45,165 nucleotides of DNA, from NCBI GenBank assembly GCA_030153785.1, contig JASKLF010000012.1, forward strand, positions 1 to 45,165, given 5' to 3'. The notes under the pieces were generated by a model. That model was given only the letters and a program-made list of their open reading frames with translations, did no database searches and was not told the origin of the DNA. Source of the DNA: a bacterium (lineage in GTDB: Bacteria; Synergistota; GBS-1). Below, piece after piece: positions 1 to 45,165 of the stretch. Position 1 is the first letter of the stretch; the number at the start of each line of letters is the position of its first letter. Made by a program: the position numbers and the translations under genes.

Positions 1-100
1 TAAGGAGGGAGTATTCTTTGAAGGGTAAGGAGAGGGCTAAGGAGTTTGATATAAAGGTGATAGCCCAGAAGTGGAAAAAGGTGCTGGAGGGATGCTTGTA

Positions 101-1414
101 ATGGTAAAACTTGAAGAATTACTTTCGGGAAGCGAGAGATTATGTGTGGTAGGGCTTGGGTATGTGGGTCTACCTTTGGCAGTGGAGTTTGCAAAGCATT
201 TTAATGTGATTGGTTTCGATATTAGTGAAAAAAGGATAAAGGAGCTGAAAATGGGTATAGATAGCTCCCTTGAGGTGAGCGAGGAGGAGCTAAAAAAAGC
301 GAAGATAGAGTTCTCTTCCGACCCTGAGGTTATAAGAAAATGCAAGTTTATTATAGTAGCTGTGCCAACGCCGGTTGATAAACTTAAGAATCCAGACCTT
401 GCTTTTCTGAAAGATGCTTCTTTAATTGTAGGAAGAAATTTACAGAGGGGAAGCGTCGTTGTCTATGAATCTACGGTGTTTCCCGGGGCAACGGAGGAAA
501 TATGTGTCCCCATTTTGGAGAGCGAAAGCGGTTTGACTTGGAAGGAGGATTTTTGGGTAGGATATTCACCCGAGAGGATTAACCCCGGAGATAGGGAACA
601 CCGCTTAAACACCGTGGTTAAAATCGTGGCAGGTGATACTCGGGAAAGCCTGGAGCTGATTTCCAATGTTTATTCCAAAGTTTGTCAAGCGGGGATATAC
701 AAAGCGAGGAATATAAAGACCGCAGAGGCAGCTAAGGTAATAGAGAATATACAGAGGGATATAAACATTGCTTTGATAAATGAATTGGCATTGATTTTTC
801 ACAGGTTAAACTTGGATACCAAGGAAGTTCTTGAGGCGGCAGGGACCAAATGGAACTTCATTACCTTTGAACCGGGGTTAGTCGGGGGACATTGCATTCC
901 TGTTGACCCTTACTACCTGGCCTATAAATCTTTGCAGGTTGGCCATGTGCCTGAGTTAATCTTAGCAGGGCGGAGGGTTAACGAGGGTATTCCTCGATAT
1001 ATAGCGCATGAATCTGTTAAGCTAATTATTAAAAGCGGGAAACCTGTGAAAGATGCCAGGGTTCTCCTTTTGGGCGTTACCTTTAAGGAAAATGTTCCCG
1101 ATGTGAGAAATAGTAAGGTTTTCGATATGATTGAGGAGCTACGGAATTATTCTATCAAAGTTTTTGCTTATGACCCGATAGCTAAAAAGGACGAGGTTAA
1201 AGGAGAATATGGTACAGATTTGATTGAAAGCATAGAAGACTTTATACCTTACGATGCCGTGATTTTGGCAGTAAGGCATCAAGACCTTTTAAAGAGGCTA
1301 AGCTTAAATTCTTTAAGAGAGCTTTTGACAGATCCACCAATTCTGATAGATGTAAAGGGCGTTTTTGAAAAAGATAAGGCTGAAGAGGCAGGCTTTATTT
1401 ATTGGAGATTGTGA
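101..1414 (+). CDS. Nucleotide sugar dehydrogenase (UDP-GlcNAc/GalNAc 6-dehydrogenase, WbpO/TviB-like)
   Basis: GLGYVGLP Rossmann motif, YESTVFPG, YSPERINPG, catalytic GGHCIPVDP. Start placed at ATG 101, downstream of GGAGG (86-90). Confidence 0.9.
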   Translation: MVKLEELLSGSERLCVVGLGYVGLPLAVEFAKHFNVIGFDISEKRIKELKMGIDSSLEVSEEELKKAKIEFSSDPEVIRKCKFIIVAVPTPVDKLKNPDLAFLKDASLIVGRNLQRGSVVVYESTVFPGATEEICVPILESESGLTWKEDFWVGYSPERINPGDREHRLNTVVKIVAGDTRESLELISNVYSKVCQAGIYKARNIKTAEAAKVIENIQRDINIALINELALIFHRLNLDTKEVLEAAGTKWNFITFEPGLVGGHCIPVDPYYLAYKSLQVGHVPELILAGRRVNEGIPRYIAHESVKLIIKSGKPVKDARVLLLGVTFKENVPDVRNSKVFDMIEELRNYSIKVFAYDPIAKKDEVKGEYGTDLIESIEDFIPYDAVILAVRHQDLLKRLSLNSLRELLTDPPILIDVKGVFEKDKAEEAGFIYWRL

Positions 1415-1490
1415 GAAGTCCGGTGCTTTGAAAAGTGTTTCTTTAGTATTAGGAAAGCAACAAGCCAGAAGCTTAAGATACCCTAAAATC

Positions 1491-1499
1491 TGATATAAT
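1491..1499 (+). promoter_or_regulatory. Extended -10 promoter (TGnTATAAT) upstream of the EamA gene
   Basis: TGATATAAT in the intergenic region; no clear -35. Confidence 0.45.
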
Positions 1500-1545
1500 G
1501 GAAAGGGATATTTTATTTTTCTATTCTCTGGAGGGGGAAAACAAA

Positions 1546-1971
1546 ATGAAGGCGGAGCTTTTTGCGCTTCTAACGGCGGCTTGCTGGGGTATCGGAAGCT
1601 TCTTTGAAAAGAAGGGTTTGGCTTTAGGTAATATTCCTCCCTTTGTGGGTGCCGTTATGAGAACCTCTATTTCTCTTCTCATACTTCTTTTTCTTGCGTG
1701 GCCTAATATTCAAACCGCCTTTAAGGCAGGTTTAAAGCCTTTCTTACTGGTTGCCTTCGGTGGAGGGCTTCTTGCAGGTGCACTGGGCATAGCCATGTTT
1801 TATACCGCTCTGAAGACCGGGGACATAGGAAAGGTTCTTCCCATAGCTTTTACCTCTCCCCTTTTTGGTGTCCTTATCAGTCTTATTCTTGGGACAGAAA
1901 GCCTTTCCCTTAAAAACGTTGTGGGAATGGTTCTTACCATATCGGGTATAGTTGTCTTGACCATGAGATAG
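1546..1971 (+). CDS. EamA/DMT family small membrane transporter
   Basis: About 5 hydrophobic helices, ALLTAACWG N-terminus, FYTALKTG..V.PI motif; GGAGGGG RBS before ATG 1546. Confidence 0.8.
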   Translation: MKAELFALLTAACWGIGSFFEKKGLALGNIPPFVGAVMRTSISLLILLFLAWPNIQTAFKAGLKPFLLVAFGGGLLAGALGIAMFYTALKTGDIGKVLPIAFTSPLFGVLISLILGTESLSLKNVVGMVLTISGIVVLTMR

Positions 1972-1995
1972 TCTTTAAAGAAGGAGGGTGGAGTA

Positions 1996-2691
1996 TTGGC
2001 GAAGAAGATACTCATCGTTTGCAGAGGAAATACTTGCAGAAGTCCGATGGCGGAAGCCCTTTTAAAAAGAACCCTAAACTCTGATGAGGTTGAAATTTCT
2101 TCCGCAGGCTTAAGCGCTATCGATGGTATGGAGGCTTCTCGCTGGGCACAGGAGGTCATGCGTGAGAGGGGAATAGATATAAGCTCTCACAGGGCAAGAA
2201 GTTTAAGGGAAGAAGATGTGTTGGAAGCGGATTTGATTTTAACTATGAGTCTTTCTCAGAAAAGGGAAATTTTAGAAAGGTTTCCTCATGCGAGGGGTAA
2301 GGTTTTTCTTTTGAGTGAAGTCGTTTTTCCTGACCTGTCAAGGGATATAGAGGAATACGAGAGGGCTCTTGAAAGGCTTGAGGAGGAGAAAGAAAGGCTT
2401 TTAGCCTTCGAAAAGGATAGACTCGAGTTCTTGAAAAATAGGTATGAAGAGCTGAAGAGGGAGATGAACGATATAGAAAGGGAGATTGCCATAATCATGT
2501 CGCGCGTGGAAAACCAGCTTTCCCCGCAGATTTTCTATGTGCGTAAGCTTGAGGAAAAGATAGCACCCTACGAGATTCCAGATCCTTACGGAAAGGGAAA
2601 GGAAAGCTATGAGTTGGTAGCTCGGAAATTAGAAGAGCTTTTAAGCATACTTGCCAAAAGGCTTAAGGAGAAGTGGCTTGATGGCCGATAA
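1996..2691 (+). CDS. Low-molecular-weight protein phosphatase (YwlE-like arginine phosphatase) with coiled-coil insertion
   Basis: P-loop VCRGNTCRSPMAE, SAG motif, C-terminal DPYG general-acid loop. Confidence 0.85.
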   Translation: MAKKILIVCRGNTCRSPMAEALLKRTLNSDEVEISSAGLSAIDGMEASRWAQEVMRERGIDISSHRARSLREEDVLEADLILTMSLSQKREILERFPHARGKVFLLSEVVFPDLSRDIEEYERALERLEEEKERLLAFEKDRLEFLKNRYEELKREMNDIEREIAIIMSRVENQLSPQIFYVRKLEEKIAPYEIPDPYGKGKESYELVARKLEELLSILAKRLKEKWLDGR

Positions 2692-2711
2692 ATAATGGGG
2701 ATGATGTTGGA

Positions 2712-3137
2712 ATGAACATATATGAACAGTATAGGCAGACTCAGGTTCAAACCGCTAAACCGGAACAGCTTTTGCTTATGCTCTACGATGGAGCTATAGG
2801 CTTTCTTAAGAGAGCGAAGGTGGCTATTGAGGAAAGGAATATAGAGGAAGCTCACACCTTTCTTGTGAAAACACAGGACATAATAGTTGAGCTAATGGTT
2901 TCGCTAAACATGGAGGTAGGAGAATTAGCTTTAAACTTATTTAGGTTATACGAATATATGCATCACCGATTGGTGGAGGCAAATATTAACAAGGACACCA
3001 AACCGATTGATGAAGTTTTAAGAATGCTTCAAGATTTGAGAGACGCTTGGGATATGGCTATTAAGAAGATGAGAGAAGAAAAGGTAGAAACTCCCGCAAC
3101 GAAACCCTTAAAGGGGGGACTTAATATTGCAGGATAA
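2712..3137 (+). CDS. fliS: Flagellin export chaperone FliS
   Basis: Y.Q.QVQTA.PEQLLLMLYDGAI, L..LYEYM..RL..AN and LRDAW motifs. Confidence 0.93.
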   Translation: MNIYEQYRQTQVQTAKPEQLLLMLYDGAIGFLKRAKVAIEERNIEEAHTFLVKTQDIIVELMVSLNMEVGELALNLFRLYEYMHHRLVEANINKDTKPIDEVLRMLQDLRDAWDMAIKKMREEKVETPATKPLKGGLNIAG

Positions 3138-3606
3138 GGAAAGGCGGATAGTTGACATCCTTAAAAGGGAGCTTGAGCTTTACGATGTCCTTGAAAATCT
3201 TGTTAGGGAACAGGAGAAGAAAATAGAAGAATCCGATATAGAGGGTCTTCTTAAGATTATAAGTAAGAAGCAAACGGTCATATCTGAGCAGGATAAGCTT
3301 AATGAGGAGCTTGAGGAAATTCAGAGCGGGCTTTCTGGTGTCATAGAGCGTTCCCAAGACAAGAGAAAGTTATTGGATTTTCTTTCTGAGGATGTTAAGA
3401 GGGAAGTAGAGGGAATTTTGGACTCCTTGAAGAAAAAGATTTCAAGGATTCTCGAATCAGAAAGTAGGTCAAGGGAGAAGCTTTCTCTGGAGATTGAGAA
3501 GGTTAAAGAAGCCCTAAGGAGTGTCAGAGAGGGGAAGAGAGCCGTTGCAGAATATTATGGTTCCTCAAAGATTCAGGAGCCAAGATTTATAGATCAGCGC
3601 AAATGA
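3127..3606 (+). CDS. FlgN-family flagellar export chaperone (probable)
   Basis: All-helical coiled-coil protein of 159 aa overlapping fliS, with a C-terminal Y...FIDQ tail typical of FlgN-like proteins. Confidence 0.55.
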   Translation: MQDKERRIVDILKRELELYDVLENLVREQEKKIEESDIEGLLKIISKKQTVISEQDKLNEELEEIQSGLSGVIERSQDKRKLLDFLSEDVKREVEGILDSLKKKISRILESESRSREKLSLEIEKVKEALRSVREGKRAVAEYYGSSKIQEPRFIDQRK

Positions 3607-4613
3607 AAAAGGTAGAAATTCTTTTTGCCTTTCTTTTAATTCTATTCCTTGTCTTTCCCTGTCTTGGAGCGACCGTTGATGAATCCAGGATGGGGAAAAA
3701 AATAGCTGAGGAAGTAGAGAAGGAATTTCCCCTCGTTAAAAACCCTGTGGATGTTTCTCGTGTGGAGTCTGTAGGGTATAGTCTTGCGCGTTTTTCTACT
3801 CGTCAGGATATAGAGTATAAATTCAAGGTCATAGCAAAGAAGGATATTAACGCCTTTTCTATACCTGGGGGATATGTCTACGTGTTCAAAGGCATGCTTG
3901 ACTTTGTGAGAACCGATTCGGAGTTAGCGGCGGTTATAGCCCATGAAATAGCTCATATAGAGTATAGGCATGCTCTAAAACAGGTTGCTACCGCACGAAA
4001 GATGACAGTTTATTCTCTTGCTATAGCATTGCTCACGAGAACGCCAGCGGGAATTTTACTGCCAGACCTTTTAAGCACCGCAATCTTGAATAAGTATAGC
4101 AGGGAGTATGAGGAGGAGGCGGACTTAAGGTCGGTAGAGCTTTTGATGAAAGCTGGTTATAATCCTGTTGGAGCTTTGACCATAATTGAACGGCTTTATA
4201 CGCTCTCTCTCACCCAGCCTCCCAAGGATTATGGTATAATGATGAGCCACCCGGAGCTTAAGGACAGAGCCCGTTATATTTTAAAATGCTTGAAAGACAA
4301 AGGTGTAGTCATAGATAGAAGAAAGGCTGCCAATTACCTACCCGTGAAAATTGGGAATGACGGTTTAAGTGTTTATATGGAAGATACTTTGATCTATAAA
4401 GCCTCTTCTCCAGAGGAGGCGCAAAAGTTAGCTTCAAAACTTGATGAGTCATTTAAGGTGGATTTAGAGCCCTTTCAAATAAGAGTTGAGGAGGGGAAGC
4501 TTACCGTAGATGGCGTTCCCGTAAAAAGTGGACCTGATGAAATTTTGAAATCTATTAGAGATAAATTGGTCAAGATACTTTTGGATTTCAGGATAAGATA
4601 TATGCCTTTTTAA
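3603..4613 (+). CDS. Exported M48-family Zn metallopeptidase
   Basis: Signal peptide, INAFSIPGG, ELAAVIAHEIAH (HExxH), YSREYEEEAD, SHP motif. Confidence 0.88.
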   Translation: MKKVEILFAFLLILFLVFPCLGATVDESRMGKKIAEEVEKEFPLVKNPVDVSRVESVGYSLARFSTRQDIEYKFKVIAKKDINAFSIPGGYVYVFKGMLDFVRTDSELAAVIAHEIAHIEYRHALKQVATARKMTVYSLAIALLTRTPAGILLPDLLSTAILNKYSREYEEEADLRSVELLMKAGYNPVGALTIIERLYTLSLTQPPKDYGIMMSHPELKDRARYILKCLKDKGVVIDRRKAANYLPVKIGNDGLSVYMEDTLIYKASSPEEAQKLASKLDESFKVDLEPFQIRVEEGKLTVDGVPVKSGPDEILKSIRDKLVKILLDFRIRYMPF

Positions 4614-4621
4614 ACCCTCTC

Positions 4622-4650
4622 TTGCAAAAATAGGAGTAAAATGTTATACT
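4622..4650 (+). promoter_or_regulatory. Sigma70/SigA promoter of the rimP-nusA-infB operon
   Basis: TTGCAA (4622-4627), 17 bp spacer, TG-n-TATACT (4645-4650). Confidence 0.75.
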
Positions 4651-4668
4651 TTGATTATAGATTTACAG

Positions 4669-4700
4669 AAGAGTGGGGAAAGCCCCGCTCTTTTGTTTTT
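4669..4700 (+). promoter_or_regulatory. rimP leader terminator-like hairpin (attenuator)
   Basis: AAGAGTGGGG-AAAG-CCCCGCTCTT followed by TTGTTTTT, between promoter and RBS; matches the conserved rimP/ylxS leader. Confidence 0.75.
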
Positions 4701-4716
4701 AAGGGAGTGATATAAG

Positions 4717-5220
4717 ATGGATGTAAAGACTGTAATTAGGAAGATTGAGAGCGAGATTCGAGGCGCTGTCGAAAAAGAAGGTGTAGAACTTTTAGGTGTG
4801 GAGTTAGTTACTGAGGGTGGCAGAAAGGTTCTAAGGATTTATATAGATTCTCCATCAGGTATATCTTTAAGAGATTGTGAGCGTGTTAGCAGAGCCGTGG
4901 ACCCCATATTGGATAGACTCGACCTTGTGGAGGGACGATACTTTTTAGAGGTTTCTTCCCCGGGGATAGAAAGACCGTTGTTTAAAAAGAGAGATTACGA
5001 GCGCTTTAAGGGTGAAAAGGTTAAGATTAGCACGGTCCTTCAGATAGAGGGAAGGAAGAACTTCACGGGCACAATAAAAAGCACGAAGGAGAATAGCGTT
5101 GTCATAGAAACAGATTCTGGAGATGTGGAGATAGAATTCGAAAATATTAACAAAGCTAAAATCGTGGTTACCGATTGGAATAAGGAAGTGAGGAAAGGGA
5201 GGAAGGGTAAACGTGAGTAG
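4717..5220 (+). CDS. rimP: Ribosome maturation factor RimP
   Basis: LRIYID..GI...DCERVS, Y.LEVSSPGIERPL; first gene of the nusA operon. Confidence 0.96.
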   Translation: MDVKTVIRKIESEIRGAVEKEGVELLGVELVTEGGRKVLRIYIDSPSGISLRDCERVSRAVDPILDRLDLVEGRYFLEVSSPGIERPLFKKRDYERFKGEKVKISTVLQIEGRKNFTGTIKSTKENSVVIETDSGDVEIEFENINKAKIVVTDWNKEVRKGRKGKRE

Positions 5221-6265
5221 AGAGCTAATGAGGGTTATAAAGCAGATAGAGAGAGAAAAGGGTATAAGCAAGGATATCCTTTTTGAAATGCTTAAGGCGG
5301 CTTTGGTTTCCGCTTATAAAAAGAATTTCGGTAGCAGTCACAATATTGAAATAGATATCGATCCATCAGATGGGGAGATTAGGGTTTTAGCTTTAAAAAA
5401 GGTTGTAAAAGATGTTAGAGACCCCCGTTTAGAAATTTCCGTTGAAGAAGCCGTTGAGCTTGGTGAAAGTCCAATAGAGGGTTCCATAGTCAAGGTAGAG
5501 ATAACTCCCAAGGATTTCGGAAGGATAGCGGCTCAAACGGCGAAGCAGGTGATAGTCCAAAGATTAAAGGAAGTCGAAAGAGAAGTAATATACGAGGAGT
5601 TTAAGGGTAAGGTAGGGGATATTGTCACAGGTAGCGTTTACAGGAGCGATAGGTCTCAGGTTATGATTAATCTTGGGAAGACAGAGGCCATATTACCAAT
5701 TCAGGAACAGATACCCACTGAGGAATACGAGCCGGGGAAAACTCTCAAGTTTTATGTTCTTGAAGTTAGGAAGACTACGAAAGGTCCCAAAATCGTAGTT
5801 TCTCGAACCCATCCCGGATTACTAAAGAGATTGTTTGAGCTTGAAGTTCCAGAAGTTCATGATGGAGTGGTTGAGATAAAGGCTGTGGTGAGAGAGCCCG
5901 GCACAAGGTCTAAGGTTGCAGTATACTCAAACGACCCGAACGTCGACCCTATAGGGGCTTGTGTGGGAGCTAAAGGAGCGAGAGTTCAGGCTATAAGTAG
6001 GGAGCTTTCGGGTGAGAGAATCGATGTAGTAGTCTGGGACCCTGACCCGTTGATCCTCATAGCTAATGCGCTAAGCCCTGCAAAGGTTATCAAAATTGAG
6101 AGGATAGAGGGAGAAGAAAGGGGAGCAAGAGTTTGGGTGCCTCCAGAGCAGCTTTCGTTGGCCATAGGAAGAGAAGGACAGAATGCCCGTCTTGTGGCAA
6201 GGCTGACGGGCTGGAGAATAGACATAAAACCCTATGAGGGGGAGTTGGATATTGGCGAAGGCTAA
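5213..6265 (+). CDS. nusA: Transcription factor NusA
   Basis: FGRIAAQTAKQVI, S1 and KH domains, AIGREGQNARL. Confidence 0.98.
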   Translation: MSRELMRVIKQIEREKGISKDILFEMLKAALVSAYKKNFGSSHNIEIDIDPSDGEIRVLALKKVVKDVRDPRLEISVEEAVELGESPIEGSIVKVEITPKDFGRIAAQTAKQVIVQRLKEVEREVIYEEFKGKVGDIVTGSVYRSDRSQVMINLGKTEAILPIQEQIPTEEYEPGKTLKFYVLEVRKTTKGPKIVVSRTHPGLLKRLFELEVPEVHDGVVEIKAVVREPGTRSKVAVYSNDPNVDPIGACVGAKGARVQAISRELSGERIDVVVWDPDPLILIANALSPAKVIKIERIEGEERGARVWVPPEQLSLAIGREGQNARLVARLTGWRIDIKPYEGELDIGEG

Positions 6266-6566
6266 GCATATTCCTGTCAGAACCTGTGTCGGTTGTGGTG
6301 AGAAAAAGGCAAAGCCCGAGCTTTTGAGAATAGTTAGAGGAATAGATGGAGGTATCTTTTTGGACCCATCTGGTAAAAAGAGCGGTAGGGGAGCTTATAT
6401 ATGTTTTAATCTAAACTGTCTTGAGAAGGCACTGAAAAAGAAAGCCATTCAAAGAAGCTTGAGGGTGGATAATGTAGATAGTTCTATAATAGAGGAGCTT
6501 AGGAAGCTTATAACCGAAAGGGGACATGGATTGGAAGACGGCAGTGGGGTTTGCTCGAAAAGCTAA
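6252..6566 (+). CDS. ylxR: YlxR/RnpM family RNA-binding protein (DUF448)
   Basis: P.RTCVGC...K.ELLRIV, GRGAYIC; TTG start at 6252 after GGGGAG. Confidence 0.92.
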   Translation: MAKAKHIPVRTCVGCGEKKAKPELLRIVRGIDGGIFLDPSGKKSGRGAYICFNLNCLEKALKKKAIQRSLRVDNVDSSIIEELRKLITERGHGLEDGSGVCSKS

Positions 6567-6831
6567 CAAAATCACGATTGGGAGAAAAGCGACAATAGAA
6601 GGTATAAGGAAGGGAAAGGTGCATCTTGTTATTTTAGCCAAGGATGCGGGTAATGGGATAAAGAGGGAGATTGAAAATCTTTCCGATAAAACGAATGTAA
6701 GGGTGCTGTCATTTGCTTCTAAGAGAGATATGGGGGAGGTCGTTGGAAGGGAAAGTTGTAGTATCCTCGGTCTGATGGATGCGAGGATGGCTCAGGGGGT
6801 GATAGAGTTTGAGCAAAATAAGGGTCTATGA
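6526..6831 (+). CDS. ylxQ: L7Ae-family RNA-binding protein YlxQ
   Basis: G.ARKA.K...G, LVILAKDA motifs; synteny between ylxR and infB. Confidence 0.85.
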
Positions 6832-8599
6832 ACTGGCAAAGATAACGGGCCTTTCGTCCAAAGAGCTAATGGATAGGTTAAAGGACCTTGGGGTGGAGGT
6901 AAAAACACACATGAGCACGATAGATACGGAAATAGCGAAGCTTATAGAAGAAGATTTACTGGAAGAGAAAAAGGCTAAGGAGGAAAGAGTTTTAGTTGAG
7001 GAAAAGGAAGCCAAAGAAGAATTAAAGGAGGAAGCTGTAAAGCCTGAACAGGAGGTTGTTAAGGAAGAAAAGAGGGAATTAATATTCGAGCCGAGACCTC
7101 CGGTAGTTACGGTAATGGGGCATGTTGACCATGGGAAAACCACCTTGCTCGATACTATTAGAAAGACTAACGTTGCAGAAAGGGAAGCGGGAGGGATAAC
7201 CCAGAAAATAGGTGCTTCAGTGGTTGAGCGTGGAGGCAAGAAAATAGTTTTTATAGACACGCCGGGGCACGAAGCTTTTACAAAGATGAGGGCGCGTGGT
7301 GCGCAGGTAACCGATATTGCCGTTCTTGTAGTTGCCGCCGATGACGGAGTTAAACCGCAAACAATAGAAGCGGTTAATCATGCAAGGGCAGCTGGTGTGC
7401 CTATTTTGGTGGCGATAAATAAAATAGATAAACCCAATGCTAATGTGGAAAAAACGAAGAGAGAGCTGGCAGAGATAGGATTGATTCCTGAGGAATGGGG
7501 AGGAGATACCATTTGTGTTGAAGTTTCGGCTAAAAAAGGCACTGGGGTGGATGAACTTCTTGACATGATTATATTTTTAGCGGAGTACCTTGAGCTTAAA
7601 GCTGAAGTCAACGTTCCTGCGGAGGGATACATACTTGAATCACGGCTTGACAAGGGTAAAGGTCCTGTTGCAAGTGTCATAGTTAAAAAGGGAATTTTAA
7701 GGAAAGGGGATATCGTCCTAACAAGGACGGCTTATGGTAAAGTGAGAGCCATGTTTGATGATAAGGGTAAACAGGTAAACGAGGCGGGTCCTTCAATGCC
7801 CGTTGAAATAATAGGCTTGAACTCCTTGCCAGAGGCTGGTGATAGTTTTAAGGTTGTTTCAAGTGAAAAAGAAGCGCGAGAGGTAGTAGAGGCCTACTTT
7901 GAAGGGCTCAGGGAAAAGAAGCTTGCCGCAAAACCAAGAAAGATCACGCTGGAGGAATTTCTTAAACAGGCTCAAGGAGAAGAAGCTAAAGAACTTCGCC
8001 TGGTTATAAAAACCAGTGCACAGGGGGAACTGGATGCTCTAATTCCCATTTTGGAGAGGCTGTCTACTGATGAAGTAAAGGTGAGGTGTATTCACGGAGG
8101 GATTGGTAATATAACTGAAAACGATGTTATGCTGGCTTCAGCTTCTGAGGCAATTATAATAGGATTTAACGTTAAGGTTGATTCCAATGCAAAGCAGGCA
8201 GCCGAAAGGGAAGGAGTTCAAATAAGGCTTTACCGTATAATATACGATGTGGAAGAGGACGTTAAAGCTGCAATGATAGGTATGCTTGAGCCCAAACATG
8301 AAGAAGTGTTCTTAGGCAGGGCTGAGGTGCGTGCCGTATTTAAGGTTAAGGGAGGTAAGGTGGCAGGCTGTTATGTGTTAGATGGTAGCATACTTAGAAA
8401 TGCTAACGTTCGTGTAAAGAGGAATGATATGGTTATCTATGAGGGTAAAATATCATCTCTTAAGAGATTTAAAGACGATGTTAGAGAAGTAACAAAAGGG
8501 TTTGAGTGCGGTATAGGGATTGAAGGCTTTAATGATTTCCAGGAAGGGGACATAATAGAGGCCTTCGAAATAAGAGAAGTGAAGAGAACATCTCTTTAG
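6809..8599 (+). CDS. infB: Translation initiation factor IF-2
   Basis: RVYELAK N-terminus, [37 protein letters not shown]. Confidence 0.98.
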
Positions 8600-8616
8600 G
8601 CTGTTTTTGATAAAAG

Positions 8617-8898
8617 ATGTTTATAGGTGTTCTTGAAGTCCAGTTGAGGCTCTTTTCTGCAAAGACTCTTAAAGAGAAAAGAGCCTGTATTCAAAGAATA
8701 ATAGCAAGGTTAAGGAATACTTTCAATGTGTCGGTTGCAGAGGTTGGAGAAAACGATAAGTGGAGGGAATGCGTGTTAGGAATAGCTATGGTTGGAAACG
8801 AGAAAGCCTTCCTTGATAACGCCCTTAATAATGTTCTCTCTTTCATTGAAAGAGACGGTAGCGTTTGGATTGAAAACTGGTCAATTGAAATTCTATAA
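8617..8898 (+). CDS. ylxP: DUF503 family protein YlxP
   Basis: LKEKR....I..L...FNVSVAEV motif; conserved position after infB. Confidence 0.88.
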   Translation: MFIGVLEVQLRLFSAKTLKEKRACIQRIIARLRNTFNVSVAEVGENDKWRECVLGIAMVGNEKAFLDNALNNVLSFIERDGSVWIENWSIEIL

Positions 8899-8920
8899 AA
8901 ATTGAAAGAAGGGATTTGGG

Positions 8921-9313
8921 ATGAGCCAGGCTTTTAGAATAAAGCGTGTTGAACAAGAAATAAAGAGGTTTGTAGGAGAATTTATAGCGAGAGATTTGAA
9001 AGACCCAAGAGTTAAAGGGGTCAGTGTAACGAGGGTGGAAGTATCTAAGGATTTGAGATGGGCATGGGTTTATGTTAGCATTTATGGAGTTCCGAATTCA
9101 GCTGAAGTTATGGATGGGCTTCAGAGCGCAAAAAACTACATAAGGAAGGAATTGGGAAAGGAAATGAGGTTGAAAATAGTTCCCGATATAGTATTTAAGG
9201 AGGATAAGTCTATAGATTACAGCTTTCACATAGAAAAAATTCTATCCGAATTTTCCAAAGGAGATGAAGCGAAGGATGAAGAGAGAGATAATGGAGAAGA
9301 TAAAGCAGGCTAA
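8921..9313 (+). CDS. rbfA: Ribosome-binding factor A
   Basis: R..RV, KDPR, VT.VEVSKDL..A.VYVS, P...F..D.S. Confidence 0.96.
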   Translation: MSQAFRIKRVEQEIKRFVGEFIARDLKDPRVKGVSVTRVEVSKDLRWAWVYVSIYGVPNSAEVMDGLQSAKNYIRKELGKEMRLKIVPDIVFKEDKSIDYSFHIEKILSEFSKGDEAKDEERDNGEDKAG

Positions 9314-10247
9314 GGAGATTTCTATTATCTCCCATGAAAGACCCGATGGTGATGCCATTGGAAGCCTATTAGCCATGGGATTGGGAATAGAAAGGCTTGG
9401 AAAAACGGTTAAGATGTTTACCCCCGATGGCCTTCCTCGAATATATTCTTTCTTATCGGGAAGTGAAAGAATAAGAAGATTGGATATGTCAGAATTTAAG
9501 TCTTCTGATCTCTGCATCTTCCTTGATACGGCTAATCCCGAGAGGATAGGAGATGGCTTTGACTTGAAGAGCATAAGCTCTTTCATAATAAACATAGACC
9601 ATCATATCGATAACAAAGTTTATGGAGATATAAACCTCATAGATCCTTCTGCCTCAGCAACGGGAGAACTTGTCTATGAGATTTTACAGGAAGAAGAAGG
9701 GCTTATAACGCGCGAGGTGGCTGATGCCCTATATACGGCCATACTTACGGACAGCGGAAGGTTTAGTCACAGCTCTACATCTCCCAAGACTCATATAATA
9801 GTAGCCGACCTGCTTTCGAAGGGCGCGGACAAGACGAGGATAACGAGGCATCTTTACGAGAATAAGCCCTTTAGCCTCCTTAAGCTTATAGGCAAGGTTT
9901 TAGATAAGGCGGAGATTGCCTTTGATGGAAGGGTAATTTGGAGTTCCCTTTCCGAAAGGGAGCTTAAGGATAATGGTTTTGATATCGTAGAGTCTGAAGG
10001 TTTTCTATATTTCCTCAGGATGAGCGAAGGGGCAAAGATAGTCATTCTCTTTAGAGAGATGATAGAAGGAAAGGTAAGAGTGAGCTTACGTTCCAATGAC
10101 GAAGATATCAACGTAAGGCTTTTGGCTTCCCGCTTCGGAGGAGGGGGCCACGACATGGCTGCTGCCTGCACGCTGGATACTAACCTCGAGGAGGCAAAGA
10201 GGCTTATCTTTGAGGCTATACGAGAGATGTTTCAATGGAAGGCGTAG
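9264..10247 (+). CDS. nrnA: DHH/DHHA1 nanoRNase/pAp phosphatase
   Basis: HERPDGDAIGS, IDHH, TDSGRF, FGGGGH..AA; exact start uncertain. Confidence 0.9.
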   Translation: MKRRMKREIMEKIKQAKEISIISHERPDGDAIGSLLAMGLGIERLGKTVKMFTPDGLPRIYSFLSGSERIRRLDMSEFKSSDLCIFLDTANPERIGDGFDLKSISSFIINIDHHIDNKVYGDINLIDPSASATGELVYEILQEEEGLITREVADALYTAILTDSGRFSHSSTSPKTHIIVADLLSKGADKTRITRHLYENKPFSLLKLIGKVLDKAEIAFDGRVIWSSLSERELKDNGFDIVESEGFLYFLRMSEGAKIVILFREMIEGKVRVSLRSNDEDINVRLLASRFGGGGHDMAAACTLDTNLEEAKRLIFEAIREMFQWKA

Positions 10248-11098
10248 TCAAGGTTTATAAGCCTCTTCTTCTTACTTCTACAGAGTGCCTTGAAGAGGTT
10301 AAAGAAACCCTCAAAGTGAAGAAAGCTGGACACACGGGAACCCTCGACCCTCATGCGGAGGGATTGCTTCTTGTTTGTTTGAATTCTTCCACTAAGCTTG
10401 TTCCATTTCTTCTTGAGCTTGACAAGGAGTATGTGGGTGAAGCGATTTTGGGTGTAAAAACCACTACAGGGGATAGGGGAGGAGCTGTCATAGATGTCAG
10501 CGCTAAAAAAGTGGATTTTGAGAGCCTCCTGGAAGTGATAAATAAGTTTAAAGGAAGGGTAGTTCAGACTCCCCCAATTTATTCGGCCTTGAAGAAGGAT
10601 GGAAAGAGGCTCTATGAATATGCAAGAGAGGGCATCGAGAATGTGGAAGTAAAACCGAGGGAGATTTTTATATACGAGTTTGAAGTCCTCTCTTTTAAGG
10701 ATGAGGAGTTCCAAAAGTTTTCTTTCAGAGTAAGGTGTTCTAAAGGGACATATGTTAGAAAGCTCATAGAGGATGTGGGGGATGCTTTAGGATGCGGGGC
10801 ATTTTTGTATTCCTTGAAGCGAACGCGAATAGGTCCATTCGATTCTGAAGATGCCCCTTCACCTTGGGACAGGGAGGGGCTTGTCAGGTCTTGCATTAGT
10901 AATGAGGATGTTGTGAAAATGATAATGCCGGTTAGATATGTTTCTCAGAAGGAAGCTTCGAAAGTTTTGAATGGGATGAGTATAAAGGTTGAGGAAAGTT
11001 ATGAAGGATTGACAGCCATTTTTTGCGAAGACACATTGATAGCTATAGCCCAGGCTAAAAATGGTATCCTGAAGCCAATAAGGGTGTTCAAAAAATGA
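10235..11098 (+). CDS. truB: tRNA pseudouridine(55) synthase
   Basis: KAGHTGTLDP, Q.PP.YSALK..GKRLYEYAR, CSKGTYVR. Confidence 0.97.
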   Translation: MEGVVKVYKPLLLTSTECLEEVKETLKVKKAGHTGTLDPHAEGLLLVCLNSSTKLVPFLLELDKEYVGEAILGVKTTTGDRGGAVIDVSAKKVDFESLLEVINKFKGRVVQTPPIYSALKKDGKRLYEYAREGIENVEVKPREIFIYEFEVLSFKDEEFQKFSFRVRCSKGTYVRKLIEDVGDALGCGAFLYSLKRTRIGPFDSEDAPSPWDREGLVRSCISNEDVVKMIMPVRYVSQKEASKVLNGMSIKVEESYEGLTAIFCEDTLIAIAQAKNGILKPIRVFKK

Positions 11099-11988
11099 AA
11101 GCTTTAGCTATAGGTGCCTTTGATGGCGTTCACTTGGGGCACAGGGAGGTCATAGAAAGGGCATTAAGCTGGGGAAGGAAGAATTCCATAAAAGTTTCTG
11201 TTTTAACTTTTTCTCCTAATCCACAGAGGTTCTTCAAGGGAGATGAATTTAAGCTTCTTACAACCGATGAGGAAAGGAGAGAGCTTTTATATCAAATTGG
11301 TGTGGACGAGATTATAGAGCTTCCCTTTGATGAAGGTCTTGCTTCTATGTCACCAGAAGAGTTTTTCGAAGATATTTTGCTTAAGAAGTTGGATGCGAAG
11401 TTTATATCTGTGGGGTTTAACTTCAGCTTTGGAAGAGAGGGCAAAGGTAAGGCAGATTACTTAAGGAAGCTTGCCGAAAAAAAGGGCATCATCGTTGAAA
11501 TAGTTCCACCAAAGATAGTAATGGGAAGAATCGTTTCAAGCACCACTATAAGGGAACTCTTAAAGAGCGGAAAGGTAGAAGAAGGTGCCATCTTACTTGG
11601 GAGAAACTATTTTTTAACGGGAATAGTTGGGGAAGGCAACAGGATAGGAAGAAGGATAGGGTTTCCAACGGCCAACCTTTTAGTCCCTCCAGAAAAACTG
11701 ATTCCCGCAGATGGAGTATACGCCACTTTTTGCGAAGTGCGAGGGAAAAAATATCTTGGCGCAATGGATATAGGAATGAGACCCACGCTTACCAGCGACG
11801 CCAGAGAGAAAAGAATCGAGATTCATATAATAGATTTTAGTGGAGAGATATACGGGGAAAGAATCAGGGTTGAGATTTTGCGTAGAGTTAGAGGAGAGAA
11901 AAAGTTTCAAAATCTTGACGAGTTAAGAGAGCAGATAGAGAGGGATGTCAATTGGATAAAAAGCCACTACAAGGGGATAATATGGTAG
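11095..11988 (+). CDS. ribF: Bifunctional riboflavin kinase/FAD synthetase
   Basis: G.FDGVHLGH, VSST.IR, GRRIGFPTANL. Confidence 0.96.
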   Translation: MKALAIGAFDGVHLGHREVIERALSWGRKNSIKVSVLTFSPNPQRFFKGDEFKLLTTDEERRELLYQIGVDEIIELPFDEGLASMSPEEFFEDILLKKLDAKFISVGFNFSFGREGKGKADYLRKLAEKKGIIVEIVPPKIVMGRIVSSTTIRELLKSGKVEEGAILLGRNYFLTGIVGEGNRIGRRIGFPTANLLVPPEKLIPADGVYATFCEVRGKKYLGAMDIGMRPTLTSDAREKRIEIHIIDFSGEIYGERIRVEILRRVRGEKKFQNLDELREQIERDVNWIKSHYKGIIW

Positions 11989-12599
11989 TTGATAACTATG
12001 TTGACGGTTTTCTTCTAAAAAGCCTTACGAAAGGTGCAGTATGGGCTTTTCGCATATGGATACCTTCCTCTCCTTTCATAGTTTTAGGGAGGTTTTCAAG
12101 GGAAGAGGAGGAAATTAAGGAGGAATCTTATCTTCCTATAAAAAGGCGTCTTGGCGGTGGTTGTAGCGTAGTATTGTATCCCGGAACAATCATAGTTAGC
12201 GTGGCTTTGAAAAGGTCTTTAAGGGAGGAGTTTTTCCCGAAAGATTGGATTGCCTTCTTCAATGAGACCATAATATCTGCGCTGAGAGATATTGGAATAA
12301 ACGAGATTCTTGAAAAGGGTTGGGGAGACATTGCTTATGGGAATAAAAAATTAGGAGGGATTTCACTTTATTCATCTAAAGAAGCGATTCTATATCAGCT
12401 TTCTCTTCTTTACAGCATAGATTTTAAGCTAATCTCTGAAAATCTGAAGCACCCTCCGCGTGAACCGGATTATAGAAAAGGAAGAGACCATATCGAATTT
12501 TTAACTTCGATTAAGGAAATAATGCCGGGGTTTTCTTTAGAAAAGCTTATTTTTTCAATAGAACGAAGGCTAAAAGAAGCTTTATCTTCTTTAGCTTAG
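11982..12599 (+). CDS. Lipoate-protein ligase A family protein (catalytic domain only)
   Basis: RRLGGGCSV, D.....KKLGG, P.REPDYR.GR.H..F motifs; start 11952 or 11982. Confidence 0.75.
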   Translation: MVVDNYVDGFLLKSLTKGAVWAFRIWIPSSPFIVLGRFSREEEEIKEESYLPIKRRLGGGCSVVLYPGTIIVSVALKRSLREEFFPKDWIAFFNETIISALRDIGINEILEKGWGDIAYGNKKLGGISLYSSKEAILYQLSLLYSIDFKLISENLKHPPREPDYRKGRDHIEFLTSIKEIMPGFSLEKLIFSIERRLKEALSSLA

Positions 12600-12600
12600 C

Positions 12601-12609
12601 TGTTATAAT
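12601..12609 (+). promoter_or_regulatory. Extended -10 promoter upstream of panB
   Basis: TGTTATAAT immediately after the upstream stop codon. Confidence 0.5.
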
Positions 12610-12615
12610 CTTCCC

Positions 12616-13482
12616 ATGGGGGTGGTAAATTTGCGTAAAAAGGTAACCATACCAGAGCTACTTGAAAAGAAGAGGAAGGGCGAGAAGATAGTGATGATAA
12701 CTTCTTACGACTATCCAATGACTCAAATAGTTAACGAGGCAGAGATTGACATCATATTAGTTGGGGATTCTCTTGCTATGGTAGTTCAGGGGCGGGAGTC
12801 CACGGTTCCAGTTACAATGGAAGAGATGATTTATCATTGTAAGTGTGTCATGAGGGGCAATACATCTGCCTTTGTGGTTGGAGATATGCCATTTTTAAGC
12901 TATGAGGTGAGCCCAGAGGAGGCTGTCAGAAACGCGGGAAGGATAATGAAAGAGGGAGGAGTGGACGCTGTTAAACTCGAGGGAGGCGTTAGAGTTGCTG
13001 ATAGGGTAGAGGCCATCGTCAAGGCTGGTATTCCTGTTATGGGACATATAGGTTTAACTCCTCAAAGCGTGAGCCTTCTTGGAGGATTTAGGGTTCAAGG
13101 AAAGGATATAGATTCCGCTAAAAGAATAATAGAAGATGCTATAGCTTTAGAGCAAGCAGGGGTTTTCGCTATCGTGCTCGAGTGCGTTCCCTCAGGCGTT
13201 GCAGAGATAATAACCAAAAAGGTATCTGTCCCTACGATAGGTATAGGGGCGGGACCTCATTGTGACGGTCAGGTATTGGTCCTTCACGACCTTTTAGGTC
13301 TCTTTAAGCGTTTCAGACCGAAGTTTGTCAAATCTTACATTGACCTGTATGAGGTGATTCTTAAAGCTTTAACGGAATATAGAGAAGAGGTTAAATCGGG
13401 AGTCTTTCCGTCAGCTGAGCATAGCTTCTCTATGAACGAAGAGGTCCTAAAAGCTCTCAAGGAGGAGTATTTAGGATCATGA
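12616..13482 (+). CDS. panB: 3-methyl-2-oxobutanoate hydroxymethyltransferase
   Basis: ILVGDSL, DMPF.SY, VKLEGG, GHIGLTPQ, IGIGAG..CDGQVLV. True start may be TTG 12631. Confidence 0.97.
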   Translation: MGVVNLRKKVTIPELLEKKRKGEKIVMITSYDYPMTQIVNEAEIDIILVGDSLAMVVQGRESTVPVTMEEMIYHCKCVMRGNTSAFVVGDMPFLSYEVSPEEAVRNAGRIMKEGGVDAVKLEGGVRVADRVEAIVKAGIPVMGHIGLTPQSVSLLGGFRVQGKDIDSAKRIIEDAIALEQAGVFAIVLECVPSGVAEIITKKVSVPTIGIGAGPHCDGQVLVLHDLLGLFKRFRPKFVKSYIDLYEVILKALTEYREEVKSGVFPSAEHSFSMNEEVLKALKEEYLGS

Positions 13483-14408
13483 AAAGAATAGCCATAGTAG
13501 GCGCTGGTGCGATGGGAAGCATTTATGGCGCCTGTCTATCTCAAGTGGCAGATGTAAATCTCATAGATGTATGGGAAGAGCATGTCAGAAAGATAAACGA
13601 AGAGGGGCTTAGGGTAGAATGGCTCGATGGGACAGAAAAGGTTTTTAAAGTGAAGGCATTTACCGATGCTCGGGATGTTGGCGTTGTAGACCTTGTTATA
13701 ATCTTTGTCAAATCCTATGTTACCGAAGAGGCAACAAAGTCCTCCTTACCTTTGGTTGGAGATAACACGCTTTTCCTTACTTTGCAAAATGGTTTGGGTA
13801 ATGCCGAAAGGATAGCTTCCATAGTGGGTAAAGATAGGGTTCTTTGCGGAACAACAACGGCAGGAGGGACATTTTTGGGGCCGGGAAGGGTAAGATACGC
13901 TGGGAAGGGAGAAACTAACTTCGGTCCGTTTGGCAAAGTGGATAAAGAGAAACTTTTAGAGATTAAAGAGCTTTTTGAAAAAGCAGGGCTTGACCCCAAA
14001 TTGGTTGAGGATCCGCTTAAAAATGTTTGGCGGAAGTTGATTATAAATATAGGAATAAATCCGGTAACGGCCATAGCAAGGGTTTTAAATGGAAGGATTC
14101 CAGAGGATCCTAATCTTAAAGCTTTGAGCGAGCTACTCGTTGAAGAGGCTTGCCGTGTTGCTAATGCAGAGGGATACGAATTTGATGTGGAAGAAATGAA
14201 AAAGGTAGTTCTCGACGTGGCAAGGAAAACAGGTAGAAATCGGTCTTCCATGCTTCAAGATATATTAAATAGAAGAAAGACGGAGATAGAAGCCATAAAT
14301 GGTGAAGTAGTTTTAAGAGGCAAGAAACATAAAATTCCAGTTGGGGGTAATGAAGCAATAACCCTTCTTGTAAAGTTTTTGGAAAGCGGTAAAAGCGATG
14401 AAATATAA
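13479..14408 (+). CDS. panE: 2-dehydropantoate 2-reductase
   Basis: GAGAMG, VKSY, LQNGLG, W.KL..N..IN, SSMLQD....R.TEI..ING. Confidence 0.93.
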   Translation: MKRIAIVGAGAMGSIYGACLSQVADVNLIDVWEEHVRKINEEGLRVEWLDGTEKVFKVKAFTDARDVGVVDLVIIFVKSYVTEEATKSSLPLVGDNTLFLTLQNGLGNAERIASIVGKDRVLCGTTTAGGTFLGPGRVRYAGKGETNFGPFGKVDKEKLLEIKELFEKAGLDPKLVEDPLKNVWRKLIINIGINPVTAIARVLNGRIPEDPNLKALSELLVEEACRVANAEGYEFDVEEMKKVVLDVARKTGRNRSSMLQDILNRRKTEIEAINGEVVLRGKKHKIPVGGNEAITLLVKFLESGKSDEI

Positions 14409-14409
14409 G

Positions 14410-16111
14410 CTATTTGTCCTTTAAGTGAACATCAAGCTGGGGATAGGGTATCTCTATCCCCTCTTCTTTGAATCTATACCAGATGCTGAAATTTAAATCT
14501 GATGGAACTTTTAAAGGGCTAGCCTTAGATTGGTCTATCCAAATAAATATGTCGAATATTAATGCGCTCTCTCCCATCTCGCGAAAGACAACGAAAGGTT
14601 CGGGTTCAGGCAATACGCCGGGATGCTTTTTAACTTCTTCTAAAATAACCCTTTCTACATGTCTTGGGTCGGAATTGTAGGAAACCCCTACGCTGAGTTT
14701 CTTTCTTATTATCGTATCTGATTTTGTCCAGTTCATAACGATATCGGAAGCAAGGAGCGAGGACGGAATAATAAGCTCGATGTTATCAAAGGTTCTTAAG
14801 GTTACACACCTATAATCTATTCTTTTCTATTCTTCCCGTGATGGGTGAGCTACTATTCGGGCTAAGGGTAATTATATCGTTCACTTTGAAATGTCCTTCC
14901 ATGAATATTAAAATTCCGCCGACAATGTTTCTTGCTAAATCTTGAAGACCAAGCCCCAATCCTATACCCAATGTTCCTGCAAATACTGCTAAGAATGAAG
15001 GTCCCACACCTAATGCTCTTAAGGAGGCCAGTAAGCCTATCAGGATGAAGGTGTAAAAGAAAACCTTTGATAAGATTTTTCGAAGCTGCAGATTTTCTGT
15101 TATTATCTCTCCTCTACTTTCGGTGAGCTTACGAATTAGGGAAGCAATAATATAGAAGAAAATTCCTATAAGAGTTGCCTTTAGGAGCTGTGAAAGATAT
15201 AAAGGAGCTTCTCCTATGGTTGCGAGAGGAAAGTCAAGCCATGTAGCAAGCAGATTGTATATTCCTAAGAGCTTTAGTATTATAACTGAACTCAGTATTA
15301 ATTCTATATACAGCCATAGAAGGTAGGTCTCCCGCGATATAGGGGATAGGCTTTCTTTTTCTCTTATAGTGCTAACCGCAAGTTGATGTAGTTTGGAAAG
15401 GCCGATTATAAAACCAATTAAACCCAAGAATCTCCAGAAAAGAGATTTTGATATGTCTTCATAGCCAATTATCCAAAGTCCACCTACCGCTGAAACGAAA
15501 AGCAAAACCAGGAAATAAAATTTTCTAAATATTTCCCTAATTTTTTTGTAAAAGGCGACCTCTATCTCGGGGAAGAGCGAAAGAATTTCCTCCCTGTAAA
15601 ATAGAGCATGGATGACAATTGCAAATATGCCAATTTTGAGGATTAGAAGCGTTACATCTTCTAAGCTTTTACTAATGCCAAGGCTTCTAATAAGGAAGAG
15701 TAATGTAAGCAAAAGGATGCTAAATTTTATCAATATTTCAAGTTGTTTTGCAAAGAAAGGTTTTCTATGACTTAACCAACTCGTAAATGTTAAAGAAAGC
15801 GCGTATAATGCTACGAACAGGAAGAAAAAGCTACAAGCCAACAAGATAGGGTTCTTATATCCTAACACGTTTGGTGAGACTAAGAGAATTAAATATGCGA
15901 AGATGTAAAAGGGAATATTATTGAGGGGAAGCCTTTTTTCTACAATCGGTCTGATTTTCAGATTGTATATAAAATAGGATATTGTAAGAAAAACGAGGAA
16001 GGCAATGAGAAAATATAACTGCTTACCCGTAAGAAAGGGAAACAATGCCTTGTAGCTATTAGCTATTTCATTGGGAATGAGAAGTGACTTTTCAAATATG
16101 CTCTTTATCAT
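14410..16111 (-). pseudogene. Large multi-TM mechanosensitive channel (MscS/MscK-like) interrupted by a +1 frameshift
   Basis: ORF 14810..16162 carries the MscS pore motif GIGLGLGLQDLARN..GG; ORF 14410..14736 carries the C-terminus (GVSY.SD...GIEIPYPQLDV). Removing one base at 14823-14826 gives continuous GRIERIDYRCVTLRTFDNIELIIPSS...NWT. Confidence 0.85.
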
Positions 16112-16121
16112 AGTATTAATA

Positions 16122-16150
16122 ATTATATCCCTATACGACGACTTTGGGAA
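16122..16150 (-). promoter_or_regulatory. Putative sigma70 promoter of mscS
   Basis: On the - strand TTCCCA-17 bp-TATAAT, ending 10 nt before ATG 16111. Confidence 0.45.
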
Positions 16151-16228
16151 GAGTTCTCCCAACTACTGCGATGAAATCGGCGGAAAAAATGAGCCTTTAA
16201 TATCCCCACAAAATATATTTTCGGACTA

Positions 16229-16257
16229 TTGACAAAAGTAAAAGGATGTGTCATTAT
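16229..16257 (+). promoter_or_regulatory. Putative sigma70 promoter of spoVS
   Basis: TTGACA (16229-16234), 17 bp, TG-n-CATTAT (16252-16257). Confidence 0.55.
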
Positions 16258-16309
16258 TTTAACAGTATAAGGGCGGGAATATGCACTTTTTAAAAAGGAG
16301 GGGTTTTGC

Positions 16310-16570
16310 ATGGAGGTTTTAAAGGTTTCTGCTCAGTCTAGACCTAAGTCGGTTGCGGGTGCTTTGGCTGCGGTTTTAAGGGAAAAGGGTTGTGCAGAGC
16401 TTCAGGCTATTGGGGCGGGCGCTGTCAACCAAGCAGTGAAGGCTATAGCCATTGCAAGAGGGTATGTAGCACCAAATGGAATTGATATAGTTTGTATACC
16501 TGCCTTTACGAAGGTTGAAATCGAAGGGGAGGAGAGAACGGCAATAAAGTTTGTTGTTGAATCCCGTTAA
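16310..16570 (+). CDS. spoVS: Stage V sporulation protein S family (Alba-like nucleic acid-binding)
   Basis: MEVLKVS..S.PKSVAGALA, AIGAGAVNQAVKAIAIARG, 86 aa. Confidence 0.97.
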   Translation: MEVLKVSAQSRPKSVAGALAAVLREKGCAELQAIGAGAVNQAVKAIAIARGYVAPNGIDIVCIPAFTKVEIEGEERTAIKFVVESR

Positions 16571-16613
16571 AGTTATACCCGCCCAGAAGGAGGCCTATTT
16601 AATATTGACATCT

Positions 16614-16654
16614 GAACCTGCTTGCCTTCACGTGAAGGCAAGCAGGTTCTTTTT
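16614..16654 (+). terminator. Intrinsic terminator after spoVS (perfect 36-bp palindrome + T5)
   Basis: GAACCTGCTTGCCTTCAC|GTGAAGGCAAGCAGGTTC followed by TTTTT. Confidence 0.85.
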
Positions 16655-16683
16655 CTGTCTTTGTGGGAAAGGAGGCACGGACG

Positions 16684-17946
16684 ATGGGGATTAGTGCACC
16701 TCGAGGTGTAAGAGACATACTTCCAGGAGAAACCGAAAAATGGAGATTTGTAGAGAACACAGCTTACGGGCTTTCAAAAAGGTATGGCTATAGGGAAATA
16801 ATAATACCCGTTTTTGAACACACGGAGCTTTTTTCAAGAGGATTAGGAGAGGCAACGGATATAGTTATGAAAGAGATGTATACTTTCGAGGACAAAGGAG
16901 GCAGAAGCCTGACACTGAGACCGGAAGCAACGGCTTCCATAGTTAGGGCTTATTTAGAGCATCATCTTGAACAAAAACCTCAACCACAAAAATTTTACTT
17001 CTTTGGTCCCATGTTCAGATATGAGAGGCCACAGGCGGGGCGGTATAGGCAGTTTTGGCAGATAGATTTCGAGGCCTTGGGGTCTCCTGATCCCTTGTTG
17101 GATGTGGAAATAATTTCGCTGGCATGGGATTTGATGTTTTCCTTGGGTATTAGAAACTTGGAGGTTCAAATTAACAGCATAGGTTGCCCAAAGTGCAAAG
17201 AGCCTTATAAGGCTCTCTTGAAAGAATATTTTTCGGACAAACTTTCTATGCTCTGTGGAGATTGCCAAAGAAGATACGAGCTTAATGTGCTAAGGATTCT
17301 GGATTGCAAAAAAGACACATGTAGAGCTGTGGTGGAAGATGCACCGAAGCTGGTAGATCATCTTTGCCCTGATTGTAAGTCCCACTTTGAGGAAGTTAAG
17401 GAAGGTTTAGACTTGTTATCCTTACCCTACGTTTTAAATCCTTACCTTGTTAGGGGATTAGACTACTATACCAGAACAACTTTTGAGATAATTTCTAATA
17501 GATTAGGGGCACAAAATGCTCTATGTGGTGGGGGTAGATATGACCTTCTTGCTTTTGAGATAGGTGGTCTTGCGGTTCCGGGTGTGGGATTTGCAGCAGG
17601 TTTAGAAAGAATCGTTATGGTTTTGGAAGAAGAGGGATTACTTAAAGATACAGAAAAGGGGTTAGATTTATTTTTGGTATCCATGGGTGAAGAGGCTAAA
17701 AGGCAGGCATTTAAGCTTCTATATCTTCTTAGAAGAGAAGGAATTTCGGCAGATATGGATTATACAGGCAGAAATGTTAAAGCTCAGATGAAACTTGCTA
17801 ATCAGAGAAAGGCAAGAAGGGTTTTAATCTTGGGAGAAGATGAGCTATCCTCTGGAATTGTTAAAATAAAGGATATGGAAACTGGCAAACAAGAAGATAT
17901 TCCTTTAGGCGAGGTTCTCTCTTACTGTAGGAGGTGGAAAAGGTGA
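16684..17946 (+). CDS. hisS: Histidine--tRNA ligase
   Basis: LRPEATA, FRYERPQAGRYRQF, LVRGLDYYT, GGGRYD; ATG 16684 after GGAGG. Confidence 0.98.
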   Translation: MGISAPRGVRDILPGETEKWRFVENTAYGLSKRYGYREIIIPVFEHTELFSRGLGEATDIVMKEMYTFEDKGGRSLTLRPEATASIVRAYLEHHLEQKPQPQKFYFFGPMFRYERPQAGRYRQFWQIDFEALGSPDPLLDVEIISLAWDLMFSLGIRNLEVQINSIGCPKCKEPYKALLKEYFSDKLSMLCGDCQRRYELNVLRILDCKKDTCRAVVEDAPKLVDHLCPDCKSHFEEVKEGLDLLSLPYVLNPYLVRGLDYYTRTTFEIISNRLGAQNALCGGGRYDLLAFEIGGLAVPGVGFAAGLERIVMVLEEEGLLKDTEKGLDLFLVSMGEEAKRQAFKLLYLLRREGISADMDYTGRNVKAQMKLANQRKARRVLILGEDELSSGIVKIKDMETGKQEDIPLGEVLSYCRRWKR

Positions 17947-19721
17947 TAGAACTTTTGGGTGACTGGAAAAGAACTTGCTATTGTGCTGAACTCGAAGAAA
18001 AAGATGTGGGGAAAAGAGTTACCTTAATGGGGTGGGTAAATAGGGAAAGGGATCATGGAGGCCTTACTTTTATAGATTTGAGAGATAGGAGCGGTATTGT
18101 TCAGCTTGTTTTTGGTCCTGATATAGATCCCCATGCTCACGAGAAAGCGAAGAAGGTTCGATCGGAGTATGTGATAGCCGTTAGAGGAGAGGTAAAGAGA
18201 AGGCCACTAGGCACAGAAAATCCCGCTTTAAAAACTGGTAACATAGAGATATGGTGTTATGAAATAAAAGTGCTTAACGTTGCTCAAACCCCTCCTTTTC
18301 CTATATCTGACGATGAAGAGGTTGATGAAAACGTCAGGTTAAAGTATAGATACCTTGATTTAAGAAGACCGAAGATGCAGAGGAATATAATTTTAAGGCA
18401 TAAAGCCGCTTTATGGGTTAGGAATTTCCTTTCTTCTCAGGGTTTTCTTGAGATAGAAACGCCCTTTTTGACGAAGAGCACCCCTGAAGGGGCAAGAGAC
18501 TATCTTGTGCCAAGCAGGGTTAACCCTGGCTGCTTTTATGCTCTTCCTCAATCTCCCCAGCTTTTTAAGCAAATTTTTATGATATCTGGTTTTGACCGAT
18601 ATTTCCAAATTGTAAGGTGTTTCAGAGATGAGGATTTAAGGGCGGATAGACAGCCTGAATTTACTCAGATAGACATGGAGATGAGTTTCCCCACAGAGGA
18701 AGACATCTTTGATATCAGCGAGAGAATGATAACAGGATTGTTTAAAGAGCTTTTGGATGTGGATATAGATAGGCCGTTTCCGAGAGTGTCTTACAGAGAA
18801 GCCATGCTAAAATATGGTTCAGACAAGCCTGATACCAGGTTTGGTTTGGAAATAAGTGATATAACTAATGTTTTTAAAGACACCAAGATAAAGGTTTTTA
18901 GAGATGTTGTAGAGAAGGGGGGAAGCATTAGAGCCATAAAAGTTCCTCAGGGGCAAAAGCTTTCTCGGAAAGACTTAGATGAATTAGTGGAGGTTGCAAG
19001 AAGCTTCGGAGCAAAGGGTCTCGCATGGTTTGCATTCACTTCTGATGGGATTAAGTCCCCACTGGCCAAGTTTTTAAGTGAAGGTGAGATAAACGCATTA
19101 AGGGAACTCCTTTCCATTGAAAACGGTGATATTCTTCTTGTAGGCGCTGACGAAAACGAAGAGGTTCTCGCAGAATATATGGGAAGGGTGAGACTCAGCC
19201 TTCCAGCAAGGCTCGGAATTAACCTGCAAGGATATAAGTTTCTTTGGATAGTTGATTTTCCACTCCTTCAGTGGAATGAGGAAGAGAATAGATACGAGGC
19301 CGTTCACCATCCCTTTACTTCTCCCAAAGAGGAAGATATTCCTCTTCTCGATACCGACCCCCTCAAGGTGAGGGCGAGGGCGTATGATATGGTATTAAAC
19401 GGTATCGAGCTTGGTGGGGGAAGTATAAGGATTCACAGCTCGGAGTTACAGTCTAAAGTGTTTAAGCTATTGAATATAGGAGAGGAAGAAGCCAAAGAAA
19501 AGTTCGGTTTTCTTTTGGAAGCTCTTTCCTATGGAGCACCACCTCACGGAGGGATTGCTTTTGGCTTCGATAGACTTGTGATGCTTTTAGCTGGTGAGGA
19601 TAGTATAAGGGATGTCATAGCCTTCCCTAAGACTCAGAAGGCCGTCTGCTTAATGACGGGAGCTCCATCGCCCGTTACGGCTAAACAGCTTAAAGAGCTA
19701 CATATAGAGGTGAAGCTTTAA
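17934..19721 (+). CDS. aspS: Aspartate--tRNA ligase
   Basis: RDHGG..FIDLRD, LPQSPQLFKQ, CFRDEDLRADRQPEFTQ, PPHGGIAFG.DR. Confidence 0.98.
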   Translation: MEKVIELLGDWKRTCYCAELEEKDVGKRVTLMGWVNRERDHGGLTFIDLRDRSGIVQLVFGPDIDPHAHEKAKKVRSEYVIAVRGEVKRRPLGTENPALKTGNIEIWCYEIKVLNVAQTPPFPISDDEEVDENVRLKYRYLDLRRPKMQRNIILRHKAALWVRNFLSSQGFLEIETPFLTKSTPEGARDYLVPSRVNPGCFYALPQSPQLFKQIFMISGFDRYFQIVRCFRDEDLRADRQPEFTQIDMEMSFPTEEDIFDISERMITGLFKELLDVDIDRPFPRVSYREAMLKYGSDKPDTRFGLEISDITNVFKDTKIKVFRDVVEKGGSIRAIKVPQGQKLSRKDLDELVEVARSFGAKGLAWFAFTSDGIKSPLAKFLSEGEINALRELLSIENGDILLVGADENEEVLAEYMGRVRLSLPARLGINLQGYKFLWIVDFPLLQWNEEENRYEAVHHPFTSPKEEDIPLLDTDPLKVRARAYDMVLNGIELGGGSIRIHSSELQSKVFKLLNIGEEEAKEKFGFLLEALSYGAPPHGGIAFGFDRLVMLLAGEDSIRDVIAFPKTQKAVCLMTGAPSPVTAKQLKELHIEVKL

Positions 19722-20075
19722 CTGATTCTTGGAATAGGAGTTGATATAGTAAGGATAAGCCGATTTGAAAAACTGAATGGAAAAATATTAGATAGGCTTT
19801 TTACGGAAAGAGAGCAGGCTCTTTTCTCTCGTAGAAGAGTAGAAAGGGTGGCTGCCAATTTCGCCGGAAAAGAAGCCTTTATCAAAGCAGTGGGAAGAGT
19901 TTTTAAGTGGAAGGAAATAGAGATCTTAAGAAAGGAAAACGGTGAACCCTATATAATCTTGAGTGGACAAGCGAGGAAGCTACTTGAGGAGCGCGGTTTA
20001 AGAAAAGCCTTCATTTCACTCTCCCATGACGGCGAATATGCTATCGCTTTTGTTATTCTGGAAGGAGGCAAGTAG
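19722..20075 (+). CDS. acpS: Holo-ACP synthase (probable CTG start)
   Basis: Frame is open upstream of the listed ORF: (L)ILGIGVDIVRISRF...RLFTERE...AANFAGKEAFIKA...G.P...ISLSHD.EYAIA.V. Confidence 0.92.
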   Translation: MILGIGVDIVRISRFEKLNGKILDRLFTEREQALFSRRRVERVAANFAGKEAFIKAVGRVFKWKEIEILRKENGEPYIILSGQARKLLEERGLRKAFISLSHDGEYAIAFVILEGGK

Positions 20076-20077
20076 GT

Positions 20078-21625
20078 ATGAAACTTGTTACTGCCGATGA
20101 AATGCGAAATGTGGATAAATATGCAATTGAAAAGCTTGGTATACCGGGCATTGTGTTAATGGAAAATGCGGGGCTTAGAACTGTTATCGGTATGCGAGAG
20201 GTTATTCCAGATCTTTTAAGCAAGAAAATTCTAATCGTTGCGGGAAAAGGAAATAATGCAGGAGACGGTTTTGTTGTAGCGAGGCATCTATTTAACCTTG
20301 GGGGAGAAGTAAAAGTCGCTTTGTGTTCCCCTTCATCCGAGATAAAGGGCGATGCTCAAGTTAACCTTGAAATAATAAAAAAGATTGGGTTGGATATTTT
20401 TGAAATAGAAAGTATTGGCGAGCTTCACATGCTTTTGGAGTGGAGCGATGTGGTTGTGGATGCTCTTTTGGGCACGGGAATAAAAGGAGAGGTGAAGGGG
20501 TTTTTTGCAGATGTTATAAGAGAAATTAATGATGCTGGCAAACCTGTAGTTGCCATAGATTTGCCTTCCGGCTTGGAAGCTTCGACGGGTAAAGTTTATG
20601 GCCCTTGCGTCAAGGCAAATTGGACATTTACCATGTGCCTTCCTAAATTGGGGCTCTGGCTTTACCCGGGTTCTTACTACACAGGACAAATATTCGTGGT
20701 CGATATAAGTATTCCTTCGTGGGTTTGGGAAAGCGAGTTTGATATAAGACGTAGTCTGTTAACGATGCCTTATGTAAGAGAGATTTTACCTCTTAGGAGG
20801 GATCTCCAATCTCACAAGGGCAACTTTGGGAGAGTTCTTGTTATAGCAGGCTCTCGTGGTTTTACAGGCGCGGCTACGCTTACTTCTTTAGGAGCATTAA
20901 GGATAGGGGCAGGACTGGTTTACTTAGCGGTGCCTGAAAGCTTAAATGATATACTTGAAGTAAAACTCACAGAGGTAATAACTATACCTGTGTCTGACAG
21001 CGATGGAGCTTTTGATATAAAATCACTCTTAGACCTTAAGGAGCATATAGAAAGGTGCGATGTGGTAATTTTAGGGCCTGGTATAGGGACTTCACTTCCC
21101 ACAAAGCTTTTTGTGCATAGTTTGTTAGAAGAACTTGAAAAACCCATAGTTATAGATGCCGATGGTTTAAACTGTCTGGTTGGTAGCGAAGATTTGCTCA
21201 AAAGATATAAAGGGGAAGCCGTTATAACACCACACCCTGGAGAGATGGCTCGTTTGATAGGTAAAAGCACTTCTTATGTTCAGGAAAATAGGCTTGATGT
21301 TGCGGAAAAGTTCTCTTCAGAGACTGGTGTGATAGTAGTCTTGAAAGGAGCAAGAACCATCATCTCGTCCCCTGATGGTAGAACCTACATTAATCCTACT
21401 GGGAATCCTGGAATGGCCACGGGCGGGACAGGTGATGTTCTAACGGGTATGATTGGAGGATTGATAGCTCAAGGATTAACTCCCCTTGAGGCAAGCTGTG
21501 CAGGTGTGTTCCTTCATGGTTTAACAGGCGACATAGTGGCATCGAAAAAAGGAGAGCTTCCTTTAATAGCTTCAGATTTACTTGATTTTTTGCCAGAAGC
21601 CCTTAAAGAGGTGGGTTCTATTTGA
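20078..21625 (+). CDS. nnr: Bifunctional NAD(P)H-hydrate epimerase/dehydratase
   Basis: LMENAG, GKGNNAGDG, DALLGTG, DLPSG; HKG.FG, IDADGL, TPHPGE, ATGGTGDVL. Confidence 0.95.
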   Translation: MKLVTADEMRNVDKYAIEKLGIPGIVLMENAGLRTVIGMREVIPDLLSKKILIVAGKGNNAGDGFVVARHLFNLGGEVKVALCSPSSEIKGDAQVNLEIIKKIGLDIFEIESIGELHMLLEWSDVVVDALLGTGIKGEVKGFFADVIREINDAGKPVVAIDLPSGLEASTGKVYGPCVKANWTFTMCLPKLGLWLYPGSYYTGQIFVVDISIPSWVWESEFDIRRSLLTMPYVREILPLRRDLQSHKGNFGRVLVIAGSRGFTGAATLTSLGALRIGAGLVYLAVPESLNDILEVKLTEVITIPVSDSDGAFDIKSLLDLKEHIERCDVVILGPGIGTSLPTKLFVHSLLEELEKPIVIDADGLNCLVGSEDLLKRYKGEAVITPHPGEMARLIGKSTSYVQENRLDVAEKFSSETGVIVVLKGARTIISSPDGRTYINPTGNPGMATGGTGDVLTGMIGGLIAQGLTPLEASCAGVFLHGLTGDIVASKKGELPLIASDLLDFLPEALKEVGSI

Positions 21626-21858
21626 GAGACGAAAAAAGGAAGGCCCGCTTGGAAGAGGAGCGGGAGAGACTAAATAGAATATATCGTAGAAATGTAAAAC
21701 TTTATATTATGACTTTGGTGTTTGTAACCTTCGTCTTGCTTTTAGCTAAGAGACTGAACCCAAATGTTGATATAGCCAATCCTCTAAAGGTTTTACTGGC
21801 TCTTATGGGAGGATGGGTGATGGTTTTATTCCTATCTTTTCTCAGGAGGAGAAGGTGA
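21622..21858 (+). CDS. Small 2-TM hypothetical membrane protein
   Basis: Overlaps the nnr stop and tsaE start (translational coupling); charged N-terminus and two hydrophobic segments. Confidence 0.6.
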   Translation: MRDEKRKARLEEERERLNRIYRRNVKLYIMTLVFVTFVLLLAKRLNPNVDIANPLKVLLALMGGWVMVLFLSFLRRRR

Positions 21859-22334
21859 GAATACGCACTTTTTCAGAATTCGAAACAGAAAGGCTTGGCA
21901 GAATCATGGCGTCCTGTTTCAATGGAGATGAAATAGTTTTTCTTATCGGTGATTTGGGAGTTGGTAAAACCGTTCTAACAAGGGGAATAGCAAGGGGCCT
22001 TGGCATCAAAGAAAACATACGGAGCTCAAGCTTCATCTTGATAAGCCAATATAAGGGAGAAGATACCATGCTTTATCATGTTGACTTATACAGATTAAGT
22101 GCGGATGAGGTTTTCGATCTTGGATTAGAAGAGTTAATAGGAGAAGGGGTAGTGGTGATTGAATGGGCCGATAGAATTTCTGACACTTTTCCTCCTTCAG
22201 TAGTCGTTAGAATTGAACTAGATGAAGGCAATAATAGAATCGTAGAAATTACGGGCAAAACGGAATTTTTGGACTGTATAAGGAAGGAGATAGAAAGGGA
22301 TGCTTATTTTGGCGATAGACACTTCATGTTTTAG
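21855..22334 (+). CDS. tsaE: t6A biosynthesis ATPase TsaE
   Basis: GDLGVGKT Walker A, YHVDLYRL, IEWA; GTG start at 21855. Confidence 0.93.
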   Translation: MRIRTFSEFETERLGRIMASCFNGDEIVFLIGDLGVGKTVLTRGIARGLGIKENIRSSSFILISQYKGEDTMLYHVDLYRLSADEVFDLGLEELIGEGVVVIEWADRISDTFPPSVVVRIELDEGNNRIVEITGKTEFLDCIRKEIERDAYFGDRHFMF

Positions 22335-22893
22335 GGGTGGCGTTGGTCTATTCGAGGAAAACCTCCCCATCTTTTACCTTCCCTTTCCCGAGGAAAGAAA
22401 GCATGTTGTTTATCTTCCCATTTTAATTCAGCGTGTTTTAGAGGAATCTAAAAGAGAATTGAAGGACATAGATCTTATCGCAGTAGCTTTAGGGCCGGGC
22501 TCATTTACAGGTCTCAGGGTAGGAATCTCTGTGGGCAAGGTGATGGCTTATTCCCTTTCTAAACCCATTAAGGGTGTTCCTTCCTTGGATGCGCTTGCAT
22601 CGAATTTTACAGGTCTAAGAGTAATCCCTACAGTCAGGGTTAGAAAGAGACAATATATAGGAGCGATGTTCAAGGGAGGAATTCCACCAAGCAAGCTGAC
22701 TAATGAAGTTGTGAAAGACCTTAGTGATTTTAGACAAGAAGATGTTCTTGTTGTAGATGAGTCTTGGAGTAATTATAACTTTTTGATGCTGAAAGGGATA
22801 GTAGTTATGGCAAAGTTTCTATTTGATAAAGAAGGAAGCGATGACCCTCTCAAAATCTCTCCTCTCTACTTAAGGGGAGGCCAGCCATGTTGA
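22300..22893 (+). CDS. tsaB: t6A biosynthesis protein TsaB
   Basis: ILAIDTS, GPGSFTGLRVG, C-terminal PLYLR. Confidence 0.92.
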   Translation: MLILAIDTSCFRGGVGLFEENLPIFYLPFPEERKHVVYLPILIQRVLEESKRELKDIDLIAVALGPGSFTGLRVGISVGKVMAYSLSKPIKGVPSLDALASNFTGLRVIPTVRVRKRQYIGAMFKGGIPPSKLTNEVVKDLSDFRQEDVLVVDESWSNYNFLMLKGIVVMAKFLFDKEGSDDPLKISPLYLRGGQPC

Positions 22894-23885
22894 ACAAGAC
22901 ATTGATTAAGTTCTTTCTCCTGTATGCTTTTTTATTGGTGCTTGTTGTTCTCTTTTTCCCCTTCGTTTTTGGAACCTTTTTGACTACTTTTTCCATTGTT
23001 ATCTTTCTTGAACCTTTTTCTGTTTTCCTATGCAGGAAATTGAATTTTAATAAGAATTTGTCAAATGGTATAGTTCTGCTCTTCTTTTTTTCCTCTCTAA
23101 CCTTACTTCTCATATTTTTGATTCCATCCCTTGTAAAAGAGGCGGCAACCTTTTATGAGATGGCAGCAAAGTTTTTCGAGAAAAAGGAATGGGAAAAATT
23201 GCTTCCGTATACCATTAGTGTTAGATTAACCCAGCTTTTTGACATATTTGAGCCTCGACTACTAAGGGTCCTCGAGAGCGTCATTTCCACCGTGACCAAA
23301 ATAACTCCCCAATTGTTTACCTTTCTTTTTTATGTAATTTTAGGGTCTATTTACCTTATGTATCACTTTAAGAGCATAAGAAAGGCGGTGCCTTATGCAT
23401 TTCCCAGGAGCTGTCGAAGGGAAGCTGCTTTATTTTTACGAGATGTTTACGTTCAATTAAGACAATATATATTCTCTATCTCTGTGGTTGCATTGTTTGT
23501 GGCTGTCTCCTTAGGACTACTCCTATGGTATTTGGGTTCAAAATATGTTATTCTTTTAAGTTTTTGGGCCTTCGTGACTAACTACATTCCCATCGTTGGT
23601 GTTTTTTTAGAGCTAATACCGCTGTTTTTAATGACTTTCTCTCTTGGATTAAAGGCAAGCATGATTTTAGGAGTGGGTGTAGTTATAGTCCATGCGTTAG
23701 CCTTTCTTTTGTTCTTAAAGCTTATGGGAGGATATATAAGAATAAACCCGGTTGCAATAATATTTCTAATCATGTTATTTAGTTCGGCTTTAGGAGTTTT
23801 AGGAGCTTTGATAGCAGTTCCCTTTGGCATAGTTGTAAAAATATTCTGGATGAGATTTTTGTCTCCCGCCCTAAATACAAGATAG
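22887..23885 (+). CDS. AI-2E family transporter
   Basis: Multi-TM protein, NYIPIVG, INPV.I, G.LGALIAVP motifs. Confidence 0.85.
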   Translation: MLNKTLIKFFLLYAFLLVLVVLFFPFVFGTFLTTFSIVIFLEPFSVFLCRKLNFNKNLSNGIVLLFFFSSLTLLLIFLIPSLVKEAATFYEMAAKFFEKKEWEKLLPYTISVRLTQLFDIFEPRLLRVLESVISTVTKITPQLFTFLFYVILGSIYLMYHFKSIRKAVPYAFPRSCRREAALFLRDVYVQLRQYIFSISVVALFVAVSLGLLLWYLGSKYVILLSFWAFVTNYIPIVGVFLELIPLFLMTFSLGLKASMILGVGVVIVHALAFLLFLKLMGGYIRINPVAIIFLIMLFSSALGVLGALIAVPFGIVVKIFWMRFLSPALNTR

Positions 23886-23893
23886 ACAAATAG

Positions 23894-23922
23894 TTGCTTT
23901 ATACCTTTAACTTTGATAAAAT
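23894..23922 (+). promoter_or_regulatory. Putative sigma70 promoter of the tungsten oxidoreductase operon
   Basis: TTGCTT, 17 bp, TG-n-TAAAAT. Confidence 0.6.
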
Positions 23923-23963
23923 GTTACATGGAAAAGAAATAAATAGAGTGGGGGGGAAATTAC

Positions 23964-24353
23964 ATGGCAAAGCACTTAGCAGCAAAGTCAGAATTATGTA
24001 GCGGATGTAAGGCCTGTCAGCTGATTTGCGCTTTGGTCCACTTTAAAGAAAACAACCCTAAAAAAGGAGCTCTACTCATTAAATCTAACTTGCCGGAGCC
24101 TGGCTTTGAAGTAAAAACGTGTATACAATGTGGGGTCTGTGCAAGCGTTTGTCCCGTTGAAGCCATATATCAGGAAGACGGAATTTATAAGATAGACAGG
24201 GAAAAATGTATTGGATGTTACACATGTGTTAGTGCTTGCCCTGAAGAGGTAATGATAAAGCATCCTGAAGAAACTGTTCCTATAAAGTGCGATTTGTGTG
24301 GAGAATGCATAGGATATTGTGGACTTAATGTCCTTTATGTAGCTCAGGATTAA
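23964..24353 (+). CDS. 4x[4Fe-4S] polyferredoxin, small subunit of the W-oxidoreductase
   Basis: Four Cys clusters (CSGCKACQLIC, CIQCGVCASVCP, CIGCYTCVSACP, CDLCGECIGYC); directly upstream of AOR. Confidence 0.88.
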   Translation: MAKHLAAKSELCSGCKACQLICALVHFKENNPKKGALLIKSNLPEPGFEVKTCIQCGVCASVCPVEAIYQEDGIYKIDREKCIGCYTCVSACPEEVMIKHPEETVPIKCDLCGECIGYCGLNVLYVAQD

Positions 24354-24369
24354 GAAGGGGGGAACCCTG

Positions 24370-26202
24370 ATGACGGTAGGAGGATATATGAACAAGGTTT
24401 TGAGGATTGATCTTTCGAAGAAGGAAATAAGAACCGAGCCACTCAATTTAGACATGGCAAGAAAATTTCTTGGGGGAAGAGGCTTTGCTTCTTATGTTCT
24501 TTATAGAGAACTCAAGAAAGGGATAGACCCTCTTGGTCCGGAAAATAAACTTGTTATGGCGTCGGGACCCTTAGCAGGGCTATTTAATCCCTGTGGGAGT
24601 AAAATCACCTTTGCAGCTAAGTCCCCCTTAACTGGCATTTATGGAGATAGCAATATGGGAGGCCATTTGGCATCGGAGCTTAAGTATGCGGGTTATGACA
24701 TGGTCATATTTGAAGGGGCGTCGGATAAGCCTGTCTACATACTCATAGATGATGACAAAGTGGAAATAAGAGATGCTTCTCATCTTTGGGGTAAGGGAAC
24801 TATTGAAACGGAGAAAGCACTTAAAGATGAATTAGGAGAGGACTTTCAAATAGCTGTTATTGGCCCGGCTGGTGAGAATTTGGTTAAGGTCGCCATAATA
24901 AGACACGACTTCGGTAGAGAATCGGCAAGAACAGGTGTCGGAGCCGTGATGGGCTCTAAGAAGATAAAAGCTATCGCTGTCCGTGGCACGAAAAGCATAC
25001 CTGTTGCTGACTTTGACAGGTATTTCGAAATCGGGAAAGAAATGTTTAAAAAACTCATGTCAAGCCCCATATTCCCGGAATTTCAAAGATATGGAACTTC
25101 AATGGTTGTGGATTGGGTTAACCAAGTGGGAGCTTTTCCAACGAAAAACTTCCTCACGGGGTATCACGAAAATTATAAAGAAATGAACGGAGAAGCTATG
25201 AGAACAAGAGTAGTTGTCCATGATAAGGCTTGTGGTTTCTGTCCTATAGCATGTGGTAGCTATTCCTGTGTGGAGTACAAGGGCAAAAAATATTATGTAG
25301 AAGGACCAGAATATGAGACCATAGGCATGATTGGTGGGGACTGTGTAATGCCCTCCATATACGAGGTTACCTATGGTAACTATGTTTGTGATAATCTTGG
25401 CTTGGATACCATTTCTACGGGTGGAATAGTGGCTTTTGCAATGGAATGTTACGAAAAAGGGATAATAACAAAGGAAGATACCGATGGGCTGGAGCTAAAA
25501 TGGGGAGACATAGAAGCCTTTGCAAAGCTTGCAGAGATGATAGCCTATAGAAAGGGCATAGGAAATATACTTGCGGAGGGAACAAAAAGGGCAGCTGAGC
25601 ATTTTGGAAAAGATACCATGAAGTTTGCCATGCAGGTCAAGGGAATGGAGATAAGCGCTTATGAATCCCATTGGGCTCCAGCGATGCTTCTTGCTTATGC
25701 TACTTGTGATATAGGAGCGCATCACAATAGAGCATGGGCTATAACTTATGATATTGAAGTGGGAAGAGAAAAGATAACCAAGGATAAAGCTGAAAGAGTG
25801 GTTTTCCTCCAGCACGCGAGACCCATGTTTGATGCCCTTGGCGTTTGTAGACTGACTTGGGTAGAATGTGGCTTGGATCTGGAATATTATGCTAAAATTT
25901 ATAGCGCAATAACTGGTTGGGAAACGACGTTGGAAGACCTTCTCAAAGCTGCCGAGAGAGCTTGGAATCAAAATAGACTCTTTGCTATAAGGGAAATACC
26001 TGATTTTGGAAGAAAATACGATTATCCACCTGCAAGATGGATGGAAGAACCTGCTATAAGCGGACCAACGCAAGGCAAGTTTATTCCTAAAGAGGATGTA
26101 GATAAACTCCTTGACTTCTATTATGAAGTCAGGGGTTGGGATAAAGATGGAAGACCAACTCCTGAAAAAATAAAGGAATTAGAATTGGAGGTGATTGAGT
26201 AA
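24370..26202 (+). CDS. aor: Tungsten-containing aldehyde:ferredoxin oxidoreductase family (AOR/WOR) large subunit
   Basis: LGGRG, KSPLTG...SN.GG, IGPAGEN, G.GAVMGSK..KA, C..CPI.C, EGPEYET, GLDTIS.G, YY..RGWD..G.P. Confidence 0.95.
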   Translation: MTVGGYMNKVLRIDLSKKEIRTEPLNLDMARKFLGGRGFASYVLYRELKKGIDPLGPENKLVMASGPLAGLFNPCGSKITFAAKSPLTGIYGDSNMGGHLASELKYAGYDMVIFEGASDKPVYILIDDDKVEIRDASHLWGKGTIETEKALKDELGEDFQIAVIGPAGENLVKVAIIRHDFGRESARTGVGAVMGSKKIKAIAVRGTKSIPVADFDRYFEIGKEMFKKLMSSPIFPEFQRYGTSMVVDWVNQVGAFPTKNFLTGYHENYKEMNGEAMRTRVVVHDKACGFCPIACGSYSCVEYKGKKYYVEGPEYETIGMIGGDCVMPSIYEVTYGNYVCDNLGLDTISTGGIVAFAMECYEKGIITKEDTDGLELKWGDIEAFAKLAEMIAYRKGIGNILAEGTKRAAEHFGKDTMKFAMQVKGMEISAYESHWAPAMLLAYATCDIGAHHNRAWAITYDIEVGREKITKDKAERVVFLQHARPMFDALGVCRLTWVECGLDLEYYAKIYSAITGWETTLEDLLKAAERAWNQNRLFAIREIPDFGRKYDYPPARWMEEPAISGPTQGKFIPKEDVDKLLDFYYEVRGWDKDGRPTPEKIKELELEVIE

Positions 26203-26232
26203 AGGGAGGTTCAAAGCCTCCCTTTACTTTTA
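26198..26232 (+). terminator. Hairpin/intrinsic terminator after aor
   Basis: AGTAAAGGGAGG-TTCAAAG-CCTCCCTTTACT followed by TTT. Confidence 0.7.
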
Positions 26233-26236
26233 TAGG

Positions 26237-26464
26237 ATGGCGGTAAAAGTAAAAACAGGTGGGCTTCTATTAAAAAAGTATATCCCAGAGGTAAGCTATG
26301 TAGAAATAGAGGGTTCTATTACTGTAAAAGAGCTTCTTGCGAAACTCGGTGTGCCTGAAGAATTAGTAGCAGGCATAGTGGTGGATGGAAAGGTAGTAGA
26401 CAAGTCTCAGATAATAGAAGATGGCCAAGAAGTTGCTCTTATGGCTCCTATCGCTGGTGGGTAA
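26237..26464 (+). CDS. MoaD/ThiS-family sulfur carrier
   Basis: About 75 aa beta-grasp protein ending in PIAGG; ATG 26237. Confidence 0.88.
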   Translation: MAVKVKTGGLLLKKYIPEVSYVEIEGSITVKELLAKLGVPEELVAGIVVDGKVVDKSQIIEDGQEVALMAPIAGG

Positions 26465-26466
26465 AG

Positions 26467-27615
26467 GTGTTTGAAAAGGTAGCAGATGTAGTTATAATTG
26501 GTGGGGGAATTCACGGTTGTTCTTTGGCTTACCATCTTGCTAAAAAGGGATGCAAAAATGTTGTATTATTGGGGCAAAAGTTTTTAACCTATGGAGGTAC
26601 AGGAAGGTCTGGTGGAGGTGTAAGGCATCAGTTTGGGACTGAAATAAATTGCATATTGGCTAAATATAATGTTGAGAGTTTTAAGAAACTTTCAGAGGAG
26701 CTTGATTATCCTAAGGGAATAGAATTTGAGCAAGGAGGATACCTTTGGATTGCTTATACGGAAAGGCAGTTTAGACAGCTTGAGAAGAATGTGAACTTAC
26801 AAAATAAGTTGGGAATACCATCTAAAATGCTTTCTCCAGAGGAAATTAAGGATGCTTTTCCTTATCTTAACATAGAAGGGATTATAGGTGGGAGTTTTTG
26901 CGAGGAAGATGGACACATAAATCCCTTTCACGCTACTATGGCCTATGCCGAAGCTGCTAAAAGGCTTGGAGTTACGATACGCATATACACCAAAGCAATT
27001 GGTATCAAAGTAAAAGGAGATAAAGTTACAGGAGTTCAAACGGAGAAGGATTTTATATCCACTCCCATCGTTGTAAATTGTGCAGGTCCATGGGGAAAGG
27101 AAATCGCTTCTTGGGTTGGAATAGACCTTCCCCTATACCCAGAAAGGCATCAGATTTTGGTTACCGAGCCGGTGGATAGGGTATTAAAAGCGTTAATTCT
27201 GTGCCTGGATGACGGTTCTTATTGGAAACAGACTCCGATGGGGAATTTCATGCTTGGTATTGGTAACCCGTTGGAGGTAAGAGCTTTAAATATGAACTCA
27301 TCTTGGAGCTTTCTTGAAGAGGCTGCTAGAAAGGTAGTTAGAAAAATGCCATTGCTTTCGGGAGTTAGAGTTATAAGGCAGTGGGCTGGGATTTACGATA
27401 TCACTCCAGATTCTCAAGCAATCTTAGGTCCCACTCCTATAGGGGGTTTTTATCTTAATCTTGGCTGGAGTGGACATGGCCTTCAGTTCGCTCCATCTAT
27501 AGGAAGAGCCTTAGCCGAGCTAATTCTCGGAGAAGCTCCTTTCATAGATATCTCCCCCTTCTTCTTTGAGAGATTCGAGAAAGGCAAACTGATTCCTGAG
27601 CCCGCTTGCATATGA
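26467..27615 (+). CDS. FAD-dependent oxidoreductase, DAO family (proline dehydrogenase PdhB / sarcosine oxidase beta-like)
   Basis: IIGGGIHG, TGRSGGG.R.QF, VVNCAGPW, RQWAG.YD.TPD, G.SGHG...AP. Confidence 0.85.
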   Translation: MFEKVADVVIIGGGIHGCSLAYHLAKKGCKNVVLLGQKFLTYGGTGRSGGGVRHQFGTEINCILAKYNVESFKKLSEELDYPKGIEFEQGGYLWIAYTERQFRQLEKNVNLQNKLGIPSKMLSPEEIKDAFPYLNIEGIIGGSFCEEDGHINPFHATMAYAEAAKRLGVTIRIYTKAIGIKVKGDKVTGVQTEKDFISTPIVVNCAGPWGKEIASWVGIDLPLYPERHQILVTEPVDRVLKALILCLDDGSYWKQTPMGNFMLGIGNPLEVRALNMNSSWSFLEEAARKVVRKMPLLSGVRVIRQWAGIYDITPDSQAILGPTPIGGFYLNLGWSGHGLQFAPSIGRALAELILGEAPFIDISPFFFERFEKGKLIPEPACI

Positions 27616-27622
27616 GGAGGTA

Positions 27623-28606
27623 TTGGAATTGCTTGTAATAGGCAGGGAAGATGTTCAAAAAGCCATAACGATGCGAGATGCCATTGAAGCTATTAAAAGA
27701 GGATTTATCCTCTTTTCTCAAAGAAAGGCTGTCGTTCCCTTGAGGGTCCCAATTAAGTTGAGAGAGAATACGATTCTTTTTATGCCTGGTGCATTGCTCG
27801 AGGACAAAAGTGTGGGAGTTAAGGCTGTTTCAGTTTGTCCCGGTAATCCAGAGAGGGGTCTACCTTTGATAAATGCTGTTGTTCTTCTCATCGACGGTGA
27901 AACGGGAAGACCACAAGCACTAATAGATGGAAACATTATTACTACTATAAGGACCGGTGCTGCCGGTGGTGCTGCAGCGGAAATCTTAGCAAGGCGAGAT
28001 TCTAAAATTGCTCTAATAATAGGTGCTGGTGTCCAGGGAAGAATTCAGCTTGAAGCTTTGAAAACGGTGAGAGACATAGAACTTGCATATGTTTATGATA
28101 TTAACGATCGAAAGGCAGAAAAATATGCAAGCGAAATGGCTGAAAGATTAAACACTGAAGTAAAAGCTGTTAAAGATTATGAAAAAATTATTTCTGAAGC
28201 TGACATAATAGTTACCGCTACAACTTCCAAGGATCCTGTGCTAAAAGGGAATCTTCTTAAGAAGGGAGCTCACATTAACGCTATAGGCTCTTATACTCCG
28301 GAAATGAAGGAGCTGGATGTGGATACCTTCAGTAGAGCATCGATGATAGCTGTGGATTCTAAAGATGCAGTTCTTGAGGAAGCGGGAGAGATAATAGAAG
28401 CTTTAAGAAGAGGTATTATAAGAGAGGATGCCCTGATAGAGCTTGGTGAAATTTTATCCAATACTGAGCTGGGTAGAAAAGATGAAAGTGAAATAACCGT
28501 GTTTAAAACGGTAGGTATAGCTGTAGAAGATATTGTAGTTGGAAAACTTGTATACGAAAGAGCCTTAGAAAAGGGGATAGGCGTGGAAGTGAAAAACTTT
28601 TTGTAA
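27623..28606 (+). CDS. Ornithine cyclodeaminase/mu-crystallin family protein
   Basis: MPG, GVKAVS, T..RTGAAG, IIGAG.QG, HINAIGS, FKTVGIA.ED. Confidence 0.9.
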   Translation: MELLVIGREDVQKAITMRDAIEAIKRGFILFSQRKAVVPLRVPIKLRENTILFMPGALLEDKSVGVKAVSVCPGNPERGLPLINAVVLLIDGETGRPQALIDGNIITTIRTGAAGGAAAEILARRDSKIALIIGAGVQGRIQLEALKTVRDIELAYVYDINDRKAEKYASEMAERLNTEVKAVKDYEKIISEADIIVTATTSKDPVLKGNLLKKGAHINAIGSYTPEMKELDVDTFSRASMIAVDSKDAVLEEAGEIIEALRRGIIREDALIELGEILSNTELGRKDESEITVFKTVGIAVEDIVVGKLVYERALEKGIGVEVKNFL

Positions 28607-28639
28607 TGCCATTAAAGTAAAAGATAGGGGTGAAGAAAA

Positions 28640-28981
28640 TTGACTTTATCCGAAATTAAAGACATACTAGAAGCAAAAGTTTATGCCTGTGAGGACCTCC
28701 TTGATGTTAATGTTGAGTTTGGTTGCGCTGGCGATATGATTAGCGATATTTTGGCTTTTGCCAAGCCGTGTTCCGTTCTTTTAACGGGCATGATTACTCC
28801 ACAGATAATAAAGGCGGCCAAAATATTGGATTTAGCGGGAATAGTTATTGTGAGGGGTAAGGAACCTCTTCCAGAAACTGTAGAAAGAGCACGTGAGGAA
28901 AGAATCCCACTTTTGGGAACTAAGTTTTTCCTGTTTAACGCTTGTGGAAAACTTTACGAGCGAGGATTAAGAGGAATATGA
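28640..28981 (+). CDS. DRTGG-domain protein
   Basis: AGDMISDILA, LLTG, IVIVRGK.P, ACG.LY..G family motifs. Confidence 0.8.
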   Translation: MTLSEIKDILEAKVYACEDLLDVNVEFGCAGDMISDILAFAKPCSVLLTGMITPQIIKAAKILDLAGIVIVRGKEPLPETVERAREERIPLLGTKFFLFNACGKLYERGLRGI

Positions 28982-29931
28982 GTGACCTTGATATATTAGA
29001 TTACCTAAGCGAGTACAAAAAAATATTTAGCTTTATGACTGCCGATGAAGTCATGAAGAAGGATCTTATAACCCTAACGCCAGAAGATAAACTTTCTGAA
29101 GCAAGGAAGATAATGCGAGACAAAAGAATTTCTGGTGTGCCTATTGTTGACAGCGAAGGTAAGCTTGTGGGGCTGGTGAGCACAGAAAGAATCATAAGAG
29201 CGCTTGAAGAGGGAGTAATAGACAAAAAAGTAGGAGAATATATGACAACGAGAGAGAGGATTGTATACCTTAAACCCGAAGACACATTTGAGAAGATAGT
29301 AGAAACATTTGAAAAATATAGATATGGTAGATATCCAGTGATAGATAAAGATGGGAAACTTGTAGGCCTGATAACCAAGCATGATATCTTAAGAGCCATA
29401 CTAAGAAGGCTTCACTCCATATATATACATGATAAAAGGAGAGAAATGTTCCTCAGCAAGGAAGTATCCATCTTGACAGGCGAAGAGTTTGTGGAAAGCA
29501 AGGCTTCTTTTAGATATGAGATAAATACAACTTCCATAGCGGAAGCGGGAGAAGGTAGCACTTTTTTGAAGAAAGTGCTTGAAAAAAGAAATTATCCTAA
29601 GCCCTTCATTAGAAGGGTTAGCATAGGCACATACGAGGCTGAGGTTAATGTGGTTATCCATGCAGGAGGCAAGGGATTAATCCTTGCTTTCTTTGAAGAT
29701 GATAGAGTTGTCGTCTTGGTCAGAGACTGGGGACCAGGCATAGAAGATGTAGACCTTGCGATGAAGGAGGGATACACCACCGCTCCTGATTCTGTTAGAG
29801 AATTGGGGTTTGGAGCGGGTATGGGGTTACCTAACATGCGAAGGGTTGCAGATAGGTTGATAATCCTTTCTCAAATTGGAAAAGGAACTAAAGTAGAAAT
29901 GGTTTTTAATCTTAGGGAGGGAGAATCTTGA
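28978..29931 (+). CDS. CBS-pair + RsbT-like HATPase Ser/Thr kinase (anti-sigma-type) fusion
   Basis: Two CBS repeats, then YEAEVNVVIHA, D.GPGI.D..LAM.EGY.TA, GFGAGMGLPN; ATG 28978. Confidence 0.85.
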   Translation: MSDLDILDYLSEYKKIFSFMTADEVMKKDLITLTPEDKLSEARKIMRDKRISGVPIVDSEGKLVGLVSTERIIRALEEGVIDKKVGEYMTTRERIVYLKPEDTFEKIVETFEKYRYGRYPVIDKDGKLVGLITKHDILRAILRRLHSIYIHDKRREMFLSKEVSILTGEEFVESKASFRYEINTTSIAEAGEGSTFLKKVLEKRNYPKPFIRRVSIGTYEAEVNVVIHAGGKGLILAFFEDDRVVVLVRDWGPGIEDVDLAMKEGYTTAPDSVRELGFGAGMGLPNMRRVADRLIILSQIGKGTKVEMVFNLREGES

Positions 29932-30263
29932 AGTTAAGGGAGATTGTTAATGTCTTGGAGTGTGAAGTCTTAACAGGAGATCTCAACATGGATGAAGAGA
30001 TACTGTATGGCTATACTAGTGACCTTTTAAGTGAAGTCATAGGTAAGGCAAAAGCAGGGTCTATATGGATAACGATTCAAAGTCATTTGAACATAATTGC
30101 CGTTGCAGTTTTGGTTGGTATTAAAGCGATTGTAATATGTGAGGATAAAAGTGTGGATTCAAAAATCGTTGAAAAGGCAAAGGAAGAGGGAGTCGCTCTT
30201 CTAAGGACGAAAGAAAACGCTTTCAGAACATCCGGCTTTTTGTTTAAGGCTGGCTTAAATTGA
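29928..30263 (+). CDS. DRTGG-domain protein
   Basis: GYTSDLLSEVI, WITIQSHLNIIAVA. Confidence 0.82.
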   Translation: MKLREIVNVLECEVLTGDLNMDEEILYGYTSDLLSEVIGKAKAGSIWITIQSHLNIIAVAVLVGIKAIVICEDKSVDSKIVEKAKEEGVALLRTKENAFRTSGFLFKAGLN

Positions 30264-30270
30264 TCTATAG

Positions 30271-30279
30271 TGTTATAAT
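30271..30279 (+). promoter_or_regulatory. Extended -10 promoter 8 nt before the PHP gene start
   Basis: TGTTATAAT with TGGCTT 17 bp upstream of the -10 hexamer; no SD before ATG 30288. Confidence 0.55.
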
Positions 30280-30287
30280 ACTAAAAA

Positions 30288-31019
30288 ATGTGGCTTAAGG
30301 CAGAGCTCCATGTTCATACAGTGCTTTCAGCTTGCGCTGACTGGGAAATGACTCCCAGGAACATAATACGCAGAGCAAAAGAAGTAGGGGTAAAAGTTGT
30401 AGCTATAACCGACCATAATACGGCTAAGAATGTAAGACCGTGTGTAAAAATAGGAGAGAAAGAGGGTATTTTAGTTGTCCCAGGAATAGAAGTCCAAACA
30501 AAGGAAGAGGTGCATATGGTCTGTCTATTTCCATCAGAAGAGACGGCGATAGGCTTTGAAAATTGGCTTCAGAAGTTTTTGCCTAACTTAACAAACAATG
30601 AAGAGATCTTTGGAGATCAAGTGGTGGTAGATGAGGATGATAATGTTATTGAAATAGATAAGCGTTTGCTTCAGGTTTCCGCTAATGTTTCTATCGAAAG
30701 CGTTGTTGAAAAAGTTATAGAATTTAAAGGTGTGGCTTATCCAGCACATGTTAACCGTGAGTATTGTGGTATAATCCCCGTTTTAGGTTTTATTCCCCCT
30801 AATCTTCCGTTCAAAGTAGCTGAAATAAGCTCTTCTATGAATGTTTCCTCCTTTTTGAAGGAACACCCGGAGTTAGGTGATTATGTCTTAATTGTTTCTT
30901 CCGATGCCCATTTTTTGTCTTCTATAGGGAAAAGCAGGACACTCGTGAATCTTGACAAACTTAGGACAGATAACTTACTTGAAGCAATTCAAGACAAAAG
31001 GAGGGTCAAAATATGGTAA
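30288..31019 (+). CDS. PHP-domain metallophosphoesterase
   Basis: LHVHT.LS, AITDHN, PGIE, PAH, SSDAH. Confidence 0.9.
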   Translation: MWLKAELHVHTVLSACADWEMTPRNIIRRAKEVGVKVVAITDHNTAKNVRPCVKIGEKEGILVVPGIEVQTKEEVHMVCLFPSEETAIGFENWLQKFLPNLTNNEEIFGDQVVVDEDDNVIEIDKRLLQVSANVSIESVVEKVIEFKGVAYPAHVNREYCGIIPVLGFIPPNLPFKVAEISSSMNVSSFLKEHPELGDYVLIVSSDAHFLSSIGKSRTLVNLDKLRTDNLLEAIQDKRRVKIW

Positions 31020-31489
31020 AATTATCAAAAGAGAAACTTGAAAAAGTTGAACAGATTTTAAATCGTTTTCCTAAAGGGCAGTCATCTTTGATTGGTGCCC
31101 TTCATGCGATACAGCTTGAGATAGGTTACCTTCCTGAGGAAGTTCAGAAGCTTGTAGCTGAGAGATTAGGGATTCCAGAAAGCACGGTCTATGGAGTTGT
31201 CACATTCTATAACTTTTTCCGAAGAGAGCCTGTAGGTAAATATATCATAACGGTATGTGAGGGAACCGCATGTCACGTGAGGGGTGCACCGGAAGTAATA
31301 AAGGAGCTTGAAAAGACTTTAGGAATAAAGGTTGGACATACAACTCCTGACGGGAAGTTTACTTTAGATATAGCAAGATGTTTTGGCTGTTGTGGTTTAG
31401 CTCCTGTAATAATGGTTAACGAGGAGATTTATGGTAGAGTAACCCCTGATAATGTGAAGGAAATAGTTTCCAAGTATAGCAGTGAATAG
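31013..31489 (+). CDS. NuoE/HydC-like [2Fe-2S] subunit, copy 1
   Basis: GVVTFY.FF, VCEGTACH, RCFGCCGLAP. Confidence 0.92.
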   Translation: MVKLSKEKLEKVEQILNRFPKGQSSLIGALHAIQLEIGYLPEEVQKLVAERLGIPESTVYGVVTFYNFFRREPVGKYIITVCEGTACHVRGAPEVIKELEKTLGIKVGHTTPDGKFTLDIARCFGCCGLAPVIMVNEEIYGRVTPDNVKEIVSKYSSE

Positions 31490-32041
31490 ATGGAGGAAAT
31501 AGCATTACACATTTTAGATATAGTTGAAAACTCTATAAGTGCTGGTGCAACCATAGTTAAGATAATGATTGAAATTAGCAAAAAGCGTGATTTACTTAGA
31601 ATAGTCGTAGAAGACGATGGGAAAGGAATGGATGAAGAAGAGGTTAAAAAGGCCTTGGACCCTTTCTATACATCTAAAAAGAATAAAAAAGTGGGTCTGG
31701 GTATTCCCATGTTTGCTCAGATGGCAGAAAACTGTGGTGGATACCTTAAAATAGAGAGTGAAAAGGGAAAGGGGACAAAAGTTATTGCGGAAATGAGACT
31801 TAATCACATAGATAGACCGCCACTTGGCGATCTTGCTTCTACTATCTTCACAACTATTTTGGGGCATCCCAATGTAGATTTTCTGATAGAAATACAAACA
31901 GATGATAAGAGGGTGGAAGTCGATACCAGACAAATTAAGGAAATAGTGGGACAAGAAGGATATCTTCACCCCGAGGTTATAAGGTTTATAAAGGATAACA
32001 TTGAAAGCGAGATAGAAGATATATTGAAGGGGGGTATATAA
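31490..32041 (+). CDS. Stand-alone HATPase_c (histidine-kinase-like) protein
   Basis: LHILDIVENS, DDGKGM, DPFYTS, GLGIP, HIDRPPLGD; no sensor domain. Confidence 0.85.
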   Translation: MEEIALHILDIVENSISAGATIVKIMIEISKKRDLLRIVVEDDGKGMDEEEVKKALDPFYTSKKNKKVGLGIPMFAQMAENCGGYLKIESEKGKGTKVIAEMRLNHIDRPPLGDLASTIFTTILGHPNVDFLIEIQTDDKRVEVDTRQIKEIVGQEGYLHPEVIRFIKDNIESEIEDILKGGI

Positions 32042-32392
32042 ATGAAAATAGAGGAACTTAGAAAATTAAGGGAAAAAGTGAGAGAGGAACTCAAATTAAG
32101 AGAAGGCGTTGAACCTCGCGTGAAAATAATTGTCAGCATGGGAACTTCGGGAATAGCTGCAGGAGCTAGAGAAGTTTTAAAAGCCTTACTAGATGAAGTT
32201 TCCAAAAGGGGATTGAAAGATGTGGTTGTCTTGCAAACCGGCGAAAAGGGTTTGGCTTCCGCTGAACCCCTTGTAGAGGTTGTTACTCCTGAGGCTTCCG
32301 TGACCTATGGTAGGGTGACCCCTGATGTGGCCAGAAGGATAGTAGTTGAACATGTCATAAATGGGAGGATATTGTCAGAGTATGTAGTTTAA
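32042..32392 (+). CDS. Thioredoxin-like ferredoxin fold protein (HndB/HydD-like), cysteine-free
   Basis: GTSGIAAGAR, QTG..G...EPLVEV, TYG.VT, I..EH..NG motifs. Confidence 0.8.
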   Translation: MKIEELRKLREKVREELKLREGVEPRVKIIVSMGTSGIAAGAREVLKALLDEVSKRGLKDVVVLQTGEKGLASAEPLVEVVTPEASVTYGRVTPDVARRIVVEHVINGRILSEYVV

Positions 32393-32418
32393 CAACCAAA
32401 AAGATTTAGCGTAAAGGA

Positions 32419-34215
32419 GTGATTACATTGGTCAAAAGAGCTCATGTTTTGGTATGCATGGGAGCTGGTTGCGTATCTGCAGGCAGTGAGCTTATAAAGG
32501 AGAAGTTAGAGAAAGAGATAAAGGAAAAAGGTATTGATGTAGAGGTCAAAGTTATAGGTACAGGTTGTATGGGGCCATGTGAAAAAGGCCCACTCATTAT
32601 GGTATATCCGGAAGGAGCCCTTTATCAAAAGGTTAGTTTAGATGATGTTGATTTAATAGTTGAAGAACATCTTCTTAAAGGAAGGGTGGTTAGAAGACTT
32701 TTAGCCAAAGAAGGGGTTAAGCTGGAAGAGATTGCTGCCAGAGAGATTCCTTTCTTCGCTAAACAAGAGAAGATAGTCCTTGCAAATTGTGGTGTTATAG
32801 ACCCGGAGAATATAGAAGAATATATAGCGGCAGATGGTTATGAAGCTTTGGCTAAGGTTCTTGAAGGGATGTCTCCCGAGGAAGTCATATCTATAATAGA
32901 AAAATCTGGTCTAAGAGGCAGAGGAGGAGCTGGCTTCCCAACGGGACTTAAATGGAAGTTCGTGAGAGCGGCAAAGGGGAGTCCTAAATATGTTGTATGT
33001 AATGGTGACGAAGGGGATCCTGGTGCTTTCATGGATAGAGCGGTATTAGAAGGTGATCCACACGCTGTCTTAGAGGGAATGCTAATAGCCGCCTATGCTG
33101 TAGGTGCAGAACAGGGTTACATCTATGTTAGAGCTGAATACCCTTTAGCGATAAAGAGACTTCAGAATGCCATTGAGCAGGCCAAGAAATATGGTTTCCT
33201 TGGAAAAAATATTCTTGATACTGACTTTTCATTTGATGTTGAACTGAGAATAGGAGCAGGAGCTTTCGTTTGTGGAGAGGAAACTGCTTTACTTGCTTCC
33301 ATAGAAGGTAGAAGAGGAATGCCACGTTCTAAGCCTCCCTTCCCTGCAACTCATGGACTTTGGGGTAAGCCTACATTGATAAACAATGTAGAAACCTACG
33401 CCAATATTAGACACATAATACTTAAGGGAGCCGATTGGTTCAGAAGTTTTGGAACGGAGCAATCCACGGGAACTAAAGTTTTTGCCCTTTCCGGTAAAGT
33501 CAAAAATACAGGTCTGATAGAGGTTCCAATGGGAATAACCCTTCGTGAAATCGTTTTTGATATAGGGGGAGGAATAATCGACGATGGTAAATTTAAAGCA
33601 GCCCAAATAGGTGGACCATCTGGTGGATGTCTTACAAGGGAGCATCTGGATTTACCTTTGACCTATGAGTCTGTGAAAGAAGCAGGTGCTATTATCGGGT
33701 CTGGTGGTTTGATAGTCCTCGACGAAAATACCTGCATGGTTGAACTTGCCAGGTATTTCTTAGAATTTTGTCAACTTGAATCTTGCGGTAAGTGTATTCC
33801 ATGCAGGGTGGGAACTAAGAGAATGCTTGAAATACTTGAAAGGATAACTCAAGGCGCTGGCAGAATGGAGGACATTCAAGAGTTAGAGAGGCTTGGAAAG
33901 TGGATTCAGCAAACAGCCCTTTGCGGATTAGGACAAACCGCTCCTAACCCTGTCTTGAGCACAGTGCGATATTTTAAGGACGAATATGAAGCTCACGTTA
34001 TAGATAAGAAGTGCCCAGCTAAAGTATGTGTAGCTTTGATTAGATACCGTATTTTGGCTGAAAAATGTATAGGTTGTGGTAGGTGTGCTAAGGTTTGTCC
34101 TGTCAAGGCCATTACGGGGGAAATTAGAAAGCCGCATGTTATAAATCCGGAAATATGCATAAAGTGCGGAGAGTGTAAGAAGGCATGTCCTGTAAATGCT
34201 ATTATAGTGGAGTAA
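32419..34215 (+). CDS. NuoF/HydB-like FMN/NAD subunit, copy 1 (full-length, bifurcating-type)
   Basis: N-terminal [2Fe-2S] Cys, GRGGAGFPTG, DEGDPGAFMDR, GGPSGG, ESCGKCIPCR, C-terminal 2x[4Fe-4S]. Confidence 0.93.
   Translation: MITLVKRAHVLVCMGAGCVSAGSELIKEKLEKEIKEKGIDVEVKVIGTGCMGPCEKGPLIMVYPEGALYQKVSLDDVDLIVEEHLLKGRVVRRLLAKEGVKLEEIAAREIPFFAKQEKIVLANCGVIDPENIEEYIAADGYEALAKVLEGMSPEEVISIIEKSGLRGRGGAGFPTGLKWKFVRAAKGSPKYVVCNGDEGDPGAFMDRAVLEGDPHAVLEGMLIAAYAVGAEQGYIYVRAEYPLAIKRLQNAIEQAKKYGFLGKNILDTDFSFDVELRIGAGAFVCGEETALLASIEGRRGMPRSKPPFPATHGLWGKPTLINNVETYANIRHIILKGADWFRSFGTEQSTGTKVFALSGKVKNTGLIEVPMGITLREIVFDIGGGIIDDGKFKAAQIGGPSGGCLTREHLDLPLTYESVKEAGAIIGSGGLIVLDENTCMVELARYFLEFCQLESCGKCIPCRVGTKRMLEILERITQGAGRMEDIQELERLGKWIQQTALCGLGQTAPNPVLSTVRYFKDEYEAHVIDKKCPAKVCVALIRYRILAEKCIGCGRCAKVCPVKAITGEIRKPHVINPEICIKCGECKKACPVNAIIVE
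32897..32946 (+). repeat. 50-nt exact repeat, copy 1 (in NuoF-like copy 1)
   Basis: TAGAAAAATCTGGTCTAAGAGGCAGAGGAGGAGCTGGCTTCCCAACGGGA, identical to 35171-35220. Confidence 0.9.
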
Positions 34216-34242
34216 TTTTTTATCGAGAGGTGATGATGCCTT

Positions 34243-34698
34243 ATGCTGAAGGAGGTTCTTGGTAGGTTTGAGCCCAGGCGGGAAAATTTGTTAGACATTC
34301 TACACGCTATCCAAGAAGCTTCACCCACCAATAGCTTATCTAAAGAGGATATCGAGGCAGTTGCAAAATATGTCGGAATAACGCCAGCAGAAGTTTATGG
34401 AACGGCGACCTTTTATACCATGTTTTCCGTTAAACCAAGAGGAAAGCACATAATCAGAGTATGTACTTCAACCGCGTGCCATCTTCTCGGAGGAGAAACT
34501 GTTTTAGAAGCTCTTAAAAGAGAACTTGGTGTTGATGTTGGCGATACTACAAAGGATGGTTTGTTTACATTAGAAATATCAAGCTGTCTTGGAATATGCG
34601 GTGTAGCACCAGCCATGATGATAGACGAAGTGGCCTATGGTAATCTAACTGCCGATAAAATAAAGGAAATCATAGACCAATACAGGAGAGGGGGATAG
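34243..34698 (+). CDS. NuoE/HydC-like [2Fe-2S] subunit, copy 2
   Basis: ATFYTMF, VCTSTACH, SCLGICGVAP. Confidence 0.92.
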   Translation: MLKEVLGRFEPRRENLLDILHAIQEASPTNSLSKEDIEAVAKYVGITPAEVYGTATFYTMFSVKPRGKHIIRVCTSTACHLLGGETVLEALKRELGVDVGDTTKDGLFTLEISSCLGICGVAPAMMIDEVAYGNLTADKIKEIIDQYRRGG

Positions 34699-34701
34699 GC
34701 C

Positions 34702-36273
34702 ATGAGGATAGAAAGGGCCCATGTTTTGGTGGGAATAGATGCGGGGTCCCTCCTGGCTGGTGCAAGGGAGGTCCAAAAAAGACTGGAAGAAGAGATAAAA
34801 AAGCAGGGACTCGAGGAAGAGGTTAAAGTTCTCGAAACTGGCAGTTTGGGAATAACAGGGAGAGGAGTGGTTCTTCTCGTTTATCCTGAGGGAGTTTACT
34901 ATGTAAATGTGAAACCGGAAGATGTCCCACAAATAGTTGAAGAACATCTTCTTAAGGGAAGGCTTGTAAAAAGATTGATGCTTGAACCTCAAATAGCCGA
35001 AATCCTTGAGAGGTTAGAAGCTCCTAAAAAGCTTGCAAAACAAAAAAGAGTGGTTCTTCAAAATGCTGGCGTTATAAATCCCGACAGTATAGAAGAATAT
35101 ATAGCTACAGGTGGGTACGAAGCTCTCGCCAAGGCTCTAGAATCTCCTTCAGAGTGGGTTATAAGCGAAGTAGAAAAATCTGGTCTAAGAGGCAGAGGAG
35201 GAGCTGGCTTCCCAACGGGAAGAAAATGGAGATTTACCGCTGAGGCAAAGGCTCCTCGTAAATTCATAGTTTGTAATGCAGATGAAGGTGAACCGGGAAC
35301 CTTTAAGGATAGACTCATACTTGAGGGTGATCCTCACAGGGTCATAGAAGGGATGGCCATAGCAGGATATGCAGTTGGAGCTGACAAGGGATATATCTAC
35401 GTAAGAGGAGAATATGACCTTTCTATAAGGAGGCTAAGCAAGGCGATAGAAGATGCTTATAAAATGGGGTTGTTAGGCGACAATATCTTGGAAACAGGTT
35501 TTTCTTTCCACATAGAAATTAAGAAAGGTGCAGGGGCATATGTTTGTGGAGAGGAAACAGCGCTTATCGAATCCATAGAGGGAAAAAGAGGTAACCCGCG
35601 TCCAAAACCTCCTTACTATCCAGGTATAAAAGGATTGTGGGGATATCCCACTGTGGTCAATAATGTAGAAACGCTTGCTAATGTGCCCTCTATAATTTTA
35701 AACGGAGCTGATTGGTTTAGGACTATGGGAACCAAGGAATCTCCGGGAACAAAGGTTTATACTATTCTTGGACACGTTAACGAACCCGGTCTTATAGAAG
35801 TTGAGATGGGAACTACATTAAGAGAGGTGATTTTTGAGTTCGCTAAGGGGATCAGAAATAACCATGCGTTTAAAGCTGCGCTGATAGGTGGAGCTGCTGG
35901 AGCTTTCTTAGGCGAGGAAGCCCTCGATATTCCCCTTTCCTATGAGGGATTAAGGGAATATGGTGGTGTATTGGGCTCAGGAGCGATTCTCGTTTTTGAT
36001 GAAACCACTTCCATGGCCGATATGCTTAAAAACGTCATATTCTTCTTTAAACATGAAAGTTGTGGAAAATGTGTTCCTTGTAGAGTAGGAGTGAGCAAGC
36101 TATATGAGAAAATGGAAAAAATCCTTGAAAGTAAAGCTACAGAAAATGATTTAAAAGAAATGATAGAAATCTCGGATAAGATGGCTGATACGGCACTCTG
36201 TGCTTTAGGCCAGTCACTTATCCTTCCTGTATCAAGTACGATTCGTTTCTTCAAAGATGAATTAATGGTTTAG
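34702..36273 (+). CDS. NuoF/HydB-like FMN/NAD subunit, copy 2 (short, non-bifurcating-type)
   Basis: GRGGAGFPTG, DEGEPGTFKDR, GGAAG, ESCGKCVPCR..LCALG; N-terminal domain has no Cys; no C-terminal ferredoxin domain. Confidence 0.92.
   Translation: MRIERAHVLVGIDAGSLLAGAREVQKRLEEEIKKQGLEEEVKVLETGSLGITGRGVVLLVYPEGVYYVNVKPEDVPQIVEEHLLKGRLVKRLMLEPQIAEILERLEAPKKLAKQKRVVLQNAGVINPDSIEEYIATGGYEALAKALESPSEWVISEVEKSGLRGRGGAGFPTGRKWRFTAEAKAPRKFIVCNADEGEPGTFKDRLILEGDPHRVIEGMAIAGYAVGADKGYIYVRGEYDLSIRRLSKAIEDAYKMGLLGDNILETGFSFHIEIKKGAGAYVCGEETALIESIEGKRGNPRPKPPYYPGIKGLWGYPTVVNNVETLANVPSIILNGADWFRTMGTKESPGTKVYTILGHVNEPGLIEVEMGTTLREVIFEFAKGIRNNHAFKAALIGGAAGAFLGEEALDIPLSYEGLREYGGVLGSGAILVFDETTSMADMLKNVIFFFKHESCGKCVPCRVGVSKLYEKMEKILESKATENDLKEMIEISDKMADTALCALGQSLILPVSSTIRFFKDELMV
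35171..35220 (+). repeat. 50-nt exact repeat, copy 2 (in NuoF-like copy 2)
   Basis: Identical to 32897-32946. Confidence 0.9.
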
Positions 36274-36276
36274 GAG

Positions 36277-38130
36277 GTGTTTTTTACTGTGAGAGAAGTG
36301 AAGATAAAAATAGACGGAAGGGAATTTACTGCAACTGAGGGTATGACGATTCTTGAGGCTGTGAGAAAAGCGGGTTACGAAGTTCCCACCCTTTGTTATC
36401 ACGATGGGTTATCTCCCCATGGAGGTTGTAGACTTTGTGTTGTCGAGGTTAAGGGTTCTCCCAGACTTCTAACAAGTTGTACCACTCCTGTAGCTGACGG
36501 CATGGAAGTGTTTGTAAACACCGATAGAGTTAAGGAAGCCCGTAAGTTTGTGATGAATTTAATTATGACGGAAAGAAATCACTTCTGTATGTTCTGCGAA
36601 AAGAGCGGTAGATATGAAGAGACAGACTGTGAGCTTCAAAAGAGAGCGTATGAAGTTCAAATAGAGCACTTCCCGTTTCCTGTATACGTAGATAAGTATC
36701 CTGTGGATACAAGCTCTCCTGTCATGGTTACGGACCACAATCGTTGTATTCTTTGTGGTAGATGTGTAAGAGTTTGCTCGGAAATCGTGGCTAACTCGAC
36801 GCTCGATTTTAGCTTCAGGGGGTCCAAAACTCTAATAGCAGCGGATACTGGCTTGAATAAGGGAGAATCGAGCTGTATTTCTTGTGGAGCGTGCATGCAA
36901 GTTTGCCCTGCAGGTGCCATCTTTAGCAAGTTTGGTGGATATAAAGGTAAGAAGAGTCTTTGTGAAAAGGTGGAAACCTTCTGTCCCATATGTGGTGTAG
37001 GTTGTGAAACCACAAACTATGTAAGATATAACAATATTGTTGAAATAGAGGGTGCCGGCCTGGCTAAGAGAACCTTAGATGGTGGTCAACTTTGCGAGAA
37101 AGGAAGATACGGGCCCATTATGGAATCAAGGAATAGAATTTCTATTCCTCTGATTAGAGATGCAAAGGGAAGATTTGTAGAAGCTACATATGGAGAAGCG
37201 GTGAATAAGGTTGTCCAGCTTTTAAAGGCTAACTCGCCGGACCAAATTGCCTTTAGAGCTTCTTCTTTCTTGCCAGCAGAAGATCTTGCTTATATCAAAG
37301 GGTTTGCTTCCAAACTGGGAGTGGAAGACATAGATACCTTCGACGGAGATGTATACAGGAACCTGTCTTCTTTCAGTGGAAGTAAGGCTACCTACGAAGA
37401 TCTGCTTAACGCTGACTTAATTCTTCTCGTTGGTGGAGATATAATTAAAGAACACGGAGTCGTTGGCTCCTACATAAGGAGAGCTGTTAGAAATAAAGGT
37501 GCGGAACTTATGGTAATTTCATCCATGGAAAGCAAGATAGAAAGATGGGCTAAAGAAGTGAAGAGGATAGCAGAAGGAAGCGAAGGCTCAGTTGCCGTTG
37601 AGTATAAAGAGAAAATATCTGCAGCCTCTAATCCTGTAATAGTCCTTGAAGGAGCGGGGCTTTTGAGGAACAAAGAGGCTATAGAACCGTGGTTAAGACT
37701 TGCAGAAGAGCTTAGCGTTAAGGTGATGGCGTTGGCACCAACGGGAAACAGCTTGGCTGCTTGGGAATTAGGCGTAGCCCCTGTTTCTTCGAATACTCTC
37801 GGGAAACCTAAGAAACTATTATTCCTCTTCCTTGGAGATATAGATTCGAGCTATGCGCCTGCAGAGATAGCTGAAATAGGCTACGAAACTGTGGTTCTCC
37901 ACAGCGCTTATATAGACGCGATGATGAAGTTGTCTGATGTGGTGCTCCCAGGAAAGAGCTGGCTTGAAAATGAAGGAACTTACAAACTATTGAACGGAGA
38001 AGTCAGGAAATTCACTAACATACTTAATGCGGAAGATAATGCTAAAAGCCCGCGTGAGTTCCTATCCGACTTAGCCAATGCTATGGGATTGGGAACCATT
38101 GATGTTAGTTCTCTCGTTAGTAAGCTTTAA
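36277..38130 (+). CDS. NuoG-like Fe-S adaptor subunit (HydA of NiFe-HydABCSL type; degenerate molybdopterin-oxidoreductase C-terminus)
   Basis: PTLCY..GGCRLCVVE [2Fe-2S], HFCMFC..CELQ, RCILCGRCVRVC, CISCGACMQVCP, CPICGVGC..LCEKGR; no H-cluster motifs. Confidence 0.85.
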   Translation: MFFTVREVKIKIDGREFTATEGMTILEAVRKAGYEVPTLCYHDGLSPHGGCRLCVVEVKGSPRLLTSCTTPVADGMEVFVNTDRVKEARKFVMNLIMTERNHFCMFCEKSGRYEETDCELQKRAYEVQIEHFPFPVYVDKYPVDTSSPVMVTDHNRCILCGRCVRVCSEIVANSTLDFSFRGSKTLIAADTGLNKGESSCISCGACMQVCPAGAIFSKFGGYKGKKSLCEKVETFCPICGVGCETTNYVRYNNIVEIEGAGLAKRTLDGGQLCEKGRYGPIMESRNRISIPLIRDAKGRFVEATYGEAVNKVVQLLKANSPDQIAFRASSFLPAEDLAYIKGFASKLGVEDIDTFDGDVYRNLSSFSGSKATYEDLLNADLILLVGGDIIKEHGVVGSYIRRAVRNKGAELMVISSMESKIERWAKEVKRIAEGSEGSVAVEYKEKISAASNPVIVLEGAGLLRNKEAIEPWLRLAEELSVKVMALAPTGNSLAAWELGVAPVSSNTLGKPKKLLFLFLGDIDSSYAPAEIAEIGYETVVLHSAYIDAMMKLSDVVLPGKSWLENEGTYKLLNGEVRKFTNILNAEDNAKSPREFLSDLANAMGLGTIDVSSLVSKL

Positions 38131-38141
38131 GTAAGGGGGAG

Positions 38142-38687
38142 ATGAACTTGGCTAAGGTAAAGGTTGCCACTACTTGGCTTGAGTGCTGTTCTGGTTGTCA
38201 CATGTCTTTTCTGGACTTGGACGAAAAACTCGTAGAGTTATTATCAAAAATAGAATTTGACGCCAGTCCAATAACGGATATAAAAGATTTTCATCCTGTT
38301 GATGTGGGTATAGTAGAAGGAGCTGTGGGGAATGAGGAACAGCTTGAGGTTCTCAGAAAGATACGCGAAAACTCCAAGATACTGATAGCTTTAGGAGACT
38401 GTGCTTGTTTTGGCGGTATTCCTGCGATGAGGAACTTCTTCGATAAAGATGAAGTTTTAAAGAGAGTTTACATCGAAACGGAAAGCACAGTTAACCCGAA
38501 GAAAGTTATACCTCATGAAGATGTTCCAAAGCTTTTCCCCAGTGTTAAAGGTATCGACCAATTTGTTAAAGTTGACGTTTATATACCTGGTTGTCCTCCT
38601 GACCCGAGAGCTATAGAATATGCTTTAAAAGAACTCCTTGAAGGTAGGATACCCGTTTTACCACCCGAGCTCCTGTCGTATGAATGA
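38142..38687 (+). CDS. [NiFe] hydrogenase small subunit (HoxY/HydS-like, single cluster)
   Basis: CCSGCHMS, EGAV, GDCACFGG, PGCPP; 181 aa. Confidence 0.92.
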   Translation: MNLAKVKVATTWLECCSGCHMSFLDLDEKLVELLSKIEFDASPITDIKDFHPVDVGIVEGAVGNEEQLEVLRKIRENSKILIALGDCACFGGIPAMRNFFDKDEVLKRVYIETESTVNPKKVIPHEDVPKLFPSVKGIDQFVKVDVYIPGCPPDPRAIEYALKELLEGRIPVLPPELLSYE

Positions 38688-38705
38688 TGAGGAGGTGTTT
38701 AGCTC

Positions 38706-40136
38706 ATGGCACAAAAACTTGAAATATTCCCTGTAACCAGGGTTGAAGGTCACGGTAAGGTTACAATATACCTTAATGAGAATGGTGAAGTAGAAAGGAC
38801 ATACTTTCACGTTACCCAAATAAGGGGGTTTGAAAAGTTCTGCGAGGGAAGAGTCTTTTGGGAAATGCCGGTGATGACCCAAAGAGCCTGTGGAATTTGC
38901 CCAGTAAGCCACCATCTCGCTTCGGCTAAGGCTACCGACAAAATACTTGGGGTTGAAATCCCGCCTACAGCAAAAAAGCTGAGAGAACTCATGCATATGG
39001 GACAGCTCGTTCAATCCCATTCTCTGCATTTCTTCCATTTGGCAAGTCCCGATCTTCTCTTGGGTATGGATGCTGATCCCAAGATAAGAAACGTTGTGGG
39101 AGTTATAGAAAAGCATCCAGACCTCGCCGTAAGGGGAGTCAAACTCAGAAAGTATGGTCAGGAAGTAATAAGAACACTTGCAGGAAAAAGAATTCACCCT
39201 CGCTTTGCTATCCCAGGAGGAGTTAACAAGGGACTTACCGTCCAAGAAAGAGATGCGCTGTTAAAAGATATAGACTGGGTAATAGATAGCCTTAAAGATA
39301 CTGTAAAACTTATTAGAAATTTAGCCATAGATTGGGGAGACAAGTTTAGGAATTTCGCTTCGTTTCCATCCTTCTACATGGGACTTGTAGATGACAACGG
39401 CAATCTTGACTTATATCATGGAAAGATAAGATTGTGTGATCATAAGGGAAGAATTGTTGACGAATTCAGCGAAGATGATTACCTCCAGAAGATAGGAGAA
39501 TGGGTTGAGCCTTGGTCCTATATGAAATTTCCGTTTTACAAGGAATTTGGCTATCCAGAGGGAAGCTATAGGGTTGGGCCGTTAGCAAGATTGAATTGCT
39601 GTGATGATATTCCAACTCCATTAGCAAAAGAAGAGTTTAAGCTATTCCGTGAAATGGTTGGAGATAGAGTGGCAGAAGGCTCTTTATTCTATCACTATGC
39701 AAGGATGATAGAAGCCCTCCATTCGGCTGAGAGATTAAAAGAGCTTTTAGAGGATCCTGATATAACGGGAACGGAGCTTCAAGCCATTAGCAGAAAATTT
39801 AACCCTGAAGGAATAGGAGTACTTGAAGCACCAAGAGGTACACTTATACACCACTATAAGGTTAATGAAAATGGCGAAGTTGTAAAAGCAAACCTTGTAG
39901 TAGCTACCGTGCATAACAATCACGCTATGAACAAGGCCGTAGAGCTCGTTGCTAAGGAGCACATCAAGGGACCGGAAATAAAGGAAGGATTCTTAAACAT
40001 GCTTGAGGTAGCTATAAGGTGCTACGATCCTTGCTTATCCTGTGCAACCCATGCAATTGGTAAGATGCCTCTCCAGGTTATCATTTACGACGCTGAAGGT
40101 AAGAAAGTAAAAGAGTTGGTGAAGGATCCCTGTTAG
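38706..40136 (+). CDS. Group 3 [NiFe] hydrogenase large subunit (HoxH/HydL-like)
   Basis: TRVEGHG, L1 RACGICPVSH, EAPRGTLIHHY, L2 YDPCLSCATH followed by a cleavable C-terminal extension. Confidence 0.96.
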   Translation: MAQKLEIFPVTRVEGHGKVTIYLNENGEVERTYFHVTQIRGFEKFCEGRVFWEMPVMTQRACGICPVSHHLASAKATDKILGVEIPPTAKKLRELMHMGQLVQSHSLHFFHLASPDLLLGMDADPKIRNVVGVIEKHPDLAVRGVKLRKYGQEVIRTLAGKRIHPRFAIPGGVNKGLTVQERDALLKDIDWVIDSLKDTVKLIRNLAIDWGDKFRNFASFPSFYMGLVDDNGNLDLYHGKIRLCDHKGRIVDEFSEDDYLQKIGEWVEPWSYMKFPFYKEFGYPEGSYRVGPLARLNCCDDIPTPLAKEEFKLFREMVGDRVAEGSLFYHYARMIEALHSAERLKELLEDPDITGTELQAISRKFNPEGIGVLEAPRGTLIHHYKVNENGEVVKANLVVATVHNNHAMNKAVELVAKEHIKGPEIKEGFLNMLEVAIRCYDPCLSCATHAIGKMPLQVIIYDAEGKKVKELVKDPC

Positions 40137-40585
40137 CTGTAATAGGATACGGAAATTACTCTCGAAAAGATGACGGAGTTGGTATATGGATAGGAGCCAG
40201 ATTAAAAAGCAGATTTAAAGATTATAAGAATCTAAAGTTTTACCTTTTACACCAGCTTACTCCGGAACTTGCTGAGGAGCTTAAGGAAGCAAAATGTGTG
40301 GTGTTTATAGATGCCGCTGTTGGTAAAGAAGATTGGTCTATAAGGAAAATAAGTTTAGGGGAGCATCGTGCTCCCCTAAACTACGTTTTTCATGCTTTAT
40401 ATCCTGAGGAACTCCTAAGGCTTATGAAGTTGCTTTACGGAAAAGCCCCAAAGGCTTGGATTTCAAGCATAAAGGGAGAGGATTTTTCCTTTGGAACTGG
40501 GTTGAGTCCAAAAACAAAAAGCTTTGCCGAAGAAGCAGAGATAATTCTCGAAAGTCTTATAAGGTCGGAGTTAAAAGATGCATGA
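40130..40585 (+). CDS. Hydrogenase maturation endopeptidase (probable CTG start)
   Basis: Frame is open upstream of the listed ORF: (L)LAVIGYGNYSRKDDGVG...HQLTPELAE...VVFIDA...H...G.GLS. Confidence 0.88.
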   Translation: MLAVIGYGNYSRKDDGVGIWIGARLKSRFKDYKNLKFYLLHQLTPELAEELKEAKCVVFIDAAVGKEDWSIRKISLGEHRAPLNYVFHALYPEELLRLMKLLYGKAPKAWISSIKGEDFSFGTGLSPKTKSFAEEAEIILESLIRSELKDA

Positions 40586-40964
40586 GTTTTCGTTAGCTGA
40601 GGCTTTAATGAACGTAGTTTTAGAGGAAGCAACTAAATATGGAGCTTGTAAAATACTTAAAATTAAAGTTAGAGCGGGCAAGCTTATGGGCATAGTTCCT
40701 GAGCTTTTAGATTTTGCCTTTAGCTCTCTCGCAGAGGGGAGCATTGCAGAAGGAGCTAAGCTTGAGCTTGAGGAAGTTCCCTTCAAAGGGAAATGCCGTT
40801 CTTGTAATTACTCTTTTAGTGTGGATGATTTCTTTGGGGTTTGTCCTAACTGTGGGAGTGACGAAATCGATATCCAAGGTGGAAAGGAGTTTGAGCTGGT
40901 TGGGCTTGAAATAGAGAGGGGTGATGAAAAGCTTGGAGATAAAGGTTGTAAGGAAAATACTTGA
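40578..40964 (+). CDS. hypA: Hydrogenase nickel metallochaperone HypA
   Basis: MHE N-terminus, CRSC and CPNCGS Zn motifs, GG.E. Confidence 0.96.
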   Translation: MHEFSLAEALMNVVLEEATKYGACKILKIKVRAGKLMGIVPELLDFAFSSLAEGSIAEGAKLELEEVPFKGKCRSCNYSFSVDDFFGVCPNCGSDEIDIQGGKEFELVGLEIERGDEKLGDKGCKENT

Positions 40965-41577
40965 AGCCGGAATGCGGATAGCGGAAACAAATAGGAGAAT
41001 ATTAAAAGAGAAAGGCATTACGAGTTTCAATTTTATTGGAGCGCCAGGCGCTGGAAAAACTTCCTTACTTTTAAAGCTTATAGAAAACCTGAAAGATAGA
41101 TATAGAATAGGAGTAATAGAGGGAGATTTAGCTACAACAAGGGATGCTGAGAAAATCTATCAGACAGGTGTTCCCGTTGTACAGATAAATACCGAAGGTG
41201 GTTGCCATCTTGATGCCAACCTTGTCGGAAAAGCATTGGAAAACCTACCTCTTGAGGATATCGATATCCTATTCATAGAAAATGTGGGTAATCTAGTCTG
41301 TCCCACAGCTTTCGACTTAGGTGAAGACTACAAAGTAGGGATATTAAGCGTCCCGGAAGGAGATGACAAGCCAGAAAAATATCCTGTAATAGTTAAAGTT
41401 TCAAAAGCCATAGTTCTAAATAAGATCGACATGTTACCCTACTTTAGATTTGATAGAGAACGGTTCTACTTTCCCATTAAAAAGCTTTCTCCCAGTATGC
41501 CCATCTTTGAAGTTTCGTGTGAGACCGGTGAGGGAATAAGCAAAGTGGTTGAGTGGATAATTTCAAAAGTAACATAA
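40921..41577 (+). CDS. hypB: Hydrogenase nickel incorporation GTPase HypB
   Basis: PGAGKT, VIEGD, GGCHLDA, ENVGNLVCP, EGDDKP.KYP, NKID; exact start uncertain. Confidence 0.96.
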   Translation: MMKSLEIKVVRKILEAGMRIAETNRRILKEKGITSFNFIGAPGAGKTSLLLKLIENLKDRYRIGVIEGDLATTRDAEKIYQTGVPVVQINTEGGCHLDANLVGKALENLPLEDIDILFIENVGNLVCPTAFDLGEDYKVGILSVPEGDDKPEKYPVIVKVSKAIVLNKIDMLPYFRFDRERFYFPIKKLSPSMPIFEVSCETGEGISKVVEWIISKVT

Positions 41578-41592
41578 AAGGAGGCGAGGGGG

Positions 41593-42177
41593 ATGGGCAA
41601 AAGGATACTGGAATTGGTGGGGGATTTTGTCGAGGACTATGAAGCAATGGTTCCCTATCAGATGCTACTTATGTTAGGTTATCAAGTTGACACTACCTGT
41701 CCTGGTAAAAAGCCTGGGGAGAAAGTTAAAACCGCTATTCACGATTTTGAGGGAGACCAAACCTACAGCGAGAAGCCTGGTCACTTCTTCATGATAACCA
41801 AAGATTTCGACACGATTAAAGTGGAAGATTACGATGGCTTGGTTATTCCAGGCGGAAGAGCTCCCGAGTACTTGAGAATGAATCCTAAAGTAGTTGAACT
41901 TGTTAAAAAATTTGCTGAAGCCAAAAAGCCTATAGCGGCAATATGCCATGGTCCTCAACTCCTGACTGCCGCTAAAGTTATAAGTGGTAAAAGGATATGC
42001 GCTTATCCAGCCGTGGCAGCTGAAATAGAACTTGCAGGTGGGACTTATGTTCCTCCAAATGAGACCTTTTCAAACGCCGTAGTTGACGACATATTCGTAA
42101 CAGCACCAGCATGGCCTGCTCATCCTGAATGGATTAGAAAGTTTGTTGAACTGCTTGGGGCTAAAATAGAAATATAA
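41593..42177 (+). CDS. DJ-1/PfpI family protein
   Basis: GDFVEDYE, IHDFEGDQTYSEKPGH, PGGRAPEYLR, AICHG, APAWPAHP. Confidence 0.92.
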   Translation: MGKRILELVGDFVEDYEAMVPYQMLLMLGYQVDTTCPGKKPGEKVKTAIHDFEGDQTYSEKPGHFFMITKDFDTIKVEDYDGLVIPGGRAPEYLRMNPKVVELVKKFAEAKKPIAAICHGPQLLTAAKVISGKRICAYPAVAAEIELAGGTYVPPNETFSNAVVDDIFVTAPAWPAHPEWIRKFVELLGAKIEI

Positions 42178-42197
42178 CCTTAGAGCCTAACCGTAAT

Positions 42198-42240
42198 AAA
42201 AAAGGGAGGTGGATTCCCTCCACCTCCCTCTTGCTTTTTT
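42198..42240. terminator. Bidirectional intrinsic terminator between the convergent hydrogenase and wtp operons
   Basis: AGGGAGGTGGA-TTCCC-TCCACCTCCCT flanked by an A-tract upstream and a T-tract downstream. Confidence 0.8.
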
Positions 42241-43273
42241 AAAATACGTGTATCGCAGTAGCCTTAAATCCAGCAAAAAGTTTCTTACCGGGATGAATTC
42301 CAAGTTCGACAGCCGCTGCTCTTGTTATTATAGATTTGATAACCAAGTTTTCGACTTTAAGTGTAACTTTAAGCACACCTTGCAGATCTTGAATTTCTAG
42401 GACAGTTGCTTCAAAAACGTTTCTCAGTGAACTTTTAAGTGGGTTCTCCGAAAGGACTATATCTTCAGGTCGAATAGCAATCCTCACTTTACCGAAGAAA
42501 CTTTTGGGAAGCTTTATTGAAATTCCGTTAGCCTTAAGCTCATATCCTTGTGCAAATCCCTCAATGATATTCTCAAACCCTAAAAAGGAAGCTATTTTTT
42601 CGTCTTTCGGCTTAGAGAAAACTTCTTTTATACTACCCAATTGAGCGATCTCACCATCAAGCATTATTCCCACACTATCTCCGAGGGTCAAAGCTTCCTC
42701 AAAAGAGTGAGTAACGTGAATTGCTGTAAAGTTAAGCTCTGTTCTCCACTTCTTGAAATCCGAAAGTAATTTTGCTGATGTCAAAGGATCAAGATTGGCG
42801 AAAGGTTCGTCTAAAAGAAGGAGCCTTGCTTCTATGACTAAACTTCGAGCTATTGCCACACGTTGGGATTCTCCTCCACTCAATGTCTTTGGCTTTCTAT
42901 TGAGAAGATGTTCAATACCAAGAATAGAGGATATATCTTTAATTTTCTTGGATATAAGGCTTTCCGGTGTTTTCCTTAATCTAAGTCCATAGGCTATATT
43001 CTCATACACGCTCATGTGAGGGAAAAGCCCATAGTTTTGGGGAACATAGGCAAAATGTCTTTTTTCTGGCTCGAGAAAAGTTATATCCTCTCCATTCCAG
43101 TAAATTTTACCCCTTTCAGGAAAAAATATACCCGCGATTAGCTCCAGCAACAAGGTCTTCCCCGCACCGCTTGGGCCAAGTATTATAAAATACTCTCCTT
43201 CTCTCACCTCAAAAGATATGTTTTCAAGAGAAAACTCCTGCCATTTTCTACAAACTCTCTCAAGCTTAAGCAA
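42239..43273 (-). CDS. wtpC: Tungstate/molybdate ABC transporter ATPase
   Basis: [24 protein letters not shown]-terminal TOBE-like domain. Confidence 0.88.
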
Positions 43274-44027
43274 CCCTTCTAATCCTCCCTATAAACAAGC
43301 GTAAAACGGTAAATATACCTAAACTCAGGACCATCAAAATTACCGCTATGGGCCTTGAGGTCTTTAACCCATAGTTATTGAAGTATTCCATAGCCAAAAC
43401 CTGTGCCGTCTTGGGATAGTAGGCTACTATTAATATAGCACCAACTTCGCTTATCGCTCTTGCCCATGCCATAATTGCGCCACTTGCTATGGAAGGCAAA
43501 GCTATGGGAATGGAAATTGAAAGAAGGGTTTTCAACTTTGTGGCTCCAAGTGTTCTAGCAACATACTCCAGTTTCTCATCCACCCCTATAAAACCGTCTC
43601 TCGCTGAATTTACTACAAAGGATGCAGATACAAAAAGCATAGCCATTACTATCGCAGTATAACTATCGATGATCTTTTCCGAGAAGGTAATCAAAAGCAT
43701 TATCCCAACCACAGAGTGAGGAATCACGACAGGCAAGTCTATTATTCCTTGAACTATGCCTTTCCCTCTGAAATCTTTCCTTGCCAAAAAGTATCCCAAC
43801 GGGACACCAAAGGTTATTGCGATTAAAGTGGATATCGTGGAAGTCAAAAGGGTGTTTTTTAGCGATTCGATAACTACCTCATCTTTTAGTATTTTTATGA
43901 GCATGGATATATCCCACGCTTGCTTCATAAAAAGTACTATTATCGGCAAAGCTATATAGGCCACAAGAAAGCTTCCTATGATAGCTATAAGATATAAAAA
44001 GTAATCCCGTTTCCCTTTTCTATTCAT
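43266..44027 (-). CDS. wtpB: Tungstate/molybdate ABC transporter permease
   Basis: [23 protein letters not shown] loop, [10 protein letters not shown]....AYYP. Confidence 0.9.
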
Positions 44028-45039
44028 TACCTTTCTTTACCATGTTTTCTATCTTTTTCGGTATATTCCCAAAAGCTATTGGAGTTTTCATAAAGTCGTG
44101 ATAATTCTCTGTAAACGCGCTTCTCCCTTCTTTAAGCATATAGGCTAAAAATTGTAAGGCAAGCTTTCTATGGGGAGCATTCTTCAAGACGGTAATCCCA
44201 TAGGTTATTGGCATGCCCTTTACTATTTTCCCTGTAGAACTTAATTTGACCGATACCCTTTTATACGTTTCCGCGAAAGACACATCCTTTAAATTTACTT
44301 CAACAGGAAGTTCAACGAATTTAAGCCCATGCTGTTTCGCCACGCTCTTGTAAATGAAGAAATAGTCCAATGCTCCACTTTCTACAAGTGCGGTTAAATC
44401 TACTTCCTTCGGTCGTATAATAACCCTCTTAGATGCAGGCCTTACATTCCTCGGTACCTCGATCAAGTCATCGGAGTAAGTTATATTAGTATTTTTAACG
44501 ACTAAGTTGTCGAAAATAGGCCTTTTGTAATAAAAATCTGAAAGTCTCATAACCATAAGACTCCTATATCCACAAGGGTCATGATTGGGGTCGCTAAAAC
44601 CAAAAGAAACGTCTTCCTTGGAAAGCATATCATACCAATTAGAGGCGTTTATTTCCTTTGAGTATTTGCTTTTATCACTGTAGGCCAGCACTATTTCATT
44701 AGTCGCAAAAAGGACATAGAAATCGGTATATTTTGGAACAAGAAGCTGGGGTATAAGGTTGTAGTCTGCAACTCCCACTATATCTGCTTTTTTCCCGATA
44801 TCCGTAACTTTTCTAACAGCTTCAACGCTTCCCGATATCTCCGTTTTGAATGACACCTTTATCCCTGTTTTTTCGAGGTAAAACTTCGAAAAATCTTCCT
44901 GCAGAGCCTTGAAGGGAACGCTAAGCGAACCTGCATGGAAGATAACAAGTTCGCTTTCCTCAGCTTGGGAGGTCGCCCCCAATGAAGGTAAGACCAAAAG
45001 AGCCATCAGAAAAACCATCAGCACTTTTTTGAACTTCAA
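44020..45039 (-). CDS. wtpA: Tungstate ABC transporter substrate-binding protein
   Basis: FHAGSL, GSV...RKVTD, ADY, DP..DPCGYR, RPKE, IY.SVA.QH, PITYGIT; signal peptide. Confidence 0.92.
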
Positions 45040-45067
45040 CTTACACCACCTCCGTTAGAATTTTGAC

Positions 45068-45108
45068 AAAAATTAAAGCCCCCTCCCGCGTAAGCGAAAG
45101 GGGGCTTT
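45068..45108 (-). terminator. Leader terminator (expression platform) upstream of wtpA
   Basis: On the - strand AAAGCCCCCTTTCGC-TTAC-GCGGGAGGGGGCTTT then AATTTTT, upstream of the GGAGGTG RBS. Confidence 0.7.
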
Positions 45109-45122
45109 GAAGCCCGGGCTTC

Positions 45123-45165
45123 CTCCTTTCCAAACACGGGAGGCTAACAGGTTTCCCCGTTAACC
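45123..45165 (-). ncRNA. Moco/Tuco riboswitch, 3' part (truncated by window edge)
   Basis: On the - strand GGTTAACGGG-GAAA-CCTGTTAGCC (GNRA hairpin) then TCCCGTGTTTGGAAAGGAG, resembling the 3' consensus of the Moco RNA motif; located 5' of a tungstate transporter. Confidence 0.8.

Follow-up and report, generated by a model that had tools for sequence, protein, structure and literature searches.

The window, the whole stretch of 45,165 nucleotides analysed from a Synergistota genome (G000), carries an operon in which a single [NiFe] hydrogenase core (HydA-HydS-HydL) is accompanied by two HydC/HydB (NuoE/NuoF) pairs. The reading that we favour, with some reserve, is that the two flavin modules take turns on a shared docking surface of HydA, giving rise to two predicted isoenzymes. 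Each module is likely to be self-sufficient and both would use one HydA site, because of the partner counts obtained in other genomes and because the related genome G001 encodes two flavoproteins and one HydA.

Gene Organization and Soundness of the Locus

The genes follow the order E1-HATPase-Trx-like-F1-E2-F2-HydA-HydS-HydL-protease (Table 1), and gene lengths and motifs were re-read from the sequence, confirming those given for F1 and F2 in an earlier note on this DNA, with coordinates in agreement. Both modules sit within one tightly packed gene run, which further upstream includes genes for an Fe-S protein, a co-directional aldehyde:ferredoxin oxidoreductase (AOR) and a MoaD-like protein in G000, G001 and G003. 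A promoter consensus scan returned 33 sites (35.8 expected), and signals inside the run did not exceed chance; RNA run X14 provided eight short contigs at a depth of 3-6, which do not demonstrate transcription. The frame of the maturation protease is open from position 40130 and the resulting 151-aa reading scored 71.6 bits with TIGR00072 (cut-off 47.45); the 95-aa ORF starting at 40298 fell below this cut-off.

Table 1. Features of the two-module hydrogenase locus (positions in the window).
Feature	Position	Strand	Basis
Accessory/regulatory genes: DRTGG, CBS + HATPase_c_2, DRTGG, PHP	28640..31019	+	Pfam; homologues in L005, L007
HydC1/NuoE1, [2Fe-2S] ligands C82, C87, C123, C127	31013..31489	+	Pfam, Cys pattern; E1 side of tree
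HisK-like stand-alone HATPase	31490..32041	+	Pfam; 42% to same-position gene in L005
HydD-like thioredoxin-fold protein, zero Cys	32042..32392	+	Sequence, alignment, predicted model, Foldseek
HydB1/NuoF1, 598 aa, bifurcating type	32419..34215	+	Pfam, ligands, motifs, alignment
50-nt stretch identical in F1 and F2, copy 1	32897..32946	+	Sequence comparison; separate 50-nt contig in X6, X7
HydC2/NuoE2, ligands C74, C79, C115, C119	34243..34698	+	Cys pattern, tree
HydB2/NuoF2, 523 aa, non-bifurcating type	34702..36273	+	Pfam, motifs, alignment
50-nt stretch identical in F1 and F2, copy 2	35171..35220	+	Sequence comparison
NiFe-type HydA scaffold, clusters A1-A5, without H-cluster	36277..38130	+	PDB match, alignment, tree
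HydS, HoxY-like small subunit	38142..38687	+	Pfam; 56% to L005 HydS
HydL, NiFe large subunit: RACGIC, DPCLSCATH, C-terminal extension	38706..40136	+	PDB match, alignment
Maturation protease, probable CTG start	40130..40585	+	TIGR00072 above cut-off; CTG at same place in G001, G003
hypA and hypB	40578..41577	+	Pfam
Terminator-like hairpin 3' of PfpI-family gene, probable end of gene run	42203..42229	+	Consensus scan only

The search for EF-EF-A-S-L synteny proposed in the earlier note showed the same order in 4/4 family genomes from three genera (G000, G001 and G003, and G002 until its contig ends inside hydA), most subunits sharing 80-92% protein identity; the order being kept throughout, the operon is therefore no chimera. 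Contigs of runs X6 and X7, from two studies, cover every gene junction, each within a single contig. The contigs of X6, X7 and X8 break at the 50-nt repeat common to F1 and F2, and none of the listed pieces covers the stretch by itself. One joint seen in X7 (33243-35527), with a 21-letter side and equal to the F1/F2 offset, was treated as a paralogue match. Comparison with G001 returned pN values of 0.084 for F1, 0.074 for F2 and 0.105 for HydA, far below pS (0.72-0.79), demonstrating that F1 and F2 are both under strong purifying selection. A chimeric assembly, which the earlier note had named as a possible refutation, or a decaying paralogue can thus be practically dismissed.

The Catalytic Core and its Genomic Background

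The best PDB match of HydA was 7t2r_A (E 3e-101) and that of HydL was 7t2r_D (E 4e-192), the nearest solved relatives of the latter being, in order, 7t2r_D, 5xf9_D and 5odc_F. In the core, a BfuA protein (clusters A1-A5, H-cluster absent) precedes HydS and HydL; HydA holds one A1 domain and is without about 50-70 residues present in the Acetomicrobium mobile protein (617 vs 692 aa). No FeFe hydrogenase domain was found in G000; a CODH operon, which brings its own E and F, holds the only other A-type subunit of that genome. The same genome encodes a single-cluster ferredoxin, four POR-family genes, an NfnAB-type pair and an Mbh-type operon, the large subunit of which keeps both CxxC motifs and best matches 6cfw_L. 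NfnAB, judged by its small subunit, occurs in 4/4 family genomes, and the RnfC-like match C1 scored below the TIGR01945 cut-off. In G001 (99% complete) the PF01512 matches are F1, F2 and one RnfC-like protein only, a single HydA-type subunit is present and the CODH-type F and A are absent; the other two Fer2_4 matches are a 119-aa open frame and an 83-aa ORF, the latter not being HydA-like.

Module 1 Is of the Bifurcating Type

F1 contains 24 Cys and the motifs DEGDPGAFMDR (33007-33039), KPPFP and GGPSG. Alignment to the HydB of locus L005, which is 63% identical to F1 and itself identical to PDB 7t2r_B, showed the FMN/NAD domain and all ligands of clusters B1-B5, namely B5 (C13, C18, C50, C54), B1, B2 (C439, H526, C532, C537) and the B3/B4 tail. 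All three bifurcation motifs (as defined in PMC8880783) are present: AFM, F283 in the GAGAFVCGEE loop and GGPSG. E1 corresponds to a BfuC with one [2Fe-2S] site. In G002 and G003 a DPD-II/FAD/NADPH-type domain replaces the B3/B4 ferredoxin tail of F1. A clade joining F1 with A. mobile HydB was not rejected (p-AU 0.367); a sister position of F1 to fusion proteins from the order of G041, seen with FastTree, was absent from the more careful tree and was dropped.

Module 2 Is of the Non-Bifurcating Type

F2 carries DEGEPGTFKDR (35281-35313), KPPYYP, GGAAG and Y280, and no GGPSG. It has six Cys only, none in the N-terminal domain, and the chain stops at residue 523 with no ferredoxin tail; B1 is the only cluster, with S437 at a B2 Cys position and B2-B5 missing. 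F2 hence shows the residues that the criteria of Losey et al. ask for in the NADH site (T/S and K/S/A) and near FMN (Tyr), as well as the lack of GGPSG; their supplement lists a 520-aa Ca. Cloacimonas beta subunit with T-K-Y-GGAAG, predicted to be non-bifurcating (PMC7311640). All published sequence criteria therefore agree with the typing of F1 and F2 made in the earlier note. The F/Y distinction also stands, through F283 and Y280, and the PPFP/PPYYP pair that the earlier note had taken as its marker does not: the published residue is that in GAGA[F/Y]VCGEE, F282 of A. mobile HydB (PMC8880783).

F1 and F2 are 55% identical and E1 and E2 44%. In the HydB/NuoF tree called for by the earlier note, F2 fell into a clade apart from F1, of 16 rows across phyla (support 98/94), and its origin by duplication of F1 within the family was rejected (p-AU 0.000159). 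E2 formed a separate cross-phylum clade of 15 rows (support 99). Phylogeny thus indicates that F2 is an old cross-phylum lineage and not a local copy of F1. B2-like ligands are still present in 10 of 48 aligned F2 relatives.

The thioredoxin-like protein, previously described as "Trx/Fd", contains no Cys and therefore cannot be a ferredoxin. At F2 loci, alignment showed HydD to lack its three Cys in 61/61 cases; its T-S-G and G-E motifs are invariant. Its predicted model (pLDDT 85) returned NfnB/HydB-type chains and an Aquifex Trx-like ferredoxin as top Foldseek matches. This Cys-free HydD is likely to be an accessory of module 2.

Since the Glu that binds ribose in A. mobile HydB (E287) has its counterpart in F2, NADH seems a more likely cofactor than NADPH. 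It might still be that both modules share the core and F2 is not a plain NADH enzyme, using NADP(H), or soluble ferredoxin via C1 of E2. Few of the enzymes behind the motif rules have been assayed (PMC7311640), the PPYYP insertion at the adenine-stacking position is unusual (6/120 homologues), E2 keeps its four Cys and, according to the accessible text of a preprint (bioRxiv 10.64898/2026.06.25.734504), a tail-less cyanobacterial HoxF confurcates, so that by analogy a missing ferredoxin tail would not by itself exclude confurcation. That HoxF, however, keeps AFM/F/GGPSG, and F2 has three non-bifurcating markers and no B2/B5 ligands; together with the conserved Glu and the occurrence of NfnAB in all family genomes, this makes the alternative very unlikely.

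Partner Counts in Other Genomes

The association of F2 with A subunits was evaluated at 60 F2 loci beyond the family, "one A subunit" holding for about 9 kb on either side. In 35 loci F1 and F2 form a tandem ahead of one catalytic subunit; F2 has its own HydA next to a second module with another HydA in 20, and is alone with one HydA in 5. The order of G041 has each module with its own FeFe HydA (20/20 loci, F1 being in pieces in 2), and therefore the modules would work 1:1 with an A subunit. In the phylum of G042, 5 of 20 loci show D-E2-F2-A without F1 on the fetched stretch; a further A subunit is on the stretch in 3 of 20 loci from the class of G043. Module 1 alone, as E-F1-A-S-L, is found in L005 and L007. 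With 60 loci outside the family, the cassette is no rarity among anaerobes from digesters and sediments.

The genome scans did not find a NiFe-linked dual operon outside the family. In the class of G044, F2 at E 1e-185 was found in 0/201 genomes, and a strong HydA match in 6/209, none of which had more than one flavoprotein on the stretch, two being cut by contig ends. A pattern scan of 301 genomes of that phylum, a sample overlapping the order of G041, gave 10 matches in 8 genomes, 3 of them F2-type, all in previously known genomes. The 41 genomes of the family of G822 gave no F2-level match and, among the frames listed, no clearly short TFK-type one. A genome-wide scan with variable peptides of F2 returned one F2 orthologue among 74 loci, the other 73 being HydB-type or fragments; this orthologue (L012) has the same proteins as L004 and was counted once.

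These data bear on two alternatives. In the first, only module 2, which adjoins hydA, serves the NiFe core, and module 1 acts apart, either unattached, as an NADH:ferredoxin (or NADH:NADP) module, or together with another catalytic unit such as the upstream AOR or the CODH-linked A subunit. In the HydA tree, the single FeFe HydA of outside dual loci clusters with those HydA proteins of the G041 order that partner F2 (FastTree 0.994) and not with those that partner F1, and the sharing of HydA by F1 is thus the weaker half of our claim; the upstream Fe-S, AOR and MoaD-like genes point the same way, and Type 4 Bfu enzymes without BfuA have been described (PMC9304861). Nevertheless, F1 resembles the A. 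mobile HydB, which binds such a HydA, keeps the B1 bundle and may share a clade with that protein; F1 also has its own HydA in the G041 order, and G001 does without CODH-type F and A. We consider this alternative unlikely.

In the second, both modules would be fixed in one larger complex with electrically linked flavins, for instance with one NADH site feeding the bifurcating site. F1 lies on the fetched stretch in 55 of the 60 outside loci and in 4/4 family genomes, F2 follows F1 with neither E2 nor D in three outside loci, and the shorter HydA may pack differently. Stand-alone and two-HydA loci, however, indicate that neither module requires the other, and HydA has one A1 domain. In A. mobile, over 40 Å separates the cofactors of the two pentamers, and A4/A5 are described as a dead-end branch (PMC8880783); this arrangement, also raised in the earlier note, is less likely than exchange and appears quite improbable. 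Module exchange on one HydA-S-L core, its other proposal, is instead the best reading of the sequences, with comparative support from the D-E2-F2-A loci, the own-HydA operons and the absence of another partner in G001.

Proposed Mechanism and Significance

According to the two-isoenzyme reading, C1-B1-A-S-L would be a bifurcating/confurcating enzyme that couples both ferredoxin and NADH to H2, and (D)-C2-B2-A-S-L would link NADH alone to H2. Electrons in the A. mobile structure follow the path FMN-B1-A1-A2-A3-S1-NiFe (PMC8880783). The B1 helix bundle (ESCGKCxPCRVG), where this wire starts, is kept in both HydB proteins, and the C1-B2-B3/B4 branch to ferredoxin is found in F1 only. At very low H2, removed by a partner (under 60 Pa in PMC7311640), module 2 would dispose of NADH and spare reduced ferredoxin, leaving it to the Mbh-type hydrogenase in the membrane; module 1 would become necessary at higher H2. 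Should the enzyme dimerize like that of A. mobile, the two halves of a dimer, electrically separate, could also carry different modules, a possibility that this reading includes.

Both isoenzymes active at once would be expected to short-circuit ferredoxin to NAD+ via H2 and, as no transcriptional switch is visible, a control step would therefore be needed. A wider proposal is a regulated head swap, in which a mobile two-module cassette has been attached, in various phyla, to hydrogenase (NiFe, FeFe) and formate dehydrogenase cores, a post-translational flip between bifurcating and NADH-only states avoids the short circuit, with the Cys-free HydD, the kinase-like ATPases and the PHP protein setting the bound module, and the bifurcating head swaps ferredoxin- and NADPH-type tails within the family; this we regard as doubtful. 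DRTGG/CBS/PHP-type and kinase-like genes also flank the single-module operons of L005 and L007, preceding them.

The mechanism by which HydBC bifurcates with a single FMN is not settled, and bifurcating and non-bifurcating enzymes have until now been compared across different organisms and cores. The operon offers a natural matched pair, two HydB/HydC pairs with the same HydA-S-L. If true, the proposed exchange would allow a fermenter to switch, using one hydrogenase, from syntrophy at low H2 to a free life at high H2 and back. Such loci can also be misannotated when a genome is labelled by its catalytic subunit or by just one of the beta subunits.

Comparison with Known Systems

Literature searches found no description of two flavin modules paired with one NiFe core and no assayed protein of the F2 clade. 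The closest system is A. mobile NiFe-HydABCSL (Type 3 NiFe-Bfu; PDB 7T2R/7T30; PMC8880783, PMC9304861), which shares the order hydC-hisK-hydD-hydB...hydA-hydS-hydL-protease and the upstream DRTGG/CBS/PHP genes, with identities, besides that of F1, of 56% for HydS, 59% for HydL and 33% for HydA. Here, in contrast, a second HydC/HydB pair lies between hydB and hydA, HydD lacks the three Cys present in L005, the accessory block is without a 442-aa Fe-S gene and F1 of two family genomes has the DPD-II-containing tail. NiFe-Bfu operons are defined by one HydB and one HydC; two of each occur here, and the operon is therefore a variant of NiFe-HydABCSL rather than a plain member.

F2 resembles the beta subunits of two assayed non-bifurcating, NADH-dependent hydrogenases, Syntrophomonas wolfei Hyd1ABC and Syntrophus aciditrophicus HydAB, by the published criteria (T-x-K, FMN-site Tyr, no GGPSG, no B2-B5; PMC7311640). 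Those FeFe enzymes have just one beta subunit, whereas F2 has a Cys-free N-terminal thioredoxin domain, a NiFe core downstream and an adjacent bifurcating module. In the accessible text of an in silico study on Hydrogenedentota BfuABC (PMC11406978), sub-type I BfuB carries DPD_II plus an FAD/NAD(P) domain where B3/B4 would be, as does F1 of G002 and G003; sub-type II is without B3-B5, and nearly all sub-type II strains also have a bifurcating sub-type. These FeFe enzymes, however, are encoded in distinct clusters, one BfuA to each, and that text describes no two-module operon. Finally, exchangeable modules on one redox core are likewise reported, in the accessible text, for the Vhu-Fdh-Hdr system of Methanococcus maripaludis (PMC10805699); the proteins are unrelated, and there input enzymes vary on one bifurcating flavoprotein, whereas here the flavin module would vary on the catalytic core.

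Gene content of the two modules

Annotation of the window with Pfam and NCBIfam returned NuoE, HATPase, NuoF, NuoE, NuoF, NuoG-like, small and large NiFe subunits, HypA and HypB, and the gene order and motifs that the earlier note had read were all present at the positions claimed. The two flavoproteins, F1 (bifurcating type) and F2 (non-bifurcating type), are 55% identical, and their partners E1 and E2 44%. F1 holds ligands for all five HydB clusters, and its B2 set, C439/H526/C532/C537, matches C438/H525/C531/C536 of Acetomicrobium mobile (excerpt of PMC8880783). F2 contains six Cys, four of which are the B1 ligands. The closest solved relatives are chains of the A. mobile enzyme, 7T2R: A for HydA, D for HydL and B for F2.

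The earlier assignment of the two types by a Phe/Tyr difference stood, since F1 has Phe283 and F2 Tyr280, but the published marker is the residue in GAGA[F/Y]VCGEE (excerpt of PMC8880783) and not the PPxP residue that had been used. Among the 120 best F2 homologues, 119 have Tyr at the former position, whereas 19 have Phe at the latter. The protease frame lacks ATG, GTG or TTG upstream of 40298, and the CTG reported in the table is its probable start.

Coordinates of the operon and of related features
Feature	Location	Remark
E1 (HydC1/NuoE1)	window 31013..31489	module 1
HydD-like (D)	window 32042..32392	
F1 (HydB1/NuoF1)	window 32419..34215	module 1
E2 (HydC2/NuoE2)	window 34243..34698	module 2
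F2 (HydB2/NuoF2)	window 34702..36273	module 2
HydA (A subunit), HydS, HydL	window 36277..38130, 38142..38687, 38706..40136	core
Candidate protease start, CTG	window 40130-40132	overlaps hydL stop; kept in 3/3 genomes; GGTGA 7 nt upstream
Identical 50 nt, one copy each in F1 and F2	window 32897-32946 and 35171-35220	breaks of metagenome contigs (runs X6/X7) fall here
F1 fused to DPD-II + FAD/NADPH-type domain	L003:4340-7354; L004:6779-9832	two genera of the family; third genus has ferredoxin tail
CooF-CooS-CooC-NuoE-NuoF-A operon	L001:8966-15214 (G000:C2)	third NuoF and second A subunit of G000, the window's genome
Second Bfu-like operon	L008:6054-11855 (G011); L009:6082-11951 (G021)	E, Cys-poor D, fused F (1,044-1,054 aa), A subunit (566 aa)
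Two TFK-type flavoproteins, HoxU-like subunit, NiFe S and L	L228:12-8284	spirochaete
RnfC-like protein	G000:C1:12660-13619 (-)	below TIGR01945 cut-off
Fe-S protein, aldehyde:ferredoxin oxidoreductase (AOR), MoaD-like, FAD amine oxidase-like, ornithine cyclodeaminase-family genes	window 23964-28606 (+)	gaps <35 nt; order kept in G001, G003
ABC transporter with TOBE domain, SBP_bac_11 binding protein	window 42239-45039 (-)	converges on operon end

Authenticity and conservation of the locus

Synteny in relatives and coverage of the gene junctions by metagenome contigs rejected a chimeric assembly. Eight sequencing runs, spread over four studies of subsurface, shale-gas, hydrocarbon and terrestrial metagenomes, contain half or more of the words sampled; five of these runs were flagged as possible sources. 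In run X6, contigs 30200-32926, 32917-35200 and 35191-41700 together cover all between-gene junctions, and contigs of run X7 cover every one as far as the protease. The EF-EF-G-S-L synteny proposed for searching was recovered as a whole operon in the same-family genomes G001 and G003, while the G002 contig stops within hydA; locus L012 encodes the same proteins as L004 and was counted once. Among 251 genomes from the phylum, F2-level matches occur in four, each of them a member of the window's family; close homologues carry the names Synergistetes/Synergistota. Three loci of other families (L005, L006, L007) have the operon in single-module form.

The 50-nt repeat could in principle permit a deletion yielding an F1/F2 hybrid; none between the copies was seen in four runs. 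The identical bases persist although F1/F2 silent sites are saturated, and the best identical stretch in the relatives is 29, 17 and 11 nt against 50 nt in the window, which suggests local gene conversion.

Origin of the second module

TFK is present in all 120 best F2 homologues, each of which is 521-547 residues long with no more than one Cys among its first 110 residues; names among F2 homologues include Syntrophorhabdaceae, Dictyoglomus, Caldisericia, Aerophobetes and WOR-3. In the HydB/NuoF tree that the earlier note had called for (38 rows, IQ-TREE), the F2 type formed a 16-row clade (98/94) separate from every HydB-type row. Constraining the family's F1 and F2 to group together, as a duplication within the family would have them, was rejected (p-AU 0.000159), and placing F1 with A. 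mobile HydB was not (p-AU 0.367). E2 also fell in a cross-phylum clade, and HydA grouped with NiFe-type A subunits and not with FeFe HydA or FdhA (FastTree 0.953). From these phylogenies, the locus is read as an old D-E2-F2 module embedded in a NiFe-HydABCSL operon.

In alignment A2, 10 of 48 F2 relatives (P0007, P0012, P0042, P0050 and six others) keep B2-like Cys/His ligands and lack B3-B5; these are possible intermediates of cluster loss.

Aligned HydD-like proteins were compared at three Cys positions. All 61 of 61 cases at F2 loci, the window included, lack every one of these Cys; where F2 is absent from the locus, the full set is present in 28 of 30 cases, L008 and L009 being the exceptions. 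Repeated co-loss was ruled out by the single clade of the 21 F2-linked rows (90/92), which makes the Cys absence one event, inherited along with F2. The HydD-like model (pLDDT 85) matches the HydB/NfnB N-terminal domain and the Aquifex thioredoxin-like ferredoxin. The A. mobile holoenzyme is without HydD (excerpt of PMC9304861), and we infer that the Cys-free protein is an accessory of module 2. L008 and L009 hold a second Bfu-like operon with no catalytic gene adjoining its A subunit.

Exchange of the F1 tail

F1 measures 1,004 aa in G002 and 1,017 aa in G003, where the B2 ligands are retained and B3/B4 are replaced by DPD-II and a pyridine nucleotide-disulphide oxidoreductase domain, whose fold signature we take to be NADPH-type. 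The F1 of G000 and G001, with its short tail, branches from within the two fused forms (96/80, with an assumed root), which hints that this genus regained the ferredoxin tail. The DPD-II/FAD-NAD(P) swap is already known from in silico work, under the name sub-type I BfuB (excerpt of PMC11406978).

Layouts in other phyla

F2-level matches occur in 63/96 genomes in the order of G041 (centre titled Syntrophorhabdales), 34/151 in the class of G043 (Aminicenantes) and 87/121 in the phylum of G042 (Cloacimonadota). Twenty loci per group were picked non-randomly by high score and long contigs; as layouts are common among kin, the 60 amount to three or four independent observations. The G041 order showed D-E2-F2-HydA followed by E1-F1-HydA at 20/20 loci, F1 being a fusion of ~1,020 aa (in pieces at two loci). 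The G043 class showed an F1-E2-F2 tandem at 20/20, upstream of FeFe HydA (10) or FdhA (10); one locus ends at a contig edge and three of 20 hold an additional A subunit on the fetched stretch. The G042 phylum had E1-D-F1-E2-F2-HydA (12), E1-F1-F2-FdhA without D or E2 (3) and D-E2-F2-A without F1 (5). Thus, either module can stand with a single A subunit, and the tandem cassette does not depend on which type of catalytic centre follows it.

Loci L202, L203 and L204 (E1-HATPase-F1-F2-FdhA) lack both E2 and HydD and retain F2 without its own NuoE. The NiFe HydA-S-L operons of L223, L224, L226 and L227 have no flavoprotein other than a fused NADPH-type one (1,049-1,132 aa), and in L228 the two TFK-type flavoproteins lie upstream of the other subunits.

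One core and two flavoproteins

In G000, three genes are of NuoF type and two code for A-type subunits. The NuoF of its CooS operon (566 aa) has AYM and GGPSG and is without the B2-B4 tail; the operon recurs in G002 and G003. Its F and A were not found in G001, which leaves one HydA for two flavoproteins. No FeFe hydrogenase domain was found in G000 (95.7% complete), which additionally encodes ferredoxin, four POR-family proteins, an NfnAB-type pair, an Mbh-type membrane hydrogenase and the RnfC-like protein.

In A. mobile, electrons pass along FMN-B1-A1-A2-A3-S1-NiFe, with a side branch to ferredoxin through C1-B2-B3/B4; A4/A5 leads no further, and distance precludes electron transfer between the dimer's two pentamers (excerpt of PMC8880783). 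HydA of the window has one A1 domain, and the B1 bundle is kept in both F1 and F2. The simplest reading, to which we give somewhat better than even credence, is of two isoenzymes built on one HydA core. H2 production from NADH alone is feasible only below about 60 Pa, and anaerobes with both enzyme types have been suggested to choose by H2 level (excerpt of PMC7311640); below that pressure, NADH-only production would spare reduced ferredoxin for Mbh. Reliance on an NADH-dependent enzyme has been described for Cloacimonadota. Against two isoenzymes, ferredoxin would be short-circuited to NAD+ if both acted at once, a promoter scan gave no sign of an internal promoter in the operon, at outside dual loci with only one HydA this subunit is of the F2-partnered lineage, and a tail-less HoxF can confurcate (excerpt of bioRxiv 10.64898/2026.06.25.734504).

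The AOR-containing gene run is co-directional with the hydrogenase block, with which it possibly forms an amino-acid-to-H2 unit. The converging ABC transporter is presumably of the molybdate/tungstate type, which fits the AOR nearby.

Comparison with known systems

No description of two HydBC pairs in one operon was found in the mostly open-access literature searched. None appears in the available parts of PMC8880783, PMC9304861, PMC7311640, PMC3362086, PMC13082233, PMC8892533, PMC10805699 and bioRxiv 10.64898/2026.06.25.734504, nor in those of PMC11406978, whose further Fig. S5 could show such clusters. Predicted to share one core, the two modules supply a matched pair on which HydBC bifurcation could be studied. 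The HydB of G011, a genome of the window's phylum, has the same sequence as A. mobile 7t2r_B. The two-module operon, its function predicted from sequence, is a real, conserved variant of this known enzyme family, with known parts in an undescribed pairing.
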